Made by a program: the position numbers and the translations under genes. Below, piece by piece: positions 1 through 64,000 of a stretch of DNA of 64,000 nt. Source of the DNA: Anaerolineales bacterium. Lineage in GTDB: Bacteria > Chloroflexota > Anaerolineae > Anaerolineales > E44-bin32. How positions within the stretch are numbered: position 1 is the first letter of the stretch; each line of letters opens with the position of its first letter. Location of the stretch: positions 739 through 64,738 of the forward strand of contig DAOUEE010000198.1 of NCBI GenBank assembly GCA_034430695.1, in the 5' to 3' direction. The notes under the pieces are model-generated. The model searched no databases. It worked only from the letters and a program-made list of their open reading frames with translations, and was not told the DNA's origin.

Positions 1-1
1 C

Positions 2-1309
2 GGCCGTCCGAGTGCGGGTTCGACGGCGCCGCTGTGGACGTTGGCGCTGGCGCTTGGTTACCGCCTGGGATTGGATCCCAGGACATGGAGCGATCTACTC
101 GGTGGGTCGCTGCTGCTTGCGACTGCCTGGGTCTGCGGACTGTGGTTCGTATATAAAACGGATAAACCACGCCGCTGGATGTTGTGGGGGGGATCGCTCG
201 TCGTCCTTGAATGGCACCTGGCATGGGCTGCGGTTTCCGGGATGGAAATCCTTGCGCTGGCTTTCGTCGCCACGTTCGTTCTCTATCGGTTGGATTGCCG
301 TCCATTTCAAGCATTCTATCTTGGTGCCGCAATCGGGTTCGGAGTCTGGATCCGGCCGGATGCGCTTTCCTTGCTTCTTCCCGTGGGTTGGACGATCCTG
401 GTTCGAGATCGCGTGACCCTGAAGAGGTTGGTGACGGACGTTGGAGGCGTCTGCCTGGGCCTTGTCATCGTGATTGTTCCGTATGGGATTTCGAACTACC
501 AACTCTCGGGAACCTGGTGGCCGAGTACTTTTTATGCCAAATCGGCCGAATATGCAGCGCTGCGCGATACTTCCATCATCACAAGATTCCTGTCGCAGCT
601 TTCGGTTCCCTTCATCGGAGCTGCCGCCGTCTTGTTGCCCGGCATCCTGATCGCTGTGCTACAGACGTGTCGAGAGAAAAGATGGGCGGAACTCGCACCG
701 CTGCTGTGGGTGATCGGTTTCCTGGCCGCATACGCCTGGCGTTTGCCGGTTACCTATCAACATGGCCGCTATGCGATGCCCGTAATTCCGGTCTTACTCG
801 TCATTGGATCGAGGGGCATGTTCGCCGTCTTGAACCTGAATTCGGACCGCATGCTGCCCAGGTTGCTTTCAAGAACCTGGCCGATGGCAGTTTGCGCGGC
901 GGCGCTGGCGTTCCTCGTGCCGGGTTCACAAGCCTACGCCCGGGATGTGGCGATCATCGAGACGGAGATGGTCCGCTGCGCGAAATGGATCGAGGCGAAC
1001 ACGGAACCGGACGCCATCGTAGCAGCACACGATATCGGCGCACTTGGCTACTTCTCCGGGCGGGATTTGTTGGACCTGGCGGGATTGATTTCCCCCGAGG
1101 TGATTCCATTCATCCGAGACGAGGACTCCATTGCGCAGTACTTGACCGACCAGCATGCAGGCTATCTCATGACCTTTCCCGGATGGTATCCGTCGCTTGT
1201 CCAACGGGCTGAGAGAGTGTATCTTACAAGAGCGAAATTCAGCCCGGATGCGGGTGGTGAGAATATGGCCGTTTACAGGTGGACATCTCATGGTTTGCTT
1301 CGTGAGTAA
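2..1309 (+). CDS. Polytopic membrane GT-C glycosyltransferase, AftB/ArnT-like (5'-truncated by the window edge)
   Basis: The frame is open from base 2 (GRPSAGSTAPLWTLAL...). Many hydrophobic segments, a loop motif IRPDA and a C-terminal HDIGALGYFSGRDLLDLAGLISP segment, all resembling GT-C arabinofuranosyltransferase-like proteins. Confidence 0.65.
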   Translation, partial: GRPSAGSTAPLWTLALALGYRLGLDPRTWSDLLGGSLLLATAWVCGLWFVYKTDKPRRWMLWGGSLVVLEWHLAWAAVSGMEILALAFVATFVLYRLDCRPFQAFYLGAAIGFGVWIRPDALSLLLPVGWTILVRDRVTLKRLVTDVGGVCLGLVIVIVPYGISNYQLSGTWWPSTFYAKSAEYAALRDTSIITRFLSQLSVPFIGAAAVLLPGILIAVLQTCREKRWAELAPLLWVIGFLAAYAWRLPVTYQHGRYAMPVIPVLLVIGSRGMFAVLNLNSDRMLPRLLSRTWPMAVCAAALAFLVPGSQAYARDVAIIETEMVRCAKWIEANTEPDAIVAAHDIGALGYFSGRDLLDLAGLISPEVIPFIRDEDSIAQYLTDQHAGYLMTFPGWYPSLVQRAERVYLTRAKFSPDAGGENMAVYRWTSHGLLRE

Positions 1310-1315
1310 TGTCTG

Positions 1316-1324
1316 TGCTATACT
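1316..1324 (+). promoter_or_regulatory. Extended -10 element (TGcTATACT) upstream of degU
   Basis: TG-c-TATACT lies just after the GT stop codon. In-frame ATGs follow at 1330 and 1354; the latter is preceded by AGGTGG. Confidence 0.55.
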
Positions 1325-1353
1325 CGCCGATGTTAAAAATAGGTGGCTCAGTT

Positions 1354-2046
1354 ATGGAGAATATCCCAGTCATCATCGTCGACGACCATCCTCTGTTTCG
1401 TGAGGGTGTACGGAACGTTCTCGATTTGGAAGATGACATCGAAGTAATCGCTGAAGGCACGAGCGGCGACCAGGCTCTCCAGCTGGTTCGAGAATTGAAG
1501 CCGCGGGTCGCACTCATCGATGTCAATCTACCGAACATGAACGGCATGCAGGTGACGCGCCAGGTATCTGCGGAACGATTGGACACCGCAGTGGTCCTCG
1601 TTACGGCGTACGATGATGTCGAACAGGTGCTGCACGCTTTTCGGGCCGGTGCGGCCGCCTATTGTTCGAAAGACGTGGAGGCGGGTAAATTGGTCGACGT
1701 AATCCGCCATGTAGCCCGCGGTTTCTTCGTAGTCGGCGATCAGGTATATGATTCATCCGGTTTGGATCAATGGCTTTCGCGTGGCGTCGAGACGGTTCGA
1801 CGCCCGCATCTGGATGGAGATGTGGAAGCTTTCACACCGCTTTCACCTCGCGAAATGGAAATCCTGCAATATGTGACGCGCGGGATGAGTAATAAGGAAA
1901 TCGCATCTCGATTGGGGATCAGCCATCAGACGGTAAAAAACCACATGACGTCGATCCTGCATAAATTGGATGTCGAGGACCGCACCCAGGCTGCGGTGTA
2001 TGCGCTTCGACATGGCTGGGTACGTCTCCAGGATACACGGAAGTAA
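1354..2046 (+). CDS. degU: NarL/LuxR-family response regulator, DegU-like
   Basis: Intact receiver (IVDDHPLFREG, LIDVNLPNMNG, YCSKD) plus LuxR HTH (LSPREMEIL...GMSNKEIA...TVKNHMTSILHKL). Adjacent to a DegS-like kinase. Start could be 1330. Confidence 0.85.
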   Translation: MENIPVIIVDDHPLFREGVRNVLDLEDDIEVIAEGTSGDQALQLVRELKPRVALIDVNLPNMNGMQVTRQVSAERLDTAVVLVTAYDDVEQVLHAFRAGAAAYCSKDVEAGKLVDVIRHVARGFFVVGDQVYDSSGLDQWLSRGVETVRRPHLDGDVEAFTPLSPREMEILQYVTRGMSNKEIASRLGISHQTVKNHMTSILHKLDVEDRTQAAVYALRHGWVRLQDTRK

Positions 2047-2058
2047 ACAGGCGCAGCG

Positions 2059-3105
2059 ATGACCGAATCAGAAGTCAAAGAACTTTCACCCCTTGAGGAG
2101 TTTCTCCAAACCTCTCGTGAGGAAGTGGAGCAAGTTCGCAGAGAGTTGAAAGAAATCAGCTTGCTCGTTGAACAGAGTCATGGGGAAGTGGAGAAGCTTG
2201 CCCAACGAAATGCCTCCATCACGGCACATTTACATCAGATGCAATCGCATTTCGAGACCGTACCGCGAGAGGACATTCAATCTACGTACGAAGCTTTTAC
2301 CGACGCACAGCAGCGTCTATTCACGATGCGCGGCCAATTGGAGAAATTACAGAGTGACGAAGCGCATTTGAAGCGATACGGTGAGTATTTGGCCAAGGCT
2401 CTGCAGGTCATCGAAGGTGGTCCCCAAGATTCAGTCATGGATTTAATGGGGGGTGGAACATCGACGATCCAACAGATCATCGAAGCCCAGGAGGATGAGC
2501 GGCGAACGATTTCACGTCAATTGCACGATGGCCCAGCGCAGGCTTTATCGAACTTCATCCTGCAAACGGAAATCGCAGTTCGTCTCTTCAACACGGATCA
2601 TGAAAAAGCCAAGGAGGAGTTGAACAACCTGAAAGCGGCTGCCGCATCGACATTCGCGCGAATTCGAGATTTCATTTTCGATTTACGGCCGATGATGTTG
2701 GACGACCTGGGATTGGTGCCGACGGCGAAGCGCTATACCGAGGCGTACAGCGAAAAGACGGGTGTCGAGGTTTCAACGGTCATTACCGGAACGGAGCGGC
2801 GCTTGGAACCGCACCTCGAAGTCCTTACGTTTCGGGCCTTACAGTCCTTGCTGCGTAACGTGCGCGACTATGCCCAGGCAACACAGGCGAAAGTCATGAT
2901 TGATATCGGTGAGCAAGAACTGAGGGTGAGTGTTGAAGACAATGGCCGTGGGGTCGATATCGAAACGATGTCGGAAGAAGATCAAAAAAAGTATGGTTAC
3001 AACACCTTAGAGGATCGTATCAATCAGGTGGGCGGTTCCCTTGAAGTTTCTAGCACTGCCGGCGAAGGTACACGCGTGGCCTATTCGATTCCTCTGGGGG
3101 CATGA
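2059..3105 (+). CDS. degS: Soluble HisKA_3 sensor histidine kinase, DegS-like
   Basis: N-terminal coiled coil resembling the DegS sensor domain (REDIQSTYE...), H-box ISRQLHDGPAQ, DLRPMMLDDLGL, HATPase DNGRG. No TM segment. Confidence 0.85.
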   Translation: MTESEVKELSPLEEFLQTSREEVEQVRRELKEISLLVEQSHGEVEKLAQRNASITAHLHQMQSHFETVPREDIQSTYEAFTDAQQRLFTMRGQLEKLQSDEAHLKRYGEYLAKALQVIEGGPQDSVMDLMGGGTSTIQQIIEAQEDERRTISRQLHDGPAQALSNFILQTEIAVRLFNTDHEKAKEELNNLKAAAASTFARIRDFIFDLRPMMLDDLGLVPTAKRYTEAYSEKTGVEVSTVITGTERRLEPHLEVLTFRALQSLLRNVRDYAQATQAKVMIDIGEQELRVSVEDNGRGVDIETMSEEDQKKYGYNTLEDRINQVGGSLEVSSTAGEGTRVAYSIPLGA

Positions 3106-3306
3106 TTCCAGGAAAATCCATTTTAGACAACGGTATCTAGACAGATTCAAACCCGATCGAGAAAGGGACGCATATTCGAGACTGGATTGAATTCAAGACG
3201 AGTGCGCGGGTGTTGAACGTGAGCGGTAGGATTTTGACGTGATACGAAGTTAGTATACGTTTTAATGTTTGAAAACCTTGGGAAATGGCATCGGAAAGAT
3301 GTCCTA

Positions 3307-3335
3307 TTGAATCGAGTTAAGGCAGTATCTATAAT
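3307..3335 (+). promoter_or_regulatory. sigma70-type promoter of flp
   Basis: TTGAAT (3307-3312), 17 bp, TATAAT (3330-3335). Confidence 0.8.
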
Positions 3336-3390
3336 TATGCGTACTAAGGCTTCAAGTTCCTAAAACCACAATGAAAAGGAGGTGAAAAAA

Positions 3391-3537
3391 ATGCTGTACA
3401 GCCCGAAGGAAAAAGGTCAGGGCCTCGTCGAATATGCTTTGATTCTTGTATTGATCGCTGTTGTCGTGATCGTTATTTTGGCGCTGCTCGGACCTGCCAT
3501 TGGAAATGTGTTCAGCAATATCGTCAGCAATATTTAA
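3391..3537 (+). CDS. flp: Flp/Fap (type IVc/Tad) major pilin, 48 aa; absent from the ORF track
   Basis: MLYSPKEKG|QGLVEYALILVLIAVVVIVILALLGPAIGNVFSNIVSNI*. Prepilin cleavage Gly with E+5/Y+6 and a hydrophobic helix. Strong SD AAGGAGGTGA at 3376-3385; directly upstream of cpaB. Confidence 0.95.
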   Translation: MLYSPKEKGQGLVEYALILVLIAVVVIVILALLGPAIGNVFSNIVSNI

Positions 3538-3542
3538 CAATC

Positions 3543-3616
3543 GTCAAGGGCGTACTATAGGGAACGCCTTGACATCGTTACAAACTGGAGGAGCCCTATC
3601 GGATGATAGGGCTCCT
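3543..3616 (+). terminator. Tandem hairpins after flp (stabiliser or terminator without a U-tract)
   Basis: GTCAAGGGCGT/ACGCCTTGAC (3543-3573) and a perfect 12-bp stem AGGAGCCCTATC-ggat-GATAGGGCTCCT (3589-3616). Confidence 0.65.
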
Positions 3617-3645
3617 GAGTGCACTGTCAGGCCTTATCTCATATT

Positions 3646-3710
3646 TGAAAGATATCTGAAAGGTTATTGTAATCAAGGTCACTTGACTTTTAACACGGAA
3701 TAGATAATAT
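3646..3710 (+). promoter_or_regulatory. Putative cpaB promoter with upstream 11-bp-period direct repeats
   Basis: TGAAAG (3646), TGAAAG (3657), TGTAAT (3668); then TTGACT (3683-3688), 16 bp, TAATAT (3705-3710). Confidence 0.45.
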
Positions 3711-3753
3711 ACGCGCACGGAAACTTAGTTTCATCACCACGAAAGGAGGCGCT

Positions 3754-4911
3754 ATGCGTGGTGGTCGAGTCATAATGCTCCTTGCCATAATCATCCTCCT
3801 CGGTGTGCTTGCTGCATACTTGATGCTTGGGGGAAATGAAGAAGCTCCCCCAACTGAAGGTGAAGGCGTCGTTCAACCCGGATTGTCTGCAGATATGGTA
3901 TACGTCGTCGTAGCCGGGCAAGACATTTCACGCGGTTCGATCATCCCGGAGCAAGATGGTGTCGTCGTCTCCCAAATGCCGAGAGATTTGGTCATCGAGA
4001 CGATGATCAGTGGTGAAGATGAAGACGAACTCAAGTCTCGGGTTGTTGGGCGTAGGGCACGGATGGACATCGCTCGCGGGCTATTTATCACCGAAGGTAT
4101 GCTGACGGACAAGCCGGGTGATCTGCTTGGCATAGGTTCCGATGCCGCAATGGCGATCGAACCAGGATACACTGCGATCTCCATTCCGTGGCACCGGATT
4201 TCCGGCGTTGCTTTTGCACTGCGAGCCGGTGATCAGGTCGATGTTTTGATCAGCTTTTTGATCGTCAGCGTCGATGCGGATTTCCAGACCGAATTACCAA
4301 ACGAAACGACGGCCATCAGTGCTTTGGGCGGTATCCCACAGCAATTCGGTCCACACGTTACGGTACCCATCAGCCCTGGAATAGAGGATCCAACGAGACG
4401 GCAGGAGGGTGAATACTGGCCGTACGGGCGTGTCGAGAGCGAACCGGAGCTGGGTCTGCCCATTCACGTGATTCCCCAGGAAGCGCAACGGCCACGATTG
4501 GTATCCCAGCGCCTGATTGAAAACGCTACGGTGCTTAAATTCGGTAATTTCTCGACCGCTGACATTCTCGGTGAAGAAGTCCAGATGGTGGAAGTCCCTG
4601 AAGGTGAGGAAGCCACTACGGAGAACGTCACGGAAAGCGTGCCAGACATCATTACTCTCATCGTCACGCCACAAGATGCTTTGGCTTTGAACTGGGCGGT
4701 TAAAGCGGGAGCGGATCTCGTTTTGACGCTGCGTTCGCCGGACGATACCACTATCACGGAGACGAGCAGTATCACACTGCAATATCTGCTGGATAATTAC
4801 AACATTACCGTGCCGGCTAAACTACCTTACGCATTGACACCGGCAATTGAGGCGCCGATCATTCCTTTCATCGATTATGAGGTTACAGTTCAAGGGGAAG
4901 GTGCGCAGTAG
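3754..4911 (+). CDS. cpaB: Flp pilus assembly protein CpaB/RcpC (SAF domain)
   Basis: N-terminal TM anchor, SAF-like VVVAGQDISRGSII, RcpC-like GYTAISIP...LRAGDQVDVL, C-terminal ITLIVTPQDA...LVLTLRS. Confidence 0.85.
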   Translation: MRGGRVIMLLAIIILLGVLAAYLMLGGNEEAPPTEGEGVVQPGLSADMVYVVVAGQDISRGSIIPEQDGVVVSQMPRDLVIETMISGEDEDELKSRVVGRRARMDIARGLFITEGMLTDKPGDLLGIGSDAAMAIEPGYTAISIPWHRISGVAFALRAGDQVDVLISFLIVSVDADFQTELPNETTAISALGGIPQQFGPHVTVPISPGIEDPTRRQEGEYWPYGRVESEPELGLPIHVIPQEAQRPRLVSQRLIENATVLKFGNFSTADILGEEVQMVEVPEGEEATTENVTESVPDIITLIVTPQDALALNWAVKAGADLVLTLRSPDDTTITETSSITLQYLLDNYNITVPAKLPYALTPAIEAPIIPFIDYEVTVQGEGAQ

Positions 4912-4957
4912 GGGATCTTAGCAATATATAAGGGTTGGTTGTTACTCGGAGGACCAT

Positions 4958-6178
4958 ATGTCTGAAAACGCGGAAGGATCAATCCGCGTACTTATCGTTG
5001 ATGATATTGCAGAAACACGTGAAAATATCCGAAAATTGTTACAGTTCGAATCGGATATCACTGTAGTTGGTGCTGCGGTAAGTGGGCAGGATGCACTCGA
5101 GTTAGCCCGCGAAAAAGACCCTGATGTCGTCGTGATGGACATCAACATGCCCGACATGGATGGCATCACTGCGACGCAAGAGTTATTAAAAGACGTTCCC
5201 TACGCACAGATCGTCATCTTATCCGTTCAGAGTGAAGCCGATTACATGCGCCGGGCGATGCTTGCTGGCGCAAGAGACTTCATCGCCAAACCTCCCTCTG
5301 GTGACGAGTTGATTTCCACGATTCGTTCACTTGCGGCACGAGCGCAAGAACAGCGGAAATCGTTGGAAAGACCGGCGCCCCATGTCGTGCAACCGGTGCC
5401 CGGAATGGGCTACGCCCTGCCAGAAGGAAAGTTGATCGCTGTGTACAGCGCGAAAGGCGGTGTAGGCTGTACGGTCTTGGCGACGAACATCGCCTTGGGC
5501 TTGCAAACGGAAGAAACGCCAACGGTGCTGGTGGATACTGCGCTGCAGTTCGGCGACGCAGCCGTATCGCTGAACCTGCAGGTCAAGTTCAGCTTTGCGG
5601 ACGTCTCTACGCGAGCCGACGAGGTCGATCCGGAAATCCTCGGGGAGATTCTTTTAAGTCACGAGAGTGGTCTGCGAATTCTTGCGGCGCCGCCGCGGCC
5701 TGAAATGGCGGATGAGGTGAACGCCGAACAAGTACGCAAAGTGCTGCAGCATCTTCGCAGGCAGTTCGCCTACGTTATCGTCGACATGAGTTCTAACATG
5801 GATGACGTTGCGCTTGCCGTAATGGACGCAGCTGATTTATTGGTCGTCGTAACCGTACCGGAAATACCATCAATCAAGGACGCACGACTGTTGTTCGATT
5901 TGTTGACCGTCCTCGAGTTCCCTAAAGACAACGTATTTTTCGTATTGAATAAAATGGACCGTAAATCCGGCATAACACCAGAGGCCGTGGAGGAGAATCT
6001 GAATTACTCGGTGAACGGCGTCATTCCGTTTGATGAACGTGCAGTCTCGACGTCCGTCAATCGCGGCGTCCCACTCATGATATCGGATCGTGGCTCATCA
6101 GTCGCGAAAAGCATCATCGATATACTGGGAGCATTGAAAGAGAAATTGATCGAGATGGAAAAGGTTGTTGAAGAATAA
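4958..6178 (+). CDS. cpaE: CpaE/TadZ: receiver domain plus ParA/MinD-like ATPase fold
   Basis: Intact receiver (VDD, MDINMPDMDG, FIAKP). Degenerate deviant Walker A KGGVGCT, DTALQFGD, YVIVD. Position within the Tad cluster. Confidence 0.9.
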   Translation: MSENAEGSIRVLIVDDIAETRENIRKLLQFESDITVVGAAVSGQDALELAREKDPDVVVMDINMPDMDGITATQELLKDVPYAQIVILSVQSEADYMRRAMLAGARDFIAKPPSGDELISTIRSLAARAQEQRKSLERPAPHVVQPVPGMGYALPEGKLIAVYSAKGGVGCTVLATNIALGLQTEETPTVLVDTALQFGDAAVSLNLQVKFSFADVSTRADEVDPEILGEILLSHESGLRILAAPPRPEMADEVNAEQVRKVLQHLRRQFAYVIVDMSSNMDDVALAVMDAADLLVVVTVPEIPSIKDARLLFDLLTVLEFPKDNVFFVLNKMDRKSGITPEAVEENLNYSVNGVIPFDERAVSTSVNRGVPLMISDRGSSVAKSIIDILGALKEKLIEMEKVVEE

Positions 6179-6238
6179 TCGTACCGCTGATGCAAATGGG
6201 TTGGGTTTGTTGAGTGCGATTTTTAGGAGAGTGCTACT

Positions 6239-7648
6239 GTGTCGCTATTAAAAAGGATTGAGCAAGGGCAAGCGGAAGCACCATCCAGCGCTAGCAGCAA
6301 TCCCCCCGTTGGGGGAGGTACCGGACGGCTGTCGGGGTTGAATGCTCGCCGTGTCGCGCCACCACGCTCAGCGCAAAGAGATACCTATTACGACCTGAAA
6401 ACACGCGTTCAGAACAAGCTCCTGGCTGAACTGGATCCTTCCATGGACGTAAGCCAGACGGCCGAAGTCCGCAGAACGATCGAGGAGCTGTTCGAGAATA
6501 TATTGGCCGAGGAAAAGATCGTACTTTCCCGGCCGGAACGACGGCGGCTCTTCGAGCAGATCGTGGCCGAGATTCTCGGCCTGGGGCCGCTCGAACCGCT
6601 CCTTGCAGACGATACGATTACAGAAATCATGGTCAACGGGCCAAAACAGATCTACATCGAGCGCAAAGGTAAACTGCACCGGGAACCCGCTTCCTTCGAA
6701 AGCAGTGACCATCTCATGCGCATCATCGACCGCATCGTGGCTCCACTGGGCAGGCGCATCGACGAATCCAGTCCCTATGTAGATGCCCGCCTTCCGGATG
6801 GATCGCGTGTGAACGCGGTCATCCCGCCGATATCGCTTGTTGGACCTACGCTTACCATCCGAAAATTCTCACGTGACCCGATTAGCGTCAATCAATTGGT
6901 CGAGTTCGGCACGTTGACGCCCGAGTCGGTTGAATTCCTAAAGGCATGCGTGATTTCGGCTATCAATATCGTTATCTCCGGAGGTACTGGCTCCGGTAAG
7001 ACGACGCTGCTGAACGTACTCTCTCAGTTCATCCCCACTGACGAGCGCATCGTAACGATCGAAAATGCGGCCGAGCTTCAATTACGGCAGGAACACGTTG
7101 TCACGCTGGAGTCGAGGCCGCCCAACATTGAAGGTCGCGGCGAGGTAACCATTCAAAACCTGGTTGTAAACTGCTTGCGTATGAGGCCGGACCGGATCAT
7201 CGTCGGTGAGATCCGTGCGGAAGAATCGTTGGACATGCTTCAGGCGATGAACACCGGTCACGAGGGCTCGATGACGACGGCTCACTCGAACAGCCCGCGC
7301 GATACACTGGCACGTATCGAAACAATGACCCTGATGGCCGGGATGGATTTTCCTGTACGGGCGATCCGCGAACAGATCGCCTCCGCGATGGAACTCGTAG
7401 TGCATCTGGAAAGACTCCGCGACGGTACGCGTAAAGTAACCCACATCTCAGAGATTCAGGGGATGGAAGGTGACGTCATCACGATGACAGACCTTTTCGT
7501 CTTCGAGCAAACGGGATTCGAGGATGGCCGCGTGATTGGAAGGTTGCGGCCGACTGGACTCCGACCTAAATTTATTGATAAGATTGAGACATCCGGGATT
7601 CATCTGCCGGCGACGATCTTTGGTGTTGGTGGAAAGCGCGGGTACTAA
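6239..7648 (+). CDS. cpaF: Tad pilus motor ATPase CpaF/TadA
   Basis: Walker A GGTGSGKT, IENAAEL, RMRPDRIIVGE, His boxes MNTGHEGSMTTAHSN. Confidence 0.95.
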   Translation: MSLLKRIEQGQAEAPSSASSNPPVGGGTGRLSGLNARRVAPPRSAQRDTYYDLKTRVQNKLLAELDPSMDVSQTAEVRRTIEELFENILAEEKIVLSRPERRRLFEQIVAEILGLGPLEPLLADDTITEIMVNGPKQIYIERKGKLHREPASFESSDHLMRIIDRIVAPLGRRIDESSPYVDARLPDGSRVNAVIPPISLVGPTLTIRKFSRDPISVNQLVEFGTLTPESVEFLKACVISAINIVISGGTGSGKTTLLNVLSQFIPTDERIVTIENAAELQLRQEHVVTLESRPPNIEGRGEVTIQNLVVNCLRMRPDRIIVGEIRAEESLDMLQAMNTGHEGSMTTAHSNSPRDTLARIETMTLMAGMDFPVRAIREQIASAMELVVHLERLRDGTRKVTHISEIQGMEGDVITMTDLFVFEQTGFEDGRVIGRLRPTGLRPKFIDKIETSGIHLPATIFGVGGKRGY

Positions 7649-7651
7649 CCA

Positions 7652-8635
7652 ATGAATTCAAATCTGATCCTGATGATAGGATTGGGGCTTGGATTGCTCC
7701 TGCTGCTCATCGGAATCGCCTCATCTGTATTTGGAAGAGGCTCGATTGTTGAAGAGCGGCTTGGGCAATATTCCGAGACGGGTCAATTAAGTTACGGAGG
7801 CGAGGTCAGCGCTGAAAAGGAGCGCGACAGATCGACGCCCGTCTCGGACTTCTTCAACCGTATGGGGGAAGGAACGGACCTATTTGATGGGATCTCGAAG
7901 AATCTCGCACGCGCAGACATAAAACTCCGACCGGCGGAATACATTGCGGGCATCTTTATCTGCGGCGTCGTCGTCGCCGCGCTCGGCTTTTTTGCCACCG
8001 GCCAGAGTATATTTTTAGCTATCGTGTTCTTCTTCGTCGGACTGCTCATCCCGCGTTTCTATGTGAAACTCGCGCAAGGCCGGCGATTGAAATCGTTCGA
8101 CAACCAGCTATCCGACATGATCAATCTGATGGTCAATGGCCTGCGGGCTGGTTTTTCCACGCTGCAGGCGATGGAATCAGTCAGTCGCGAATTGCCCTCT
8201 CCGATCTCCGATGAATTTCGACGCGTCGTCCAGGAGGTGCAGTTGGGCCTCACGATCGAAGATGCTCTCGAGCATCTCCTTCGCCGTATCAGCAGTGACG
8301 ACCTCGACCTGGTGATTACAGCGATCAACGTTCAACGAGAGGTCGGTGGTAACCTGGCTGAAATTCTAGACACGATTTCACACACGATTCGCGAGCGTGT
8401 GCGTATTAAAGGCCAGATTCAGGCATTAACTGCACAGGGCCAGGCAACGGGCTGGGTCATCGCGGCATTGCCCTTTGCCCTGGCGGGGATATTGTTTTTA
8501 GTGAATCGTGAATACATCATGGTGCTCTTCGCGCCGGAGACCAGGGGATGTGGTATTCCGATGGTCATCTTGGCGTTTTTGATGATCGTCTTCGGCATGA
8601 TCGCCATCCAGAAAATTGTTAATATTGACATTTAG
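7652..8635 (+). CDS. tadB: Tad platform membrane protein TadB (T2SSF family)
   Basis: QLSDMINLMVNGLRAGFS, QREVGGNLAEILD...IRER motifs; TM segments. Confidence 0.9.
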   Translation: MNSNLILMIGLGLGLLLLLIGIASSVFGRGSIVEERLGQYSETGQLSYGGEVSAEKERDRSTPVSDFFNRMGEGTDLFDGISKNLARADIKLRPAEYIAGIFICGVVVAALGFFATGQSIFLAIVFFFVGLLIPRFYVKLAQGRRLKSFDNQLSDMINLMVNGLRAGFSTLQAMESVSRELPSPISDEFRRVVQEVQLGLTIEDALEHLLRRISSDDLDLVITAINVQREVGGNLAEILDTISHTIRERVRIKGQIQALTAQGQATGWVIAALPFALAGILFLVNREYIMVLFAPETRGCGIPMVILAFLMIVFGMIAIQKIVNIDI

Positions 8636-8747
8636 CGATCGATAATTGAATACGAGTTTGACGGTATGATGAAAGTTATTCTCGATGTTGAAAGTAGGCG
8701 TAATGCCCACGGGATGTTGTCCGCACGAGCGATCGAGGTGATTTGAC

Positions 8748-9689
8748 ATGAATCCGTTGGTGATATTGGTCATTGTCGTTGTCGTCGTCGTCTTTGCGAT
8801 CGCCCTGGTCATCGCAGGCATCAAGGCACCGCAAGCCAGCGATCCCATTTCGGACCGCCTGGCGGAATATTCTGCAAGCGACATACCGCTAACGCTTGAA
8901 GACCTCGAACTATCCCAGGGTTTCTTCGAACGAATTATCTTGCCTATGTTCAATAAAATAGGCAATATTGCCTCGCGCTTCACACCGCAGGCAACGCTCG
9001 AGAACGCACGAAACCGAATCGAGATGGCGGGCAACCCTATGCAATTGGATCCCGCATTCTTCTTGGTCCTGCGGGTGATTGTGGGCGTCTTGTTCGGTGG
9101 AGCGATCTTCCTCGTTTACACTTCGTCGGGCAGGAACTGGCTGCAAGGCCTGGGATTGTCTGTGCTTTTCACCGCTCTCGGGTTTTACTTTCCAGACTTG
9201 TGGTTGACGAGCAAGATTAAATCGAGGCAAAAGGCGGTATTTCGCGCCTTACCCGATGCGCTCGATTTGCTCAACGTCTGTGTCGAGGCGGGGCTTGGTT
9301 TTGATGCCGCTATGGGGAAAGTCCACGAGAAGTGGGAGGACGATCTCTCTATGGAGTTCGGTCGTGTGCTTCAGGAGATTCGACTGGGAAAATTGCGCCG
9401 GGAAGCGCTGCGCGACTTGTCCGACCGAGTCGATGTGCCCGAACTGACTTCCTTCATCGCCGCCGTCATCCAATCTGAACAGTTGGGCGTGAGCATGGCG
9501 AAGGTTCTTCGTATTCAATCCGACCAGATGCGAACCCGCCGGCGTCAACTCGCGGAGGAGGAGGCCGGTCGTGCACCGATCAAGATGGTGTTCCCCATCG
9601 GCTGTCTCATCTTTCCATCGATTTTGATTTTACTGCTCGGGCCTGCTGCTCTGACCCTGATGACCTCTGCCTTGGCTGGCATCTTCTAA
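8748..9689 (+). CDS. tadC: Tad platform membrane protein TadC
   Basis: LPDALDLLNVCVEAGLGFD, QSEQLGVSMAKVLRIQSDQMR, KMVFP motifs. Confidence 0.9.
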   Translation: MNPLVILVIVVVVVVFAIALVIAGIKAPQASDPISDRLAEYSASDIPLTLEDLELSQGFFERIILPMFNKIGNIASRFTPQATLENARNRIEMAGNPMQLDPAFFLVLRVIVGVLFGGAIFLVYTSSGRNWLQGLGLSVLFTALGFYFPDLWLTSKIKSRQKAVFRALPDALDLLNVCVEAGLGFDAAMGKVHEKWEDDLSMEFGRVLQEIRLGKLRREALRDLSDRVDVPELTSFIAAVIQSEQLGVSMAKVLRIQSDQMRTRRRQLAEEEAGRAPIKMVFPIGCLIFPSILILLLGPAALTLMTSALAGIF

Positions 9690-9724
9690 TCAAATCGTAC
9701 GGGAATGCAACTAGAGGGGGTTTA

Positions 9725-10456
9725 TTGCCGCGCACGATTTTCAACCGATGTAGACGTCTATCGAAACGAGCGCTGGATTCCTGCCTAGATATATTCTTTC
9801 CGCCGTATTGTGTGGGATGCGGCCGACAGGGGGAAATCTGGTGCCAGGATTGCGTTCAAGAGATTGAACCCATTTCCGGTCGACTCTGCCCTTCGTGCGG
9901 ATTGCCTTTGATTTCGACAATGCAGTGTGGTTCATGCCGCTCAGAGGAGCTTCCCTTTCATGCGCGCTCTTATGCCTGGTATCGAGGGCCAATTTGTCGG
10001 GCTTTGGTGCAGTTGAAGTACCGGCCGGACCGACGCTTGTCCGACTGGCTGGCTAATCGGCTGATAGAGATCGTCTCTAGAGAAGCATGGCCGAGCATGA
10101 CGGTAGTTCCCGTACCCTTAAGCCGAAAAAAATTCAATCGAAGAGGGTATAATCAAGTGGACTTGATTGCTTCCGGCGTGGCTCGGAAACTAGGGCAACC
10201 CTATCGAGCTTCTGCACTCCGTCGGATTCGGGATACACGCTCTCAAGTAGGTCTTTCTCCCGATGCCCGCAGACGGAACGTGCAAGGAGCTTTTAGAGCA
10301 GACAGCCGGAAAGTACGTGGGAAAAACATCTTGATCATCGACGATCTGTTCACAACGGGTGCAACTCTGTTGGCATGTACTCAGGCTTTGCGGAGCGCTG
10401 GCGCGGAGCTTGTGTTTGCGCTTACCGTTGCGCGCGCCAATCATGCTGATTTCTAA
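9725..10456 (+). CDS. comF: ComF(C) family protein (double zinc ribbon plus PRTase-like domain)
   Basis: FPPYCVGC...WCQDC...CPSC...CGSC, VPVPLS, RGYNQ, ILIIDDLFTTGATL. TTG start after GAGGGG. Confidence 0.9.
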   Translation: MPRTIFNRCRRLSKRALDSCLDIFFPPYCVGCGRQGEIWCQDCVQEIEPISGRLCPSCGLPLISTMQCGSCRSEELPFHARSYAWYRGPICRALVQLKYRPDRRLSDWLANRLIEIVSREAWPSMTVVPVPLSRKKFNRRGYNQVDLIASGVARKLGQPYRASALRRIRDTRSQVGLSPDARRRNVQGAFRADSRKVRGKNILIIDDLFTTGATLLACTQALRSAGAELVFALTVARANHADF

Positions 10457-10482
10457 GCTATTACATACTAAGAGGATATTTG

Positions 10483-11052
10483 ATGACCATAAAAGTGATG
10501 ATTAACGTCAAAGATATGGATTTAAGCGATCGTTTACAAGATTACATTACGAAGAAAGTAGAAAAGTTGGATCGTTATCTCGATATTCTCCAGGAGGCGA
10601 AGGTCGATTTGCAGTATGTGAAATCTGCCAGAAATGCAAACGATCGTCAGGTCGTTCAGCTTACCGTGCGGGGAAAAGGCGTGCTGCTGCGCGCCGAAGA
10701 GCGCACGGATGATATTTTTGCTTCCGTAGATGCAGTCATGGATAAAGTGTATCGACAAATCGAACGGTACAAAGGCCGACGATGGCGCGGCCGGGGAGAT
10801 GGACGTTCGGCTTCCGATCTCGCCATGGATCTATCCAACTCACCTGAATCAGGAATAGAAGCGGAAGGCACCATCGTGCGGCGGAAGCGTTTTATCCTAA
10901 CCCCGATGGACGAATTGGAAGCGATCGAGCAAATGAGCCTCGTTGGTCATGAAGACTTCTTCATATTTCTCAACGCTGAAAGCCGTTCGATTAATGTGCT
11001 CTACCGGCGCCGAGATGGAACGCTTGGCTTGATCGAACCCGAGATCGACTGA
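10483..11052 (+). CDS. hpf: Long ribosome hibernation promoting factor (HPF/RaiA)
   Basis: ITKKVEKLDRYL, DIFASVDAVMDKVYRQIERYK; C-terminal dimerisation domain PMDELEAIEQM...FFIFLN...INVLYRRRDG. Confidence 0.92.
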   Translation: MTIKVMINVKDMDLSDRLQDYITKKVEKLDRYLDILQEAKVDLQYVKSARNANDRQVVQLTVRGKGVLLRAEERTDDIFASVDAVMDKVYRQIERYKGRRWRGRGDGRSASDLAMDLSNSPESGIEAEGTIVRRKRFILTPMDELEAIEQMSLVGHEDFFIFLNAESRSINVLYRRRDGTLGLIEPEID

Positions 11053-11120
11053 AAATCTCGAACCGTTACCGCAGCTGATGATCCTTCATCTGCCTGCATG
11101 ACTCTGCGCCCGGAATTTCA

Positions 11121-12263
11121 ATGTCTACGTTTCCCGTTATCATTATGATGTCACCGGTCGGCAGTTCTCCAGCCGAGGGTTGGGTCGCCCAAGGGCGTCG
11201 AGCGGCCGCATGCGATCTGGTCCAACGATTGGGCCAAGTTCGATGCGTGGGGGAAGTCTTCGTGCTTGCAGCCGATCCAATGGACCGCAAAGCCCTAGTT
11301 CAGCTCGGTGCGGTCCCGCTGGCATCATCTGCCGGAACGTTCCACTTCGGACGAAGTCTGGCGAAAATCATCCTGGAAAACCATTTCCAGCAAATTGGAT
11401 ACTTCGGGGGTGGAAGTGCGCCGTTGATGACGGAGGGCATGCTGCAGGAAGTCTTCGACCGGATGGATCATTTGGGAAAGCCCTCTGCCCTGGTAAACAA
11501 CTACCACTCAACGGACTGGATGGTGTCCAATCGGGGGGATGTTTTTTCCCGGATTCAGGATCGCTTGGAAACGGATAACTCACTCGGTTGGGTCCTGGCT
11601 CAGCAGGTCGATTTCGAGGTCCAAGCCGCAGATTTCGGGGCTGCGAGCCGGGTCGATATCGATACACCGACCGATCTGCTGATGCTGCATCGGCATCCAT
11701 CGTTGGGGGAGGCCCTCGAGGGGTTCATCCAGGCCGCTCCGCCCGAGAATCTGGACAAGGTCGATAATTTACTTGATGTCATGAGCACGCCTGCCAGCAC
11801 CCTCACGCTGATCGGTAGGACGTCCCCTCATGTTTGGAAAACCCTCAACGATCGAACACAGATCTGGGTTCGCGCATTCGCTGAGGAGCGCGGCATGATC
11901 GCCAGCCGGCGGTTCGAACGGGGGGAAGTTCGCTCGCTGGTTGGAGAGATGCTGGAGGATTGGGGAGTTCAGCGATTTGTGGATTTTATCACAAACCTTT
12001 CGGACGGCGTTCTCTGGGATACACGTGTCTGGATGGCGCATCGAGGTCGATGGCCTTCTTCAGGAGATCGATTTGCCTCGGATCTGGGCTGGGTGGATGC
12101 TGTCCAGGATGAGGCGCTGAAAAGGCTCACGCAAGCCGTAAGCCAATCCGACGTGCCGATTCTCTTGGGGGGACATTGCGTCGTTGCCGGGGGGATTTAC
12201 GCTTTATTGGAATCTCGAAAAAAAACAGATTACCAACCTTCGAGGAAGGATCGCCAGTCCTGA
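11121..12263 (+). CDS. Hypothetical protein with a CofC/FbiD-like (GT-A/nucleotidyltransferase) N-terminal fold and an unknown C-terminal domain
   Basis: DIDTPTDL motif, GGGSAPL and NNYHSTD in positions matching CofC-like motifs. ~180-aa C-terminal extension unassigned. Confidence 0.5.
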   Translation: MSTFPVIIMMSPVGSSPAEGWVAQGRRAAACDLVQRLGQVRCVGEVFVLAADPMDRKALVQLGAVPLASSAGTFHFGRSLAKIILENHFQQIGYFGGGSAPLMTEGMLQEVFDRMDHLGKPSALVNNYHSTDWMVSNRGDVFSRIQDRLETDNSLGWVLAQQVDFEVQAADFGAASRVDIDTPTDLLMLHRHPSLGEALEGFIQAAPPENLDKVDNLLDVMSTPASTLTLIGRTSPHVWKTLNDRTQIWVRAFAEERGMIASRRFERGEVRSLVGEMLEDWGVQRFVDFITNLSDGVLWDTRVWMAHRGRWPSSGDRFASDLGWVDAVQDEALKRLTQAVSQSDVPILLGGHCVVAGGIYALLESRKKTDYQPSRKDRQS

Positions 12264-12733
12264 TTTTCGGGTAAGTGCGTGCCGTAGAGATACAAAGCGC
12301 TGGCGATGGGTTCTTGGGGTTCTCGCAGCAGATTCATATGCGCTGCCTGTAAATTCCGTCCGCCTTTCTTGAGATTGCACGCTTCGCAGGCCGTGACGAG
12401 GTTGTTCCAACTGTATTCTCCCCCCTGGTGGCGTGGAACGACGTGATCCAACGTCAAGCGATGGGAGCGCATGCCGCAGTACTGGCATCGATAATCATCA
12501 CGCCGAAAAACTTCGCGTTTCGTCAGGCGTACGCGTGGACGAGGCCGTTTCACCATGTAATCCAGGCGGATCACCGAGGGGCGAGGAATTTTCTGCCGCA
12601 CGGTCCGGATGAAGCCGCGGCCGTTCAACAGCATCTCCGCTTTTCCTGCCATGAGCAATCCAAGGGCTCTGCGTGTATTGCACACGTTCAACGGTGCGTA
12701 GTTCGCGTTGAGCAGAAGCACTGGTTCGTTCAT
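12230..12733 (-). CDS. HNH endonuclease
   Basis: VLLLNANYAPL N-terminus; RDDYRCQYCG, LTLDHVVPRHQGG, NLVTACEACNLKKG. Confidence 0.9.
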   Translation of the reverse strand: MNEPVLLLNANYAPLNVCNTRRALGLLMAGKAEMLLNGRGFIRTVRQKIPRPSVIRLDYMVKRPRPRVRLTKREVFRRDDYRCQYCGMRSHRLTLDHVVPRHQGGEYSWNNLVTACEACNLKKGGRNLQAAHMNLLREPQEPIASALYLYGTHLPENQDWRSFLEGW

Positions 12734-12803
12734 TCATTCAGCCTCGAATAATGGCGGATTATATCATTATCTGTTCCACTTCGCATTCTCGAGGCTTCAC
12801 GAC

Positions 12804-12841
12804 AAAAAAGCCTGGCGAAATCACACTCTACGCCAGGCTTT
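12804..12841 (-). terminator. Intrinsic terminator of the phnDCE operon
   Basis: 11-bp stem AAAGCCTGGCG/CGCCAGGCTTT followed by a U run on the minus strand. Confidence 0.85.
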
Positions 12842-12860
12842 CGGGAACGAATGGCATTAC

Positions 12861-14375
12861 TCAGACGAAACGCTGCCTGATCTCCGCACTGACGTTGTCC
12901 AGCGTGGCAACGGTTAGGATAATGAACCAAACGGCGATGCCGGCTGCCTTGAAGTCGAGCAGGCGGATCCATTGGATGAGCAGGTAGCCGATACCGCCGC
13001 CGCCGACGAGGCCGATGATGGTGGACATACGCACGTTGATGTCCCAGCGGTAAATCGTGAAAGAGACGAACGGCGGGACGATTTGCGGAACTACGGCATA
13101 GACCACAGTCTGCAGCCAGTTGGCGCCGGTGGCTTGAACTGCTTCGATCGGGCCGTGATCGATCGACTCGATCGCTTCGGAATACAACTTACCCAACGCA
13201 GCGACGCTGTGCAACGTAAGTGAGATGATGCCCGCGAAGGGTCCCAGGCCTACAATCGCGACCGCGATTACGGCCCAGATTAGAGGCTCCACGGAACGAA
13301 CGATGTTAAGTAAGGTGCGGACGATGTAATAGATCAGAAGCGTTATCCACGTTCCGGACATCAAGTTTTTCGCGGCGAAGAAACTTACCGGCAGGGCGAG
13401 AATGATGCCGAAAAAGGTCGCCATCATACCCAGAAATATCGTTTCGATCATTTTTGACATTGCCAACATCAGAATTTCCGATGGTCCGATTTCCCCGGTG
13501 GCGGACAGTTGCCTGGCTTTGATCTTCCATATTTGCGGTCCCTCGGCGCTCGAGGGAACCAAGCGATAGGGTATGACGATGTTGAATTGGAGCCCCCCCT
13601 GATCGTCGGTCGTCAAAATCAGATACTCACCCTCCTGGCGCGCACGGAACTCGTTTGCCAGCGGATCCGACCAGAGTATTTCCGTCTCCGTGTTCGGTGA
13701 GAAGTTCCCTACTTCGATCGACAAGGTCGTACCCGGAGCCCCATCCTGTTGGCTGAGGTTTCCACACGTCGGCGTGGTGCGAATCCATGGATCTTCCGTT
13801 ATCGGATTGGGTGAGGGAGGGTTATCGGTGCATGGGATTTGGATGTTCTGAGAGGCCGCAACTTCGGTTTCGGCCCTCGAGACTGCTTCCTCCCATGGCC
13901 AAAAGATTTGCGATATGCGGTATTTGGACTTTCCGAATTCGCGTGCGAAAAGCGGTAAGTCGATCTTTCCAATTTGCCACCCAAGCAGGAAGAATGTAAC
14001 CAGAAGCACGAGGAATACGCGTGTGGCGCCCTTGGTTTTCCTCGCGGCTACCTGATAAGCGTCGAAGATAATGAGTAGATATAGAATGAAAGCGACGATA
14101 CACGTGACGAGAAGGATGGGCTGCAATCTCAAAATTTTATCGATGATGTCACCGAGTTTGCTTACCTTCTGCCCGATTTTGATGACGTCTTGATTGATAC
14201 GCCAAATCGTTAAACCAAGAATCGTGAAGAAGCTTGCGATGATCAAGATCCCGCGCTGCCAGGCGCGCGCCAACACGTGTCCGAAGCCCGGCACAACGAT
14301 GGACACCAACATAGCGATGACGGGGTGAACGAGACTGGGCTTCTGTTCCGTCTGCGTATTTTGGACCTTCGTCAT
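12861..14375 (-). CDS. phnE: Phosphate/phosphite/phosphonate ABC permease PhnE with extra N-terminal TM and extracytoplasmic domains
   Basis: C-terminal PhnE core (RSVEPLIWA, GKLYSEAIE, AVQATGA, YRWDINVRMSTIIGLVGGGGIG); 504 aa. Confidence 0.88.
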   Translation of the reverse strand: MTKVQNTQTEQKPSLVHPVIAMLVSIVVPGFGHVLARAWQRGILIIASFFTILGLTIWRINQDVIKIGQKVSKLGDIIDKILRLQPILLVTCIVAFILYLLIIFDAYQVAARKTKGATRVFLVLLVTFFLLGWQIGKIDLPLFAREFGKSKYRISQIFWPWEEAVSRAETEVAASQNIQIPCTDNPPSPNPITEDPWIRTTPTCGNLSQQDGAPGTTLSIEVGNFSPNTETEILWSDPLANEFRARQEGEYLILTTDDQGGLQFNIVIPYRLVPSSAEGPQIWKIKARQLSATGEIGPSEILMLAMSKMIETIFLGMMATFFGIILALPVSFFAAKNLMSGTWITLLIYYIVRTLLNIVRSVEPLIWAVIAVAIVGLGPFAGIISLTLHSVAALGKLYSEAIESIDHGPIEAVQATGANWLQTVVYAVVPQIVPPFVSFTIYRWDINVRMSTIIGLVGGGGIGYLLIQWIRLLDFKAAGIAVWFIILTVATLDNVSAEIRQRFV

Positions 14376-15172
14376 TTCGCACCCCCGTTCGATCCAATTT
14401 CGCCTTGGATGCCGCCGACACGTTCCGCTTCTTCACCGTAAATGTTTTTAAATTCTCGATCCGTCATAGCGCGGATATCTTCACGTGAGCCTTGATACAC
14501 GACCTCACCGTTCATGAGGCCGATTACACGTGTGGCATAGCGTTGTACCAGGTCCAGGTAGTGCAGGCTGCAGATAATGGTTATCTTCTCCTCCTGGTTT
14601 AACCACTCGAGTCTGTTCAAAAGAGAATGGGCGAGGACAGGGTCGAGGCTGGCGACGGGTTCATCAGCCAGGATCATGCGTGGTTCCTGCATCAACGCTC
14701 GAGCCACACCCACGCGCTGTTGCTGTCCGCCGCTCAACTCATCCGCTCGTTTATGGGCTTGATCCAGTATTCCCAGCCGTTCGAGTGCGCCCAGTGCACG
14801 ATCCCGGTCTTCATGCGAGAATTTGCCGAAGAGGCTGCGCCATGCCGTGGTGTATCCGAGGCGGCCGGTGAGGACGTTGGTCAGTACGGAGGACCGCTTC
14901 ACCAGGTTGAAGTGCTGGAAGACCATGCCGATCTTCCTGCGTACGTTGCGCAACTCCGTCCCTTTCAACTTGGTTAAGTCAATGCCGTCCCACATGATCT
15001 CCCCTTCTGTGGGGTCGATCAGTCGATTGATGCAGCGCAGCAATGTTGATTTGCCTGAGCCGCTCAAACCAATGACGATCAGGAATTCCCCGTCGTCGAC
15101 CGAGAAATTAACATTATGAAGCGCAACAGTTCCATCATTGTAAATTTTGGTGAGATTGCGTACTTCTAGCAT
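14372..15172 (-). CDS. phnC: Phosphonate-type ABC ATPase
   Basis: GLSGSGKST, VLTGRLG, LSGGQQQRV, ILADEPVASLDP, SLH. Confidence 0.92.
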   Translation of the reverse strand: MLEVRNLTKIYNDGTVALHNVNFSVDDGEFLIVIGLSGSGKSTLLRCINRLIDPTEGEIMWDGIDLTKLKGTELRNVRRKIGMVFQHFNLVKRSSVLTNVLTGRLGYTTAWRSLFGKFSHEDRDRALGALERLGILDQAHKRADELSGGQQQRVGVARALMQEPRMILADEPVASLDPVLAHSLLNRLEWLNQEEKITIICSLHYLDLVQRYATRVIGLMNGEVVYQGSREDIRAMTDREFKNIYGEEAERVGGIQGEIGSNGGAK

Positions 15173-15191
15173 TAATATCTCCTAATAACGA

Positions 15192-15221
15192 AAGGGGGGA
15201 CAAGTTGACTTGTCCCCCCTT
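15192..15221 (-). other. Perfect hairpin between phnD and phnC (probable mRNA stabiliser)
   Basis: AAGGGGGGACAAG-ttga-CTTGTCCCCCCTT, a 13-bp stem between the binding-protein and ATPase genes. Confidence 0.7.
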
Positions 15222-15267
15222 GCTTTCACAAACTCACGACCGGAAAATACTCCAGGCCAATGGTGGT

Positions 15268-16161
15268 CTACTCAAGGTCAGTAGCTGAAATGCCGGCTGC
15301 GTCGAGTAATTGCCTGAACGGATCATAGAAGGTGTCATCGTGTGCTTCAAGACCACTCCAAGAGTACGCCTCATCCAATGCCGCTTGGCCTTCTTCCGTT
15401 TGAGCAATTGCCAACAGGGCATTGACGAGTTGTGTCTTGATATTATCATCCAAACTTGGGACGAATTGTACACCGTCGTTGGGAATATCGGTGGTCTGGA
15501 ATATGACCTTAACAACATCCATTACGTCGGGATGTTCTTCTTCGATCGTCGTGCGCGCATCGACATAGGATGCACCGGCCACACAATCACCGTCGTACAC
15601 GCCGGCGACAGCGCCGTCGTGTGAACCAGCGTCCTTGGGTACTACTTCCACGCCGGCGGCTTTGAGCTCGATGCTGGGGATGATCCAACTGCTGGTACTC
15701 AACGCATCTGCACGGCAGAACGTGGCGCCATCGAGCTGCGAGATGTCGCCGATTCCGCTATCGGTCCGGACGAAAATCTGGCCGTTGTAGGTCGGGCTGC
15801 CAAAGCGAACGGCGACGAGTGCCGCCTCTGCACATCCTTGATCAGCTGCGCGGATGTAGGAGAATGTATTCAGGGAGCCGATTTGGGCTTTCGGTGGATC
15901 GCTGCACATCGCCTCGATCGCGCCGGTGTTCTCCGTAGCGACCAGGACGTCCACTACCAGGCCGGTCTCTTGGTAAATCAAGGCGGCCATGGCTTCGCCA
16001 CCGGCGGTGACCGTCTCGACCTCTCCAGAGGGTACGAAAACCCACACGAGTGGATTCTCCTCTGTCCCTAGTTCGGCTTTCTTGGAGCAAGCGCCGATCA
16101 TAAGCGCGCCGATAACTAGAAGGCTTATAATCGCAAGTCCCAACAAGCGTTTTGTACGCAT
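15268..16161 (-). CDS. phnD: PhnD-family substrate-binding lipoprotein
   Basis: Lipobox MIGA-C, FVPS, YNGQIFVR, DALSTSSWIIP, HDGAV, IPNDG. First gene of phnDCE. Confidence 0.88.
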   Translation of the reverse strand: MRTKRLLGLAIISLLVIGALMIGACSKKAELGTEENPLVWVFVPSGEVETVTAGGEAMAALIYQETGLVVDVLVATENTGAIEAMCSDPPKAQIGSLNTFSYIRAADQGCAEAALVAVRFGSPTYNGQIFVRTDSGIGDISQLDGATFCRADALSTSSWIIPSIELKAAGVEVVPKDAGSHDGAVAGVYDGDCVAGASYVDARTTIEEEHPDVMDVVKVIFQTTDIPNDGVQFVPSLDDNIKTQLVNALLAIAQTEEGQAALDEAYSWSGLEAHDDTFYDPFRQLLDAAGISATDLE

Positions 16162-16292
16162 AGTCCTTCCTTCCTCCTCTGCAGTTGTAAGATACGGATA
16201 TTCTTAGTTACCAATTGGAAAAAAATGGGGTGTTCGTGAAAAGGTTTTGTCTGTGCTCACCTCCTCCTGTATGAACTTGGTGAACCCCTTTC

Positions 16293-16321
16293 ATCTTAGC
16301 GCGAAAATGGGCCGATTGCAA
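16293..16321 (-). promoter_or_regulatory. sigma70-type promoter of phnD
   Basis: Minus strand TTGCAA, 17 bp, TAAGAT. Confidence 0.65.
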
Positions 16322-16334
16322 GAATTAACCGAAC

Positions 16335-16363
16335 TTGTGTCTTTCGGCAGTGAAAGATAAAAT
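16335..16363 (+). promoter_or_regulatory. folC promoter (near-leaderless)
   Basis: TTGTGT, 17 bp, TAAAAT; the ATG is 9 nt downstream and has no SD. Confidence 0.55.
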
Positions 16364-16372
16364 CTGTCTTCC

Positions 16373-17770
16373 ATGGATGAACAACGCTATCAGGAAGCTT
16401 TGGACTACATCTACAGCCACATCGATTACAGCGTCGAACGAAGCTATCGCTACGCTGCGGAAGTCTTCGATCTATCGCGCGTCCGCACTTTGCTTGACGC
16501 CCTCGGCAATCCACAAGATGCGTATCCCACGATTCACATCGCCGGAACGAAAGGTAAGGGCTCGACCGCGGCGCTGATCGCTTCGGTGACACAAGCAGCC
16601 GGCTATCGGACGGGTTTGTACACTTCGCCGCACCTGCAGCGCTTTACCGAGCGTATCTGCGTCGACGGGATCGAGATTTCGGAAACGGAAGTCGCGGACC
16701 TCGTCGAAGAAATCAAACCCCACGTCGCCGGGATCAGCGGTTTGACCGCTTACGAAATTATTACAGCGCTTGGCTTTCTGCACTTCCAAAAACGTGAAGT
16801 CGAATGTGCCGTGATCGAGGTGGGATTGGGCGGGCGTTTGGACGCGACCAATGTGATCCATCCGATGGTGGCAGTAATTACGTCTTTGTCCTACGATCAC
16901 ATGCACCTGCTGGGTAACAGTCTTTCCGATATCGCTCGAGAGAAAGCGGGGATCATCAAAGCGGGGGTACCTATTGTTCTGGCGCCGCAAATGTTCGAAG
17001 CCGAGGTCGTAGTGGAAGCCGTGGCCGAAGAACTCTCAGCGCCGCTGGTGAAAGTCGGCCGAGATTGGCTCTTCTCTCCCGGTAAACATTCGCTCGAAGG
17101 CCAGAGTTTTTCTGTGTGGGCTTCGCAGGAACAACCTTTGATGGACACGTTTGTAGAATCGGCGGGTATCGAGGAATGGGTTCCACCGCGATTCTTCATT
17201 CCCCTCCTCGGGCACCATCAGGTCGTCAATGCTGCCGTGGCGTATGCTGCGCTGCAGTGTATGCGCGATCGTGGTTTGAAAATTCCTGAAGCGGCGATCC
17301 ACGAAGGATTCGCGTCGGTCCGCTGGCGAGGAAGGCTGGAGATCGTTTCACGCTCTCCCTTGGTGCTCGTAGATTCAGCGCATAACCGCGATTCGGCTTT
17401 GAAGCTTCGTATCGCCCTGGACGATTATTTTCCGGGTCAACGCGTAATCCTGGTGTTCGGTGCTTCGGCCGACAAGGACATCAGCGGGATGTTTACCGAA
17501 CTGCTTCCGCGTGTTTGGCGATTGATCGTGACACAGGCCGTTCACCCGCGTGCGGCGGATCCGGAGGATCTCGCGGATCTGGCCCATGCTTCTGGCGTCA
17601 GTGTGGACATCATCGTGCCCGTTGCGGATGCACTTGCGCGTGCTATGAAGGATGCAGGAAGCGAGGATGTGATATTGGCTACGGGCAGTTTGTTCGTCGT
17701 CGGCGAGGCGATCGCTGCGATCGAAGCAATGGAGAAAGAAAAATCTGAAGACGTAGAAGAGGGTGCGTGA
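16373..17770 (+). CDS. folC: Dihydrofolate synthase/folylpolyglutamate synthase
   Basis: [43 protein letters not shown]. Confidence 0.95.
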
Positions 17771-20268
17771 TGGCGATTCGATCACTGGAGTGGCCTCACC
17801 TTCCAGGTGAGTGGAGCAGCGCGATCGGGCGTCGAGCGGATGCGCTTTACGATATCGAGGAAGCCACTCTGGATGAGGACGGACTCATAGAGTGCCTCGT
17901 CTTGCCGCTGCGCGACATCGTTTTGTTTCCCAACATGATCACGCCGCTGTTCGTCAGCCAGGATCACTCTCTTTTGGCGATCGAGGAAGTCTCCCGTACC
18001 AATGAGACGATGATCGCCGTGACTCAGCTCGATGCGGAGATCGAAGAACCCGGTTACGTTGATTTGTACGCCGTTGGCGTCGAGGTCGCAGTCGGAAAGC
18101 TGATGCATTTACCCGACGGCACGAGTTCCATCCTTACACAGGGCCGGCGTCGTGTCGAAATTGTCGAGTGTATTCAGGAAGACCCGTACATCAAGGTGCG
18201 TGCACGTCCAATCCATGAGTCGAGTGAACGTACGAAGGAAGTCGTCGCACTCATGCGCGCAGTTCTTACGCTGTTCGAAAAGTGCGTGCAATTGAATACC
18301 ACACTTCCGGAGGAGACCTTCGTCTACGCCGTCAATATCGAGGATCCGGGCTGGTTGGCGGACATGGTGATCTCGTCTTTGAAGCTCGACGTCGCAGAAC
18401 GACAGGATATATTGGAAACCTTCGATCCCTTGGAAAGATTACAGCGTACCAGCGTGATGCTCGGGAGGGAATTGGAAGTCCTGGAATTGGAGGACCAGAT
18501 ATATTCCCGCGTCCAGAGCGAAATGGATCGGTCCCAACGCGAAAACTATTTGCGAGAACAGATGAAAGCCATCCAGACGGAATTGGGGGAAGGCGATATC
18601 TGGACTCAGGAAATCGCAGACATACGCAAGCGCCTGCAGCATTTGACCCTGCCGGAAGAGGTCGAAAAGACCTGTCTGCGAGAGATCCAGCGCCTGAGTC
18701 AAATGCCTCCGATGTCACCCGAGGTGTCCATTCTGCGGTCGTACATCGACTGGCTGATGTCCTTGCCCTGGACTGAATCGACAACGGACAACTTGGATAT
18801 CCAGCACGTGGCCGAAGTATTGGACAGCCAACATTTTGGACTGGAGAAAGCGAAAGAACGGATTCTGGAGTACATCGCAGTCAAAAGCCTCGTGCCTCCC
18901 AAACACCGTCAGCCGATTCTCTGTTTCGTCGGACCGCCCGGAACCGGCAAGACATCGTTGGGTCGATCGATCGCTACGGCGCTGGACCGCAACTTCATCC
19001 GCATCTCCCTCGGCGGGATTCGGGATGAAGCTGAAATTCGTGGCCACCGCAGGACGTATATCGGAGCGCTTCCCGGGAGAATCCTGCAAACCATGCGTAA
19101 GGCGGCGAAAGTCAATCCGGTTTTCATGCTCGATGAAATCGATAAGCTGGGGCAAGATTTTCGCGGCGACCCGGCTGCGGCGCTGCTCGAAGTCTTGGAT
19201 CCGGAACAGAATCACGCTTTCTCCGATAACTATCTTGAAATTCCCTACAACCTCGCAAATGTGCTTTTCATCACCACCGCGAACACCGTCGAACCGATCC
19301 CTCCGGCGCTGCTCGATCGATTGGAAGTGATTGAGTTCCCGGGGTACATCGAAGAGGAGAAGGTGATCATCGCCCGCAAGTTCCTCGTGGTGCGAAAGTT
19401 GGAACAAACCGGTTTGATTAACGAAGGAATACGCTTCCTGGACGATACCATTCGGACGATCATCCGCGAATACACCTGGGAGGCAGGCGTCCGCAATCTG
19501 GAACGCGAGATTGGAAAGATTTGCAGGAAGATCGCCAGACAAAAGGTCGAGGGGAAGAAAATCCCGAAACGAATCACAAAGTCCACGGCTACTCGTTTGT
19601 TGGGACCTCCACAAATCACGCCTCACGAAGCGGACCGGGAAGATCAAATCGGTGCGGCAATGGGGTTGGCATGGACCGAAAATGGAGGGGACAGCCTGAC
19701 GATCGAAGCCCTGCTGTACGAGGGAAAGGGAAATCTGCAGATTACCGGCCACATCGGGGAGATCATGCAGGAATCCGCTCAGGCTGCGTTTTCGTTTATC
19801 AAGAGCCGGGCTGAAGTGTTGGAGATATCCGCAGATGATTTCGAGAAGAAGGACATCCACATTCATGTTCCCGAGGGAGCTATCCCCAAAGACGGGCCGA
19901 GCGCTGGAATCACCATGGCGACGGCCGTGGCTTCGGCGCTGACGGGACGTCCGGTACGGCACGATGTCGGCATGAGCGGCGAGATCACGTTGCGTGGACG
20001 GGTGCTCCCGATCGGCGGCGTTCGAGAGAAAATGCTGGCTGCATATCGGCTCAAGTTGAAGATGGTGATCATTCCGGCGAAAAACGAGAAGGATTTGATC
20101 GAAATCCCCCGCAGCGTCCGTTCCGCATTGGACATTCGTTTCGTGGACAACATGGACGAAGTGTTCGCGCTTGCGCTCCAGCCGGCAGAGAGTGCGCGGA
20201 AGCGTGGTGGCGCTCGAAGGAGTAAAATCGTGCAAGACCAGCGTCCCAGCACTCCGGCGGGTCATTGA
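17767..20268 (+). CDS. lon: ATP-dependent Lon protease
   Basis: LON N-domain, [15 protein letters not shown], catalytic PKDGPSAG and GVREK. Overlaps the folC stop. Confidence 0.97.
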
Positions 20269-20330
20269 GTGACGCAAGAGCGTCCATTCGGATGGTCTTG
20301 CCGGGGAACAGGCAGGGTAGTCGACTCGTG

Positions 20331-21230
20331 ATGCGTTCATCTATCGTCCGATGTATACTCTTCTTCGTCGTCTCGACGCTTGTGTTCGCGTCGTGTACCC
20401 GTTCGTCAGTGCCGCTGGATCGCATCGAGACGAAAGTCGCCTCGATCACCCCTCAAATGACGGTAGAAGCGACGGAAAATCCCTCACCTCCTCCCCAATC
20501 CGGCCTGTTCGCCGTCGTATGGGTGAATGCAGACGAGCCTCTCATCGCTCGCAATCCGGCCGGTTTATCGGGCGCAGCCATAGGGCAGCTTGCCTACGAT
20601 CAACGTGGCCTGGAATTGACCGGGGCGAGTACGGGCCTGGGCAGTTCGGTCTGGGTGGAGACTAGGCTTCCATCCGGAGGGACGGGCTGGGTCAATTCCT
20701 GGTATCTCACGGAAGACGTTTCCTCTGCGGGTTTTTGCGACGACACACGCGTGCTGCAAGCAATAGACGTGGTCGGCCAGGCCGTTCAGGAGAGAAGCGG
20801 ACAGAAACTCGCCGAGATCAGTAACCCTGCCCGAGGTTTGATTCTTCGGCATAATTGGTGGAATCCGGAGATCGCCGTTCCCCTGAATTCATTGTCGAAC
20901 ATCTATCAAGATCTCACCGAAATCGATTGGGGTGTTCAGGGGGGGAGTGAATTTCCGATCCAGGGTTCGTTTCAGAACGTTATCGCTCCACAACTGGAGG
21001 ACGTGTTTACTCGTTCGCCGGAAATTGGTTGTAACGAACTACGCGTCGGGGATACCACGCGGGAGATCGTCTGGCCGGACGAGTACGTGAACATCAATTT
21101 CTATTCGGTATATCGGCCGGTACCCGAAGGGGGCAGCGAGTTCGATTGGCGTACCTGGGTCTTGGGTTTCGAGTACATCGATGCGCAGCCGTACCTGACC
21201 CTCCTGGTTCAATACCGCGGTGAAATTTGA
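20331..21230 (+). CDS. Lipoprotein with an SH3b-like domain
   Basis: Lipobox VFAS-C, Thr/Pro linker, then LIARNPAG...WVETRLPSGGTGWVNSWYL (SH3-like). Confidence 0.6.
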   Translation: MRSSIVRCILFFVVSTLVFASCTRSSVPLDRIETKVASITPQMTVEATENPSPPPQSGLFAVVWVNADEPLIARNPAGLSGAAIGQLAYDQRGLELTGASTGLGSSVWVETRLPSGGTGWVNSWYLTEDVSSAGFCDDTRVLQAIDVVGQAVQERSGQKLAEISNPARGLILRHNWWNPEIAVPLNSLSNIYQDLTEIDWGVQGGSEFPIQGSFQNVIAPQLEDVFTRSPEIGCNELRVGDTTREIVWPDEYVNINFYSVYRPVPEGGSEFDWRTWVLGFEYIDAQPYLTLLVQYRGEI

Positions 21231-21351
21231 AGGCTTTGATAATATCTCCGTCCCCCCGTCCGATTCTGGACTCCGCACGCCGTTTGAATCCCGTGGCTGC
21301 CTGCATCGAAGCACAAGGCTGATCCATCTTTTATCGGAAGTCCGGCGTCCG

Positions 21352-24300
21352 TCACTGGGGGGAAGACTCTTCGTCCGTATCGGTCTGTAAGGCCCAAAGG
21401 ACTTCTTCGAGCCGCTCCATCCACTTCGAATCGTCCCGGCGCGACAGCCATAACCCGCGTTTACTCTGGCGCAGATCGTCCGCAGCGATGGGCAACTTGC
21501 GCGGCTCTTCGGACGGGGGCATCTGCAGCAGGATCTGCCCATTTTGAACCGAGATGCTTTCGACGCCTGCACGCATAGCCAGGCTGCGCAGGCGCAGTTG
21601 ATAAACCAAATTTTCGACCTCGACCGGCGGCGGGCCAAACCGATCCTGCAACTCCGCGGTGAGTGCTTCGATGCTGTCCAGCGTACGCACGTCCGCCATT
21701 CTTCGATAGAGTCGCAGACGCAGATCGCGATCATCGATGTAGTCCGTGGGTATCGCCGTGGGCAGCGGCAAATCGATGAAAACCGGAAGGAATTCAGCCG
21801 CAAGTGGGACTTGCAGGCGTTGTTTGTCATCCCACTCATATTCGGCTTTCAGGCGCCTGACTGCGTTGGAGAGCAAACGCGTGTAGAGATGGAATCCTAT
21901 GCTGGAGATGTGTCCGTGCTGCCGAGTGCCCAGGATGTCGCCTGTGCCGCGGATTTCGAGATCCCGCATGGCGATCGAGTACCCCGCACCCAGCTCCGAG
22001 TAATCGGCAATCGTGTCCAATCGCTGACGTGCTTCTTCGGTCGTGCGCTGGCGCGGGTGGCGGAAGAAATATGCATATCCCTGGGAAGCCCCTCGCCCGA
22101 CGCGTCCCCGAATTTGATACAACTGTGCCAGCCCGAACCACTCCGAGCGGTCGATAATCAGGGTATTGGCGTTGGGAATATCGAGACCGGATTCGATGAT
22201 CGACGTGCTCAGGAGGACGTCGATATCGCCGCTGGCGAACTCGTCCATCGCCGAAGCAAGCTGAGCTTCGGGCATACGACCGTGTGCGACGGTGATCGTC
22301 GCCTCCGGGACGAGCTCCTGCAGACGTTTGTGAACGGCGTTGATGGTTTGCACGCGGTTGTGTACGAAATACACTTGTCCGCCGCGGTCGATTTCGCGCA
22401 AGATCGCTTGCCGGATCAACCGAGGTTCGTAAGGACCGACGTGGGTGATCACCGGAAGACGTTCTTCCGGCGGCGTGTCGATCGTGGATATGTCCCGCGC
22501 ACCGGTTATGGCCAGATAGAGCGTCCGCGGGATGGGTGTGGCGGTCATCGTCAACGTATCCACTTCGGTTCGCATTAATTTAAAGTGTTCTTTGTGCGTG
22601 ACGCCAAAACGTTGTTCTTCGTCGATGATCAACAGGCCGAGATCGTGGAACTCGACGTCCCGCTGAAGCAACCGGTGGGTTCCGATGATGATGTCGATTT
22701 TGCCCGAACGTAGGCGTTCGATGATCTCGGCTGCTTCCTGCCGGGAACGGAAGCGGGAAAGCATTTCAACTTCGACGGGAAAAGCCGACAATCTTCTGCG
22801 GAAGGTGTTGTAATGCTGCTGGGCGAGTACGGTCGTCGGGACGAGCATGGCGACTTGTTTTCCGTCCATGACGGCTTTAAATGCCGCTCGCAATGCGACT
22901 TCCGTTTTCCCGTAACCAACATCGCCGCATATCAGGCGATCCATGGGCATGTTCGACTCCATGTCCTGCTTCACGGCTAGAAGCGCCCGCTTCTGATCTT
23001 CCGTTTCGATGTAGGGGAATGATGCTTCGAGTTCCTGTTGCCAGGGTGTGTCCGGCGAGAAGGCGTGTCCTTCGATCGTGTGACGTTTGGCGTAGAGCTG
23101 CAGCAAATCGCGTGCAATTTCCTCGACGGCAGCCTTGACCTTGCTCTTCGCTTGTTCCCAGGATTGGTTGCCCAGGCGAGTGGGTGTCGGAGGTGATCCG
23201 TCGGCGGAAATGTAACGCGAGATGCGGTCGGCTTGATGGATGGGAACGTACAATTGATCGCCGCCATCGTATTCGATCAGGATGAACTCGCGTTGAATTC
23301 CGTCCAACGTGCGATCGACTAGACCGCCGAATCGTCCGATACCGAAATCGACGTGTACGACCCAATCCCCGGGCTGCAGTTCCGCGTAGGCGTTTTCCGG
23401 CGCCTTGGCGACTCGCTTCGGACGTACGCGTGGTTTCGGTTTTGCCCAACCGAAAATTTCCGCATCGGTGAGTAGATGGAGAGGCGCTTTATCCGCCGTC
23501 TTTAGAATCCAACCTTCGGACAGGGCGCCGTGGATGAAATGAATATCGCCGGGCGTCAAATCCGCAATGAGTCCATCATGCACCGGTTCGGGGGCGTGGT
23601 CCTGTGACCACATTTCTGCCAAGCGTGGCGCCTGGCGGCTGATCGTCACGCCAGATTCGTGACGGAGAACGATCCCGGCGAAGTAGTCCATCAAGGGTTT
23701 TAATTGCCCGCCGAAGCGGCGTTCCGCCGTGAAAGCATCGCCGAGGTCGATTTCCACATTCCGCTCTGCGGCGATCTGGCCGAGATTGACTGCGTTCAAA
23801 TCGTCCAACTTCTCACCCATTTCGTCGAGGGTGAGATAGGGTCGAGGCGCGTCGTCTCCCCGGAGTCCCTCACCGATTTGATCCTGGCGCAGACTAAGCG
23901 CTTGTTCTTCGAGTTCAGTGACGGCGTCATCGAATGCGATACGATCAAAATTGAGGATCACGGCCTCATCCGGGACATAATCCAGAAGACCCGTCGGCGA
24001 AGGGTTCATGCGGGGCAGGAAATACTCGAGCCAGCGATGTTTTTCGGGATCTTCGACCGGCGTCGCCATCTGGAGCAAATCGTCCCAGGCGGGGCGATAG
24101 GCAAGCGGTAAGCCCTCTCTTGCCGGCGTGATGCGGACTTGTGGTACGACGGCGACCGAACGTTGTGTGGAGGGATTGAACATGCGGATCGATTCAATCT
24201 GGTTGCCAAAGAATTCGATACGGGCGGGAAGCGATTGTGCGGGAGGCCAGAGATCGACGATGCCGCCCCGGCGGCTGAATTGCCCCGGTTGTGTAACCAG

Positions 24301-24840
24301 ACTTTCATGCGTGTAGCCAACTTCCAGCAGATACCTCGCCGTCTGATCGAGGTCGACGCTGTCGTCGACCCCGATCTTTCGACAGTGTCCCAAAAAACAC
24401 TGCGGCGTCAGCGTTCTCGTCATCGCTGCCCGGGCTGTGGATAGGACGATCAGGGGTTTCGCAGACGAATCCCAATGATCGTCCGGGACCTGAAACTCCT
24501 CCGTCAAAGCAGAGAGGACTGTCAGGCGGCGACGAATGGTCCGATCGGACCATGGATTGGGTTCATAAAACATGGGGTTCGGATCGGGGAAAGTCAGGAC
24601 GTTGAGGTCGGGGCACCAGGCGGCGATCTCCTCGGATAACGTAAGCATCCGGTCCGCCCGGGCAACGAGAACGACGAACGTCCGTTTCAAATCATCTGCG
24701 AGCGAAGCGATCAAGGCGGCGCGTGCGGAGCGTGGAATGTGTAACGATCCGTAGATCGACTCGTCCTCGAACAATTTTTGAAGGAGGGTCTGATAACCCG
24801 GAAGGGTACGTATTCGTTTCGAAAGACCCGTTAGATTCAT
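21352..24840 (-). CDS. mfd: Transcription-repair coupling factor
   Basis: RRGGIVDLW, CarD-like [45 protein letters not shown] domain. Confidence 0.97.
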
Positions 24841-24846
24841 GGCGGT

Positions 24847-25428
24847 TTACAGTGCATTACCGTTGTTCATCGCGGACTGAATGCCTTCCTGAATGAAAAG
24901 CCGGACGCATTCGGCAGCGCGTTTTAATACCAGCGGAAACTCGATCTTTTCATCGGGACTGAAATCTTGCAGCACAAAATCCGCCGGATCCATTTTACCC
25001 GGCGGGCGGCCGATACCGATCCGCATGCGGGGAAAATCTTGGGTTCCGAGTTCGTGGATGATCGAACGCATGCCTCGATGTCCGCCGGATCCGCCGGCAG
25101 GTCGGATGCGGATATTGCCTGTCGGCAGATCCAACTCGTCGTAAACAACGAGCAATTGAGATTCCGGGATGCGGAAGAAACGCACCAGCGCTTCGACGCT
25201 GCGGCCGGAATCGTTCATAAAGGTCTGTGGTTTTGCAAGATAGACTTTCTTCTCATCGAGAAGACATTCTGCAACGGCCGCATTGGATTTCCGCCGTGAA
25301 AACGTGATCTGGAAATCATCGGCAAGCTTGTCGAGCAGCATGAATCCAACGTTGTGCCGGTTTCGGGCGTGTTCTTTCCCCGGATTTCCCAGGCCGACGA
25401 TCAGGAAAGGCGCCGACAGCTTCGTCAT
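24847..25428 (-). CDS. pth: Peptidyl-tRNA hydrolase
   Basis: VGLGNPG, RHNVGF, KPQTFMNDSG, YDELDL, GGSGGHRG, RIGIGRP. Confidence 0.97.
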   Translation of the reverse strand: MTKLSAPFLIVGLGNPGKEHARNRHNVGFMLLDKLADDFQITFSRRKSNAAVAECLLDEKKVYLAKPQTFMNDSGRSVEALVRFFRIPESQLLVVYDELDLPTGNIRIRPAGGSGGHRGMRSIIHELGTQDFPRMRIGIGRPPGKMDPADFVLQDFSPDEKIEFPLVLKRAAECVRLFIQEGIQSAMNNGNAL

Positions 25429-26144
25429 TCGTGCCCTCTCTCGTTCGACGGCTTGGACTCCGTGGCACCTCTCGACCTACGCGAGCGTGGTGAAAGACGT
25501 CGGGAGCGGACGATTCTGCGTAACGAGGTGTAGGCAGCAAAAAGTAAAAGCGACGCGCCGCCGATGTAGCCACCGATTTTCAAGGACTGCAGAACCTTTT
25601 GTGTGCCGCTGCGCCGAGATACGATGACCGGGACGACCGTCGGAGAGGGCGTTTCCGTCGCGGAGAGCGCAGTCGGTGTGGAAGTTGTCTGTTTCTCGAA
25701 TGCGGGCTGCGTTTCGATGGGTGTCGTGTTGCGGACGTGTAAGTTTCGGGCGTAGGCTTCGAGGCGGCTGTCATTTTCCAAGATTACGTAGAGACGCAGT
25801 TGATAATCGCCGTCCGTGATGCCCGTGGTATCCCAGAGCCCCAATCTGCCATCGGTGATCGGGGTTTGGAAATCGTCCACGATCGGGAACCACGTATCGG
25901 TGGGGTCTGGGTCGTAGGCGAAGGATAGCTCGTAGGCCACGAATGCCGGATGCGCAGCAGAACCTTCGATCGTGACCACGCCGTGGATGACTTCACCATC
26001 TTCCGGGCGCGTGATATCCGCAAAGCCCGGGGCTTGTTTGGACGGCCTTCCCGCGATCGAGGAAAACAACACGATCACCGGAAATATCAAATGCACGAGC
26101 GCTTTCGGCATCTTTACCTGAAAAATATCCCTGCGAATCGACAA
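25425..26144 (-). CDS. Secreted/membrane protein with an Ig-like domain, Thr/Pro linker and C-terminal TM plus Arg-rich tail
   Basis: Hydrophobic N-terminus; ITRPEDGEVIHGVVTIEG...WDTTGITDGDYQLRL (bacterial Ig-like). Its stop overlaps the pth start. Start uncertain (26144 or 26111). Confidence 0.65.
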   Translation of the reverse strand: MSIRRDIFQVKMPKALVHLIFPVIVLFSSIAGRPSKQAPGFADITRPEDGEVIHGVVTIEGSAAHPAFVAYELSFAYDPDPTDTWFPIVDDFQTPITDGRLGLWDTTGITDGDYQLRLYVILENDSRLEAYARNLHVRNTTPIETQPAFEKQTTSTPTALSATETPSPTVVPVIVSRRSGTQKVLQSLKIGGYIGGASLLLFAAYTSLRRIVRSRRLSPRSRRSRGATESKPSNERGHE

Positions 26145-26235
26145 TTGGTGAGTTTAACACGTCGGACGATTTCGGTCAACGCGGTAGTTGTGGGATGCTA
26201 TAATCAGGTGCAGTTTGCTTGATTTTATTAAACGG

Positions 26236-26264
26236 TTGACGCCGCAGACAACAATCGGTAGAAT
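26236..26264 (+). promoter_or_regulatory. sigma70-type promoter
   Basis: TTGACG, 17 bp, TAGAAT. A second extended -10 (TGCTATAAT) lies at 26196-26204. Confidence 0.75.
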
Positions 26265-26351
26265 TCGAAACGTGTAAATCGGGGTGCCGACCGATTTGTC
26301 GGGGCACCCTTTTCCTCTGCACGTGAGGTGCGTATGGGAAAAGAGAAGGAA

Positions 26352-26819
26352 ATGGCCGGACAAGATGAGATGCAGGTCGATGCACTCGATTTAACGGGCG
26401 GTACGATCGAGAACCTCGAGGCCGAAGTGGTAAGCGTAACGCAAGGAGGAGCCAACCAGATCACGGCTTCCGACGTCGAACTACGCCAGGGAGGCGTTTT
26501 TCAAGTCGAGGGAGAGCAAGTCACTCTCGATCATGTGGCTGCCGGGACGGTGCGAGGGAATCTCGTCTCCGCAACCGACGGCGGGATCGGTATCGCCGTG
26601 GGTGAGGACGTCAAGCTTTACAACACCCAGGTAGGCGCCACGATAGGCAGAAACGTCGATGCGGAAAACAGCTCTTCGGTCATCCTTCTGGCCCAGGAAG
26701 TCAACGGCACGGTAGAGACGATGTTGGATACGCAGGGGGCGCTGCTGGCCGGCATTGTATCCGGCATCACGATCGGATTGATGCTGCTCATTGGGAGAAT
26801 GTTCACACGACGCCGCTGA
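26352..26819 (+). CDS. 15-residue-repeat beta-solenoid protein with a C-terminal membrane anchor
   Basis: Seven 15-aa repeats (e.g. VSVTQGGANQITASD / VELRQGGVFQVEGEQ), then a TM helix and RRR. SD AGAAGGA before ATG 26352. Confidence 0.75.
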   Translation: MAGQDEMQVDALDLTGGTIENLEAEVVSVTQGGANQITASDVELRQGGVFQVEGEQVTLDHVAAGTVRGNLVSATDGGIGIAVGEDVKLYNTQVGATIGRNVDAENSSSVILLAQEVNGTVETMLDTQGALLAGIVSGITIGLMLLIGRMFTRRR

Positions 26820-26903
26820 TAACAAGGTTCGATACGATCAAGTGACGATAGCATGGAGCGAGGGTAACCCATTCGGGGTGAGAGGCGCTCCGGAGGATCA
26901 AAA

Positions 26904-27569
26904 GTGAGTGAAGTAATACTACATGCAAATAAAAGGACGGCAACCGGCAGGCAAGTCAAAGCGCTTCGCAGGTCGGGAATTCTACCGGCAGTGATGTACG
27001 GGGCGGGAATCGAATCCATGCCTCTCGAACTCGACCAACATGAAACGGCCAAGACGCTTGCGCACGTTGGTGCTTCAACGTTGATTTCACTGAAGGTCGG
27101 GAATACGGCTCACCATGTGCTTCTACGTGAGGTCCAGCGCGATTATATTCGCGGGGACATCCTGCACATCGATTTTCTCAAAGTTTCGATGGACGTGGCA
27201 ATCCGGACCGAGGTCCCGCTCGAGCTGATCGGCGAATCCCCCGCGGTCAAGGAGCTGGGTGGACTTCTCGTAAGTGGTCTGAGCGAGATCGAAGTCGAAG
27301 CGCTGCCCGGGAATCTGCCCGACCGATTCGAAGTGGACATTTCCTCGTTGGTGAACATGGACGACGTGATCACCGTTGCCGATCTCGAAATTGGCGAAGG
27401 CATCGAACTGCTTACGAGTGAGGATGAAGTCCTCGCCAGCATTGTCTACCAGGAAGAGGAAGAGATCGAGGAAGAAGAGGAAGAACTGATCGAGGTCGAA
27501 ATGGAGCCAGAGCTCGTCGAACGTGGAAAACGAGAGGAAGAAGAAGAGTTCGAAGAGGACGAGGAATAA
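26904..27569 (+). CDS. rplY: 50S ribosomal protein L25/CTC (long form, acidic tail)
   Basis: KALRRSGILPAVMYG, REVQRD...ILHIDF, C-terminal CTC domain, Glu-rich tail. Confidence 0.95.
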   Translation: MSEVILHANKRTATGRQVKALRRSGILPAVMYGAGIESMPLELDQHETAKTLAHVGASTLISLKVGNTAHHVLLREVQRDYIRGDILHIDFLKVSMDVAIRTEVPLELIGESPAVKELGGLLVSGLSEIEVEALPGNLPDRFEVDISSLVNMDDVITVADLEIGEGIELLTSEDEVLASIVYQEEEEIEEEEEELIEVEMEPELVERGKREEEEEFEEDEE

Positions 27570-27598
27570 GCGCAGAATACGACAGAAGGGAGAAAATC

Positions 27599-27631
27599 AC
27601 GCGGAGCGGAGGAGTACGCCGCTCCGCGTTT
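27599..27631. terminator. Terminator between convergent rplY and nudix genes
   Basis: ACGCGGAGCGG...CCGCTCCGCGT stem followed by TT. Confidence 0.7.
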
Positions 27632-27632
27632 G

Positions 27633-28211
27633 TCATTCCAGGTCTTCTATCAGGAGGAGTAAGGTTATCGTCAGCAGTGCCGTTGCCCCCCAGATGATCT
27701 CACCTTGGTATGGTTTAAAGTAATATACCGGAATGCTGCCGCCGGATATGGGGTACTCTCGCTGGCGGATTTCCAGGTTATTTTTATCGGCCAGCCATTC
27801 GAGTGAAACACCGAAGACGCTAGCTACCTCGGCACGATTGAGACGGAGATCGTACGGCCAGGGAAAGGTTCCTACGACGGGGGTGATGGCGTACTGCGTT
27901 GTAGTCAGCAGCGCATCGAGCATGCCGAGAACCTCGATGTCTTCCGCTCGAATTCCGATTTCTTCCTCTACCTCGCGCAGCGCCGCCTGCGTAGGATTTT
28001 CGTCTTCTTCGTCGATCGCGCCCCCCGGAAAAGATACCTGTCCGCGATGAGATTCGACGAACTCCGTCCGGCGCGTGAAGAGCAGATGCCAGATGTCCCG
28101 CTCTTGATAAAGCGGCATCAGGACTGCGGCAGGTCTTGCGTCCCATGCGGGGTTTATACTCGGTTGTCGTTGAATGAGACGTTTTCGAAGATGCGCTCGC
28201 AGGTCTCCCAT
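27633..28211 (-). CDS. CoA pyrophosphatase (Nudix, NudL/PCD1 type)
   Basis: AAVLMPL, LLFTRR, HRGQVSFPGG, Nudix box AALREVEEEIG, IIWGATA. Probable start 28211. Confidence 0.88.
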   Translation of the reverse strand: MGDLRAHLRKRLIQRQPSINPAWDARPAAVLMPLYQERDIWHLLFTRRTEFVESHRGQVSFPGGAIDEEDENPTQAALREVEEEIGIRAEDIEVLGMLDALLTTTQYAITPVVGTFPWPYDLRLNRAEVASVFGVSLEWLADKNNLEIRQREYPISGGSIPVYYFKPYQGEIIWGATALLTITLLLLIEDLE

Positions 28212-28234
28212 GAATCCCCTGTCTGTCGTAGATC

Positions 28235-28819
28235 TCAGGTTAATCGGCTTCCGCAGTAGGCACAAGCGGCCTGCTGATGCTGCAGCCATTCCACTTCATC
28301 GGGTTGAACGTTTCCACCGCAGTACGGGCATTTTGCCGGTAGTCTTCCCTCATCGGCAGTATTGACGGCCATCGCCAGTGACAGACCGTGATTGGAAAGC
28401 AGCGTTTGAATTTCGGCCTCGATCGCCTGCGCCTCTTCGATCAATCCGCGCTGGCGAAGCTCGGCGAGTATCCTGCGGCCGATATTGGCCAGCCGAGCGA
28501 CCTGGCCCGTTGAAGCCATCATTTCCAGGCCGTGGCGGATCCGTTCCAGTCCGGTTTCCACGTCATTCGCGGCGATAAAGGCGCGGCCTGCCTGAAAATT
28601 CAGAACGGCTGCTCGTGGGATACTCCGATCTGCAGCGGCATCTGCAATTTCGGTAAATATCACCGCGGCCTCCTGAGGTTTTCCCTGTTCGAGAAGCGAG
28701 TGTGCCATCCGCAGTCTGTCCACGGCGATTCTCGCGGCTCGCTGCCGGAGAGGGCGGCGAGGGCGAGGCGGAAATCTACGAAAGGGCATTACCGGTCGAC
28801 GAAAGCGAGGCATTTTCAT
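28235..28819 (-). CDS. Hypothetical protein: Arg/Pro-rich N-terminus, TPR-like helices, C-terminal zinc ribbon
   Basis: CPYCGG...CAYCGS; helical repeats; SD GGAG. Confidence 0.7.
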   Translation of the reverse strand: MKMPRFRRPVMPFRRFPPRPRRPLRQRAARIAVDRLRMAHSLLEQGKPQEAAVIFTEIADAAADRSIPRAAVLNFQAGRAFIAANDVETGLERIRHGLEMMASTGQVARLANIGRRILAELRQRGLIEEAQAIEAEIQTLLSNHGLSLAMAVNTADEGRLPAKCPYCGGNVQPDEVEWLQHQQAACAYCGSRLT

Positions 28820-28911
28820 ACTCCAGCACGTTTGGTCGTAATTAAGCCTACCAGCGCTATTTTATGACATTGTTTCCGGGTTGTAAAAATCGTGCAAGCT
28901 AATCGGGCGGT

Positions 28912-29703
28912 TTACCCCTCGAAAGGAATGACCGCTCTGGCGAAAATGAGATAGCCAGTGTGTGCAACCATGCGATCCACAGGACGTAGACGCTCGGGTA
29001 CGGGCTTGTAGAAACGCAGGGCGATCTCGCATACATCGATGAGTTCGAACGCGTGCCTCGAGATGCCCTGCAGTATGTCGGTTACCTGGTTCGTCGTCGG
29101 AACGATGATTCCAAGCACACCTCCGGCCGCCAGGGCTGCACGTGCTTGCCCCAGATACTGCTCGGGAGTAGGAAGGTCGAGGAACAGCGCTTCGATGCCG
29201 GTTTCTTCAAACCCTTCCTCGATGTCTTTTCGTTTTAGTTCGACGCGATCTTCCAAGCCGACACGCTCGAGGTTTTTTCGGGCTAGATTCTGCATGTCTG
29301 CTCGACGGTCGTACGAAATTACCTTACCTTCCGGTCCCACGATCCAGGCGAGCGCCAGCGTCAGCGAACCGGAGCCGGTCCCTGCCTCGACGACCGTCTT
29401 TCCGGGCGCGATGGATAGACGCAGCAGGATATATCCGATGTCTTTGGGATAGATGATTTGTGATCTGCGTTTGATGTGCAGCAGTAAATCCCGCAGTGTT
29501 GGCTCGAGCACATAGAAACGCATGTCGAGGTGGCTGCGAATTTCAGAACCCCAGGGTATACCGATGATGTCGTCGTGTTTCAGGATGCCTCGATGAGTCT
29601 GGAGTTCCTCGCCTGCTTCCATGCGAATGAAGAGGTACTTATGATCGCTCGACACGATCATGGCCAGGTCGTTTTCATTTACTCGTCGCAAGATTCGCTC
29701 CAT
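28912..29703 (-). CDS. trmI: tRNA (adenine-N1)-methyltransferase (TrmI/GCD14)
   Basis: QIIYPKD, VEAGTGSGSLT, FLDLP, HTGYL. Confidence 0.92.
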   Translation of the reverse strand: MERILRRVNENDLAMIVSSDHKYLFIRMEAGEELQTHRGILKHDDIIGIPWGSEIRSHLDMRFYVLEPTLRDLLLHIKRRSQIIYPKDIGYILLRLSIAPGKTVVEAGTGSGSLTLALAWIVGPEGKVISYDRRADMQNLARKNLERVGLEDRVELKRKDIEEGFEETGIEALFLDLPTPEQYLGQARAALAAGGVLGIIVPTTNQVTDILQGISRHAFELIDVCEIALRFYKPVPERLRPVDRMVAHTGYLIFARAVIPFEG

Positions 29704-29845
29704 GGATTCGGTCGATGCAGCATGCCCCGTTCGACGCTCGCTGGTTATCTACCGGTCCTACGAGGGGCTGTGTCGAAAGATATGTAGTCTATCGGAGACC
29801 CCACTTTATTATAACGATCACGGGTTGGGATCGGAAACCATTTTC

Positions 29846-30493
29846 TCATGGTGCCGGCTTTCTGACTCTAAAACGGAGCACGATCGCGCGCGCTTGTTGT
29901 ACACGTTCTAGTCTGGGCATGAACCCCAGCGCTTCGAGCGGCTGCATCCAGCGATCGCCGGGGTCGCCGGCCTGGCCGGTGAAGCGGTACAGCCAAGCGG
30001 CAAGCCGGTCTTGAATGCCTCGACCGGTGATGCGTGCAACTCCGATGACGATCAATTCTCCGCCGGGCCGTAACACCCTCCAAATCTCCTCCAGCGTGTG
30101 TCGCTCGAGGATGTATTCGCTGGGGAAGGTGGAGATGACTTCGGCGAAGGTGTTTGCCGGCAAGGGGATGTTTTGCGCTCTGGCACGCAAGAGCGAGGCA
30201 TCAAAACCTTCCCTACGCAGTCGATTGGCAGCGAGGCGTATCATTTGCCTCGACTCATCGAGCGCAAAGGCGCTGTAACCTTTACGCAGCAAATCGAGCA
30301 GCAGATGTCCCGGACCCGATCCCAGCTCGAGTACAGGGCCTTGCAGGTCTTCGTGCAGGGCCGCCGCTTGCCACTTGCGCCATTGGCCCATGGAAGTGGT
30401 CCAGGCGACGAAGTCGTATGCCCAGGCGAAGGTCGTATACAGGTGTTTGAAGAAAAATCGCAGCAGGTGCAGGAGCCATGGCTTCGGGTTCAT
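29846..30493 (-). CDS. Class I SAM-dependent methyltransferase (UbiE-like)
   Basis: VLELGSGPG, RARAQNIPLPANTF, EIWRVLRPGG. ATGA overlap with the upstream deacetylase. Confidence 0.8.
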   Translation of the reverse strand: MNPKPWLLHLLRFFFKHLYTTFAWAYDFVAWTTSMGQWRKWQAAALHEDLQGPVLELGSGPGHLLLDLLRKGYSAFALDESRQMIRLAANRLRREGFDASLLRARAQNIPLPANTFAEVISTFPSEYILERHTLEEIWRVLRPGGELIVIGVARITGRGIQDRLAAWLYRFTGQAGDPGDRWMQPLEALGFMPRLERVQQARAIVLRFRVRKPAP

Positions 30494-31326
30494 GCCCACG
30501 CCCGCAGAAATGTCGTCAGCGTGATCTTGTTTTTCCGGATCGCTTGGCGAACGCTGGGATCGGTCAGAATTTGATATTCCTGCTCGCGTGGCTTCGCATA
30601 GCCACTGGTTGTGCGCAATTCTGCATCCACATAACCGGGATGGCACATCAATTCGCTTACACCGTCCGGAAGTGTACGCAAGACATGGACGAAGTGCTCC
30701 AGGCTGACGCCGGCGGCAAAGAAGGAGGAGAAAAAGTGATCAGGATGATGAATGGCCGCATCACCCAGTAAACGGCCCGCCTCATGACGGGCGAAGTCGA
30801 TGCATCGTTGGGGCAGGGCATCGCGGAGTGCGTCATCCGGAACGTCGAAGGCGTTGGGCAGGCGTACACCACAGCCGTATTCGTCGGCGCACTCAAGGTA
30901 AAGCCCCCAGAGATGCGCGGACGCCAAAGCGACGTGATGGTGGGAATCGATATGGTCCAGAACTGCGTCGCACGCCAGGAAGGTTTCGATCTGCGTCCGC
31001 CACTCTCGCTTCACATCGTCGAGCACGCTTAGATCGGGATGTTGAAAGAAGAATTCCTTCGCCGGCAGCCTCCCCAGTGAATCTGTCAGCGACGATCGTT
31101 TCACTTTGGGGGACAGGGGTTCGCCGTAGGTGACATTCAGATGGACGCCCAGTCCGAGCTGCGGGCTTTCTTCCTTGGCGAGGCGTACGGCTTCCGCTGC
31201 GCCCGGCAGGTTCATCATCACCGTCGTCGTGGAGACGATCCCTTCCAGGTGCGCCCGGCGGATTCCGCGCGAGACGCCCTCCGTCCGGCCGTAATCGTCG
31301 GCGTTGACGATCAGCTGCTTTGCCAT
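30490..31326 (-). CDS. ChbG/HpnK (YdjC) family deacetylase
   Basis: LIVNADDYG, GLGVHLN, HIDSHHH, ELMCHPG. Confidence 0.92.
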   Translation of the reverse strand: MAKQLIVNADDYGRTEGVSRGIRRAHLEGIVSTTTVMMNLPGAAEAVRLAKEESPQLGLGVHLNVTYGEPLSPKVKRSSLTDSLGRLPAKEFFFQHPDLSVLDDVKREWRTQIETFLACDAVLDHIDSHHHVALASAHLWGLYLECADEYGCGVRLPNAFDVPDDALRDALPQRCIDFARHEAGRLLGDAAIHHPDHFFSSFFAAGVSLEHFVHVLRTLPDGVSELMCHPGYVDAELRTTSGYAKPREQEYQILTDPSVRQAIRKNKITLTTFLRAWA

Positions 31327-31336
31327 CTGGTATCCG

Positions 31337-32689
31337 TCATTTCAGGTACGGTAAAAAGTACGTCGCCAAACCCAAAAAGAGGGCGAAGCCGGCACTGTCG
31401 GTAACCGTCGTCACCAGCACGGGAGAAGCAAGCGCCGGGTCCATATTCAAAGATTTTAATATCAACGGAATCGTCGTGCCGACGAGACCCGCGACCAATA
31501 AGTTGCCGAGTAAGGCAAGACCGAGAATGAGGCCCAGCGTAGAATTGCCTTTCCAGAAATAAACTCCGAATCCAGCGATGATGCCAATGGCCGTTCCCTG
31601 CAAGATCCCAGTAACGACTTCCTTGAAGACCATGCGCCAGGAGTCGCGCAGCTGAATTTCACCCAGTGCGATGGCGCGCACCATGATCGCCAGGCTTTGG
31701 GTAGCAGAATTGCCGCCCAATCCGCTGACGATGGATTGGAATACGGCAAGCAGGGCGACCTGCGCGATGGTCGACTCGAAGCGCGAGATGACCCACGAAG
31801 CGAAAAACGCCGTCGCGGCACTCACCAGAAGCCACGGCAGCCTGCGTCTGACGTTTAGGCGAATCGGACTCTCGACCGACAACTCGGGATCCGACACGTT
31901 CGCCAGGCGGTAGATGTCCTCCGTCGCTTCGGCTTCAAGCACGTCCATCAAATCGTCGTACGTGATCACACCGACGAGGATACCCTTCTCGGTGACGACG
32001 GGCAGTGCGGCCAAATCGTAGCGAACCATCAATCGAGCCGCGTCCTCCTGATCGGTATCCGTGGTTACGTGGATGACGCCGCGCTTCATGATTTTTTCGA
32101 TGCGAGCGTTTGGATCGGCGATTACCAATTCGCGCAGGCCAACCATTCCGACCAACCGTCCCTGGCGATCTACGACGTTCAAATAATATGGTGTCTCTTC
32201 ATCTGGACCGATTCCGCGAAGATATTCAATCGCTTCACTCGCAGTGGTGTTCGGCTGCAGAGCGATAAATGACGTGGTCATCAAACCGCCGGCTGTCTCG
32301 TCTGCGTGTCCGAGTAACGGAAGAACCTCCTCTGCGTCTTCCATTTTGGCAAGCATGTCTTTGGCGAGTTCCGGCGAAATGTCGCCCAAAACGTCCGCAG
32401 CTTCGTCCGGCTCCATCTGATCGAGTACGTCTGCCAGGCGTTCACGCGAGAGTCCCTCGGCGACGTCGGCAGCCTCCGGGTCTTCAAGTTCCTCGAGCAA
32501 GTCGGCGGTCGTCGGCACGTCCAAACCCGGTAGAATCGAGGCTTGTTCGACGTCCTTTAGATCGGAAAAAGCCTCGGCACGATCTGCGGGATGCAAGCGA
32601 ATGAGCGCGGCGATGGCTTCAAGAACATCGCCCGATTCCAATGCGTTCCGGATTTGTTCGATGGTGAGATCGATCTGTGATTGTTCCAT
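31337..32689 (-). CDS. mgtE: Magnesium transporter MgtE
   Basis: MgtE_N repeats (MEPDEAADVL), CBS pair (TAGGLMT), GLGGNSATQS, DPALASP...TTVTD. Confidence 0.95.
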   Translation of the reverse strand: MEQSQIDLTIEQIRNALESGDVLEAIAALIRLHPADRAEAFSDLKDVEQASILPGLDVPTTADLLEELEDPEAADVAEGLSRERLADVLDQMEPDEAADVLGDISPELAKDMLAKMEDAEEVLPLLGHADETAGGLMTTSFIALQPNTTASEAIEYLRGIGPDEETPYYLNVVDRQGRLVGMVGLRELVIADPNARIEKIMKRGVIHVTTDTDQEDAARLMVRYDLAALPVVTEKGILVGVITYDDLMDVLEAEATEDIYRLANVSDPELSVESPIRLNVRRRLPWLLVSAATAFFASWVISRFESTIAQVALLAVFQSIVSGLGGNSATQSLAIMVRAIALGEIQLRDSWRMVFKEVVTGILQGTAIGIIAGFGVYFWKGNSTLGLILGLALLGNLLVAGLVGTTIPLILKSLNMDPALASPVLVTTVTDSAGFALFLGLATYFLPYLK

Positions 32690-32698
32690 GATAATGCC

Positions 32699-32923
32699 TC
32701 AATCTTGATGGATGACTTCGATGCCTTTTTCTTCCAGGAATCGAACTGCACGGTTCAGTTCCTGCGTCTCCCCATTCAATTCCACTTCGAGCCAACCTTC
32801 CTCGAGCGTGATATGAGCTTCACGGATGTTTACTTCGATTTGGTAGCGCTTGATGAGTTGGTAGAGTATAGGTTTGCTGATTAAAGCCGGCGGATAAACC
32901 AGGCGGAGAATACGAATACCCAT
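32699..32923 (-). CDS. Stand-alone NIL-domain protein (74 aa)
   Basis: LRLVYP...KPILYQLIKRYQIEVNIREAHI...GWLEVELNG...AVRFLEEKGIEV. SD AAGGAGG. Confidence 0.8.
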   Translation of the reverse strand: MGIRILRLVYPPALISKPILYQLIKRYQIEVNIREAHITLEEGWLEVELNGETQELNRAVRFLEEKGIEVIHQD

Positions 32924-32986
32924 GGTTGCCTCCTTCCGTGAAATGTCAAGCCTTGCATTGGCCAGAAGAAGGCCATCAGGCAATTG

Positions 32987-33015
32987 ATTCTAGCACTTGG
33001 TCATGGGCGAGTCAA
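32987..33015 (-). promoter_or_regulatory. sigma70-type promoter of the NIL-mgtE operon
   Basis: Minus strand TTGACT, 17 bp, TAGAAT, with an extended TG. Confidence 0.75.
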
Positions 33016-33144
33016 AACGACCCCTTGTGCGGCCAAGAACCCCCCTTTGACGAGGCGCGAACAGGCCGTCCGATTTTCGCACGGACGGTCCGTGGTTACA
33101 AATTATTAATTAGGCCCTCTATCGATTTTCGACGCACCGACCGG

Positions 33145-33852
33145 TCAGCGCCGGCGTCTACTGCCTCCACTGACGAGACTTATCCAGTAGAGCAGCTGTA
33201 ATATGGCGGCAGCCAGGGCGGCAACGTAGGTGAAGGCCGCCGCATTCAACATGGCATCGACGCCGCGTTTCTCTTCCTCCGAGCGGATCAGTCCGCTGTT
33301 GGAGAGCAATACTCGCGCCCTGGAGGAAGCGTTAAGCTCGACGGGGAGCGTGGCGAGGGAGAAAACGGCACCCAGGGCAAACGCTCCGACGCCAAGCCAG
33401 GCCATCTGTGTGCCGAAAACGCCTCGGATCAGCAGGCCAACGATGATCAATATCAGCCCCAAACGCGAACCGATGTTCACGGCGGGAACGAGCGCGGCGC
33501 GGAAGCGAAGCGGTAGATACCCTTGTCGATCCTGCAGCGCATGCCCGATTTCGTGGGCGGCGATGGCCAGGGCGGCGACGGACCGTCCCTGGGCGACGCC
33601 TGGTGAGAGTTTGAGCGTCTGAGAACGAGGGTCGTAATGATCGCCGAGTTGATTGGGTGTGCCCTCCAGACTGACGTTGTTCAGGTTCCCGTAGCTCAGC
33701 AGCCTTTTAGCGGCCTCCGCGCCGGTCATCTGATTGAGATTGTGTACCTGACTCCACTTGCGATAGGTCGAATTGACCCAATATTGTGCCAGCATCACGA
33801 GAATGAACGCAGGGATCATGTACAAGAAATACGTGGAATTCAAGAAAAACAT
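33145..33852 (-). CDS. Membrane zinc metallopeptidase (YugP/Zn_peptidase_2 family)
   Basis: LGDHYDP, AIAAHEIGHALQ (HExxH), TLPVELNAS, AAFTYVAA. Confidence 0.9.
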   Translation of the reverse strand: MFFLNSTYFLYMIPAFILVMLAQYWVNSTYRKWSQVHNLNQMTGAEAAKRLLSYGNLNNVSLEGTPNQLGDHYDPRSQTLKLSPGVAQGRSVAALAIAAHEIGHALQDRQGYLPLRFRAALVPAVNIGSRLGLILIIVGLLIRGVFGTQMAWLGVGAFALGAVFSLATLPVELNASSRARVLLSNSGLIRSEEEKRGVDAMLNAAAFTYVAALAAAILQLLYWISLVSGGSRRRR

Positions 33853-33887
33853 CTTACCTTCTCCTTCTCTCGGGTGTTTCCGAGAGT

Positions 33888-35102
33888 TCATTCACTATTT
33901 GTCAACAGGAGGTCGATTGCGGCGTCGAGCTGCAGATCGTTGCCCGCTTCCCAGTCCTCGGCGGTCATCGTGACCTCGATGTCCGGCGCGAGGCCCTGTC
34001 CGTGGATCAAGCGATCGTTCGGCGTGTACCATTTTGCGATGGTCACCCGAACGGCGCCCTGGTCGGATGAAAGTGCGATCCACTGCTGCACCGATCCTTT
34101 GCCGAACGTGGTTTCGCCCACGAGAAGACCGCGGTCGTAATCTTGGATGGCCCCGGCGACGATTTCGGAAGCAGACGCCGTGCCTGCGTTGACCAGCACG
34201 GCCAGCGGGACGTCGGTGGCCAGGCCGCCGCCGTTGGCACGATGGACATCTTCGCTGCCGTCGCCGTAACGCTCGCTGACGATCACGCCATCGTCGATGA
34301 ATTCCGAAGCTACGTCAATGGCGCTGAACAAGTAGCCGCCCGCATTGTTCCTCAGATCCAGAATCAAGCCGGCCGTTTCATCGTCGATGAGGTCGGCCAG
34401 CATGGCACGCAAGTCATCGGAAGTCGTCTCGGCAAACGAAAAGAGCTGGATGTACACAATTCCATTATCGAGCTTCTCTCCCTCAACAGTCGGGATAACG
34501 ATGTGGGCACGCTCGATGTCGAATTCGAGCAGGTCCGTTTCACCCTGGCGATAGATCGTAAGATGAACCGTCGTACCTGCAGGTCCCAGAATGCGCTGGA
34601 TAACCAGGTTGCCATCGATGCCCGTCATGTCTTCGCCGTCAATGGCGATGACCTCGTCGCCGGGCTGTAATCCGACTTCTTCTGCGGGCGATCCGGGAAT
34701 GGGCGCGAGAATGGTCAGATATTCCGTGTCCGTATCGACCCAGGCGCCGATGCCTTCATAACCTTCCAGGGTAGCGCTGGCCTGTTCGAACTCGATTGGA
34801 TCCATGTACGATGAGTGAGGATCGCCCAGAGAATCGACCAAGCCTCTGATCGAACCCCGCATGAGCGTCGCGTCGTCCAGTGGTTGTTCGACGTAGTAGT
34901 TGTGCAGGATGTCCCAGGCTTGCCAATACGGCTCGAACAAGGTCTGCATCTCATCGGGCGAAACGTCCTGGCAATAGGACGTTGTCGGCGTTTCCTCCGT
35001 CTGGAGACGGATGCCCATCGCCAGCCCGACCGTGAACAGCGCCGCGGATAATATCGCGCTGACGAACGCGCCCAGTAAGAACATTTTTACTTTCGGTGCC
35101 AT
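33888..35102 (-). CDS. ctpA: Carboxyl-terminal processing protease (S41A, PDZ)
   Basis: GDPHSSY, PDZ GIGA...GSPAEEVGLQPGD, DLRNNAGG, TASASEIVAG, TFGKGSVQ. Confidence 0.92.
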   Translation of the reverse strand: MAPKVKMFLLGAFVSAILSAALFTVGLAMGIRLQTEETPTTSYCQDVSPDEMQTLFEPYWQAWDILHNYYVEQPLDDATLMRGSIRGLVDSLGDPHSSYMDPIEFEQASATLEGYEGIGAWVDTDTEYLTILAPIPGSPAEEVGLQPGDEVIAIDGEDMTGIDGNLVIQRILGPAGTTVHLTIYRQGETDLLEFDIERAHIVIPTVEGEKLDNGIVYIQLFSFAETTSDDLRAMLADLIDDETAGLILDLRNNAGGYLFSAIDVASEFIDDGVIVSERYGDGSEDVHRANGGGLATDVPLAVLVNAGTASASEIVAGAIQDYDRGLLVGETTFGKGSVQQWIALSSDQGAVRVTIAKWYTPNDRLIHGQGLAPDIEVTMTAEDWEAGNDLQLDAAIDLLLTNSE

Positions 35103-35280
35103 ATCTTCGCTCCTCCTGCGTGACTTGCGCAGGTACGCTTAACCATAACACGTCAGTATAAGAAAATTATGAATTCGGGAAGATGTGAACGTGCCGGATT
35201 TTCACCAGGATCGATGGTTTATTGGGGATCATGATTTTATGTATGCCGGCCTTTTCTTTTCCGCCAAATTCCGAACGGAT

Positions 35281-36099
35281 TCAGGATTTATCCAGGCCCC
35301 ATTTTTGCAGCCAGGAGGTGATGAGATCGCCGTATTCTTCGCCTCCCGCTTTTTCCGTGTATTCAAGAATCGCCAGCCCGTCAAGTGGGTAAAGCGGATG
35401 GCACGAACTGGGCCAGGCGCCGTTCGGAAGATTCACAACTGCATCGACGACCGGACCAAGAACCTCCGCTTTTTCGAGCTTGGGCGATATCTTCTCGGCC
35501 GTGACGATCACGGTGTCTGCAAGCAGCGCCAGTTCCTCGTCGATGCCTTTGTTCCCTCCAATCCTGGCATTCCCATCCGGATCGGCTTCGAGGGCGTGGA
35601 TCACGGCAACATCGCAGTGGATCGCCGGGAAGGCGATCAACTTATCTCCGGAGTACGGATCGACGATTTCTTTAACGTCCGGACGGAGCTGCGGCAAATC
35701 CGTGCCCTGCCACGCCGTGGAAGGTAGAAAACCGACACCGGACATCGCGGCGCGTATTCCATTGGCCAAACTGGCTTCGGTCTCCTCGATGATCTCGATG
35801 GCGCCGCTGCCAGCCGCCGATGTGAAATTCGGTGCGAGACCGAATGATTCCAATCCGAAATAGCACGAGCGAACCTTCGAAACCATGCCGGCGCCCACGA
35901 GCAGATCGCTTTCTATGCTCGCCGTAAAACTGAGTAGAGTTAATTCCTTGGGGAGCCGCTCGCGTTGATATCGGGCCAACAAAGCGAGAGCGAAGGTTAT
36001 TGGCCGGCGATAAAGCGTCATACCGCCGAAAGCGATCGTGCACCCCTTTTCCGGGATGAGATTCACAGCATGGGACAGCGTTTGGATTTTATCGGCCAT
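35281..36099 (-). CDS. CoA-transferase alpha subunit (glutaconate CoA-transferase-like)
   Basis: IAFGG, DLLVGAG, AMSGVGFLP, CDVAVIHALEADPDGNA, VIVTAE. Probable start 36099. Confidence 0.8.
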   Translation of the reverse strand: MADKIQTLSHAVNLIPEKGCTIAFGGMTLYRRPITFALALLARYQRERLPKELTLLSFTASIESDLLVGAGMVSKVRSCYFGLESFGLAPNFTSAAGSGAIEIIEETEASLANGIRAAMSGVGFLPSTAWQGTDLPQLRPDVKEIVDPYSGDKLIAFPAIHCDVAVIHALEADPDGNARIGGNKGIDEELALLADTVIVTAEKISPKLEKAEVLGPVVDAVVNLPNGAWPSSCHPLYPLDGLAILEYTEKAGGEEYGDLITSWLQKWGLDKS

Positions 36100-36319
36100 C
36101 GGGATGAGTGGTCTCCTTGTCGGGAGCGTGATCCAAATCGAGCAGCGATTTGTGCAGTTCCTCGACCGCTTCCTGCTCAAGATCCCAGGGCATCCGAAAA
36201 CTCTTCAAGGGATTTTCGAAAATCCTGCCCTCGCGGCGCAATATGGAAACCAAAATTCCGAGGTTGAAGAGCAAGACGAGAATGAGCGCGCCGCACACGA
36301 TCCCGAGTCCGTCATCCAT
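36089..36319 (-). CDS. Small single-TM hypothetical protein
   Basis: GIVCGALILVLLFNLGILV TM helix, PW motif, coiled coil. Overlaps both neighbours; SD AAGAAGGTGA. Confidence 0.6.
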   Translation of the reverse strand: MDDGLGIVCGALILVLLFNLGILVSILRREGRIFENPLKSFRMPWDLEQEAVEELHKSLLDLDHAPDKETTHPDGR

Positions 36320-36989
36320 CAGAATCACCTTCTTTAATCGTCGTTTGACTTATCAACTCGGGTATCGTGGATAAAAGGTCCGTGATGCGCTCTACATGAT
36401 AATCCACACCGTTGGGTTTGGATTTATCTCCAACCAGAGTCGTCTTCATACCAATTTCGGCTGCAGGGAGTAGATTTTCGACCCGATCGTCGAGGAAGAG
36501 ACAGTTCTTGGCATTGCCGGCGCTGGTAATTTCCAGGGCGCGTGTATACGCTCGTGGCTTTGGCTTGTTGATGAAGTCGAGCGCGACGATGTCGAGGATA
36601 CGATCGATATACGCCTCGACGCCCAGAATGGCGAGCACGCGTCTGGCATGTCCCGTGTCGGAATTGGTGAAGATGATCTTCCGCTGCGGCATCCGGGCCA
36701 GCATTTGCTGTAGGTCCGGATCCGGCCGCAGGTAATTTTCAAGCGGAACGTCATGAACGTAGGCCAGATATTCCTGTGGGTCGACCTGGTGATTGGCAAT
36801 CAACCCGTTCAGCGTCGTACCGAAGGAACGCAGATACTCATCCCGTATCGCGGAGACACGCTGCTCGGGCAGGTCCAAGCGGCTGACCATAAAAGCGTTG
36901 ATCCGCTTTCCGATGGCTTCCCATAATCCGTTGGTGTTGGGGTAGAGCGTGTCGTCCAGATCAAAGAAAATCGTGCGGATGGCAGCCAT
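36312..36989 (-). CDS. Pyrimidine 5'-nucleotidase (HAD superfamily)
   Basis: FFDLDDTLY, FGTTLNGL, IFTN, KPKP, FLDDRVENL. Confidence 0.88.
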   Translation of the reverse strand: MAAIRTIFFDLDDTLYPNTNGLWEAIGKRINAFMVSRLDLPEQRVSAIRDEYLRSFGTTLNGLIANHQVDPQEYLAYVHDVPLENYLRPDPDLQQMLARMPQRKIIFTNSDTGHARRVLAILGVEAYIDRILDIVALDFINKPKPRAYTRALEITSAGNAKNCLFLDDRVENLLPAAEIGMKTTLVGDKSKPNGVDYHVERITDLLSTIPELISQTTIKEGDSDG

Positions 36990-37038
36990 TCAGGGAAATC
37001 CTTCTTGTCGTTTCTTCAAAGATAAACCATCCCATTCC

Positions 37039-37152
37039 GGGAAGGCCGTTCGTATCGTCCGGTACATCGTTCGAGGGTATCAAGCGGTTTTCCGGCACGG
37101 ACCCTTCGATGCATCGATGTGGTACCGGGAAACCATCTGCGTCAGACCACCC
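37039..37152 (-). ncRNA. Candidate structured RNA (rod with central bubble, 6S-like architecture) or riboregulatory leader
   Basis: Hand-folded closing stem, 14/10-nt central bubble, then CCGGUAC/GUACCGG, AUCG/CGAU and UCGA-GGGU/ACCC-UCGA stems. Starts ~7 nt after a consensus promoter. Not matched to a known family. Confidence 0.5.
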
Positions 37153-37157
37153 GGGGC

Positions 37158-37186
37158 AGTATAGAAGTTATAAAGTAGGGTGTCAA
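37158..37186 (-). promoter_or_regulatory. Near-consensus sigma70 promoter
   Basis: Minus strand TTGACA (37186-37181), 17 bp, TATACT (37163-37158). Confidence 0.85.
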
Positions 37187-37208
37187 CGTACATCCTCGAG
37201 GTTATAAT
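37180..37208 (+). promoter_or_regulatory. mutL promoter overlapping the divergent promoter
   Basis: GTGTCA, 17 bp, TATAAT; ATG 11 nt downstream, no SD. Confidence 0.6.
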
Positions 37209-37219
37209 CTACTCCCACG

Positions 37220-38956
37220 ATGAAGACTTCATTGCCTATCGAGATTTTACCCGAAGATGTCGCCTCCGCCATTGCCGCCGGGGAAGTAGTCGAACGGCCT
37301 GTTTCGGTCGTCAAGGAGTTGGTGGAAAATTCCCTCGATGCTTCTGCCAGTTCGATCGAAATCAAGGTGGAGCGCGGTGGAAGCGGCTTGATCGAAGTCT
37401 CCGATGACGGCGTCGGCATACCTCGTCGGGAAGTGCCGCTGGCGGTTTCCCGCTTCGCGACATCGAAGCTGCGCACCGCTGATGATCTGTTTGCCATTCG
37501 AACCCTCGGTTTCCGGGGTGAAGCATTGTCCTCCATCGGAGCAGTCTCGCGGCTCGAACTCGTGACGAGAGCGATCGGGGAGGATGCCGGAAGCCGGCTG
37601 GTCGTCGAAGGTGGGCAAGCGGGAGAGGTGCAGTTCGCAGGTGCACCCCGGGGCACGACTCTGCGGATCCGCGATCTGTTCTTCAACGTCCCTGCACGCA
37701 GGAAATTCCTCAAAACCGAAAATACGGAACGAAGGCGTATTTCCGCCCTGGTGACGCGCTACGCATTGGCCTATCCCGAGGTGCGCTTTAAACTCACGCA
37801 GGAGGGGCGGGAAACCTTCCAGAGTTCCGGAAAGGGAGATCGCAGGGAAATATTGGCGGCGATTTACGACGTGGAGAGAGCGAAAGAATTGATCGCTATT
37901 CCGGAAAACAGCGGCACGCCGTTCCAAATCCGGGGCTTTATAAGCCCGCCGTCGATCCATCGCGGGAATCGAAGGGAATTGACGTTTTTCGTCAATGGGC
38001 GCTGGGTGCAGGATGCCAGTCTCTCAGCCGCCGTGGTTCAGGCCTACCATGCACTGCTCATGGTCGGGCGTTACCCGATGGCGGCTCTTTTCCTCGATCT
38101 TCCACCCGAGACGGTCGATGTGAACGTGCACCCCGCCAAAGCGGAGGTACGTTTTCGGGAGCAGGATGTCGTTTTCTCGGTGCTCCAACGAGTCGTCCGG
38201 TCGACTTTATTGGGTCAAGCGCCGTCTCCTGCGCTCGGATTGGGAGTTTCAGCATCCGGCTCGTGGCAGGAATCGGATTCGGGGGTTCAGAGCGATTGGC
38301 AGCTGACGCGGCGGCTGGTAGACGCGCAGGATGTGGGCAGCGGAATCCGGCTTCAATCCGCACTGCCGGTGGGCAATTTGCCGCTGCTGCGAGCTGTAGG
38401 GCAAATCGGCGCCGCGTATCTCGTCGCTGAAGGCCCGGATGGGCTTTATCTGGTCGATCAGCACGCGGCACACGAACGCGTGTTGTTCGAAGCGTTGATG
38501 CAGGCGTACGAACAGGATCAGGTCGAGGTGCAAACCTTGCTTGAACCACTGGTGATGACCCTCAGCATCGAACAAAGTGACCTACTTGAAAATCAAACCG
38601 AAGTGCTGCAGCGGATTGGTTTCGACGTGGAACCGTTTGGGCAGCGGACGTACAGGCTGAGAGCAATTCCCGCGATGTTCGTTCGCGCCGATCCCGAACG
38701 GATTCTTCGATCCGTCGTGGAAGATTTCGAAGAAGATGAAACCCCCCTGGTGAAGGAAACGGAGGCGAGGTTGGCGGCACGAGCCTGCAAGCGCGCAGCG
38801 ATCAAGGCGGGCCAGGTTCTCTCAATGGAAGAGCAGCAAAAGCTGCTCCGCGATCTCGAAGGCTGTACTGCGCCACGCACCTGTCCACATGGCCGTCCAA
38901 CGATGATCCATCTATCCGTTGACGCGCTCGAGCGCCAGTTTGGCCGCAGAGGTTAA
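37220..38956 (+). CDS. mutL: DNA mismatch repair endonuclease MutL
   Basis: IAAGEVVERP...VKELVENSLDA, GFRGEAL; endonuclease motifs DQHAAHER, ACK and CPHGRP (MutH-independent type). Confidence 0.97.
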   Translation: MKTSLPIEILPEDVASAIAAGEVVERPVSVVKELVENSLDASASSIEIKVERGGSGLIEVSDDGVGIPRREVPLAVSRFATSKLRTADDLFAIRTLGFRGEALSSIGAVSRLELVTRAIGEDAGSRLVVEGGQAGEVQFAGAPRGTTLRIRDLFFNVPARRKFLKTENTERRRISALVTRYALAYPEVRFKLTQEGRETFQSSGKGDRREILAAIYDVERAKELIAIPENSGTPFQIRGFISPPSIHRGNRRELTFFVNGRWVQDASLSAAVVQAYHALLMVGRYPMAALFLDLPPETVDVNVHPAKAEVRFREQDVVFSVLQRVVRSTLLGQAPSPALGLGVSASGSWQESDSGVQSDWQLTRRLVDAQDVGSGIRLQSALPVGNLPLLRAVGQIGAAYLVAEGPDGLYLVDQHAAHERVLFEALMQAYEQDQVEVQTLLEPLVMTLSIEQSDLLENQTEVLQRIGFDVEPFGQRTYRLRAIPAMFVRADPERILRSVVEDFEEDETPLVKETEARLAARACKRAAIKAGQVLSMEEQQKLLRDLEGCTAPRTCPHGRPTMIHLSVDALERQFGRRG

Positions 38957-38986
38957 GCTTGAAGCGTAAGCGCTACGATCAGAAAT

Positions 38987-40204
38987 CTAGGGGATCGGCA
39001 ATCTCAGTCTGAAGGTGCTTCCCTTCCCCATTTTGCTTTCGACTTCGATATCTCCATGATGGTTACGGGCGATACGTCTGGCAATCACCAAGCCCAATCC
39101 CGTGCCTTTGATGTCCTTTTCTTGATCCGGTACACGGTAAAAACGTTCGAAAATGTGCGGCAGGCTTTCTTTCGGGATGCCGCAGCCGCTGTCTTCCACG
39201 GATAATACAAGCGTTCCGTCCTCACGCTGCAGGGATACCATCACGCTGCCGCCCGGGTCATTGTACTTGATTGCGTTGGTGAGTAGATTCAGCACCAATT
39301 GTTTTAATCGATTGCGATCTCCTTGAACCGGAGTGAGGCTGCGGTCGAAATCGGTTTTCAGCACAACTTTTTGCTCGTCGGCCTGAGGACGAACGATTTC
39401 CAGACATTCCACGATCAACCCTTCGAGGTGGACCGGTTCCCGTTCGAATTTCGCTCGACCGGATTCGAGTCGCGCCAGCTCCAAAAAATCGGTCGTCATA
39501 TCGTTCAGGCGCTGCACTTCGCCGAAAATGGTCTGGCTGAGCTTGGTGTTTTGCTCGGCGGGAAGATCCGGCCGCTGGAGGAGATGGGCGGCTGCAAGGA
39601 GCGAAGCGAGCGGTGTACGTAGCTCGTGAACCATTTCGGCGATCAGGTCGCTTTGTTGGAATAAACGCGTGTTCTCGATGGCAATCGCCGCCTGGGCGGC
39701 CAGTGAACGCAGGATGAGCTGGTCGTCTTCGACGAAGGTTCCCTGCTTTTTGTTGAGAACTTCGATCACCCCCATGGTTTTGTCCTTGGTTTGCAAAGGA
39801 ACGCCGAGGATCGAGCGGGTCAGGTAGTTCGTTTGCAGGTCGATGTCGGCGAAGAAGCGGGAATCGGTCTTCGTATCCTCAACGAGCAGAGGCTCCTGAT
39901 TCGAAAAAATCCAACCTGCAATGCTGTTGTCCGTTGGCACTGCTGAGCGGCTGAACCCTTCTTTCAATGGCCCCGTCGCCGCTTCGAAGTACAGGTGATT
40001 GGTCTGTGGATCGTACAACAAAATTGAAGATGCCTCACTGGTTGTCAATTCGCGGGCAACTTCGGCAATATGTTGAAGCAGCGTGCCTTGCTCGAGTGTG
40101 GAAACCAACTCTGAGCTTACGTCTAAAAGACGCGCGTAGCGTTTCAACAATCGGGGATAGTTGCGAATTGCCGATTCATCTTTCGCTGAACGTGATTTAC
40201 TCAT
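38987..40204 (-). CDS. Cytoplasmic GAF-domain sensor histidine kinase
   Basis: GAF (SILGVPL...GVIEVLNK), intact H-box HELRTPL, NLLTNAIKY, DSGCGI, GTGLGL. ATG at 40204 overlaps the sirtuin stop. Confidence 0.9.
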   Translation of the reverse strand: MSKSRSAKDESAIRNYPRLLKRYARLLDVSSELVSTLEQGTLLQHIAEVARELTTSEASSILLYDPQTNHLYFEAATGPLKEGFSRSAVPTDNSIAGWIFSNQEPLLVEDTKTDSRFFADIDLQTNYLTRSILGVPLQTKDKTMGVIEVLNKKQGTFVEDDQLILRSLAAQAAIAIENTRLFQQSDLIAEMVHELRTPLASLLAAAHLLQRPDLPAEQNTKLSQTIFGEVQRLNDMTTDFLELARLESGRAKFEREPVHLEGLIVECLEIVRPQADEQKVVLKTDFDRSLTPVQGDRNRLKQLVLNLLTNAIKYNDPGGSVMVSLQREDGTLVLSVEDSGCGIPKESLPHIFERFYRVPDQEKDIKGTGLGLVIARRIARNHHGDIEVESKMGKGSTFRLRLPIP

Positions 40205-40988
40205 GATTTTTACCCAATACTCCGTCTGCAAGATAAGGTAGAACGGTCTCCACATCGCCGTGAATAACGACATCCGCACGTTCGTCGAGGTAAGTAGGCG
40301 TGTGGTTGACGATGATCAGTTTCGCCCCGGCATTTAGCGCCGGGATCGGTAGCGTGGCTGCGGGTACAACCTGGAGCGACGAACCGGCGATGATCATCAA
40401 TTCGCACTTCGCCAGGAGTCTTTCTGCGGATCGCACGACTTCGTAGGGCAGTTGTTCTCCGAGGAGGACGGCATTGGGCTTCAGGACGCCACCACACTTC
40501 ACACAGCGCGGGACTTCTCCGCTTTGGATGAAGGCTTCCATGATGCCATCTGTATCGTAGACTTCGTAGCAGGAGACACATGTCGCTTGACGCAGATGCC
40601 CGTGAAGTTCAAGGATGACGTGTGATCCCGCTCGGTGATGAAGTGCGTCGATGTTCTGCGTGATGACACCGTCCAGATAACCGGCTTCCTCGAGGCGCGC
40701 CAAAGCAACGTGAGCGGGGTTTGGTGTGGCGTCCCGGATTTGTTGGGCCAGAGGATGGATCCACTCGTAAAATTTTTGGGGATTGTGACGAAATACCATC
40801 AGCGAAGCGACTTCCATCGGATCGTAGCGTTTCCACAAACCGGAATGGGCGGAACGGAAATCCGGAATCCCCGAGGGCGTCGATATCCCTGCTCCGGTAA
40901 GCGCAACGGTATGTTTTGAGTTTTTAAGAAGCGAAATCGCCCTTTGGAGGAGACTCTCGAGATCATCAAGCTTCACGACGCGGCTCAA
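40197..40988 (-). CDS. cobB: NAD-dependent protein deacylase (sirtuin)
   Basis: GAGISTPSGIPDFRS, TQNIDALH, ELHG, CVSC/CVKC zinc ribbon, GSSLQVVPAA. Confidence 0.93.
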   Translation of the reverse strand: MSRVVKLDDLESLLQRAISLLKNSKHTVALTGAGISTPSGIPDFRSAHSGLWKRYDPMEVASLMVFRHNPQKFYEWIHPLAQQIRDATPNPAHVALARLEEAGYLDGVITQNIDALHHRAGSHVILELHGHLRQATCVSCYEVYDTDGIMEAFIQSGEVPRCVKCGGVLKPNAVLLGEQLPYEVVRSAERLLAKCELMIIAGSSLQVVPAATLPIPALNAGAKLIIVNHTPTYLDERADVVIHGDVETVLPYLADGVLGKNHE

Positions 40989-42133
40989 CTCACGACACGT
41001 TTGAGGCGCTGGGAAAGAAACTTCGACAGCTTGCGTATCTGATCAGAGACGAGACTATCCGGGTGAGCAAGAAGCAGGGGCGTCGAACCGCTGGAAGCCT
41101 GGTAGGCCAAATCCGGTGCGGGGGAAACGATCCCGGCCAACTCGAGACCGATCTCGGTTTCAACCTGGCGCCAAGGAATTTGCATGCTCGAACGAACCCG
41201 GTTGATCAATGCGAGATAAATTTTATCGCGCTGGATCCCGTCGCTGGACAGTTCCTGAAGCAGCGATCTTCCCAGGATATTGGACGGAAAAACCGGTTCC
41301 ACCACGAGGATCAGGCAATCGCACATCTTCAATATCGGTTTGACGTACGGGCGCATCGAGCAGCCGAGGTCGAGTACGACGGTGGTGCACATCGAAGCCA
41401 GATTGGTGACGACCGCTTCCATCTGCGCTACGGATTGCTCCAGTTCCACGTTGTTTGGCGCGTGTGAGGCGACCAGCATGCGAATCCCCGAGGCGTGGCT
41501 GATGATTTCGCTCTCGACGGATCGCAAGTGGATGTCCTTCAGCGATCGATTCAGTAAATTGGAAAGGCCGGAGGCGTTCCCAATTCCAAGTTCGAGAGCG
41601 ACCGTTCCGTGACCGGGATTGAGTTCTGCAAAAATCACATCGTCGCCTTCTTGCTGCAGTGCAATGCTGGTGTTCAAGGTGAGCGTTGACGTCCCGATGC
41701 CGCCGCGTGCCCCCAAAAAGGCGATGGTTCTGGCTCTCTCGGGTTTGGCGATTTGGGTTTGAGTTGCTCGACCGAGAACGGCTTTGATGTGCGCCGTCAG
41801 TTCAGCCGGGTGGGTTGGTTTGGTCAAATAATCGTCGACGCCCGCCTCGAATCCGGCGACTTTATCGTCGACCATGGTCTTAGCAGTGAACATGATGATT
41901 GGGATGTGGGCCAGGGCAGGATCGGCTCGCAATCGACGTGTGACTTCATACCCATCCATGTCCGGCATCATGATGTCGAGCAGGATGAGCTGCGGTGTCT
42001 CTTCTTTGGCCCGCTCGATACCCAGAGTTCCGTTGCTCGCGACAACGATCTCGTAGCCGTGGCGTTCGAGCATCAAGCCAACGAGTTTTAGGGTATCGAC
42101 GTCATCATCGATGATGAGTATCTTTTCTGTCAT
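40985..42133 (-). CDS. Receiver plus CpaE/MinD-like ATPase-fold protein (second CpaE-like gene)
   Basis: Intact receiver (IIDDD, LLDIMMPDMDG, YLTKP); degenerate Walker A GARGGIGTST; VVLDLG; LINRV. Confidence 0.85.
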   Translation of the reverse strand: MTEKILIIDDDVDTLKLVGLMLERHGYEIVVASNGTLGIERAKEETPQLILLDIMMPDMDGYEVTRRLRADPALAHIPIIMFTAKTMVDDKVAGFEAGVDDYLTKPTHPAELTAHIKAVLGRATQTQIAKPERARTIAFLGARGGIGTSTLTLNTSIALQQEGDDVIFAELNPGHGTVALELGIGNASGLSNLLNRSLKDIHLRSVESEIISHASGIRMLVASHAPNNVELEQSVAQMEAVVTNLASMCTTVVLDLGCSMRPYVKPILKMCDCLILVVEPVFPSNILGRSLLQELSSDGIQRDKIYLALINRVRSSMQIPWRQVETEIGLELAGIVSPAPDLAYQASSGSTPLLLAHPDSLVSDQIRKLSKFLSQRLKRVVS

Positions 42134-42281
42134 TCCGGGCGCTCCATTTGGGATGATTTCCCGGTCGATGGCAGTCTAGCATAAAGCGATACGAGGGGCA
42201 AGAAGTGGACCGGGTCTCCGTTTGGAATCGCGAATCCACGATGCTATAATGCTCGAAGTCTTTATTTCCTCCGAGGCGCAG

Positions 42282-45200
42282 ATGTCCGTTGATTGGTGGG
42301 GTTTCGACCAGAGTCTGAATTTCAACTTTCCCTCATCAGCGCTCGGTTATCTGGCCGGTGGGACCGCGCTGGCATTGTTGATCGTATTCTACATCCGTTT
42401 TCCAGCGCATTTCCCGGCAACATCGAAGAAAAATAGGGAACGATTTTGGGTGCGTCTTCCTTTTCTGCTCATCGCTGCCCCCATCCTGAGCCTCACGTTC
42501 TTACTGCGGTTTCACGTACCGGGAACGGAAATGCTGGCCTTCGTTCCACAAGAATTGCGCGGACCTGCCGTGGCTGTCTTTGGTGCGATCCCCTGGCTGT
42601 TCGCCGGGGGAGTGTTGGGAATCCGTGAAGCGATCGTCGTCGGGGTTGTCGCCGGTGTGGCGCGCGCTGGTTTCGAAACGTTCAGTGTACTTACCCCCAT
42701 ATTTATGGGCTTGCAGGCAGGTATCGCCGCCTGGTTGATGCGGCGGGATGATGGCGGATTACAGGGGCGATTGCTTCGCAGCCCGTTCATCAGCGGCCTC
42801 GCCAGTGGTGCAGTGTATGCGCTACTTCGAGGCATCGGCATATTCGTCACGATACAAGGTGACTCGTATCGCAGGATAGATATCACTCTTTCCCTGCTCG
42901 GCCTGACGGCATTGGCCACGCTGATCGAAGTGACGATCGGCGGCGCATTTTGTGAACTGATAAAGCGCCAGGCGGCGAATATCTGGTATGTACCGAGACG
43001 AGATAAGACCCGGGGATTTGGTCAATCGCTGGCCGTGCGTTTAAGCGTAGTCCTGCTGTTTTCCGGTTTTATCGCCAGCAGCGTGATTTTGATGGGAGAT
43101 TGGGTCTCGGCAGATCAATCCGCACGGGAAATTCTCACCGAACACATGCAGCAGACCGCCAATCAGGCCAGCGGAATCATCCCCTTTTTCGTCCACACCG
43201 GTAGAGAATACAGCCGCCAGCTGGCGGACGATCTTGCCGTCCGTGTCGGTTCCGGCTCCTGGACGGAAGAACCGTTGGACGCGCTTCTTCGCGCTTATAC
43301 CTTTTTCGAAAGCCTGGCAGTGTACGACCGTGAACTCGGTCTGGAAGTCACCTATCCTGCAGCGACGGAGCCGCCGGGGTATTCCCAGGGCTTTCAGGCC
43401 AACTTGACTGCGGCGTTGAGGGGCGTACCGTCCGAGACGATCGAGTTCGGTTCTGCTGCGGGGACAGGTACCCGCATGGCATTCATCACGCCGGTTCTTC
43501 CTGATGAAAATGGCCAGGCGGTCGGAGTCGTGGTTGGCTGGTCTTCCCTCGAATCCAACCTCATCTTGACGCCATTGGTACAGAGTTTCGACCAGTTTTC
43601 ATACGGATCGGCGTTCGTCACCGACGAGCTGGGCGAAGTCCTGATTCACCCCGAAAGCGACCTGACAAATCGCCAGTTCAATCTTCGTCCTGAAACGAGC
43701 GGAACGGTAAGAATCGAATTTACACAAGACGGTACACGGCAGTTGGTCTACGTCGAACCGATCGAAGAGTACTCCTGGCACGTCGTCGTCATCGTACCGC
43801 TGCGCGAGGTCCATCGTCAGGCGCTCCAGATCACCTTGCGTCTCGGAAGCTGGCTGGTCGTGGTGGGGGTCGTTCTTCTCTGCGCGGTCTTTCTCATCAG
43901 TCATCGTTTGACTCGTCCCCTGCGGAAGATGGCTCAGGTGGCCCAGTCGATCGCGCGCGGAAATCTCGATCAGCCCGTGAAGGCAGACGGTGAGGATGAG
44001 ATTGGCCGCTTCGCTTCCTCGTTCGAGATGATGCGCCGCAGCCTGAAAGCCAGGCTGGACGAGATGGGACTGCTGCTTGACGTCAGTCAACGGCTTTCCA
44101 CCAGCTTCGACCTTACGGATATGCTGCAGCCGATACTGGACGGTATCCGGCAGATCGCCGCTGCCGATCACGTTCGTATCGCGCTGGCTGCTGCGTACGA
44201 TGAAGCCCGATTTACGGGCTTTTCCGCGGGCGACGATCCAGGCAACTGGGCGGCGTTGGACCCGCAGATTCTGGCGCTTTCAAGCCACAGAGGTCGTTTC
44301 GTGCTGGAGAATCCGACGCGCGCCGGTGCGGTTCTCGATCTCACAAATTTGAGCGAGCCGATCGAAACGCTGGCTGCCATGCCGATGAGACACGAGGATG
44401 AATTCGTCGGCGTTCTCTGGCTCGGTCATCGATCGCCTTACGTGATGACTCCGGATGCCCTCAACCTGCTGTCGATCCTATCCGACCAACTGGCAGTGGC
44501 GATAACCAAGGTTCGTTTGTATCAACGTGCGGAGCACGAGCGCATGCGTCTCGTTACCGTTCTGGAAGGCACGCCGGCGGCGGTGATGATGGTCGACTCT
44601 GTGGGCCGGGTTTCCCTTCTCAATCCTGCAGCCGCGAGTCTTTTCAGCGCCGGCGAGCGGGAAAGTCTCGGGAAACCCGTTGCGGATGTCGTCCAGAATC
44701 CGGATCTGCGTACGCTCCTGCTGGATGATGGAGTGACAGAACACGCGACGGAAATCGAAATGGATTCCGGGCGCATCATGTTTGCCTCGGTGACCGACAT
44801 ACGGTACGAGGATGGTGTTCCTGCCGGAAGGATCTGTGTTTTGTGGGACGTATCCCATTACAAAAAGCTCGACGCGTTGAAATCGGAGTTCGTTTCCACG
44901 GTCAGCCAGGACCTGCGTGCGCCGCTCACGTTGATGCGCGGGTATGCAACCATGCTGAGTATGGTCGGGGACGTAAACGAACAGCAGGAGGAGTTTTTAC
45001 AGAAGATACTCTCGAGCATCGACCACATGAGTAAGTTGGTCGACAACTTGCTGGATCTGGGCCGGATCGAGGCCGGCATGGGGTTGAACGTTTCGAGCAT
45101 CCGCATCGAGGCGTTGATCAAGGATGTGGTCGATGCCTACCGCCCCCAGGCGGTGAGCAAACGCGTCGCCATCGAGGTCGAATTGGTAGACGGAATGCAA

Positions 45201-45593
45201 CCCGTCGACGCCGATCCCGGGCTGCTGCGCCAGGCGATATCGAATCTGGTAGACAACGCGTTGAAGTATACGCCCGCGAACGGAAGAGTCGTCGTACGTG
45301 CGGAACAAAGCGAGGAAGATCAAATCATCTCCGTGGCGGATACCGGAGTTGGCATTGCGCCGGCCGATCAGGCACGCTTGTTCGAAAAGTTCTACCGCAC
45401 CAGCGCTACGGACGCGCTCCACGAGAAGGGGTTGGGGCTGGGCCTGGCGATCGTTAAATCGATCGTCGAGCAACACAACGGATGGATTCAGGTCGAGAGT
45501 AGACTCGGACAAGGGAGTACATTCACGATCAGCGTACCGCTGAAATCCGCCGGCGCCGGCGAGGGGAAGAGAACCACGATCAATTTCAGATGA
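42282..45593 (+). CDS. Large membrane sensor kinase (TM bundle, Cache-like, HAMP, GAF, PAS, HisKA, HATPase) with His-to-Gln in the H-box
   Basis: HAMP (LTRPLRKM...GNLDQPV...DEIG), PAS, H-box SQDLRAPL, intact N/G1/F/G2 boxes. Probable start 42282 after GAGG. Confidence 0.88.
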   Translation: MSVDWWGFDQSLNFNFPSSALGYLAGGTALALLIVFYIRFPAHFPATSKKNRERFWVRLPFLLIAAPILSLTFLLRFHVPGTEMLAFVPQELRGPAVAVFGAIPWLFAGGVLGIREAIVVGVVAGVARAGFETFSVLTPIFMGLQAGIAAWLMRRDDGGLQGRLLRSPFISGLASGAVYALLRGIGIFVTIQGDSYRRIDITLSLLGLTALATLIEVTIGGAFCELIKRQAANIWYVPRRDKTRGFGQSLAVRLSVVLLFSGFIASSVILMGDWVSADQSAREILTEHMQQTANQASGIIPFFVHTGREYSRQLADDLAVRVGSGSWTEEPLDALLRAYTFFESLAVYDRELGLEVTYPAATEPPGYSQGFQANLTAALRGVPSETIEFGSAAGTGTRMAFITPVLPDENGQAVGVVVGWSSLESNLILTPLVQSFDQFSYGSAFVTDELGEVLIHPESDLTNRQFNLRPETSGTVRIEFTQDGTRQLVYVEPIEEYSWHVVVIVPLREVHRQALQITLRLGSWLVVVGVVLLCAVFLISHRLTRPLRKMAQVAQSIARGNLDQPVKADGEDEIGRFASSFEMMRRSLKARLDEMGLLLDVSQRLSTSFDLTDMLQPILDGIRQIAAADHVRIALAAAYDEARFTGFSAGDDPGNWAALDPQILALSSHRGRFVLENPTRAGAVLDLTNLSEPIETLAAMPMRHEDEFVGVLWLGHRSPYVMTPDALNLLSILSDQLAVAITKVRLYQRAEHERMRLVTVLEGTPAAVMMVDSVGRVSLLNPAAASLFSAGERESLGKPVADVVQNPDLRTLLLDDGVTEHATEIEMDSGRIMFASVTDIRYEDGVPAGRICVLWDVSHYKKLDALKSEFVSTVSQDLRAPLTLMRGYATMLSMVGDVNEQQEEFLQKILSSIDHMSKLVDNLLDLGRIEAGMGLNVSSIRIEALIKDVVDAYRPQAVSKRVAIEVELVDGMQPVDADPGLLRQAISNLVDNALKYTPANGRVVVRAEQSEEDQIISVADTGVGIAPADQARLFEKFYRTSATDALHEKGLGLGLAIVKSIVEQHNGWIQVESRLGQGSTFTISVPLKSAGAGEGKRTTINFR

Positions 45594-45665
45594 CGTGCCT
45601 CCTGTATCGGACCCATACAATCCTGCTTGATTGGTTTCCACGGATCCTTATTACTGCGGTTTCTG

Positions 45666-45674
45666 TGCTATAAT
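45666..45674 (+). promoter_or_regulatory. Extended -10 of the valS leader
   Basis: TGCTATAAT ~25 nt before T-box stem I. Confidence 0.7.
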
Positions 45675-45696
45675 GTTGCCCACAAATCCATAAACG

Positions 45697-45962
45697 AACA
45701 CCGGGAGGAGTAAACGGCCAGGCGCTGGTAGAGAAGGAGCGGCCGCAGGCTGAAAGCCCCCACAGCAGCAACTGTTGAACGTCGCCCGGGATGAACGCCG
45801 AAGAAGACCTCATTGAGAGGTGAGTAGAACGGCGCGGGTAAGCCCGTTACAGCGGAACCCTGATGTTGGTCGGGGAGTGAGTGTGCCAGGCGAATTAGCC
45901 TGGTGAAGCGAGGTGGTACCGCGGAGGTCAAGTCCTTCGTCCTCGAGGACGAGGGGCTTTTT
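45697..45962 (+). ncRNA. Valine T-box riboswitch (transcriptional)
   Basis: Stem I AGTA...AGAGA...GCTGAAAG...GAAC-GTC-G (specifier GUC = Val at 45781-45783). Stem II S-turn; T-box AGGTGGTACCGCGG at 45911-45924; terminator CCTTCGTCCTCGAGGACGAGGGGCTTTTT. Confidence 0.93.
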
Positions 45963-46058
45963 GATTCGCTGTCGACGGACTCTTCGCAGGATCCGCCGTC
46001 GATCGAGGAGTCATCGGTCGGGCAAGTTGAACGGTGTGTAGCAGGAGGAACCAGGCAA

Positions 46059-48746
<2,688 letters not shown>

Positions 48747-48748
48747 AT

Positions 48749-49414
48749 TTGAACGGTACTGATCCTCCCGGGACGACGGGGTACGCGGTAGCGGAAAATG
48801 GCAAATGGCCCTCGCTGCCGGTGGCTGCCGTCGTCCCGGGATTGTTATTCATCCTCGTCGTCGACTTCGTCACGGTTTTGGGTGCAGGCCATCGCTTCGA
48901 CCCATATCTTCGTTCGTGGGTTTGGGTCGCCGCCGTTCTCCCATGGTTCACGCTGCTCCTCTTCCGGAAGACTCCGGCCGTCTATGGCTACAGGCGCAGG
49001 CGTGCGCTGGCGTTGTTAGGCTGGGGCATGGTGGCCGGCGCCGTGTGGCGCGGTTTGAGCCTCGGGTTCAACGTCTGGGTTCAGAACGATTGGACTCAAA
49101 TCGGATTGAACGGCACGCCGCTGATTGGATTGGTTTTCTGGATTCCATTTCTGGAGGAAACCTTTTTCCGCGGCTATATCGGCGGCGCGCTGTTGACGAA
49201 ATACGGTCGTTGGCCGGGCATCGTGACTCAGGCAGTGCTCTTCAGTTTTCACCCGGGGCATTGGAGCCAGGGCTGGCTGGACATCGTCAGCATCTTTGTT
49301 TTTGGGATCCTGTCTGGTTGGCTTTACGCTCGGTTCCGATCGATTTGGGCGCCCTGGGGGGCGCATGCCTTCGCAAACGTGCTGCCTTTACTGCTGCGCA
49401 CCTGGGTCGTGTAA
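48749..49414 (+). CDS. CPBP (CAAX/Abi) intramembrane glutamic endopeptidase
   Basis: EETFFRG, FSFH, WGAHAFAN; hydrophobic. Start uncertain; the 470-aa ORF call includes off-frame valS sequence. Confidence 0.8.
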   Translation: MNGTDPPGTTGYAVAENGKWPSLPVAAVVPGLLFILVVDFVTVLGAGHRFDPYLRSWVWVAAVLPWFTLLLFRKTPAVYGYRRRRALALLGWGMVAGAVWRGLSLGFNVWVQNDWTQIGLNGTPLIGLVFWIPFLEETFFRGYIGGALLTKYGRWPGIVTQAVLFSFHPGHWSQGWLDIVSIFVFGILSGWLYARFRSIWAPWGAHAFANVLPLLLRTWVV

Positions 49415-49533
49415 AGCTTGAAGATCTTCCTCGAACTATCTTCCCGTGAGTGATTTCTGACAGCTGCAATCTAGTTGCATGACTCAAAAGCAGCCCTTTT
49501 CGGGTGTGATATACTCTCGTTTTTGGAGGAGTG

Positions 49534-51003
49534 ATGCGACGAGGCGGTCCCGATTACCTACGCTGGATCTCGATTGGCTTGTTGCTGGCGGCGGTTGTTT
49601 TTTTCTTCTTCGAACTAATCGCCTTCAGCCGCCAGCGGGCACGTCTTCCGGAAGGACTTTCCGTCGGTGGTGTTCCCGTCGGTGGACTTTCCCAAATCGA
49701 AGCGGTCGAACGCATCCTGCAGACCTACAGTTCGCCTGTCGAGCTGCACTACAACGATCAGATCATTCTCGTGTCGCCTGCAAGCGTCGGGTTCCGCCTG
49801 GATACCGAAGTCATGTTGGCGGCAGCCGAATCGATGCGCACCGGCGATGATTTCTGGTCCGGCTTCATGGATTTTCTGTGGAGTCGTCCGGGGGAAGAAG
49901 CGGCGATACCCTTGCGCGCTGAGTATTCCGTTTCGCAGCTCGAATTGGTTCTGGCTGATATCGCTGCCCGATACGACGAGCCTCCGTATCTTGCCGAGCC
50001 CATTCCGGGAACGCCCAATTTCAATCCCGGAAAGCCGGGACGCGTTCTCGACATCGACCGGGCACAACGCTTGATCGGGGACATCTTGATGCTGCCCCAT
50101 TCCCGGGTCGTAAACCTGCCGGTTCTGGAGGACGTACCCCCGAGACCGACATTGGGCACGCTCGAGATCTTGATTAAACAGATCGTGGACGCCACGGATT
50201 TCACCGGCCTCACAGATTTGTTTCTGGTGAATCTACGGTCGGGTGAAGAACTGCATATCGTTTACCTGGACGGTGAAGACATCCCTGCGGAACCGGATGT
50301 TTCTTTCGGCGCAGCCTCCACTTTCAAGATCGGAATCATGACGGCATACTTCATTGAATTCGACGAACCCTTCAGTGAAGAAGCGGACGATCATATGTTT
50401 GACATGATCACACGCTCGGGCAACGAATCTTCAGATTGGCTGATGGAGCAGATTGGCGGCGACCTCGGTCCGCTCTCTATCACGGACACCCTTCAAACGT
50501 TGGGTCTGAAAAACACCTTTTCAGGCGGCTTTTATCATCCAGGAGCACCACTCCTGCGTACGTACAACACGCCTGCAAACCAGCGCACGGACATCAACAC
50601 CCGACCGGATATATACACGCAGACCACCCCGTCCGACATCGGGATGTTGTTGATGGACATCTATCATTGTGAGAACGGCGGCGGTGCGCTGCTCGCCGTC
50701 TACCCCGATCGAGTTACGCCGCAGGAATGCTCCCATATGATCGATCTGCTCGCTCAAAACAAAATCGGGAGTTTGATCGAAGCGGGTGTACCGGACGGCA
50801 CTCGGGTGGCACACAAGCACGGCTGGCCGAGCTCGCCTTTCGACATGATCGGAGATGCCGGCATCGTCTACACACCGGGCGGGGATTACGTGTTTTCATT
50901 GTTCTTGTTTCAGGATCAGGAAATGTTTTGGGACCCGACGTCGAAGATGTTCGCCGATATCTCCCGCGCCGTGTACAATTATTTCAATCCCCCCGTCGAG
51001 TGA
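49534..51003 (+). CDS. Membrane-anchored serine hydrolase (class A beta-lactamase/PBP-like) with a PG-binding (VanW/YoaR-like) N-domain
   Basis: N-terminal TM, VGGVPVGGLSQIEA, AASTFK (SxxK), SGN, HKHG. Extended -10 TGATATACT at 49507 and SD GGAGG. Confidence 0.82.
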   Translation: MRRGGPDYLRWISIGLLLAAVVFFFFELIAFSRQRARLPEGLSVGGVPVGGLSQIEAVERILQTYSSPVELHYNDQIILVSPASVGFRLDTEVMLAAAESMRTGDDFWSGFMDFLWSRPGEEAAIPLRAEYSVSQLELVLADIAARYDEPPYLAEPIPGTPNFNPGKPGRVLDIDRAQRLIGDILMLPHSRVVNLPVLEDVPPRPTLGTLEILIKQIVDATDFTGLTDLFLVNLRSGEELHIVYLDGEDIPAEPDVSFGAASTFKIGIMTAYFIEFDEPFSEEADDHMFDMITRSGNESSDWLMEQIGGDLGPLSITDTLQTLGLKNTFSGGFYHPGAPLLRTYNTPANQRTDINTRPDIYTQTTPSDIGMLLMDIYHCENGGGALLAVYPDRVTPQECSHMIDLLAQNKIGSLIEAGVPDGTRVAHKHGWPSSPFDMIGDAGIVYTPGGDYVFSLFLFQDQEMFWDPTSKMFADISRAVYNYFNPPVE

Positions 51004-51049
51004 GCATCAGCAATAAACAACTGTCTCATCCCGGTATAATTTGGCCTAA

Positions 51050-51080
51050 AAATAACTAGGGCGCAGAAGTCTCTGCGCCC
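51050..51080 (-). terminator. Intrinsic (probably bidirectional) terminator
   Basis: GGGCGCAGA-agtc-TCTGCGCCC followed on the minus strand by TAGTTATTTTT. Confidence 0.75.
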
Positions 51081-51140
51081 CGATATGTTAAATTGTTAGT
51101 CTTGAAATTTCCTACACGTTATCTTTCTACCGATATGGAT

Positions 51141-51344
51141 TTAATATTCATCCTCTCTTTCGTAGTCGTAATCATCGTCGTATTCGAGCTCCTCGTCATC
51201 GAAGGCCCAATCCAATTCCAACGGTGAAACGCCAACGACCATCAAATATGCTCCGCATTGTGGACAACTGACTTGCTGTCCTTCACTGGGGTCTCGTCCA
51301 ACCGTGATCTTTGCATCACATTCTGGACAAAATGCGTGTGTCAT
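51141..51344 (-). CDS. LysW-like zinc-ribbon protein with a non-canonical acidic tail (67 aa)
   Basis: CPECDAKI...GQQVSCPQCGAYLMVVGVSPLELD matches the LysW core; tail WAFDDEELEYDDDYDYEREDEY instead of EDWGE. SD AGGAGG. Confidence 0.85.
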   Translation of the reverse strand: MTHAFCPECDAKITVGRDPSEGQQVSCPQCGAYLMVVGVSPLELDWAFDDEELEYDDDYDYEREDEY

Positions 51345-51378
51345 GGAGAACCTCCTGACAAAAATGCGTTTCGCCAGC

Positions 51379-51421
51379 ATCATACGCATAAGGTGTAGAA
51401 ATTGTGTCTAACTCGTGTGAA
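51379..51421 (-). promoter_or_regulatory. Triple 11-bp-period direct repeat replacing -35, plus -10 TATGAT
   Basis: Minus strand TTCACAC-gagt-TAGACAC-aatt-TCTACAC, 8 nt, TATGAT, upstream of the LysW-like gene. Confidence 0.6.
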
Positions 51422-51461
51422 AAATCCGTATAAAATGGGCATAATATATATCAAAATGATA

Positions 51462-52148
51462 TTAATGGGTGCCGATATCGAAGAGATAGCCCATGCCGGG
51501 AATGGTATGTATGAATTCGGGCGACGAGGGATCGCGCTCGATTTTCGCACGTACTCGGCTGACGAGGCCGCGAACCAATTCGCGGTTCCCTTTTTCGCTG
51601 TACCCCCACACCCGCTCGACGAGGACGTCGGTCGGGATTGCTAATCCTCGATTGGTCATGAGGACGTAGAGTAGTTGGAATTCCAACTGTGTGAGCCGCT
51701 GTGCTTCCTTTCCATGCACCCGAACGCTGCGTGTAGAAGGATTGAGGGCGATCGTTTCCAGGTCCAACATCGGTGTGGCCAGCAAGGGTGCCACACGTGC
51801 TCTGCGAAGCAGTGCGTGGGTATAGGCGGTCAACAAGCGAGGATGGATCGGCATGGGCAAAGCGAGGTCGGCGCCGGCCGTGAGTAGGTCCACGGTTTGT
51901 GTGTTGGATAGCGTTTCTGCGATTACGATAATGGGGACCTCACTCACGCCGCGAATGGATTTTAAATCGCGGATCGTGCGTTCGATACCCGTGCTGACGA
52001 TCACCAACAGCGCCGCCGGCGCTTCCATCCAGTTGCCAATCACTTCTTTGGCTTCTGTCTTCTGTACGATTTTCGTCCCCACCTGGCGCAGGATGAAGGC
52101 GATCATGTCTCGTTCCTGTGCGTCTTGACTGATAACAATCGTTTCCAT
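51462..52148 (-). CDS. OmpR-family regulator with an atypical (non-phosphorylatable-looking) receiver
   Basis: wHTH LTQLEFQLLYVLM...LVERVWG...VSRVRAKIE...IHTIPGMGY. Receiver reads VISQD, LLVIVS and LALPMP, lacking the acidic pair, phospho-Asp and Lys. Confidence 0.88.
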   Translation of the reverse strand: METIVISQDAQERDMIAFILRQVGTKIVQKTEAKEVIGNWMEAPAALLVIVSTGIERTIRDLKSIRGVSEVPIIVIAETLSNTQTVDLLTAGADLALPMPIHPRLLTAYTHALLRRARVAPLLATPMLDLETIALNPSTRSVRVHGKEAQRLTQLEFQLLYVLMTNRGLAIPTDVLVERVWGYSEKGNRELVRGLVSRVRAKIERDPSSPEFIHTIPGMGYLFDIGTH

Positions 52149-52186
52149 CGACTTGTACTCTTCTTAGCGCCTACTCGGCCAAGGCA

Positions 52187-52837
52187 CTAAATCAAACTCA
52201 GCGCGTTGACCAGATATCGAACGCCCAGGTAGGTCATATAGCCGCCGGTGATCATGATCAAAAACCGGTATGCCCGCTCGCTGAACCAGCGTTGGCCGCT
52301 GCTCGTTGCCGTGGCGAGTGCTGTATCCCAGGCGAAATCTGCACTGATGTGGCCCACGTAAAACGCAGCGACTGCTGCCGCACTGATCGCTTTCGCTTGG
52401 GTGAGGTACCCCGCTGCAACGGTGACCCACCAAATGTACCAGAATGGATTGGCCAGCGTCGTCATTATTCCCAGGGCGACGAGAGCCCGGGCCGATCCCG
52501 TCGAATGGGTTCGACCGGGCTGCGGAAACTGCACATCTTTCTTCCACACGGTGAGAATGTAACTGCTTCCGATCCAGAACAAGATCAAACTTCCGCCGAT
52601 CGAAATCGCCACAAGCGCCATCGTGGTTTGCATCACAACGGTAAGCCCGAAGCAGATCAGAATAAGAATTGCGAGTTCCAAAGCGGAGTGTCCGAAGGCG
52701 ATGAGCGGCCCTGAGCGCCAACCTTTGCGGGGCGCCTCACTCAGAATCGCTGCCGTTACCGGGCCGGGGGAGATCACCGCGGCGAAGGATACGAGCAGGG
52801 AGAATTGAAAAATGGAAAAGACGTCGTCTGCGGCCAT
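52187..52837 (-). CDS. LysE-family exporter
   Basis: AVISPGP, GPLIAFGH, TTLANP; hydrophobic. Confidence 0.85.
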   Translation of the reverse strand: MAADDVFSIFQFSLLVSFAAVISPGPVTAAILSEAPRKGWRSGPLIAFGHSALELAILILICFGLTVVMQTTMALVAISIGGSLILFWIGSSYILTVWKKDVQFPQPGRTHSTGSARALVALGIMTTLANPFWYIWWVTVAAGYLTQAKAISAAAVAAFYVGHISADFAWDTALATATSSGQRWFSERAYRFLIMITGGYMTYLGVRYLVNALSLI

Positions 52838-52899
52838 GATCGACTGCTGGATATGCGCGATGATCTATTGTAGTCGAAATTCAGCCCGAAATGGAGAAT

Positions 52900-53844
52900 C
52901 TACGAATTTTCCTTGATAAAGCGCGTGAGGTCCGGAAAAATCAGCTTATCGAGACTGTCATTTCCCAACGCGGCGTGATTGACGACTTCAAAATTGCGGT
53001 GAACTTCACGCAGCGCACGCACTTGCCAGGCGGGAGGCGATTGCGAGAAGACGCCGAGACAAACCGTTCTTTTACCGGGGATGAGCAGCAATGTCGAACC
53101 ATCATCGATTTGCGTGGCGAACATACGCGATGTCTTTCCTTCTTCTTCGGCGGAACCGAAAGTTCCCAACAATCCCATCGCGTCTTCGGCAGGTTCGGGC
53201 ATGTCCCCTTCGACAAATATTCGTTCTCGGGAATTGATCTTGTACAGTCCCACTGAGTGGCAGGTGGCCTCGTTGAGCTGCATCAGGTAGCTGGTCTTCC
53301 CCTCTTCCAGCACAACCCGCCAACGGTCGCTTTCCGGATGCATTTTACTCATGCGCAGCGCCACTTCACGCTGCTGCATGTAATGACGCCGCACCGCCCG
53401 GTATTGGGATGCGTTAATTCTGCCCTGTTGATAATCTTGTTCAAGCCGGTTGATTTTTTGTTCGAGTGCGGCGAGGCGCTGCTTTAGATCCTGCGGTAAA
53501 TCATCATCGGCGGGTGCGTCTTCTTCGATCGCAGGTTCGCTGATCGGATCCGTTGTGACGACGTCTGGAGGTAAGGGGTGGATTGTGGAAGGTTCTTCGT
53601 CTATGAAGGGCGCCGCTTCTTCGCCTTCCATCTTGGAGACGCGTTGTTCCCATTCACGAAGGAGTTCCCGGGCGGCTCTCAGTTGTCCTTCGCTGATCGA
53701 CCCGTCGCAGAATGCGATCGCCGCGGAGAGGAATTTCTCTCGCGCACGCTCGAGCCAATCCAACGCGTCTTGGTATTCTGCGTTTTCTCCCCCCGAAGCG
53801 GCTCGTTTCGCTTTCTTTTCGGTCTTCTGCGCCTTTTCCGTCAT
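52900..53844 (-). CDS. Hypothetical protein: two SHOCT-like helical motifs, acidic Pro linker, alpha/beta C-terminal domain
   Basis: AFCDGSISEGQL and DYQQGRINASQY repeats; C-terminal beta-beta-alpha-beta-beta-beta-alpha pattern. Start uncertain (53844 or 53883). Confidence 0.7.
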   Translation of the reverse strand: MTEKAQKTEKKAKRAASGGENAEYQDALDWLERAREKFLSAAIAFCDGSISEGQLRAARELLREWEQRVSKMEGEEAAPFIDEEPSTIHPLPPDVVTTDPISEPAIEEDAPADDDLPQDLKQRLAALEQKINRLEQDYQQGRINASQYRAVRRHYMQQREVALRMSKMHPESDRWRVVLEEGKTSYLMQLNEATCHSVGLYKINSRERIFVEGDMPEPAEDAMGLLGTFGSAEEEGKTSRMFATQIDDGSTLLLIPGKRTVCLGVFSQSPPAWQVRALREVHRNFEVVNHAALGNDSLDKLIFPDLTRFIKENS

Positions 53845-54064
53845 GGCGCTTATAATGGTATCCGAAGCGCCTCCCATACGCAACCATCATAGCATTTGGG
53901 TGGTGAAATGTGTCAGAGGACGGTTGTACCATGACCGAAAGTAGCTCTATGACGGAAGGTCAGGGATGCGGTATACTCAACGCTGGCATTTTACACGGTT
54001 GTCGATTTTTTTTGTCTATCCAGCAGAAATTGCGAGACGAAAAACGGATCGGAGGGAGTGGTTG

Positions 54065-54577
54065 ATGATGTCGCGGAAAGTGTTCCTGGGGATCCTCGTC
54101 CTATTGACGAGCCTTACTGGGGCGTGCACAGGAATCGGCGCAGGGACAGCGACTCGTTCGGCTGAGGACGTGCTTGCTACGGCGGAAACTCTCGCTGATC
54201 TCACGCGTGCAGCAACCGTTCAGACTCTGCCGCCGACTCCCGAGCCTCCTACCGCGACGGCGACACCTCCTGGGCCTACGGCAACACCTACCGCAACGGA
54301 GGGTCCTCCTGTCGTGGAAGCTGACTACAACGCTTACGTGCGGGAAGGGCCCGATGAATCGTTTGCGTTCGTCGACTATTTCCTCGAGGGACAACAAGGC
54401 GAAGTGATCGGCCGCTTTGAAAATACGGAATACAATCCGCCGACCTGGTGGTACATCCGGCGCATCGATCAGGGCAAGGACGGCTGGGTATGGAGTGGCG
54501 CCGTCACGTTCTACGGCGAGGAAAGCGGAGTTCCGGTGATCAGCGTGGATTTTACCCCGAGCCCGGAAAGTCAATAA
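54065..54577 (+). CDS. SH3-domain lipoprotein with a Thr/Pro linker
   Basis: Lipobox LTGA-C; PPTPEPPTATATPPGPTATPT; AYVREGPDESF...WWYI...DGWVWSGAV. Confidence 0.8.
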   Translation: MMSRKVFLGILVLLTSLTGACTGIGAGTATRSAEDVLATAETLADLTRAATVQTLPPTPEPPTATATPPGPTATPTATEGPPVVEADYNAYVREGPDESFAFVDYFLEGQQGEVIGRFENTEYNPPTWWYIRRIDQGKDGWVWSGAVTFYGEESGVPVISVDFTPSPESQ

Positions 54578-54624
54578 TCCATAGCGGACTTCATTCCGCA
54601 ACTCCGGTTTAGGGTGAAAATTAG

Positions 54625-54657
54625 ACGGGACGGCGATCCGCCGTCCCGTTTCCGTTT
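54625..54657. terminator. Terminator between convergent genes
   Basis: ACGGGACGGCG-atc-CGCCGTCCCGT followed by TTCCGTTT. Confidence 0.75.
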
Positions 54658-55187
54658 CAGTCGGACAACAACGGAAAGAGGTAGGTGAGACCGAGTGCCA
54701 CCCACGCTGCGACGGCCCAGTAAGCGATGTATTCGAAGAATGAAAACAAGATCACGGGAAAAGGTTGCAATCCTTGAAGAAAGGGGACTTTCTCCAGTAC
54801 GTGCAGTCCATAGACGGCAAGTACATGTTCGGCAACCCCTTCCAATCCACCGAGGACACAGAAAACGAGAACCGCTTGATCTTCAAGGACGAGAGCAAGC
54901 TGCCACATTCCCCATCCGATTGCGGCGTAGAGCAGCACGTTTGAAAGACGGATCGAACGCATCCAATCCGGGTAGATGTAGTGATAATAGATATCCCAGT
55001 AGCGTCCCATCAGGATCAGGGACATGAGGCCCCAAAGGGTGGCTGAACCGAGGGCGGTGGATCTGGCCGCGTTCATGAAGCGCTCATTCGAAAAGAAAGA
55101 CACAAGCGGGAGCGTAAGGAGAATTCCGATGACGCCGAAGATCAGCGTGCTCAGCCAGACATCTCGATCTGTTAATTTCAGATTCAT
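54657..55187 (-). CDS. Hypothetical integral membrane protein
   Basis: About five hydrophobic helices; last gene of the ubiA-mvk-ipk run. Confidence 0.7.
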   Translation of the reverse strand: MNLKLTDRDVWLSTLIFGVIGILLTLPLVSFFSNERFMNAARSTALGSATLWGLMSLILMGRYWDIYYHYIYPDWMRSIRLSNVLLYAAIGWGMWQLALVLEDQAVLVFCVLGGLEGVAEHVLAVYGLHVLEKVPFLQGLQPFPVILFSFFEYIAYWAVAAWVALGLTYLFPLLSD

Positions 55188-55233
55188 CAGTAGATTCGTT
55201 TCAATCGATCGATAAGCAGAGGGCCGTACAACG

Positions 55234-56019
55234 CTACTTCGACTTCACGAGTGTGCCTGGTTTTGCCCCCAAGAGCGCATCCTCGATCGACCCGGGTGTC
55301 TCAGCCGAAAATATTCGCACTTCAATTTGTGGGCTCAGACTGGCGATGGCCAACGCTGCTTCCACTTTCCCGCGCATGCCGCCGGTTACGTCGGTTGCCT
55401 GCGTAATTTCCATGCCGATCTTGCTCAGGTCTTTTGCTGTTACCGAAGACAAGATCTTCTTCGACTTCGGGAAATCGGCATATACGCCGGATTCGATACC
55501 TGCGATGAGAACGCGCGATGGGTGTAGATGCTGCGCCAGATAAGAAAAGACGGTCTCCGTGGAAACGATCGCCGCGCCTCGTTCGCGATCGAAGGCGACG
55601 TCGCCATAAATGATTGGCAGTAAGCCCGCTTCGACTGCCTGTGCGATGGGCTGGTGGGCCATTTCCTTTATCTCCCCGGCAGCGCTGATAACGCTTGCAG
55701 AAGGAGGAAAAGCCAGTGCAGGCAGCTTTTCGTTCAGGAAAGCATCGACTACGAAACGGTTCAGACGTTGAGCCGCCGCCCATACTTCGGCAAAACCCAG
55801 CCATTCAGCGGGTGTCGAAGCGCCGCGATTCGTGGCGTATCGCGCTGCTGCTACGTGTCCGAACGATCCTGACCCGTGGCCTATAAGAAGACGCAGGTTG
55901 GGAATTTTCTGCCGCGCTCGGGCGATTTCCATCGCCGTGCGTTCCAGGATGAGGTACCTGACCGTCTGCGCTTGGTCTTTTTCCGTGATCAACGAGCCAC
56001 CCAATTTGAGGAAGATCAT
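55234..56019 (-). CDS. ipk: Isopentenyl phosphate kinase (amino-acid-kinase fold)
   Basis: LKLGGSLIT, GHGSGSFGH with the IPK signature His, YGDV, DVTGGMRGK. Downstream of mvk. Confidence 0.9.
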   Translation of the reverse strand: MIFLKLGGSLITEKDQAQTVRYLILERTAMEIARARQKIPNLRLLIGHGSGSFGHVAAARYATNRGASTPAEWLGFAEVWAAAQRLNRFVVDAFLNEKLPALAFPPSASVISAAGEIKEMAHQPIAQAVEAGLLPIIYGDVAFDRERGAAIVSTETVFSYLAQHLHPSRVLIAGIESGVYADFPKSKKILSSVTAKDLSKIGMEITQATDVTGGMRGKVEAALAIASLSPQIEVRIFSAETPGSIEDALLGAKPGTLVKSK

Positions 56020-56021
56020 GG

Positions 56022-56954
56022 TTATACCTTCGTCATCCGTGTCCAAACCGCTCCGGCGGCGTGTAAGGCTTCTGCGACGGCCTCGCCGGCGGCAGGTCGG
56101 ATGAGTACAACGATGATACCACCAACACCGGCTCCAGATAACTTCGCGCCACAGGCGCCGCGATCTCGTGCCGTAGAAAGCAGTTTTTCGATCGTCTTGG
56201 AGCTGACGCTCAAAGCTTCTAATTTTTCCTGATTCTGGTCCATCAGCCTGCCCAATGCAGAAACGTCCCCATTCGCGATTGCTGACCGGGCGCTTTGGGT
56301 GATTTGACCGATCTCTTGAAAGATTGCGTCAAACGACGTCCGATCCCGTTTCCAGGCCTGTCGTACGCTGGCGACGATCTCACCGGTATTCGAGGGCAGA
56401 CCTGTATCGGCAAGGATGAAGCTGAATTCTGCTCCGATCGAAAGTCGTTCCGGCTGGCGCCCGCGGATGAAATATATCGGCTGGTCATAAACGATGACCG
56501 TGTTGTCGATTCCCGAAGGCGTGCCGTGGTGGATTTTTTCCACTTCGTAAACCAACTCCGATTGGCGTGACAGCTCGAGTGGGTGATCGAAATGCCGGCA
56601 GAGCGCGCGCAAGACCGCCGTCGAGACTGCGGCGCCCGAGCCGAGCCCGGAAGCGACGGGAATCTGCGCTGAGATGCGTATTTCGATCGCCGGAAATGAA
56701 CGAACGTGGAGTTCTTCCAGCGCCAACTGGGTGATTTTACGCAGCGGGTTACGCCTGTCGGCTTCGTGTAGCCACATATCGAAATCGATATCCGGGGCGA
56801 TGAGGTGGACACGGCCTTGTGGTTGATCCGGCAGCTGGCGTATCTGCGCGTTGGCGCGCATTTGACGCAAAGGGAATGCAATCGCCGGTTGTCCGTAGAC
56901 GACCGCATGTTCTCCAAAAAGAATGAATTTACCTGAAGCGCTTGCCCGCGTCAT
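56022..56954 (-). CDS. mvk: Mevalonate kinase (GHMP)
   Basis: GKFILFGEHAVVYGQPAIA, PVASGLGSGAA, HGTPSGIDN, GAKLSGAGVGG. Confidence 0.93.
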   Translation of the reverse strand: MTRASASGKFILFGEHAVVYGQPAIAFPLRQMRANAQIRQLPDQPQGRVHLIAPDIDFDMWLHEADRRNPLRKITQLALEELHVRSFPAIEIRISAQIPVASGLGSGAAVSTAVLRALCRHFDHPLELSRQSELVYEVEKIHHGTPSGIDNTVIVYDQPIYFIRGRQPERLSIGAEFSFILADTGLPSNTGEIVASVRQAWKRDRTSFDAIFQEIGQITQSARSAIANGDVSALGRLMDQNQEKLEALSVSSKTIEKLLSTARDRGACGAKLSGAGVGGIIVVLIRPAAGEAVAEALHAAGAVWTRMTKV

Positions 56955-57823
56955 GATCCCAGATAGAGAATTCCTGCGGATGAAATTCCCCAGAGGACGA
57001 TTGTCGCCAGGAGGGGCCAATCGGAAAAAACGAGTTCTTCCGGTGCACCGCCGGCGTCTTCGATGTTGACCAGATAGAGATAGCGGAACACTCCGTAGAT
57101 GACGAAGGGGATAGTCAACATCATGAGGTGGTTGGTGGGGAGATTTTCGGCCGAGAACGTATAGAGCGAATAGGCGATGATCGTAGTGCTTGAAACGATG
57201 ATGATCAATTGGTCGAGAAAGGTTACGGTGTAGCGGTCAAAAACCCGCCGATGGGAGTTCGCGCCCTCGGCCAGCATGACCAGTTCCGAGCGGCGTTTGC
57301 CCAGTCCGATGAAAAGAGCCAGCAGGCTGGTGCAGACGTAAAGCCACGGGGAGAAACGTTCGGTAGTGATCAAAGCCACACCGGCACCGACTCGCAGCAC
57401 GAAACCCGAGGCGAGCACGAGTACATCGATGATGGGTACGTGTTTTAGCCAAAAAGAATAGAAGAAATTCATGATCAAATAGATCGAGATGACGATCCCG
57501 AAAGATATGTCGAGCGCGAAGCCCCCACCGAGCGCCACGACGAGGAGAATGGCGGCGGTAATTCGGCCAGCAGTCAACGAGAGCTGACCCGAGGCGAGCG
57601 GTCGATAGCGTTTCGTTGGATGAAGGCGATCCTGCTCCAGATCCGCGAGATCGTTGATGAAATATACTGCGCCGGCGCCAACACTGAGCAGGAAAAAGCC
57701 GGCGATGGTCGTCAGGAGCGGTTCTAGGTCGAAAATCTGCTTGTCAAAAATGAGTGCGGCGAAGATGAAACCGTTTTTCGGCCATTGTCTTGGGCGCATT
57801 GTTTTCAGGATGGATTTAATCAT
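56951..57823 (-). CDS. ubiA: UbiA-family polyprenyl-phosphate phosphoribosyltransferase (DPPR synthase-like)
   Basis: MRPRQWPKN, YFINDLADLEQDRLHPTKRYRP, YSFWLKH, GKRRSE. ATGA overlap with mvk; extended -10 TGCTATCAT 7 nt before the ATG. Confidence 0.88.
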   Translation of the reverse strand: MIKSILKTMRPRQWPKNGFIFAALIFDKQIFDLEPLLTTIAGFFLLSVGAGAVYFINDLADLEQDRLHPTKRYRPLASGQLSLTAGRITAAILLVVALGGGFALDISFGIVISIYLIMNFFYSFWLKHVPIIDVLVLASGFVLRVGAGVALITTERFSPWLYVCTSLLALFIGLGKRRSELVMLAEGANSHRRVFDRYTVTFLDQLIIIVSSTTIIAYSLYTFSAENLPTNHLMMLTIPFVIYGVFRYLYLVNIEDAGGAPEELVFSDWPLLATIVLWGISSAGILYLGS

Positions 57824-57900
57824 GGCTGCGATGATAGCAGGAACCAAATGCACAAGCAAGTAATTGCGAAGATGAATGATAACTTGTGTACAATCTGGAT

Positions 57901-58677
57901 ATGAGCAGGCAGGACCGCATCGATGTCATCCTGGCGCAAAAAGGCCTGGCCGAGAGTCGATCCCAAGCGCAACGATTGATCATGGCCGGCCAGGTTCGCG
58001 TCGACGGGCAACTGATCCACAAGCCGTCGCGGCGTGTGGCCTACGACGCGCAGATCGAGATCGAATCGCTGCCGCGATTCGTCTCACGAGGTGGGGAGAA
58101 GTTGGCGGCGGCCTTGGAGCGCTTTCCGATCGACGTCGTCGACAAGGTCTGCGCCGACGTTGGCGCTTCGACGGGCGGATTTACGGACTGTTTGTTGCAA
58201 AACGGCGCTGCGCGGGTATATGCCATCGATGTCGGCAAAGGCTTACTTCATTGGCGCGTGCGAAGGGATTCCCGCGTCGTGGTCATGGAAAAAACCAACG
58301 CGCGTAATTTGAAATCGCTCCCCGAACCCGTTGGTTTGGCGACGATCGATGCTTCCTTCATTTCCTTGCGTACCTTGCTGCCCGTAGTCTGCGGCTGGCT
58401 TGAGCCACGGGCGGATGTAATCGCCCTCATCAAGCCGCAGTTTGAAGCGGGGAAGAAAGCCGTTGGCAAACGCGGGGTCGTGCGTGATGCGGCGATCCAT
58501 CGTCGAGTCGTCGAGGACCTGATTGCTTCCGCATCCGAACTTGGATTGGCACCGCTCGGCGTGATGCAATCTCCGCTGCGGGGTCCCAAGGGCAACGTCG
58601 AATTTCTCTTCTGGTGCAGAAATGATACTCGCTCGGGGGAATTCGATTTAGCGGCGGACCTCTTTCAAAACGATTGA
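57901..58677 (+). CDS. tlyA: TlyA-family rRNA methyltransferase (S4 plus FtsJ)
   Basis: RIDVIL...SRSQAQRLI, VSRGGEKL, DVGASTGGFT, DASFISL, IKPQFE, GNVEF. ATG 6 nt after TACAAT. Confidence 0.93.
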   Translation: MSRQDRIDVILAQKGLAESRSQAQRLIMAGQVRVDGQLIHKPSRRVAYDAQIEIESLPRFVSRGGEKLAAALERFPIDVVDKVCADVGASTGGFTDCLLQNGAARVYAIDVGKGLLHWRVRRDSRVVVMEKTNARNLKSLPEPVGLATIDASFISLRTLLPVVCGWLEPRADVIALIKPQFEAGKKAVGKRGVVRDAAIHRRVVEDLIASASELGLAPLGVMQSPLRGPKGNVEFLFWCRNDTRSGEFDLAADLFQND

Positions 58678-58821
58678 GTTGCTCCCGGGTTACCTGTATT
58701 TACGAAATTGTATTATTGGCACTCGGCCAAAACTCGAATCATTTGATCTTGCGGTTTGATCCCGCCCTCTCGTCTCTTGATACTGTTCCCACGAGTGCCT
58801 CTCGGTTATACTACCTTCTCG

Positions 58822-58863
58822 ATGATCATCCTTGAAACCACCTGCGGCAATATCGTCCGATGA
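58822..58863 (+). CDS. Candidate 13-codon leaderless uORF (MIILETTCGNIVR) coupled to lepA
   Basis: ATG 9 nt after TATACT (58807-58812); its TGA overlaps the lepA ATG (ATGA). Confidence 0.35.
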   Translation: MIILETTCGNIVR

Positions 58864-60662
58864 ATACGGAAAATATCCGTAACTTCTGCATCATCGCCCA
58901 TATCGATCACGGGAAATCCACTCTTGCCGATCGACTGCTGCAGCTTACCCACACCATTCCCGATCGAGAGATGACGGATCAAGTCCTGGACAGTATGGAT
59001 TTGGAACGCGAAAAGGGCGTAACGATCAAAGCATCCGCCGTACGCATGGAATATGAAGCGCCGGATGGAAATTCGTACACACTCAACCTGATCGACACAC
59101 CCGGGCACGTGGACTTCGGTTACGAAGTCAGCCGTGCCATGGCTGCGTGTGAAGGCGCGATCCTGGTCGTGGATGCCAGCCAGGGGATCGAGGCGCAAAC
59201 CCTGGCCAATTTGTATCTGGCGCTCGATTCGAATCTCGAAATCATCCCGGTGATCAACAAAATTGATTTACAGGCAGCGCGTCCGGAAGAGATCGCGGAT
59301 GAAATTCACGCCTTGCTCGGTGCACCGAAGGAAGATATTTTACACATTTCGGCCAAACAAGGTGAAAACATCCATGCAGTCATCGATGCGGTGATCACCA
59401 AAATACCCGCCCCGTCGTCGGAACAAGATCGAGCGTTGCGGGCGCTCATCTTCGATTCGCACTACGATCCCTACAAGGGAGTCGTCGCCTACATTCGCGT
59501 CGTCGACGGATCATTGAACGTGGAAGATGAAATTCGCCTGATGGCCTCGGGCACCAATCTCACGCCGATGGAAGTGGGCATTTTTACACCCAATATGACA
59601 CAAACCTCGTCCCTCGCTGTGGGTCAGGTCGGGTACGTCGCAACGGGACTGAAATCGCTGCGTGAATGCCGCGTGGGTGATACGATGACCCTGGCGCAGA
59701 ATCCCGCAAAGGAATCCCTGCCCGGCTATCGTTTGCCGAAACCGATGGTCTTCGCCGGTTTCTATCCCAGTGAAGGGGAGGAATATCACAATCTCAAGCA
59801 AGCGATCGAAAAGCTGCAGCTCAATGATGCCGCATTGGTGTTCGAGCCCGAGACTTCGCAGGCTCTGAATTTCGGTTTTCGCTGCGGCTTTCTGGGTCTG
59901 TTTCATATGGACATCGTGCAGGAGCGCCTGGAACGCGAACATGATGTCAGCATGATCGCGACGGCTCCATCGGTCGAGTATGAAGTCCTGCTGCGGGATG
60001 GTGACGTACTGCGCGTGGCTTCTCCTGCCGAGCTGCCGGAGAGCGGTGAAATCGCTGAAATCCGCGAACCATGGATGCGCATGCAGGTGTTTTCACCGGA
60101 ACGCTACTATGGTGCCGTATCCGAACTGGTCGCGGCACGCCGCGGCGAATTCGTCGAGCAAGAGTTTCCCACGGCCGATCGGATCGTTCTGCACTTCAAT
60201 CTTCCCTTGGCCGAAATGATCGTAGATTTTTTCGATGTACTGAAATCCCGTACGCAGGGATACGCCTCATTGGACTATCAATTCCTCGGGTATCGGGCAG
60301 GGGATCTGGTCAAGCTGGAAATCCTGATCAACAACGAACCCGTGGATGCGCTGGCTTTGATCGCACATCGAAGCACGGCGTATGCCAAGGGGAAAGCATT
60401 GGTTGCCAGATTGCAGAAGCTGATTCCCAGGCAGCAGTTCGCCGTACCCATTCAAGCTGCGGCGGGTGGACGTGTGATCGCGCGGACGAACGTCAGTGCG
60501 CTGCGGAAAAACGTTTTGGCGAAATGCTACGGAGGGGATGTCACGCGGAAGAGAAAATTACTCGAAAATCAGAAACGCGGCAAGAAGCGCCTCAAGCGAG
60601 TCGGCAACATCGATATCCCGCAGGACGCCTTCATGGCCGTACTTCGCCTGGGGGACGAATGA
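58860..60662 (+). CDS. lepA: Translation elongation factor 4
   Basis: IRNFCIIAHIDHGKSTLADR, DTPGHVDF, GFRCGFLGLFH, KCYGGDVTRKRKLL. Confidence 0.98.
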   Translation: MNTENIRNFCIIAHIDHGKSTLADRLLQLTHTIPDREMTDQVLDSMDLEREKGVTIKASAVRMEYEAPDGNSYTLNLIDTPGHVDFGYEVSRAMAACEGAILVVDASQGIEAQTLANLYLALDSNLEIIPVINKIDLQAARPEEIADEIHALLGAPKEDILHISAKQGENIHAVIDAVITKIPAPSSEQDRALRALIFDSHYDPYKGVVAYIRVVDGSLNVEDEIRLMASGTNLTPMEVGIFTPNMTQTSSLAVGQVGYVATGLKSLRECRVGDTMTLAQNPAKESLPGYRLPKPMVFAGFYPSEGEEYHNLKQAIEKLQLNDAALVFEPETSQALNFGFRCGFLGLFHMDIVQERLEREHDVSMIATAPSVEYEVLLRDGDVLRVASPAELPESGEIAEIREPWMRMQVFSPERYYGAVSELVAARRGEFVEQEFPTADRIVLHFNLPLAEMIVDFFDVLKSRTQGYASLDYQFLGYRAGDLVKLEILINNEPVDALALIAHRSTAYAKGKALVARLQKLIPRQQFAVPIQAAAGGRVIARTNVSALRKNVLAKCYGGDVTRKRKLLENQKRGKKRLKRVGNIDIPQDAFMAVLRLGDE

Positions 60663-60714
60663 GTGCTTCGTCTCGAAGGACAGTAGACGATATTTCGAAA
60701 CAAGTGGTGTCCGG

Positions 60715-61722
60715 ATGAGAAAACGATCTACCCGGACATACGTTGGTTTGTTCATCGGTCTGGGCATCAGTGCGGCTGCATTGCTGCTTGCCTTCCGGTG
60801 GGCCGGCTTTGAGGCGTTGGAAGACGCGCTGAGGGCCGTCCGATTGCCATTCTTGTACCTGGCGTTGGCGACCTTCTTACTATCGATGTTTGTCCGCGTC
60901 GCTGCCTGGCGCGTTCTCCTGCAGCAGCCCGTTCCACTGTGGCGTGTGTTTGCTGTGTTGAATCAGGGATATCTGATCAACAACGTTCTTCCCTGGCGCT
61001 TGGGTGAATTCGGGCGGGCCATCCTGCTTGGACGAAGACCCACGATGACCGCTCAAGGGGTTCTCGCCTCGATATTCGTTGAAAGACTCTACGACATCAT
61101 CATAGCGCTCGGTTTCTTTGCCGCGCTGATCCCCTTTGCCGTTGGAATTCCGGGCGTTTCACGCAGTGCATTTTTTGCGATCGGCGTGATTGTTTTCGCG
61201 GCGCTCGGGTTGTTCATGCTTCTTCGTTATCCCAACATCGTTTTACGGTTGATCGATTTCCTCCCGGGGGGAAGAAAACGATGGGGCGTTCACTTCGATC
61301 GCTTCCGGGAAGGTTTGACGACGCTGCACAGCCCGCGAATCATTCTCGTGAGTCTGGGTTTACTCTTGATCAGTTGGTTTCTGGCAGGATTGCAGTATTG
61401 GCTCGTTCTGATCTCGATCGTTCCGCAGGGGCAGATTCTCTGGGCCTATTTCATGCTTACCATTACAATGCTGGGCGTCGCGATTCCCTCATCGCCGGGC
61501 TACATCGGTGTGTTCGAGGCGGCGGGTGTTTTGGCACTCTCGGCTTTTCATGTGCCCGAAGGCCAGGCGCTTGCAGTTACTTTGATCCTGCATGCAATGG
61601 TTTACGTGATCTCTTCTGCGATTGGTGCGCTTGCTTTCATCGGCGAGGGCGATACGATATGGCAAATCCTGCTTCAAGCACGTGAGCGTTTTCTACTCCA
61701 GGCGAAGAAACCGGTGGAATGA
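60715..61722 (+). CDS. Lysylphosphatidylglycerol synthase TM-domain / flippase-like protein (UPF0104)
   Basis: INNVLPWRLGEFGR, ERLYD, IPSSPGYIGVFE; hydrophobic. Confidence 0.85.
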   Translation: MRKRSTRTYVGLFIGLGISAAALLLAFRWAGFEALEDALRAVRLPFLYLALATFLLSMFVRVAAWRVLLQQPVPLWRVFAVLNQGYLINNVLPWRLGEFGRAILLGRRPTMTAQGVLASIFVERLYDIIIALGFFAALIPFAVGIPGVSRSAFFAIGVIVFAALGLFMLLRYPNIVLRLIDFLPGGRKRWGVHFDRFREGLTTLHSPRIILVSLGLLLISWFLAGLQYWLVLISIVPQGQILWAYFMLTITMLGVAIPSSPGYIGVFEAAGVLALSAFHVPEGQALAVTLILHAMVYVISSAIGALAFIGEGDTIWQILLQARERFLLQAKKPVE

Positions 61723-62886
61723 ATGCGTATCCTCACCAGTCTGTATTACTATCGTCCCCATTTCTCCGGTCTGACCGTCTATACGGAAAGATTGGCCCGA
61801 TCGCTGGCCGCCAGAGGACACGACGTGACGATTCTGACTTCGCGTTACGATCGCGATCTGGCCTCTCTTGAATCGATGAACGGGGTGCAGGTTCGGCGGA
61901 TCAACGTCGCTTTGACGGTCAGCAAAGGGCCGCTGATGCCAACCATCCCATACTGGGCAATGCGGTTGATCCCCAAACATGACGTCGTTCACCTGCACGT
62001 GCCACAACTGGACGCTGCATTTTTCGCCAGCATGGCCAAACTTTTTCGGAAACCAATCGTGCTTACCTATCATTGCGATTTGAATTTACCGCCGTCGCCG
62101 GTCAACTGGCTCGCCAGCCAGGCTTCGCACTTCGCCAATACGATCTCGGCAACACTGTCGGACGTCGTGGTTACGAACACGCGGGATTACGCGGAAGAAT
62201 CGCCATTCCTGCAGCCCTTCCTGGGAAAACTGCAAGTCATCCCGCCGCCGATCGAAGTATCGCGGGTGGATGCGAATATCGTGAAGGAATTGAGATCACG
62301 CTGGAAAATCGAGGACGGCCAGCAGATCATCGGTATGGCCGCGAGATTGGCTACGGAAAAAGGGGCTCAGGTACTGGCGCGAGCGCTCCCGCAGGTCTTG
62401 AGGCGCTGGCCGGAGGCGCGTGTGATTTACGCAGGTCAATATCAAAATGTGATCGGCGAGGAAGCGTATGCACGCCGGCTGCAGCCCTTAATGGACGAAC
62501 TGGGAGGACACTGGCTGTTCGCCGGCTCGCTCTCGCAGGACGAACTGGCGGCCTTCTTTTCACTGTGTGATTTAACGGTGCTGCCGAGCCTGAATTCCAC
62601 GGAGAGTTTTGGGATGGTTCAGGTCGAGTCGATGTTTCTGGGTACGCCGGTGATCGCCAGTGATTTGCCGGGAATACGGCAGCCCGTGCAGCAGACCGGA
62701 ATGGGCCAGGTATTTCCACCGGGTGATTCCAGAGCGCTGGCAGACGCCATCGTGGACATGCTTTCCTCGCCCGGGAAATATATCTGCGAATCCGCCGTAT
62801 TGACTCAACGTTTTGGTTCCGCGCACGTCGCAGAAGAGTACGAAGTGCTCTTTCGCCGGCTGCTTTCAGGTGACAAGGATTCGTAG
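61723..62886 (+). CDS. GT4 glycosyltransferase
   Basis: YYRPHFSGL, TYHCD, ARLATEKG, ESFGMVQVE, SDLPG. Confidence 0.92.
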   Translation: MRILTSLYYYRPHFSGLTVYTERLARSLAARGHDVTILTSRYDRDLASLESMNGVQVRRINVALTVSKGPLMPTIPYWAMRLIPKHDVVHLHVPQLDAAFFASMAKLFRKPIVLTYHCDLNLPPSPVNWLASQASHFANTISATLSDVVVTNTRDYAEESPFLQPFLGKLQVIPPPIEVSRVDANIVKELRSRWKIEDGQQIIGMAARLATEKGAQVLARALPQVLRRWPEARVIYAGQYQNVIGEEAYARRLQPLMDELGGHWLFAGSLSQDELAAFFSLCDLTVLPSLNSTESFGMVQVESMFLGTPVIASDLPGIRQPVQQTGMGQVFPPGDSRALADAIVDMLSSPGKYICESAVLTQRFGSAHVAEEYEVLFRRLLSGDKDS

Positions 62887-62891
62887 AGCGG

Positions 62892-63674
62892 ATGGAAAAA
62901 GATTTCCTCGGCGAGCATTTACGCGAGCTGCCTTATTTTCGCTCGATCCTGCGAGCGGTTGAAGCCGAACTTCTCCAGAGTGTCGAACTTTCTCACCCGA
63001 TTCTCGACGTGGGCTGCGGCGACGGTCATTTTGCATCCGTCGCTATGGATCAAGCCATCGATTGGGGTATCGATCTTCATTTGCCTTCGATCCGAGAGGC
63101 GCAATCTCGCGGGGCTTATCGTGCGATAACCCAGGCCAATGGAAGCCGGATGCCTTTCCCGGATGAGACATTTGCCAGCGCCCTGAGCAATTCCGTTCTG
63201 GAGCATATGCCGGATCTGGAGTCCGTCCTCGCAGAGACATCCCGGGTTCTGCGGCCTGGCGCCTTGTTCGTGTTCACGGTTCCAAATCCGGGCTATCGAG
63301 ATCGACTCAGCTTCCCCCAATTTCTTCGGCGGCTGCGCCTTGGCAGTTTGGGAGATGCATATGAACGATATTTCATGTGGATGTCACGGACTTACAATCT
63401 ATTTAATGAGCAGCAGTGGGATGAACTGCTTTCTCGCACGGGATTTGAAATCGAGCAGACTTTTCGATACTTTCCCCCTTCTTCCCTACATGCATTAGAA
63501 TGGGGACATTATTTTGGTGCACCGTGTTTGATCCCACGCTGGTTGGTCGGGAAATGGATTCTCGTGCCGCAGCGATGGAATCTGAAATGGACGGATCGCA
63601 TCGTTCGACGCTACGCTGATGCGAGTCCCAGCGAAGACGGTACGTATAGTTTCTATAAAGTGCGTAAACGATGA
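62892..63674 (+). CDS. Class I SAM-dependent methyltransferase
   Basis: ILDVGCGDG, MPFPDETF, SVLEH, RVLRPG. Confidence 0.88.
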   Translation: MEKDFLGEHLRELPYFRSILRAVEAELLQSVELSHPILDVGCGDGHFASVAMDQAIDWGIDLHLPSIREAQSRGAYRAITQANGSRMPFPDETFASALSNSVLEHMPDLESVLAETSRVLRPGALFVFTVPNPGYRDRLSFPQFLRRLRLGSLGDAYERYFMWMSRTYNLFNEQQWDELLSRTGFEIEQTFRYFPPSSLHALEWGHYFGAPCLIPRWLVGKWILVPQRWNLKWTDRIVRRYADASPSEDGTYSFYKVRKR

Positions 63675-64000
63675 TGGAAGAGAAACGAAGTAATCCTTTG
63701 AAGCGCGAAGATTCTGCCGGTCAAACGCAAGAACCAACGGTCCTCGATTGGGTGAAGTCCATCCTGCATTTTAGCCCCATTCCGATACCGGAAAAGCTGC
63801 CCAGCGCGGATAAGAAGGCGACGACACCTGCCCGCCGGCCACCTAGATCGCTGCAGGAAGCAGCTTCCAGATCGGCGGAACTGCCAGCGTGGTCCCAATT
63901 GCGATTTCCTCTGGCTTTGATCCTCGCCGTCATCGCCCAATTCACGATCGAATCCATTAAGACCAGTCCCGACTGCTGTTCCACCAGGCATTATGCCCTC
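63671..64000 (+). CDS. Membrane protein, 3'-truncated (possibly a GT-C/ArnT-like glycosyltransferase); absent from the ORF track
   Basis: ATGA overlap with the methyltransferase stop; the frame is open to the window end (MMEEKRSNP...PTVLDWVKS...RFPLALILAVIAQF). Confidence 0.6.
   Translation, partial: MMEEKRSNPLKREDSAGQTQEPTVLDWVKSILHFSPIPIPEKLPSADKKATTPARRPPRSLQEAASRSAELPAWSQLRFPLALILAVIAQFTIESIKTSPDCCSTRHYAL

What the first reader, a model, noticed from the sequence alone, without database searches (positions are those of the whole stretch)
1354..11052. degU-degS / Tad pilus / comF / hpf locus: candidate DegSU-linked Tad competence system
Seen: degU-degS, flp-cpaB-cpaE-cpaF-tadB-tadC, comF and hpf lie on one strand, with only 35 bp between tadC and comF. 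Known: in Bacillus subtilis degSU precedes comFA-FB-FC and, after flagellar genes, hpf; Tad pili mediate natural transformation in Micrococcus luteus. Inference: a conserved degSU...comF-hpf neighbourhood here encloses a Tad machine rather than flagellar genes, so DegSU may control a Tad pilus used for DNA uptake in Chloroflexota. Prepilin peptidase and TadE/G pseudopilins are absent from the window.
Basis: partly seen in the sequence, partly recalled or inferred. Interest (0 to 1): 0.75.

Follow-up and report, generated by a model that had tools for sequence, protein, structure and literature searches.

The report
Regulated Tad pilus operon carrying comFC
An Anaerolineae (Chloroflexota) genome carries a two-component regulator, a Tad/Flp pilus machine, the DNA-uptake gene comFC and the ribosome-hibernation gene hpf as one gene block that is conserved across the class, which makes "the Tad pilus takes up DNA" a testable idea but does not show it.

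Summary
On the + strand lie a NarL-type response regulator, a soluble DegS-like kinase, flp, cpaB, REC-cpaE, cpaF, tadB, tadC, a ComFC-type comF and a long hpf. The tadC-comF gap is 35 nt.

The block is not a one-off. In a comF-centred survey of species representatives, 19 of 26 informative Chloroflexota loci have tadC directly upstream of comF, against 1 of 51 loci from other phyla. Hpf follows in nearly all of them. The regulator-kinase pair lies upstream in 11 of 17 testable loci. Four of six kinase-centred look-ups show the same block.

New details:
- CpaE carries a canonical phospho-receiver domain.
- The flp promoter has a conserved operator-like block centred near -40.
- A conserved hairpin follows flp.

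Limits:
- The Tad cluster itself is already published for Anaerolineales, as an adhesion pilus.
- comFC-hpf(-secA) is an old pair that persists where the Tad cassette is missing (L004, L027).
- The "DegS" label rests on a marginal coiled-coil domain match, and orthology to Bacillus DegS was not shown.
- No comEC, comEA, dprA, prepilin peptidase or pseudopilin gene is in the window.

A DNA-uptake role is plausible but untested.

Verdict: a real, conserved, regulated Tad-comFC-hpf operon. The competence reading is only partly supported.

The parts
41..1309 (+). Multi-pass membrane protein, GT-C glycosyltransferase-like. It is the last gene of an array of GT87/PMT_2-type genes seen upstream in relatives. 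It probably does not belong to the core block.
   Evidence: Weak NCBIfam match to a putative glycosyltransferase. Homologues sit in the same position in L015, L057, L082, L084 and L086, where the upstream genes hit GT87/PMT_2. It is absent upstream of the regulator in L017, L026 and L043.
1354..2046 (+). NarL/LuxR-family response regulator (REC + GerE HTH), 'DegU-like'.
   Evidence: Pfam Response_reg 92.8 bits and GerE 78.5 bits. The best PDB relatives are VraR and NarL. Orthologues are 52-60% identical and lie next to the kinase in 8 loci.
2059..3105 (+). Soluble histidine kinase: coiled-coil DegS-like sensor domain + HisKA_3 + HATPase_c.
   Evidence: 8 of 10 orthologues hit PF05384. JGI names the family DegS. 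The family is small and appears restricted to Anaerolineae.
3291..3335 (+). flp promoter. A conserved 19-nt block, TCGGAAAgAtGTCCTATTG (3291-3309), holds an imperfect palindrome, AAGATGtCCTATT, centred about 40 nt upstream of the predicted start. It overlaps the -35 TTGAAT; a 17-nt spacer separates that from the -10 TATAAT (3330-3335). This is a candidate activator site.
   Evidence: Promoter scan. Alignment of the otherwise unalignable intergenic regions. The block occurs once per locus in window, L082, L084 and L086. That the regulator binds here is inference.
3391..3537 (+). Flp prepilin, 48 aa, with the G/XXXXEY processing motif.
   Evidence: Orthologues are present in 1-3 copies in related loci.
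3543..3616 (+). Two stem-loops downstream of flp. The second (3589-3616) carries the invariant stem GCCCTATC...GATAGGGC. Likely an attenuator or stabiliser that sets the ratio of pilin to machinery.
   Evidence: Fold z-score -5.1. Every flp locus examined has a strong hairpin, several of them followed by U-tracts. The exact motif occurs once each in window, L015, L060, L082, L084 and L086, with 0 expected by chance.
3754..4911 (+). CpaB/RcpC-like pilus assembly protein: N-terminal membrane anchor, SAF and RcpC domains.
   Evidence: TIGR03177 above its cut-off.
4958..6178 (+). CpaE/TadZ-type ParA/MinD ATPase fused to a canonical phospho-receiver (REC) domain.
   Evidence: Pfam REC 98.7 bits plus ParA/AAA_31. 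The DD, the phospho-acceptor D (MDINMP), S and KP residues are conserved in the window protein and all 18 aligned orthologues. It is 33% identical to the REC domain of the neighbouring regulator.
6239..7648 (+). CpaF/TadA pilus ATPase.
   Evidence: T2SSE 212 bits and TIGR03819 346 bits. Orthologues are 60-76% identical.
7652..8635 (+). TadB platform protein.
   Evidence: T2SSF 77.5 bits.
8748..9689 (+). TadC platform protein.
   Evidence: T2SSF 58.1 bits.
9725..10456 (+). ComFC-type ComF: double zinc ribbon + PRPP-binding phosphoribosyltransferase fold.
   Evidence: Pfam DZR_2 and Pribosyltran. NCBIfam GntX/ComF scores are below the cut-offs. The Cys residues and the DDxxTTGAT motif are invariant. 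It starts 35 nt after tadC, behind a Shine-Dalgarno sequence.
10483..11052 (+). Long-form ribosome hibernation-promoting factor.
   Evidence: Pfam S30AE plus its C-terminal domain. TIGR00741 69.9 bits, above the cut-off of 40.9. It starts 26 nt after comF.
11121..12263 (+). Conserved hypothetical protein with a CofC/FbiD-like nucleotidyltransferase N-domain. It forms the tail of the block in the closer relatives.
   Evidence: No Pfam, NCBIfam or PDB sequence hit. 691 homologues; the few that carry an organism name are Anaerolineales MAGs. AlphaFold2 pLDDT 90. Foldseek hits to Rv2983/FbiD and CMP-Kdo synthetases. It holds the same position in L060, L082, L084, L086 and L090.

Best explanation
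This is a monoderm-type Tad/Flp (type IVc) pilus operon of an Anaerolineae bacterium. A dedicated two-component system lies upstream, and comFC and hpf ride on its 3' end.

Likely mechanism:
1. The soluble DegS-like kinase phosphorylates the NarL-type regulator.
2. The regulator activates the flp promoter through the conserved palindromic block at about -40.
3. A hairpin after flp lets only part of the transcripts continue into cpaB-cpaE-cpaF-tadB-tadC. A second promoter-like site lies before cpaB.
4. The canonical receiver domain on CpaE/TadZ adds a post-translational, phosphorylation-dependent switch on assembly. Its kinase is unknown.
5. comFC and hpf, and in this clade a nucleotidyltransferase-like gene, are co-transcribed with tadC and so are made whenever the pilus machinery is made.

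The pilus is certainly a surface filament. Adhesion and aggregation is the published role. Because comFC is operonically tied to it across the class, the same pilus most plausibly also delivers DNA to the ComEC/ComFC uptake route, for transformation or for nutrition.

Shown: gene content, conservation of the order, short or overlapping spacers, and the conserved cis elements.

Inferred: regulator binding, phosphorylation of CpaE, co-transcription, and any DNA-uptake role.
For: - Gene identities.
- Conserved block: 19 of 26 informative Chloroflexota comF loci against 1 of 51 from other phyla. Four of six kinase-centred look-ups show the full block.
- In a ComF neighbour-joining tree, the Tad-linked loci spread over the whole Chloroflexota ComF clade and the unlinked ones are nested within it. 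This points to an old linkage with later losses.
- The estimated tadC-comF spacer is 50 nt or less in 12 of 19 measurable loci, counting the window. The two genes overlap by 4 bp in L090 and by about 2 bp in L010.
- The scan finds no terminator-like site in the tadC-comF or comF-hpf spacers.
- The regulator-kinase pair stays with the Tad genes when the upstream glycosyltransferase array is replaced by unrelated divergent genes.
- Conserved promoter block and post-flp hairpin.
- Canonical REC residues in every CpaE orthologue.
- Literature: the same flp-cpaBEF-tadBC cluster is conserved and highly transcribed in Anaerolineales (PMC4877987). Chloroflexales and Litorilinea have no type IV filament system other than Tad (PMC7332563, PMC13319060). 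A ComEC-type protein was found in every Chloroflexi strain analysed (PMC6299819). Tad pili mediate DNA uptake in Micrococcus luteus and Liberibacter crescens (PMC4322843, PMC8513845).
- In a Dormiibacterota MAG, comF lies between Tad genes and a second Tad-type ATPase.
Against:
- A promoter inside tadC cannot be excluded. comF-hpf evidently has its own promoter where Tad is absent (L004).
- The regulator-kinase pair is not found in the flank of 6 of 17 Tad-comF loci, and family members occur away from Tad genes.
- The palindrome is clear only in four fairly close genomes. More distant loci keep only TCCTATTG.
- comFC-hpf adjacency is conserved in lineages without any Tad link, so adjacency alone is weak evidence for a shared pathway (PMC5069739).
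- No other competence gene lies in the block or in the 64-kb window.
- The operon's tail gene has a nucleotidyltransferase-like fold, not that of a known DNA-uptake protein.
- High constitutive transcription in digesters fits an adhesin better than a competence organelle (PMC4877987).
Confidence: 0.6

Rival explanations
1. Neighbours by descent only. The Tad pilus is purely an adhesion, aggregation or motility organelle. comFC-hpf is the ancient Terrabacteria comFC-hpf(-secA) unit, which happens to lie downstream. Read-through co-expression has no functional meaning, and ComFC does its usual cytoplasmic job independently of the pilus.
For: - comF-hpf-secA occurs without Tad genes in Rubrobacterales L022.
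- comFA-comFC-hpf occurs in streptococci (PMC5069739).
- In L004 the flanks are the same as in L003/L006/L008, but the whole flp-tad cassette is missing while comF-hpf stays.
- L027 keeps the regulator, flp and comF-hpf but has lost the machinery genes.
- The published interpretation of the cluster is adhesion (PMC4877987, PMC9942424).
- No other com gene is present in the block.
Against: - The order, strand and tight spacing are kept at ComF identities of 34-48% across two NCBI classes. Start-stop overlaps occur in L010 and L090. That degree of conservation usually reflects selection for co-expression.
- In a Dormiibacterota MAG, comF is again flanked by Tad genes, including an extra Tad ATPase between comF and hpf.
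- The Chloroflexota examined so far have no alternative type IV filament for DNA uptake, although ComEC is universal among them (PMC7332563, PMC6299819).
Confidence: 0.3
2. One reading: a true DegS-DegU orthologue, inherited together with comF-hpf from the common ancestor of Bacillota and Chloroflexota, controls a Tad machine whose main purpose is natural competence. In this model the Tad genes occupy the place that flagellar genes hold in B. subtilis.
For: - The DegS-type architecture is present in 8 of 10 orthologues, and the JGI KO-based name is DegS.
- In Bacilli, degU and hpf are also only a few genes apart: Listeria degU is lmo2515 and hpf is lmo2511 (PMC5491136).
- In B. subtilis, comFC lies just upstream of flgM (bioRxiv 10.1101/2025.07.11.664319).
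- B. subtilis DegU regulates both motility and competence (same preprint).
- The regulator-flp-comF-hpf remnant in L027.
Against: - The sensor-domain match is marginal and coiled-coil driven.
- No Bacillus-type DegS appeared among the 150 best of only 317 representatives.
- The order of kinase and regulator is inverted, and there is no ComFA and no yviA.
- Two Clostridia comF loci in the survey have no NarL-type regulator nearby.
- NarL-type pairs are numerous, so chance adjacency is not negligible.
- Family members occur away from Tad and comF.
- There is no evidence that competence is the pilus's main role.
Confidence: 0.1

Closest known systems
Tad/Flp pilus cluster of Anaerolineales (pilA/flp-cpaB-cpaE-cpaF-tadB-tadC; Xia et al. 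2016, PMC4877987; also PMC9942424)
   Same: The six genes and their order are the same. It is the same lineage. The cluster is reported as conserved and highly transcribed, and flp-less clusters were reported as silent.
   Different: Those papers do not mention the flanking regulator-kinase pair, the receiver domain on CpaE, or the comFC-hpf genes attached downstream (no occurrence of 'competence' or 'two-component'). They read the pilus as an adhesin only.
Tad-pilus-dependent DNA uptake in Micrococcus luteus (PMC4322843) and Liberibacter crescens (PMC8513845)
   Same: A Tad/Flp machine in an organism without a classical competence pilus, combined with ComEC/ComF-type uptake genes.
   Different: In those organisms the role is shown by mutants. 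In L. crescens comF lies at a separate locus (PMC8513845), and the M. luteus papers that the search returned do not mention comF. Here the tie is genomic (one operon) and nothing has been tested experimentally.
Bacillus/Listeria degS-degU ... comFA-(comFB)-comFC ... hpf-secA neighbourhood
   Same: A soluble HisKA_3 kinase with a DegS-type N-domain, a NarL-type regulator, ComFC and a long HPF lie within about 10 kb on one strand, with surface-appendage genes in between in B. subtilis.
   Different: The order of regulator and kinase is inverted. There is no ComFA, ComFB or YviA. Tad genes stand in place of flagellar genes. Orthology of the kinase is not demonstrated. The Bacillus gene order is partly from the literature (PMC5491136, PMC4685060, bioRxiv 10.1101/2025.07.11.664319) and partly from my own knowledge.
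TadZ/CpaE with an atypical receiver domain (Eubacterium rectale TadZ structure; Caulobacter CpaE)
   Same: A ParA/MinD-type ATPase with an N-terminal receiver-like domain, encoded just before the Tad ATPase.
   Different: Here the receiver keeps all the phosphorylation residues. It is probably a real response regulator rather than a degenerate localisation domain. The comparison with E. rectale TadZ is from my own knowledge and was not tested here.

Membership tests
Tad/Flp (type IVc) pilus system | Flp-type prepilin with the G/XXXXEY processing motif and a hydrophobic core | tested here: met
   The sequence reads KG|QGLVEYALILVLIAVVV. Pfam Flp_Fap gives E 4.9e-7, slightly under the gathering score. 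Orthologues are conserved.
Tad/Flp (type IVc) pilus system | TadA/CpaF ATPase, the two single-domain platform proteins TadB and TadC, and a TadZ/CpaE ParA-like ATPase | tested here: met
Tad/Flp (type IVc) pilus system | Dedicated prepilin peptidase (TadV/CpaA, family A24) and TadE/F/G pseudopilins | tested here: not met
   None among the large ORFs of the 64-kb window, nor in the called genes of the 14-21 kb loci fetched for L082, L084, L086 and L090. One relative has a TadG-like gene inside the cluster (L035). They may be encoded elsewhere in the genome, which could not be searched.
Tad/Flp (type IVc) pilus system | Outer-membrane secretin RcpA/CpaC (diderm versions only) | tested here: not met
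   Absent from the window. This fits a monoderm-type cluster; Chloroflexota are regarded as monoderm (PMC13319060).
DegS-DegU two-component system | Cytoplasmic kinase without transmembrane segments: DegS N-terminal domain + HisKA_3 + HATPase_c, paired with a NarL/GerE-type regulator | tested here: met
   The DegS-domain score is marginal (29.9 bits against 27.6), and the region also hits coiled-coil families.
DegS-DegU two-component system | Orthology to Bacillota DegS/DegU (closest relatives include Bacillus DegS; gene order degS then degU) | tested here: inconclusive
   The gene order is inverted. The 150 best of 317 sensor-domain representatives are all 375 aa or shorter, and the ten sampled are all metagenome-derived; the only organism names among them are Anaerolineae. 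No Bacillus sequence was available for a reciprocal comparison.
ComF (ComFC/GntX) family | N-terminal Cys4 zinc ribbon(s) plus a type I phosphoribosyltransferase fold with a PRPP loop | tested here: met
   Pfam DZR_2 42.5 bits and Pribosyltran 35.9 bits. Invariant Cys residues and DDxxTTGAT. NCBIfam ComF (106 bits against 233) and GntX (115 bits against 304) fall below their cut-offs.
Natural-competence DNA-uptake machinery | ComEC channel, ComEA receptor and DprA in the same genome, plus dependence of DNA uptake on the pilus | not testable with these tools
   None of these genes is in the window, and the rest of the genome could not be searched. The literature reports a ComEC-type protein in every Chloroflexi strain examined (PMC6299819).
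Long HPF (ribosome hibernation-promoting factor) | S30AE domain plus the C-terminal dimerisation domain | tested here: met
   (TIGR00741 above its cut-off).

The most novel reading that the evidence does not exclude
In Chloroflexota, which seem to have no type IV filament other than Tad, the Tad pilus is the DNA-uptake organelle. ComFC is a working part of that machine, coupled to the TadB/TadC/CpaF platform. The whole unit is switched by a DegS/DegU-like system that descends from the same ancestral 'DegSU - surface appendage - ComF - Hpf' supra-operon that survives in Bacilli with flagellar genes in the appendage slot.
Probability: 0.15. Interest if true: 0.8.

Novelty: new variant of a known kind. 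Interest (0 to 1): 0.5.

Why it matters
Anaerolineae are among the most abundant bacteria in digesters, sediments and activated sludge. Their Tad pilus is one of their most highly transcribed features, yet how it is controlled, and any role beyond adhesion, is unknown.

A class-wide operon that ties the pilus to ComFC, a dedicated two-component system and a phosphorylatable TadZ gives concrete hypotheses that can be tested by mutation:
- how piliation is switched on;
- whether these organisms take up DNA, for transformation or as food, through a Tad pilus.

If DNA uptake were confirmed, Tad-mediated uptake would extend to a third phylum. It would also provide the first case in which a cytoplasmic uptake factor is built into the pilus operon.

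Even if it is not confirmed, the conserved promoter block and post-flp hairpin are useful handles for studying gene regulation in a phylum with almost no genetics.

Tried and rejected
- Known RNA elements, such as a c-di-GMP riboswitch ahead of flp or cpaB: no credible Rfam hit in 1-13000.
- The idea that the post-flp hairpin is a dispersed repeat: rejected, because it occurs once per locus and once in the 64 kb.
- The idea that its sequence conservation proves a protein operator: not adopted. Other lineages keep a hairpin with a different sequence, which fits a terminator or attenuator.
- The idea that the regulator-kinase pair belongs to the upstream glycosyltransferase array rather than to Tad: rejected, because the pair stays with Tad where the array is missing.
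- The idea that the 380-aa tail gene might be a hidden DprA-like or DNA-handling protein: rejected by structure prediction and fold search, which give a CofC/FbiD-like nucleotidyltransferase fold.
- A direct comparison with B. subtilis DegS/DegU: no Bacillus sequence could be fetched. The sensor-domain search returned no hit of Bacillus DegS length and no named hit outside Anaerolineae.
- A search for the promoter block elsewhere in the loci, to find a regulon: no further copies.

Full report
**1. What is there**

The region 1354-11052 holds ten genes, all on the + strand.

- A NarL/LuxR-type response regulator lies at 1354-2046.
- A soluble histidine kinase lies at 2059-3105. Its N-terminal coiled-coil region matches the Pfam DegS sensor domain just above the gathering score (29.9 against 27.6 bits). 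HisKA_3 and HATPase_c domains follow.
- A 48-aa Flp prepilin lies at 3391-3537 and carries the G/XXXXEY motif.
- Then come CpaB, a CpaE/TadZ ATPase fused to a receiver domain, CpaF, TadB and TadC.
- A ComFC-type ComF follows (double zinc ribbon plus phosphoribosyltransferase fold), then a long HPF.

The spacers are short. Regulator to kinase is 12 nt, cpaF to tadB 3 nt, tadC to comF 35 nt and comF to hpf 26 nt. Both the tadC-comF and the comF-hpf spacers hold a Shine-Dalgarno sequence and no terminator-like site.

Pfam scans of the remaining large ORFs of the window found no prepilin peptidase, TadE/F/G, secretin, ComEC, ComEA or DprA. The source is an Anaerolineales-like MAG.

**2. Is the arrangement conserved?**

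I aligned 32 ComF homologues and scanned one genome per species for relatives, with 10-kb flanks. I then located homologues of every window gene in the 80 loci with tblastn.

- Of the 26 Chloroflexota loci with enough upstream sequence, 19 have cpaE-cpaF-tadB-tadC directly upstream of comF on the same strand. Hpf lies directly downstream in 18 of those 19.
- These genomes are labelled Anaerolineales, Anaerolineaceae, Ardenticatenaceae and Promineifilaceae, so they span two NCBI classes. Their ComF proteins are only 34-48% identical to the window's.
- Among the 51 loci from other phyla, only one shows Tad genes beside comF, a Dormiibacterota MAG (L079). Its order is flp ... cpaF-tadB-tadC ... 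DUF192-comF-(second Tad-type ATPase)-hpf-secA.
- The estimated tadC-comF spacer is 50 nt or less in most loci. The two genes overlap in L010 and in L090.
- A rough ComF tree puts the Tad-linked loci all over the Chloroflexota clade, with the unlinked ones nested among them. The linkage looks old and occasionally lost.

**3. The two-component system**

The regulator-kinase pair lies directly upstream of flp or cpaB in 11 of the 17 Tad-comF loci whose flank reaches far enough. In six loci (L003, L006, L007, L008, L009, L063) other genes occupy that position.

Kinase-centred look-ups give the mirror view.
- Four homologues show the full block. Their identity to the window kinase is 61-66% over the full length for three of them, and 34% over the sensor domain for the fourth.
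- Two more distant family members sit in unrelated contexts (L088, L089).

Where the upstream array of GT-C-type glycosyltransferase genes is replaced by divergent housekeeping genes, the pair still precedes the Tad genes. The pair therefore goes with the pilus and not with the array.

How good is the 'DegS' label?
- 8 of 10 orthologues hit the Pfam DegS domain, and JGI's annotation calls the family DegS.
- The match is marginal, however, and lies in a coiled-coil segment that also hits crescentin-like families.
- The sensor domain finds only 317 representatives among 1.84 billion proteins.
- The gene order is regulator then kinase, the opposite of B. subtilis degS-degU.

I therefore call the pair 'DegSU-like in architecture'. 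Orthology is open.

**4. Regulatory anatomy**

*The flp promoter.* The kinase-flp spacer is unalignable between relatives except for three things: a -10 box, the ribosome-binding site, and a 19-nt block, TCGGAAAnAnGTCCTATTG.
- The block overlaps the -35 hexamer.
- In L084 and L086 it forms a perfect palindrome, AATAGGtCCTATT. The window has 2 mismatches to it.
- It is centred about 40 nt upstream of the predicted start.
- It occurs once per locus and nowhere else in the fetched sequence.
- Its position and symmetry are those of a class II activator site for a dimeric helix-turn-helix protein. The adjacent regulator is the obvious candidate, but that is inference.
- More distant loci keep only TCCTATTG.

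*The hairpin after flp.* A strong hairpin follows flp in every locus examined, and several are followed by U-tracts. In six loci spanning both classes the stem is the invariant GCCCTATC...GATAGGGC. This looks like the usual attenuator or stabiliser that gives more pilin than machinery. A second promoter-like site precedes cpaB.

*The receiver domain of CpaE.* It keeps the acidic pair, the phospho-acceptor aspartate, the Ser and the Lys-Pro in the window protein and in all 18 aligned orthologues, including those without a neighbouring kinase. It is most similar to CheY-type and NarL-type receivers. It is therefore probably a true response regulator acting on pilus assembly. Its kinase is unknown.

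**5. What the pilus is for**

The flp-cpaB-cpaE-cpaF-tadB-tadC cluster of Anaerolineales is already in the literature. It is described as conserved and very highly transcribed, and is interpreted as an adhesion and aggregation pilus (PMC4877987, PMC9942424). Those papers do not mention the flanking genes.

Arguments for a DNA-uptake role:
- the class-wide operonic tie to comFC;
- the Dormiibacterota case;
- the apparent lack of any other type IV filament in the Chloroflexota studied (PMC7332563, PMC13319060);
- a ComEC-type protein in every Chloroflexi strain analysed (PMC6299819);
- the precedents of Tad-dependent DNA uptake in Micrococcus luteus and Liberibacter crescens (PMC4322843, PMC8513845).

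Arguments against:
- comFC-hpf is an old pair in its own right. It occurs as comF-hpf-secA in Rubrobacterales and Dormiibacterota and as comFA-comFC-hpf in the streptococcal SigX regulon (PMC5069739).
- The pair survives where the Tad cassette is absent. In L004 the same SPFH-gene flank that precedes flp in L003, L006 and L008 abuts comF directly. In L027 only the regulator, flp and a short ORF remain before comF.
- No other competence gene is in the block.
- The operon's tail gene has a nucleotidyltransferase-like N-domain of unknown function.

The best NCBIfam hit of the ComF protein is GntX, 'DNA utilization protein'. This is a reminder that uptake could serve nutrition rather than transformation.

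**6. The deep-synteny idea**

In Listeria, degU (lmo2515) and hpf (lmo2511) are four locus tags apart (PMC5491136). In B. subtilis the order degS-degU-yviA is implied by PMC4685060. comFC lies just upstream of flgM (bioRxiv 10.1101/2025.07.11.664319). The rest of the Bacillus order is from my own knowledge.

The resemblance is therefore real at the level of domain architectures. I could not show that the kinases are orthologous. The two Clostridia comF loci in the survey have no NarL-type regulator nearby. I rate common descent of the whole neighbourhood as possible but unlikely to be demonstrable from these data.

**7. Verdict**

The best-supported reading is a regulated, monoderm-type Tad pilus operon onto which comFC and hpf are transcriptionally grafted. 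DNA uptake is a plausible second function of the pilus.

The title claim, a 'DegSU-linked Tad competence system', is only partly supported. The linkage is real, the DegSU identity is soft, and competence is untested.

On novelty: the Tad cluster is known. The conserved tie to comFC-hpf, the dedicated two-component system, the phosphorylatable TadZ and the two conserved cis elements appear to be undescribed in the library searched.

Noticed in passing
window 11121-12263 (+): A 380-aa conserved hypothetical protein directly after hpf. It has 691 homologues, and the few that carry an organism name are Anaerolineales MAGs. It has no Pfam, NCBIfam or PDB sequence hit. The AlphaFold2 model is confident (pLDDT 90). 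Its N-terminal ~210 residues have the fold of CofC/FbiD guanylyltransferases and CMP-Kdo synthetases. The C-terminal domain is unassigned. The gene holds the same position in L060, L082, L084, L086 and L090.
   Followed up: yes
window 41-1309 (+); L082/L084/L086 1-9300: In close relatives, the regulator is preceded on the same strand by an array of 5-6 large membrane proteins that hit GT87, PMT_2 and DUF8201 (GT-C-type glycosyltransferases). The window starts inside the last of them. They could glycosylate the envelope or the pilin. More distant relatives lack the array.
   Followed up: partly
window 12230-12733 (-): A 167-aa HNH endonuclease whose HNH domain resembles that of IscB/Cas9. It converges on the 380-aa gene and overlaps its 3' end by 34 bp. 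It keeps that position in L082, L084 and L086.
   Followed up: no
window 38987-42133 (-): A second receiver-ParA/MinD-like fusion protein (40985-42133) sits in a run with a Sir2-family gene (40197-40988) and a GAF-HisKA kinase (38987-40279). A large Cache-HAMP-GAF-PAS kinase is encoded divergently (42222-45593). This genome therefore uses REC-ParA fusions more than once.
   Followed up: no
L079 8479-14038 (Dormiibacterota MAG): The order is DUF192 - comF - a 378-aa Tad-type ATPase lacking the N-terminal domain - hpf - secA, with cpaF-tadB-tadC about 2 kb upstream. The short ATPase is 60% identical to the window CpaF, closer than that locus's own cpaF (44%).
   Followed up: partly
L004 6740-9343; L027 1-1907: Two natural 'deletion' states. 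L004 has the SPFH-gene flank joined directly to comF-hpf, with no Tad genes. L027 has the regulator, flp, a 109-aa ORF of unknown nature, then comF-hpf, with no kinase and no machinery genes.
   Followed up: partly
window 3593-3612; L015 4916-4935; L060 769-788; L082 11392-11410; L084 11564-11582; L086 11369-11387: The post-flp hairpin keeps an identical 8+8-nt stem sequence (GCCCTATC/GATAGGGC) across genomes whose proteins are only 40-50% identical. Other lineages have hairpins of different sequence. The half-site ATAGG/CCTAT also occurs in the promoter palindrome. Whether a protein reads both sites is unknown.
   Followed up: partly
L010, L017, L018, L026, L043, L049 (kinase-cpaB spacers): In these loci no flp gene was detected between the kinase and cpaB, so the pilin gene must lie elsewhere. 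Xia et al. (PMC4877987) reported that flp-less clusters were transcriptionally silent.
   Followed up: no

What the first reader, a model, noticed from the sequence alone, without database searches (positions are those of the whole stretch)
51141..51344. Orphan LysW-like carrier protein ending in EDEY rather than EDWGE
Seen: a LysW-type double CxxC zinc ribbon, followed by a 22-residue Asp/Glu/Tyr tail that ends in Tyr; strong SD, own terminator, and no lysX/lysZ/argX genes in the window. Known: LysW/AmCP carriers load substrate on the gamma-carboxyl of a C-terminal Glu within EDWGE, via RimK-like ATP-grasp ligases. Inference: this is not a canonical lysine/arginine carrier. It may be a new carrier class, a DNA-mimic or anti-regulator acidic protein, or a tail modified after translation. 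Speculatively, the E-D-E-Y end resembles alpha-tubulin -EEY, where Tyr removal exposes a Glu for ATP-grasp ligases. A LysE exporter lies two genes upstream on the same strand.
Basis: partly seen in the sequence, partly recalled or inferred. Interest (0 to 1): 0.75.

Follow-up and report, generated by a model that had tools for sequence, protein, structure and literature searches.

The report
Acidic LysW-like partner of pseudo-regulator
A 67-residue zinc-ribbon protein that folds like the lysine-biosynthesis carrier LysW but ends in a long acidic tail is not an orphan: in Chloroflexota it is nearly always encoded directly after a response regulator that has lost its phosphorylation site, so it has probably been re-used as that regulator's partner, not as a metabolic carrier.

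Summary
A 67-aa gene lies on the minus strand (51344..51141). It has a strong Shine-Dalgarno site, its own terminator, a LysW-fold Cys4 zinc ribbon and a 22-residue Asp/Glu/Tyr tail ending in Tyr. It is under purifying selection. The 64-kb window holds no lysX/Z/Y/J/K and no ATP-grasp gene.

It is not a canonical LysW. It scores below both curated LysW cut-offs and has no EDWGE end.

It is not an orphan either. It belongs to a large, undescribed family found almost only in Chloroflexota, with an invariant PLELDWA[FY] motif and a hypervariable, mostly acidic/aromatic tail. The exact EDEY end is not conserved, although a terminal Tyr recurs.

The gene just upstream (51462..52148) is an OmpR-type regulator whose receiver fold is intact but lacks the phospho-acceptor Asp, the acidic pair, the Thr and the Lys. 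This pairing is reciprocal: 32 of 54 loci found through the small protein, and 23 of 26 found through the regulator at ≥43% identity. The regulator's net charge compensates the tail's charge (rho −0.55).

About a third of relatives add lysine 2,3-aminomutase (AblA) and a D-Ala-D-Ala-ligase-like ATP-grasp enzyme. The window clade has a LysE exporter instead.

Best reading: a protein partner or signal input of an aspartate-less regulator that controls lysine-handling genes. The mechanism is inferred, not shown.

The parts
51141..51344 (-). CDS of the 67-aa LysW-fold protein ('W'), stop codon included
   Evidence: ORF, translation and SD. PF21344 E=6.5e-13. pN/pS 0.06-0.16. The 67-aa start is supported by P0002 and by conservation that begins at the SD and ATG.
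51210..51344 (-). Residues 1-45: Cys4 zinc-ribbon globular domain ending in the invariant P41-L-E-L-D45
   Evidence: AF2 pLDDT 85-90 and Foldseek to LysW chains with TM up to 0.93. Invariant C6, P7, C9, C27, C30, L34, P41, E43, L44, D45 in alignments A1 and A2.
51144..51209 (-). Residues 46-67: WAF motif plus Asp/Glu/Tyr tail (WAFDDEELEYDDDYDYEREDEY), predicted disordered
   Evidence: W46 and A47 are >=90% conserved. Composition: 13 D/E and 6 aromatic of 22. pLDDT 53-56. The tail is under purifying selection.
51351..51356 (-). Shine-Dalgarno AGGAGG, 6 nt upstream of the ATG
   Evidence: Sequence read directly. GTCAGGAGGTT is conserved in 4 relatives.
51377..51411 (-). Conserved upstream block TTAGACACAATTTC...GCGTATGATGC: a candidate promoter or regulator site containing a TATGAT -10-like hexamer
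   Evidence: Conserved in the window, L018, L019 and L020 while flanking intergenic DNA varies. It occurs exactly once in the window. The simple sigma-70 scan did not call it, so its function is inferred.
51048..51081 (-). Intrinsic terminator (10-bp G+C-rich stem, loop of 4, T run) 60 nt after the stop codon
51462..52148 (-). 228-aa OmpR-type regulator with an aspartate-less pseudo-receiver; the conserved partner gene directly upstream
   Evidence: Pfam finds only Trans_reg_C. Full-length homology to MtrA 2gwr, E=1.9e-21, where the DD/D/T/K positions are S,Q / I(V) / A / M. The AF2 model shows an intact (beta-alpha)5 fold plus wHTH, pLDDT 86.6.
52187..52837 (-). LysE-family exporter, 38 bp upstream of the regulator on the same strand; probably the same transcription unit
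   Evidence: PF01810 E=3e-29. It is adjacent to the regulator-W pair in two separate clades.
52900..53883 (-). 327-aa protein of unknown function, first gene of the same-strand run; conserved next to W in the window clade and in L022
   Evidence: No Pfam or NCBIfam hit. Cluster c13 in the context map. A 329-aa counterpart is in L075.

Best explanation
The gene encodes a LysW-fold zinc-ribbon protein ('W') that no longer serves as an amino-group carrier for lysine or arginine synthesis. It is the second component of a two-gene module found almost only in Chloroflexota. The first component is an OmpR-type transcription factor whose receiver domain is folded but cannot be phosphorylated. W follows it directly.

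Proposed mechanism (inferred): W binds the regulator. The invariant ribbon edge and PLELDWA[FY] motif provide specific docking, and the polyanionic, aromatic-studded tail provides an electrostatic contact with the regulator. W thereby supplies the on/off input that phosphorylation supplies in ordinary response regulators, much as an anti-sigma factor or connector protein would.

The module controls lysine-handling genes. Here that is the co-oriented LysE exporter. In many relatives it is lysine 2,3-aminomutase (AblA) plus a D-Ala-D-Ala-ligase-like ATP-grasp enzyme.

Shown: the fold, the motif, the degenerate receiver, the reciprocal synteny and the charge compensation. Inferred: physical binding, its direction (activation or inhibition) and the signal (ionic strength, lysine or beta-lysine status, or Zn/redox state of the Cys4 site).
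For: (1) LysW fold, but both curated LysW models are failed and there is no EDWGE end.

(2) The family was retrieved with PLELDWA[FY] in 58 genome loci, 57 of them from Chloroflexota MAGs. A profile search finds 659 cluster representatives at E<=1e-10.

(3) A regulator lies directly upstream on the same strand in 32 of the 54 loci with enough upstream DNA. In 28 of 31 aligned regulators the phospho-acceptor Asp, the acidic pair and the Lys are all replaced. A tool alignment to MtrA confirms this for the window. The receiver fold is intact.

(4) Reciprocal test starting from the regulator. Four of four sampled homologues (47-65% identity) carry W or a W-derived acidic ORF downstream. In 80 metagenome loci, 23 of 26 regulators at >=43% identity and 16 of 27 at 35-42% are followed by W or another zinc ribbon with an acidic tail.

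(5) Charge compensation. Across 75 pairs the regulator's net charge rises as the W tail becomes more acidic (Spearman -0.41, permutation p=2e-4). After collapsing to 33 clusters at 70% identity, rho is -0.55 with p=1e-3.

(6) In L079 the slot after the regulator holds only an acidic/Trp tail ORF with no ribbon. In L127/L145 and L152 it holds a different-looking zinc ribbon with an acidic tail.

(7) All other neighbours vary, so the regulator-W pair is the constant unit.

(8) Reviews state that how pseudo-receivers are switched is unknown (PMC12632262), so a protein input is not excluded by what is known.
Against: - No binding was tested.
- Synteny is equally expected if W is merely the regulator's main target gene.
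- Some W proteins lie next to AblA and the ATP-grasp with no regulator nearby (14 genome loci).
- Some regulator-linked W proteins have near-neutral or basic tails (L046, L054, L124), so an acidic 'DNA-mimic' tail cannot be the universal mechanism.
- A sister regulator clade (MYALL...) usually lacks W but can still sit next to AblA and the ATP-grasp.
- The charge correlation is modest and only crudely corrected for phylogeny.
- The RR-W intergenic gap (117 bp) contains a conserved promoter-like block, so the two genes need not be made in fixed proportion.
Confidence: 0.42

Rival explanations
1. W is a new kind of carrier or acceptor protein. A D-Ala-D-Ala-ligase-like ATP-grasp enzyme ligates beta-lysine, made by AblA, onto a carboxylate of W (tail side chains, the conserved E43/D45, or the C-terminus), in the way LysX loads LysW. 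The regulator only controls the operon. The window's genome would keep the enzymes elsewhere, or would have lost them.
For: - 21 of 61 genome loci have AblA and/or the ATP-grasp immediately next to W, mostly directly downstream on the same strand.
- 21 RR-centred loci (L075-L161) carry the ATP-grasp and 17 carry AblA.
- AblA scores above the TIGR03820 equivalog cut-off (550 and 536 bits against 525).
- The ligase keeps the catalytic residues R255, D257, E270 and N272. Its omega-loop is altered and L282 becomes Asp in the second-substrate pocket (the residue roles are from my memory of the E. coli DdlB literature).
- The W globular domain is 43% identical to a genuine LysW, and LysW proteins are loaded by ATP-grasp enzymes (PDB 5k2m and 3vpb titles).
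Against: - No acceptor residue is conserved at the C-terminus, and tails range from -45 to 0 net charge.
- No release or processing enzymes (LysZ/Y/J/K equivalents) accompany the pair.
- The ATP-grasp is of the Ddl type, which is not known to act on proteins.
- AblA and the ligase also occur with the regulator but without W (L116, L130, L139, L160). W occurs without them in most loci, including this 64-kb window.
Confidence: 0.25
2. W is a stand-alone acidic, disordered-tail protein: a buffer or chaperone for cations, polyamines, lysine or basic proteins, or a metal store. The adjacent regulator simply controls its expression, and W does not feed back on the regulator.
For: - The tail is 60% Asp/Glu with a median net charge of -12 and is evolutionarily plastic. 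This pattern is typical of composition-driven disordered regions.
- W has its own SD, a conserved upstream block and its own terminator.
- Neighbouring LysE, AA_permease and AblA genes all deal with a basic amino acid.
Against: - It does not explain why the partner is always an aspartate-less regulator of one family.
- It does not explain why the regulator's charge co-varies with the tail.
- It does not explain why the ribbon and the PLELDWA[FY] motif are invariant while tails can be neutral or basic.
Confidence: 0.15
3. W is a rubredoxin-like Cys4 redox protein that reduces the radical-SAM cluster of AblA.
For: - Four Cys in two CxxC knuckles.
- Frequent adjacency to a radical-SAM enzyme.
Against: - The fold and 43% identity point to zinc-binding LysW, not rubredoxin.
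- The rubredoxin-like models score far below their cut-offs.
- Most W genes, including this one, have no radical-SAM neighbour.
- An acidic tail is not needed for electron transfer.
Confidence: 0.04
4. W is an ordinary LysW/ArgW carrier working with LysX encoded elsewhere. Alternatively, its -EDEY end undergoes a tubulin-like cycle of Tyr removal followed by ligation.
For: - LysW fold.
- JGI annotates several members as 'lysine biosynthesis protein LysW'.
- A terminal Tyr is over-represented (16 of 60 tails).
Against: - It scores below both curated LysW cut-offs (33.3 against 53.2, and 35.8 against 75).
- The defining EDWGE motif and terminal Glu are absent in all 60 tails.
- No LysX/Z/Y/J/K is in the window or in any of the 61 genome loci with W.
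- The C-terminal residue is not conserved.
- No TTL-type ligase or carboxypeptidase is linked.
Confidence: 0.03

Closest known systems
LysW / ArgW amino-group carrier proteins (TIGR01206, NF041070; PDB 3wwl, 5eio, 5k2m, 3vpb)
   Same: The same Cys4 zinc-ribbon fold (TM 0.93, 43% identity over 46 residues). Both have an acidic character and a flexible C-terminal extension after a PL.L strand. Relatives sit next to an ATP-grasp ligase.
   Different: There is no EDWGE motif and no terminal Glu. The tail is 14-64 residues long and hypervariable. It scores below both curated cut-offs. It is never found with LysX/Z/Y/J/K. The linked ATP-grasp is Ddl-like. It is paired with a transcription factor.
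Regulator plus small zinc-binding antagonist pairs, such as ECF sigma / ZAS anti-sigma factors, and 'connector' proteins that act on response regulators (PmrD, anti-adaptors of RssB). This comparison is from general knowledge.
   Same: The gene order (regulator first, small Cys-rich protein second), the reciprocal conservation of the pair, and a regulator that has no other evident input.
   Different: There is no sequence or fold relationship to ZAS domains or to PmrD. The target is a pseudo-receiver OmpR-type regulator. The interaction is untested here.
Aspartate-less / pseudo-receiver atypical response regulators (ChxR, HP1043, GlnR, JadR1, RitR; reviews PMC4395418 and PMC12632262)
   Same: The partner gene has an intact receiver fold without the phospho-acceptor Asp, plus an OmpR-type winged helix.
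   Different: None of the described examples has a dedicated LysW-fold acidic protein encoded next to it. This family also replaces the acidic pair, the Thr and the Lys (mostly Lys to Arg; Met here).
Acidic DNA-mimic or acidic-tail docking proteins (for example Ocr, CarS, or the SSB C-terminal DDDIPF tip). This comparison is from general knowledge.
   Same: A very acidic segment with interspersed aromatic residues and often an aromatic C-terminal residue. A DNA-binding protein is a plausible target.
   Different: The tail is predicted to be disordered rather than a rigid DNA-shaped surface. Some family members have neutral or basic tails.
RimK-ribosomal protein S6 and tubulin tyrosine ligase systems (ATP-grasp enzymes acting on acidic protein C-termini). 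This comparison is from general knowledge.
   Same: An acidic C-terminal tail, with an ATP-grasp enzyme encoded nearby in relatives.
   Different: The ligase is Ddl-like, not RimK- or TTL-like. The C-terminus is not conserved. No ligase is present in this window.

Membership tests
LysW/ArgW amino-group carrier protein (AmCP) | Cys4 zinc-ribbon globular domain of the LysW type | tested here: met
   PF21344 at 48.5 bits against a cut-off of 27. Foldseek to 5eio_C gives TM 0.93 and rmsd 0.7 A.
LysW/ArgW amino-group carrier protein (AmCP) | Full-length score above the curated family cut-offs (TIGR01206 equivalog, NF041070) | tested here: not met
   33.3 bits against 53.2, and 35.8 bits against 75.
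LysW/ArgW amino-group carrier protein (AmCP) | Conserved C-terminal EDWGE-type motif whose terminal Glu gamma-carboxyl carries the substrate | tested here: not met
   The window protein ends ...EREDEY. No [DE]W[GA]E-stop occurs in any frame. Among 60 related tails the last residue is Y, D, F, A, G, L, W, E, R, V, P, N or C.
LysW/ArgW amino-group carrier protein (AmCP) | Genomic association with LysX/ArgX (RimK-type ATP-grasp), LysZ, LysY, LysJ and LysK | tested here: not met
   None is in the 64-kb window. None is among the recurrent neighbour clusters of the 61 genome loci with W. The rest of the genome could not be scanned.
LysW/ArgW amino-group carrier protein (AmCP) | Covalent loading with aminoadipate or glutamate by an ATP-grasp ligase | not testable with these tools
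   Needs biochemistry or mass spectrometry.
Chloroflexota 'PLELDWA[FY]' LysW-fold family (defined here) | LysW-type ribbon ending in PLELDWA[FY], followed by a variable tail | tested here: met
   Alignments A1 and A2. 63 W genes in 61 loci. 659 cluster representatives at E<=1e-10.
Chloroflexota 'PLELDWA[FY]' LysW-fold family (defined here) | Encoded directly downstream of an aspartate-less OmpR-type regulator | tested here: met
   In the window the regulator is at 51462..52148 and W at 51141..51344 on the same strand.
Aspartate-less receiver (ALR) / pseudo-receiver regulators (the partner gene) | Receiver fold present but the phospho-acceptor Asp (and other active-site residues) missing | tested here: met
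   AF2 (beta-alpha)5 model with pLDDT about 90 and TM 0.92 to the MicA receiver. The Asp is replaced by Ile/Val, DD by S,Q, T by A and K by M.
Anti-regulator / connector proteins (functional class) | Direct binding to the regulator that changes its activity | not testable with these tools
   Only indirect support: reciprocal synteny and charge compensation.
DNA-mimic proteins | A rigid surface with carboxylates spaced like DNA phosphates | tested here: inconclusive
   The tail is very acidic but is modelled with pLDDT 53-56, with only a short helix at residues 50-53. Relatives with neutral or basic tails exist.
Tubulin-like C-terminal tyrosination cycle | Conserved -EEY end together with a TTL-type ligase and a Tyr carboxypeptidase | tested here: not met
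   The end is not conserved. No such enzymes are in the window or among recurrent neighbours. A terminal Tyr is only enriched (16 of 60).

The most novel reading that the evidence does not exclude
A carrier-protein fold has been turned into a signalling device. W and the aspartate-less regulator would form an electrostatic switch that replaces phosphorylation. W's effective charge would be set either by cytoplasmic ionic strength or by reversible beta-lysylation of its carboxylates through the AblA and Ddl-like ligase pair. The cell would thereby read out lysine or osmotic status and tune LysE export and the synthesis of a beta-lysine-derived solute. This would be the first defined input mechanism for a widespread class of pseudo-receiver regulators, and the first protein-modifying Ddl-type ATP-grasp enzyme.
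Probability: 0.12. Interest if true: 0.85.

Novelty: new variant of a known kind. Interest (0 to 1): 0.62.

Why it matters
LysW-type proteins are known only as covalent amino-group carriers in lysine/arginine synthesis and in a few secondary-metabolite pathways. Here the same fold, at 43% identity to Thermus LysW, has lost the carrier motif and gained a polyanionic tail. It has become the fixed neighbour of a transcription factor that cannot be phosphorylated.

Three consequences follow.

- Public annotations of these genes as 'lysine biosynthesis protein LysW' are wrong and would inflate predictions of the aminoadipate pathway in Chloroflexota.
- How pseudo-receiver response regulators are switched is an acknowledged open question (PMC12632262). 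A two-gene module with hundreds of natural variants, including ribbon-less and basic-tail forms, is a directly testable candidate answer.
- The recurrent trio of W, lysine 2,3-aminomutase and a Ddl-like ligase points to unexplored beta-lysine chemistry in a phylum that is abundant in sludge and sediments.

Tried and rejected
- Canonical LysW: rejected on the curated cut-offs, the missing EDWGE and the context.
- Sequencing error or frameshift hiding another end: rejected. Identical tails occur on independent contigs, the tail is under purifying selection and no alternative frame fits. One ENA variant (P0003) does carry a frameshifted tail and looks like an assembly error.
- AA_kinase gene at 55234..56046 as LysZ: rejected. 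It is isopentenyl phosphate kinase.
- Weak tblastn hit of an ATP-grasp-containing ORF at window 30047-30460: it is a SAM methyltransferase.
- Rfam scan of the window at gathering thresholds (lysine riboswitch or any other family): nothing found.
- Further copies of the conserved upstream block TTAGACACAATTTC near LysE or elsewhere: none beyond chance.
- RR-W fusion proteins as a Rosetta-stone test: none in any fetched locus.
- Literature: no paper in the searchable library links LysW-like proteins with pseudo-receivers, or with AblA plus an ATP-grasp.
- Other recurrent neighbours (FtsZ, ParB, a MacB-type ABC transporter, HlyIII, an M24 peptidase, MoeA) are clade-specific housekeeping genes and not part of the system.
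Full report
1. THE OBSERVATION

The ORF is real, and it lies on the minus strand. The ATG is at 51344 and the TAA stop at 51143..51141. It encodes 67 aa: MTHAFCPECDAKITVGRDPSEGQQVSCPQCGAYLMVVGVSPLELDWAFDDEELEYDDDYDYEREDEY. AGGAGG sits 6 nt before the ATG. A terminator with a 10-bp stem follows on the same strand at 51081..51058.

Pfam assigns residues 6-47 to Zn_ribbon_LysW (E=6.5e-13, above the gathering score). The best solved relatives are T. thermophilus and T. kodakarensis LysW.

An AF2 model built on 20 homologues is confident for residues 1-45 (pLDDT 85-90) and low for the tail (53-56). Foldseek puts LysW chains first: 5eio_C with TM 0.93, rmsd 0.7 A and 43% identity, then 3wwl, 3wwn_B, 5k2m and 3vpb_E.

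Against three relatives at 88-96% protein identity, pN/pS is 0.06-0.16. The tail is also constrained, with pN 0.06-0.12 against pS 0.42-0.56.

The same protein is found on five JGI contigs and in a GenBank MAG, Anaerolineales bacterium W31_54. No frame of the window encodes an EDWGE-type end.

2. NOT A CANONICAL CARRIER

- The protein scores 33.3 bits against TIGR01206 (cut-off 53.2) and 35.8 against NF041070 (cut-off 75).
- Pfam sweeps of 48 of the window's 57 ORFs called at >=90 aa found no ATP-grasp, RimK or LysX and no LysZ/Y/J/K.
- The one AA_kinase-fold gene (55234..56046) is isopentenyl phosphate kinase, next to mevalonate kinase and a UbiA prenyltransferase.

3. A FAMILY, NOT AN ORPHAN

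A word-indexed search found 26 relatives. All share ...PLELDWA[FY][DE][DE] followed by an acidic/aromatic tail of variable length.

Scanning one genome per species for PLELDWA[FY] gave 58 loci. Of these, 57 come from Chloroflexota MAGs (Anaerolineales, Ardenticatenaceae, Promineifilaceae and 'Chloroflexia'). One comes from a MAG labelled Acidobacteriota, but its locus is syntenic with Ardenticatenaceae loci, so the contig is probably mis-binned.

A profile of the ribbon plus motif, without the tail, finds 3186 cluster representatives at E<=1e-3 and 659 at E<=1e-10 among 1.84 billion.

The 60 distinct tails in the genome loci have these properties:
- Length after PLELD is 14-64 residues (median 23.5).
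- Net charge is -45 to 0 (median -12).
- Composition is 60% Asp/Glu and 21% Phe/Trp/Tyr.
- The last residue is Y in 16, D in 15, F in 5, and then A, G, L, W, E, R, V, P, N or C.

So EDEY itself is conserved only in the closest clade. A terminal Tyr is nevertheless far commoner than the tail composition predicts (16 of 60 against 6.6%; binomial 1e-6, not corrected for phylogeny). Some members have short, nearly neutral tails. Multi-repeat members mostly have basic tails.

4. THE CONSERVED PARTNER

Directly upstream on the same strand (51462..52148) is a 228-aa protein. Pfam sees only its OmpR-type winged helix. It aligns over its full length to MtrA (2gwr, E=1.9e-21). At the receiver active-site positions DD / D / T / K it carries S,Q / Ile(Val) / Ala / Met. 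AF2 gives a complete (beta-alpha)5 receiver plus wHTH (pLDDT 86.6). The receiver part matches the MicA receiver at TM 0.92. It is therefore an aspartate-less pseudo-receiver regulator.

Starting from W:
- In my context map of 61 loci, a regulator lies directly upstream in 32 of the 54 with enough sequence.
- In 28 of 31 aligned regulators the Asp, the acidic pair and the Lys are all replaced. The Lys is mostly Arg.

Starting from the regulator:
- Its homologues form a tight family of about 228 aa, with 715 clusters at E<=1e-10.
- All four that I looked up (47-65% identity) have W, or a derivative, immediately downstream.
- In 80 metagenome loci retrieved with a regulator alignment, 23 of 26 regulators at >=43% identity are followed by W or a divergent W. 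At 35-42% identity, 16 of 27 are followed by W or another zinc ribbon with an acidic tail.

Other neighbours are clade-specific housekeeping genes.

5. LYSINE-RELATED COMPANIONS

In 21 of the 61 genome loci, W sits immediately next to one or both of two genes, in most cases directly upstream of them:
- a KamA-family radical-SAM enzyme that passes the AblA lysine 2,3-aminomutase equivalog cut-off (550 and 536 bits against 525);
- a D-Ala-D-Ala-ligase paralogue (PRK01372 156-184 bits, below the 243 cut-off; best PDB match is E. coli DdlB).

Seven loci have the full order regulator, W, then the enzymes. Among the regulator-centred loci L075-L161, the ligase occurs in 21 and AblA in 17, sometimes without W.

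The ligase keeps R255, D257, E270, N272 and S281. It has a ~33-residue insert in place of the omega-loop, and Asp at the L282 position (the residue roles are from my memory of the DdlB literature).

The window contains neither enzyme. Instead, the window clade, and independently the L011/L053/L064/L065 clade, has a LysE exporter beside the regulator.

6. EVIDENCE BEARING ON MECHANISM

Three observations favour a physical regulator-W relationship over mere co-regulation.

- Charge compensation. Across 75 natural pairs, the more acidic the W tail, the more positive the regulator (Spearman -0.41, permutation p=2e-4). After collapsing to 33 clusters at 70% identity, rho is -0.55 with p=1e-3. A shared compositional bias would give the opposite sign.
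- Retention of an acidic/aromatic ORF without the ribbon in the same slot (L079: MSDLEWFLLFGGPFDDDEEDWDDD...).
- Different-looking zinc ribbons with acidic tails in that slot (L127/L145 and L152).

Several observations count against a universal 'acidic mimic' mechanism.
- Neutral- and basic-tail W proteins also follow regulators (L046, L054, L124).
- W occurs next to the enzymes with no regulator nearby in 14 loci.
- No binding could be tested.

7. INTERPRETATION

I rank the readings as follows.
- W as the protein partner or input of the aspartate-less regulator that controls lysine-handling genes: 0.42.
- A new carrier or acceptor for the Ddl-like ligase with beta-lysine: 0.25.
- An acidic buffer or chaperone that is merely regulated by the neighbour: 0.15.
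- A rubredoxin-like reductant for AblA: 0.04.
- Canonical LysW, or a tubulin-like Tyr cycle: 0.03.

The first two readings are not mutually exclusive. The most novel combination is charge-tuning of W by beta-lysylation or by ionic strength as the regulator's signal. I give that 0.12.

8. COMPARISON AND NOVELTY

- By fold, the protein belongs to the LysW domain superfamily (PF21344).
- By every other defining feature of LysW/AmCP that I could test, it is not a member: the motif, the curated score and the gene context all fail.
- Functionally, the closest analogies are regulator/antagonist pairs such as ECF sigma with a zinc-binding anti-sigma factor, and connector proteins of response regulators. 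These are analogies only.
- I found no paper describing the family or either association. A 2025 review states that the mechanisms switching bacterial pseudo-receivers 'remain a mystery' (PMC12632262).
- I file it as a new variant of a known kind: the LysW fold with a new tail, a new context and probably a new role. Interest is 0.62.

Noticed in passing
L079 5861..6019 (metagenome contig Ga0645783_00164): Directly after an aspartate-less regulator (47% identical to the window's) lies a 52-aa ORF, MSDLEWFLLFGGPFDDDEEDWDDDEDWDDDDEDW... It is an acidic/Trp tail with an LEW-like start but no zinc ribbon, as if only the tail half of W had been kept.
   Followed up: partly
L081 4491..6910: Three W paralogues surround one regulator: one is divergent upstream and two are downstream. 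A GreA/GreB-family transcript-cleavage factor lies between the two downstream copies.
   Followed up: no
L127, L145 and L152 (downstream of distant aspartate-less regulators): Small ORFs with a different-looking CxxC...CxxC ribbon (WECxECGH...C..CG) followed by an acidic tail occupy the W slot. This suggests either convergence or extreme divergence.
   Followed up: no
Proteins P0027-P0084; L124 2623..; L024 and L037: Many relatives carry two or three tandem LysW-like ribbons, mostly with basic Lys/Arg-rich tails. One 1052-aa protein (P0034) shows 15 matched stretches. L024 and L037 have two separate W genes in tandem.
   Followed up: partly
window 52900..53883 (-): A 327-aa protein with no Pfam or NCBIfam match heads the same-strand run (unknown protein, LysE, regulator, W). 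In L022 its homologue sits directly next to W, with no LysE or regulator between them.
   Followed up: partly
window 51377..51411 (-): A conserved block, TTAGACACAATTTC...GCGTATGATGC, lies upstream of W in four relatives. TTAGACAC and TTCTACAC start 11 bp apart, like OmpR/PhoB-type direct repeats, but the second half-site is not conserved in L019 or L020.
   Followed up: partly
window 55234..57859 (-): Isopentenyl phosphate kinase, mevalonate kinase and a UbiA-family prenyltransferase lie in a row. This marks an alternative mevalonate pathway segment in an Anaerolineales genome.
   Followed up: partly
window 3754..9689 (+): A Tad/Flp-type pilus cluster: RcpC/CpaB-like, a receiver-ParA-like ATPase, a T2SSE ATPase and two T2SSF proteins. 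A NarL-type response regulator and a HisKA_3 kinase precede it at 1309..3105.
   Followed up: no
L039 11769..12821 and the other Ddl-like ligases: The D-Ala-D-Ala-ligase paralogue next to AblA keeps its catalytic residues but has Asp in place of DdlB L282 and a ~33-residue insert replacing the omega-loop. This is compatible with a cationic second substrate such as beta-lysine.
   Followed up: partly
L063 (DATHSI010000310.1): This MAG is labelled Candidatus Sulfomarinibacteraceae (Acidobacteriota), yet the locus is syntenic with Ardenticatenaceae loci L064, L065 and L071. The contig is probably mis-binned.
   Followed up: partly
P0001 (80 aa) and P0003 (75 aa) compared with window 51141..51344: Gene callers extend the ORF to an upstream ATG (the 80-aa form). 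That extension is not conserved in relatives. One ENA contig has a frameshifted tail (…EYDAMITTTKERMIIKSKSVEK), probably an assembly error. Several members are annotated 'lysine biosynthesis protein LysW' by JGI, which is likely a misannotation.
   Followed up: partly
L009 3004..5558 and 6200..8107: In one Anaerolineae MAG, AblA and the Ddl-like ligase are transcribed divergently from W, and an amino-acid permease follows W. This is another lysine or amino-acid transport link.
   Followed up: no

What the first reader, a model, noticed from the sequence alone, without database searches (positions are those of the whole stretch)
51379..52148. Atypical OmpR regulator with a matching triple direct repeat in front of the LysW-like gene
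Seen: the receiver lacks the acidic pair, phospho-Asp and Lys, while the wHTH is intact. Immediately downstream, TTCACAC/TAGACAC/TCTACAC repeat with an 11-bp period and end 8 nt before TATGAT, with no -35. Known: PhoB/PhoP-type proteins bind 11-bp-period repeats (TT[A/T/C]ACA in Bacillus) that replace the -35. Inference: a phosphorylation-independent activator drives the LysW-like gene, whose acidic tail could feed back on the regulator. This would be a compact, apparently undescribed two-gene circuit.
Basis: partly seen in the sequence, partly recalled or inferred. Interest (0 to 1): 0.68.

Follow-up and report, generated by a model that had tools for sequence, protein, structure and literature searches.

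The report
Phosphorylation-blind regulator driving LysW-like gene
A DNA-binding regulator that has lost its phosphorylation site sits beside a small zinc-ribbon gene whose promoter carries six evenly spaced copies of a likely binding site, and this arrangement recurs in over a hundred uncultured Chloroflexi sequences, with no description found in the literature searched.

Summary
On the minus strand, the 228-aa OmpR/PhoB-type regulator (51462-52148) keeps a receiver fold and a winged helix but lacks the acidic pair, the phospho-Asp, Thr and Lys. The phospho-Asp position is V/L/I in all 118 relatives. The three repeats belong to a six-unit, 11-bp-phased array (51454-51393). It ends 8 nt before TATGAT, and no -35 sits at normal spacing. 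The pair regulator then LysW-like gene recurs in 71 of 80 genome loci, mostly Anaerolineae MAGs. Their intergenic regions show a strong lag-11 signal (z=12.5) and a TTTnnAC repeat. The proximal AC lies exactly 12 nt from TANNNT in 21 of 28 loci. Best reading: a phosphorylation-independent activator binds PhoB-style boxes and drives the LysW-like gene. This rests on comparative evidence only. The feedback idea through the acidic tail has no support, because 43 of 68 regulator-linked homologues lack an acidic tail. Elsewhere the LysW-like gene sits with a Ddl-like ATP-grasp ligase and lysine 2,3-aminomutase, which suggests a carrier or acceptor role. It is not canonical LysW. I rate it a new variant of known kinds, of moderate interest.

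The parts
51462..52148 (-). Atypical OmpR/PhoB-family regulator, 228 aa: aspartate-less pseudo-receiver plus winged helix-turn-helix
   Evidence: Pfam Trans_reg_C 69.2 bits, Response_reg not detected. Alignment to MtrA/RegX3 gives S7, Q8, V49, A77, M99 at the DD/D/T/K sites. Family-wide loss of Asp in 118/118. AF2 pLDDT 85.8 with an intact (beta-alpha)5 fold plus wHTH. Foldseek top hits are KdpE, RpaA and MtrA.
51393..51454 (-). Array of six 11-bp-phased direct-repeat units, or three 22-bp boxes. Unit starts: 51454 TTGATAT, 51443 TATGCCC (weak), 51432 TATACGG, 51421 TTCACAC, 51410 TAGACAC, 51399 TCTACAC. Inferred binding sites of the regulator.
   Evidence: Sequence. It is the only phased triple, and holds the only strong pair, in the 64-kb window. 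Exact pattern: 1 observed, 0 in 100 shuffles. Homologous intergenic regions: lag-11 z=12.5, and 49 adjacent site pairs at exactly 11 bp versus 0.13 in shuffles. Footprint among close relatives.
51379..51384 (-). -10-like hexamer TATGAT. There is no -35 at 16-18 bp. The proximal repeat's AC (51396-51395) starts 12 nt upstream.
   Evidence: Sequence. No sigma-70 pair on the minus strand. GCGTATGATGC is conserved in relatives. The AC-12-TANNNT geometry holds in 21 of 28 loci.
51351..51356 (-). Shine-Dalgarno AGGAGG, 6 nt before the ATG at 51344-51342
   Evidence: Sequence; conserved in relatives. It supports the 67-aa start over the 80/82-aa ORF.
51141..51344 (-). LysW-like zinc-ribbon protein, 67 aa: CxxC...CxxC ribbon, PLELDWAF motif, disordered acidic/aromatic tail ending in Tyr
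   Evidence: Pfam Zn_ribbon_LysW 48.5 bits. PDB LysW E=4.8e-7. AF2 plus Foldseek: LysW rmsd 0.7-1.0 A, tail pLDDT about 54. Below the NCBIfam LysW cut-offs.
51058..51081 (-). Intrinsic-terminator-like hairpin (10 pairs plus T-run) ending the LysW-like transcript
52187..52837 (-). LysE-type amino-acid exporter gene, 38 nt upstream of the regulator. Syntenic in this clade and possibly co-transcribed with the regulator.
   Evidence: Pfam LysE 102 bits. Synteny cluster 13 in 10 loci.
52900..53883 (-). Conserved 327-aa protein of unknown function at the head of the syntenic block
   Evidence: No Pfam or NCBIfam hit. Synteny cluster 9 in 14 loci.

Best explanation
The regulator is a phosphorylation-independent (aspartate-less) OmpR/PhoB-family transcription factor with no kinase gene adjacent.

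Inferred mechanism: it binds head-to-tail, as OmpR/PhoB proteins do, to the six 11-bp-phased TTTnnAC-type units (three 22-bp boxes) that fill the intergenic region directly behind its own stop codon. The promoter-proximal unit lies where a -35 would be, 12 nt from a -10-like TATGAT. The bound regulator would therefore recruit RNA polymerase and activate a short monocistronic transcript for the LysW-like protein, which ends at the hairpin at 51081-51058.

The LysW-like product is a LysW-fold zinc ribbon with a family-specific PLELDWAF motif and a disordered acidic/aromatic tail. By genomic association in other genomes (Ddl-like ATP-grasp ligase, lysine 2,3-aminomutase), it most likely acts as a small carrier or acceptor protein of an ATP-grasp/beta-lysine-type pathway. 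It is not the lysine-biosynthetic LysW.

Shown: the anatomy, the loss of catalytic residues, the folds, conservation of the pair, and the periodicity, orientation and fixed geometry of the array.

Inferred: binding, activation, the signal that controls the regulator (unknown), and the biochemical role of the LysW-like protein.
For: - Receiver degenerate but folded.
- The recognition-helix residues R193, G194, L195, S197, R198, R200 and K202 are invariant in 118 relatives, which matches a conserved DNA motif.
- Pair conserved in 71/80 genome loci, down to 41% regulator identity, and in 38/61 metagenome loci found from the LysW-like side.
- Model-free lag-11/22/33 autocorrelation in 57 intergenic regions, window excluded: z = 12.5, 8.4, 5.4.
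- 167 PWM sites with 49 adjacent spacings of exactly 11 bp, versus 0.13 in shuffles. No 11-bp spacings upstream of the regulator, in coding sequence or on the opposite strand.
- Proximal AC exactly 12 nt from TANNNT in 21/28 loci.
- No sigma-70 -35/-10 pair on that strand; terminator after the gene.
- The array also follows the regulator when the downstream gene is something else, and accompanies the LysW-like gene when no regulator is within 3.5 kb.
- LysW fold.
- ATP-grasp and KamA linkage.
Against: - No experimental or transcript evidence was available.
- The PWM was seeded by eye and trained on the same set in which site density was counted. The spacing, the autocorrelation and the second (metagenome) set are independent of that training.
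- Loci lacking an adjacent regulator still carry the array. This gave no clean negative control, and another OmpR-type protein could be the binder.
- This window holds no ATP-grasp or aminomutase gene, so the role proposed for the LysW-like protein is borrowed from other loci.
Confidence: 0.7

Rival explanations
1. The regulator and the LysW-like protein form a protein-protein feedback circuit. The small protein, through its acidic tail or its ribbon/ELDWAF motif, would bind the pseudo-receiver or the DNA-binding domain. It would replace phosphorylation as the on/off input.
For: - Tight adjacency of the two genes across about 100 loci.
- The pseudo-receiver keeps a conserved surface (W40, P44, G92-A93-D94, R116 invariant or nearly so) and has no known input.
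- How pseudo-receivers are switched is an open question (PMC12632262).
Against: - 43 of 68 regulator-linked homologues have non-acidic tails.
- LysW-like genes with the same motif occur without any regulator within 3.5 kb, next to KamA and ATP-grasp genes.
- The regulator plus array sometimes fronts unrelated genes.
- No multimer prediction or co-evolution test could be run.
Confidence: 0.12
2. The repeats are bound by a different, kinase-controlled OmpR-family regulator, or they are phased T-tracts acting as an UP-like or curved-DNA element. On this view the adjacent atypical regulator is not the factor that acts on them.
For: - The array persists in 20 loci with no regulator nearby.
- TTTnnAC resembles generic OmpR/PhoP/RpaB-type half-sites (own knowledge).
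- T-rich phasing could bend DNA.
Against: - The array is found directly behind this regulator in most loci, including loci where the target gene differs.
- An invariant AC, a strict orientation and a fixed 12-nt offset to the -10 are not expected of mere curvature.
- The recognition helix is invariant across the family.
- The nearest kinase in the window (42222-45593) lies next to its own receiver gene (40985-42133).
Confidence: 0.12
3. The regulator is a repressor or auto-regulator. The LysW-like gene would then be transcribed mainly by read-through from the LysE-regulator transcript.
For: - No terminator is predicted between the regulator and the LysW-like gene.
- The array starts 8 nt after the regulator's stop codon.
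Against: - The sites lie upstream of and overlapping the -35 position, not over the -10 or the TSS.
- A conserved -10 without a -35 is the signature of an activator-dependent promoter.
- No array is found upstream of the regulator gene in 69 loci.
Confidence: 0.06

Closest known systems
PhoB and pho-box promoters of E. coli; PhoP TT(A/T/C)ACA repeats of B. subtilis (own knowledge)
   Same: - OmpR/PhoB wHTH regulator.
- Tandem direct repeats with an 11-bp period, organised as 22-bp boxes.
- The boxes sit in place of a -35, at a fixed short distance from the -10, and several boxes are stacked upstream.
   Different: - The regulator cannot be phosphorylated (Val at the Asp site) and no kinase gene is adjacent.
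- The repeat consensus is TTTnnAC(A/G), not CTGTCAT.
- The target is a LysW-like gene, not phosphate genes.
Atypical (phosphorylation-independent) OmpR/PhoB regulators: ChxR (Chlamydia), HP1043/HsrA (Helicobacter, 2hqr), GlnR (actinomycetes, 8hih), CosR, RitR (5u8m). Pseudo-receiver/ALR classification follows PMC12632262 and PMC4395418.
   Same: - Full-length REC plus wHTH fold with degenerate phospho-acceptor residues.
- No cognate kinase gene adjacent.
- ChxR is reported to bind a direct repeat (title cited within PMC12632262).
- HP1043, RitR, GlnR and CosR all appear among the Foldseek hits.
   Different: - A separate family found here in MAGs labelled Anaerolineales, Ardenticatenaceae, Caldilineaceae and similar, at most 28% identical to any solved structure.
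- All five catalytic positions are changed.
- No conserved Cys, unlike the RitR-type redox switch.
- Fixed genomic partnership with a LysW-like gene.
LysW/ArgW amino-group carrier protein with LysX (ATP-grasp) of the alpha-aminoadipate lysine pathway (3wwl, 3wwn, 5k2m)
   Same: - Same zinc-ribbon fold (rmsd 0.7-1.0 A, 42-43% identity over 43-48 aligned columns).
- Acidic, disordered C-terminal extension.
- In other loci the gene is followed by an ATP-grasp ligase.
   Different: - No C-terminal EDWGE or terminal Glu; the tail ends ...EREDEY.
- Below the TIGR01206 and NF041070 cut-offs.
- The family-specific motif is PLELDWAF.
- The associated ligase is Ddl-type, not RimK/LysX-type, and comes with lysine 2,3-aminomutase, not LysZ/Y/J/K.
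- No such enzymes are in this window.
AblA/AblB (lysine 2,3-aminomutase plus beta-lysine acetyltransferase) and the B. subtilis kamA-yod cluster (own knowledge)
   Same: In related loci the LysW-like gene is adjacent to an AblA-type aminomutase (TIGR03820, 533 bits against a cut-off of 525). In some loci a GNAT and a class-III-like aminotransferase are also present.
   Different: - A LysW-like protein and a Ddl-like ATP-grasp, often fused to a SAM methyltransferase, are part of the cluster.
- None of these enzymes is present at this window's locus.

Membership tests
OmpR/PhoB-family response regulator | C-terminal winged helix-turn-helix (Trans_reg_C) | tested here: met
   Pfam PF00486 69.2 bits against a cut-off of 26.2, residues 150-223. 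Foldseek to the YycF DNA-binding domain gives TMt 0.88.
OmpR/PhoB-family response regulator | N-terminal (beta-alpha)5 receiver fold | tested here: met
   The AF2 model shows E2-6/H10-23/E26-30/H33-38/E47-52/H55-68/E73-78/H82-91/E95-99/H103-117 at pLDDT 83-97. Match to the MicA receiver: TMt 0.92, rmsd 1.5 A. The Pfam Response_reg model itself is not matched.
OmpR/PhoB-family response regulator (canonical, phosphorylatable) | Conserved DD, phospho-acceptor D, T/S and K | tested here: not met
   S7, Q8, V49, A77 and M99 against MtrA. The Asp position is V/L/I in 118/118 relatives.
Atypical response regulator with aspartate-less pseudo-receiver (ALR; definition in PMC12632262) | Recognisable receiver that lacks the phosphorylatable Asp | tested here: met
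Atypical response regulator with aspartate-less pseudo-receiver | Activity independent of phosphorylation | not testable with these tools
   Follows from the absence of the Asp, but needs biochemistry.
PhoB-type (pho-box-like) activator-dependent promoter | Tandem direct repeats with an 11-bp period | tested here: met
PhoB-type (pho-box-like) activator-dependent promoter | The box replaces the -35 at a fixed distance from a -10 | tested here: met
   No -35/-10 pair on the minus strand. AC-12-TANNNT in 21/28 loci and in the window.
PhoB-type (pho-box-like) activator-dependent promoter | Binding by the regulator and regulator-dependent transcription | not testable with these tools
   No RNA data were available for this window. 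EMSA, footprinting or a reporter assay is needed.
LysW/ArgW amino-group carrier protein | LysW zinc-ribbon globular domain | tested here: met
   PF21344 48.5 bits against a cut-off of 27. 3wwl E=4.8e-7. Foldseek rmsd 0.7-1.0 A.
LysW/ArgW amino-group carrier protein | C-terminal EDWGE-type tail with a terminal Glu as attachment site (own knowledge of T. thermophilus LysW) | tested here: not met
   The tail is ...LELDWAFDDEELEYDDDYDYEREDEY and ends in Tyr.
LysW/ArgW amino-group carrier protein | Scores above the curated equivalog cut-off | tested here: not met
   TIGR01206 33.3 against 53.2; NF041070 35.8 against 75.
LysW/ArgW amino-group carrier protein | Clustered with LysX/LysZ/LysY/LysJ/LysK | tested here: inconclusive
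   Queries from the Ddl-like ATP-grasp found no such domain in the window; the only hit matches their methyltransferase part. The only AA_kinase-family gene (55234-56046) is isopentenyl phosphate kinase, 175 bits against a cut-off of 120. LysX/RimK-type, LysY, LysJ and LysK were not searched for explicitly, and the rest of the genome is unseen.

The most novel reading that the evidence does not exclude
The pseudo-receiver regulator and the LysW-like protein form a new kind of signalling pair. The small LysW-fold protein, unmodified or loaded by an ATP-grasp ligase with beta-lysine or a related amine, would dock on the aspartate-less receiver and set its activity. The state of a carrier protein would then replace phosphorylation as the regulatory input, closing a feedback loop on the carrier's own promoter.
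Probability: 0.1. Interest if true: 0.85.

Novelty: new variant of a known kind. Interest (0 to 1): 0.55.

Why it matters
- How pseudo-receiver (aspartate-less) response regulators are switched is an acknowledged open question (PMC12632262).
- This family has 715 or more cluster representatives at E<=1e-10. It offers an unusually clean test case: one regulator, one well-defined array, one small target gene.
- The comparative data already give a testable binding-site model: TTTnnAC, 11-bp phase, 12 nt to the -10.
- The LysW fold has so far been tied to the aminoadipate lysine/arginine pathways and a few secondary-metabolite routes.
- A large LysW-like family (3073 representatives at 50% identity) has an ELDWAF motif and diverse tails. 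Its links to a Ddl-type ATP-grasp and lysine 2,3-aminomutase point to an uncharacterised carrier-protein chemistry in Chloroflexi.
- If the regulator only switches on a small protein of unknown role, the finding is a solid but ordinary annotation.

Tried and rejected
1. Canonical LysW. Rejected: wrong C-terminus, below the equivalog cut-offs, no aminoadipate-pathway genes found nearby, and the AA_kinase nearby is isopentenyl phosphate kinase.
2. The longer 80/82-aa ORF starting at 51389 or 51383. Rejected in favour of ATG 51344: AGGAGG lies 6 nt upstream, the start is conserved in relatives, and the longer ORF would begin inside the -10.
3. TAGACA as a -35. It matches TTGACA at 5 of 6 positions, but the spacer to TATGAT is 20 nt, outside 16-18, and the scan finds no pair.
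4. Autoregulation through similar repeats upstream of the regulator. No phased sites in 69 loci.
5. Loci without a regulator as a negative control. This failed, because they carry the same array, so the regulator presumably acts in trans or lies beyond the 3.5-kb flanks.
6. Other arrays in the 64-kb window as further regulon members. None found.
7. Transcript evidence.
8. Literature search for the pair, for 'LysW-like', and for amino-group carrier protein plus aminomutase. Nothing relevant.
9. A multimer model of regulator plus LysW-like protein. Not possible with the single-chain predictor, so not attempted.
10. A possible inverted repeat ATGCGT(N14)ACGCAT around the -10. It is not consistently conserved in relatives and was left aside.

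Full report
**Anatomy.** Both genes lie on the minus strand.
- The regulator ORF is 51462-52148 (228 aa).
- A 117-nt intergenic region follows.
- The LysW-like ORF is best read from ATG 51344 to the stop at 51141 (67 aa). AGGAGG (51356-51351) precedes that ATG, and the start is conserved in relatives.
- A 10-pair hairpin with a T-run (51081-51058) follows the gene.
- Upstream, a LysE-type exporter gene (52187-52837) ends 38 nt before the regulator. A conserved 327-aa gene without any family match (52900-53883) precedes it.

**The regulator.**
- Pfam finds only the C-terminal wHTH (69 bits) and not the receiver.
- Full-length alignments to MtrA and RegX3 run from residue 4 to 223. They place S7/Q8 at the acidic pair, V49 at the phospho-acceptor Asp, A77 at Thr and M99 at Lys.
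- This holds across the family. In 118 relatives the Asp position is V (77), L (25) or I (16) and never Asp. The acidic pair is A/T/S followed by R/S/Q and others. Lys is replaced by R, L or M.
- The AF2 model (pLDDT 85.8) keeps an intact (beta-alpha)5 domain and a wHTH.
- Foldseek returns KdpE, RpaA, MtrA and PrrA. It also returns the known atypical regulators HP1043, RitR, GlnR and CosR.
- By the definitions in PMC12632262 this is an atypical response regulator with an aspartate-less pseudo-receiver.
- No kinase gene is adjacent. The nearest one (42222-45593) lies next to a REC-ParA-like gene (40985-42133) and is separated from the regulator by valyl-tRNA synthetase and other genes.

**The repeats.**
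- The exact pattern occurs once in 64 kb and in none of 100 shuffles. This pattern was defined post hoc.
- The same phase continues upstream: TATACGG (51432), a weak unit (51443) and TTGATAT (51454). That makes six units, or three 22-bp boxes, filling the space from 8 nt after the regulator's stop codon to the -10.
- A position matrix trained only on other genomes finds this as the sole triple-phased array in the window on either strand.
- No sigma-70-type -35/-10 pair exists on this strand. TAGACA resembles a -35 but sits 20 nt from the -10.

**Comparative evidence from the regulator side.** The regulator has 715 or more relatives at E<=1e-10. The named ones are from Anaerolineales.
- A scan of one genome per species gave 80 loci. 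They come from MAGs labelled Anaerolineales, Ardenticatenaceae, Caldilineaceae, Promineifilaceae and similar, with 41-91% regulator identity.
- In 71 of them a LysW-like ORF follows on the same strand, sometimes in two or three copies.
- In 57 of these intergenic regions, window excluded, base autocorrelation peaks at lag 11 (z=12.5), lag 22 (8.4) and lag 33 (5.4).
- An iteratively built matrix gives the unit (A/T)TTT-N2-3-AC(A/G). It finds 167 sites in 71 regions. Of the adjacent spacings, 49 are exactly 11 bp, against 0.13 in shuffles.
- There are no 11-bp spacings in the 120 nt upstream of the regulator, in its coding sequence or on the opposite strand.
- The matrix is partly circular for site density. 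The spacing and the autocorrelation are not.
- The A of the proximal unit's AC lies exactly 12 nt from a TANNNT hexamer in 21 of 28 assessable loci, as in the window (51396 to 51384).
- The recognition-helix residues R193, G194, L195, S197, R198, R200 and K202 are invariant in the family. This fits a conserved DNA motif.

**Comparative evidence from the LysW-like side.** A second, independent set was found in metagenomes.
- It shows the same signal: 27 paired regions with 20 spacings of 11 bp and lag-11 identity 0.35.
- Where the regulator is not followed by a LysW-like gene, the array and -10 are usually still there. They then front an EamA-type transporter (as read by eye), a ribbon-less acidic peptide or another small ORF.
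- 23 of 61 LysW-like loci have no regulator within 3.5 kb, yet mostly keep the array.
- The array therefore travels with both partners. This fits a regulator/operator relation that can act in trans. It also means I had no clean negative control.

**The LysW-like protein.**
- It matches Pfam Zn_ribbon_LysW (48.5 bits) and T. thermophilus LysW (E=4.8e-7).
- The model superposes on LysW at 0.7-1.0 A over 46-48 aligned columns. The tail is disordered.
- It fails the LysW equivalog cut-offs and lacks the C-terminal EDWGE/Glu.
- The family signature is a ribbon plus P(L/I)ELDWA(F/Y), followed by a variable tail.
- A profile search finds 3073 cluster representatives at E<=1e-3, many with two or three tandem ribbons.
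- Only 25 of 68 regulator-linked members have acidic tails.

**Linked enzymes elsewhere.**
- In 29 of 80 genome loci a Ddl-like ATP-grasp ligase follows the gene, often fused to a SAM methyltransferase.
- In 19 loci an AblA-type lysine 2,3-aminomutase is also present (TIGR03820, 533 bits against a cut-off of 525).
- The regulator-less metagenome loci have LysW-like, aminomutase, ATP-grasp, with an aminotransferase-like and a GNAT-like gene (as read by eye) upstream.
- The window has none of these enzymes. Its one AA_kinase-family gene is isopentenyl phosphate kinase.
- Three assemblies (W31_54, SRP214966_co2_133, N6_271) each hold a close relative of this module. Each also holds a second, paralogous module with the ATP-grasp: L001/L040, L002/L033, L003/L050.

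**Interpretation.** The best-supported model (about 0.7) is a phosphorylation-independent OmpR/PhoB-type activator. It would occupy pho-box-like 22-bp boxes that replace the -35 of the LysW-like promoter.
- The architecture matches PhoB/PhoP-type promoters (own knowledge). The regulator class matches ChxR, HP1043 and GlnR-type atypical regulators.
- The input signal is unknown.
The tail is not conserved, and the small protein has its own enzymatic associations. A ribbon- or motif-mediated interaction is not excluded (about 0.1).
- The LysE neighbour, the lysine aminomutase association and the LysW fold together hint at a lysine or basic-amine theme. This is inference only.

**Novelty.** Each component is of a known kind. 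What I could not find in the literature searched is this combination:
- the fixed pairing of an aspartate-less OmpR regulator with a LysW-like gene;
- the defined operator model;
- the link of this LysW-like family to a Ddl-type ATP-grasp and an aminomutase.

I rate it a new variant of a known kind, with interest 0.55.

Noticed in passing
L015, L016, L020, L023-L026, L036, L037, L041 and others (genome loci); L108, L112, L116, L127, L140, L149, L158 (metagenome loci): There is a recurrent cluster of LysW-like gene(s), a Ddl-like ATP-grasp ligase (often fused to a SAM methyltransferase) and an AblA-type lysine 2,3-aminomutase. In regulator-less loci an aminotransferase-like and a GNAT-like gene (as read by eye) lie upstream. 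It looks like an undescribed carrier-protein/beta-lysine pathway.
   Followed up: partly
L038:969-1133 (+): Downstream of a regulator homologue, behind the same repeat array and -10, lies a 54-codon ORF. It encodes only an acidic Asp/Trp-rich peptide (MMSELELYLLFGGPFDDDDDD...) and has no zinc ribbon.
   Followed up: no
L029:4761-5975, L045:3745-4713; L060:4802-5020, L080:4781-5038: In these lineages the regulator plus array fronts other genes: an EamA/DMT-like transporter (as read by eye) or an unrelated 70-85-aa protein. The operator has therefore been re-used for other targets.
   Followed up: partly
P0147-P0169 and others; P0170 (1052 aa, 15 matched stretches): Many LysW-like family members carry two or three tandem ribbons in one polypeptide, some with basic rather than acidic tails. 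One 1052-aa protein has 15 ribbon-like stretches.
   Followed up: no
window 52900-53883 (-): This 327-aa protein has no Pfam or NCBIfam match. It is syntenic upstream of LysE and the regulator in 14 loci.
   Followed up: partly
L001/L040, L002/L033, L003/L050, L005/L019: The same MAG carries two paralogous regulator plus LysW-like modules. In three of the four pairs (L001/L040, L002/L033, L003/L050) one is an acidic-tail module with the unknown/LysE synteny. In all four pairs the other is a non-acidic-tail module followed by the methyltransferase-ATP-grasp fusion.
   Followed up: partly
window 40985-42133 (-) and 42222-45593 (+): A divergent pair: a canonical receiver fused to a ParA/BcsQ-like ATPase, and a large dCache-HAMP-GAF-PAS histidine kinase. 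It is unrelated to the finding but is the nearest kinase.
   Followed up: no
window 55234-57859 (-): Isopentenyl phosphate kinase, mevalonate kinase and a UbiA-family prenyltransferase lie in a row, as in the alternative mevalonate pathway. The AA_kinase-family gene could be mistaken for LysZ.
   Followed up: partly
window 51364-51389 (-): A 6-bp inverted repeat, ATGCGT (51389-51384) and ACGCAT (51369-51364), brackets the -10 and the expected start site. It is only partly conserved in close relatives.
   Followed up: no
window 49531-51003 (+): A 490-aa protein with a class-A beta-lactamase-like (Beta-lactamase2) domain converges on the LysW-like gene and shares the terminator region. It scores far below the curated beta-lactamase cut-offs.
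   Followed up: no
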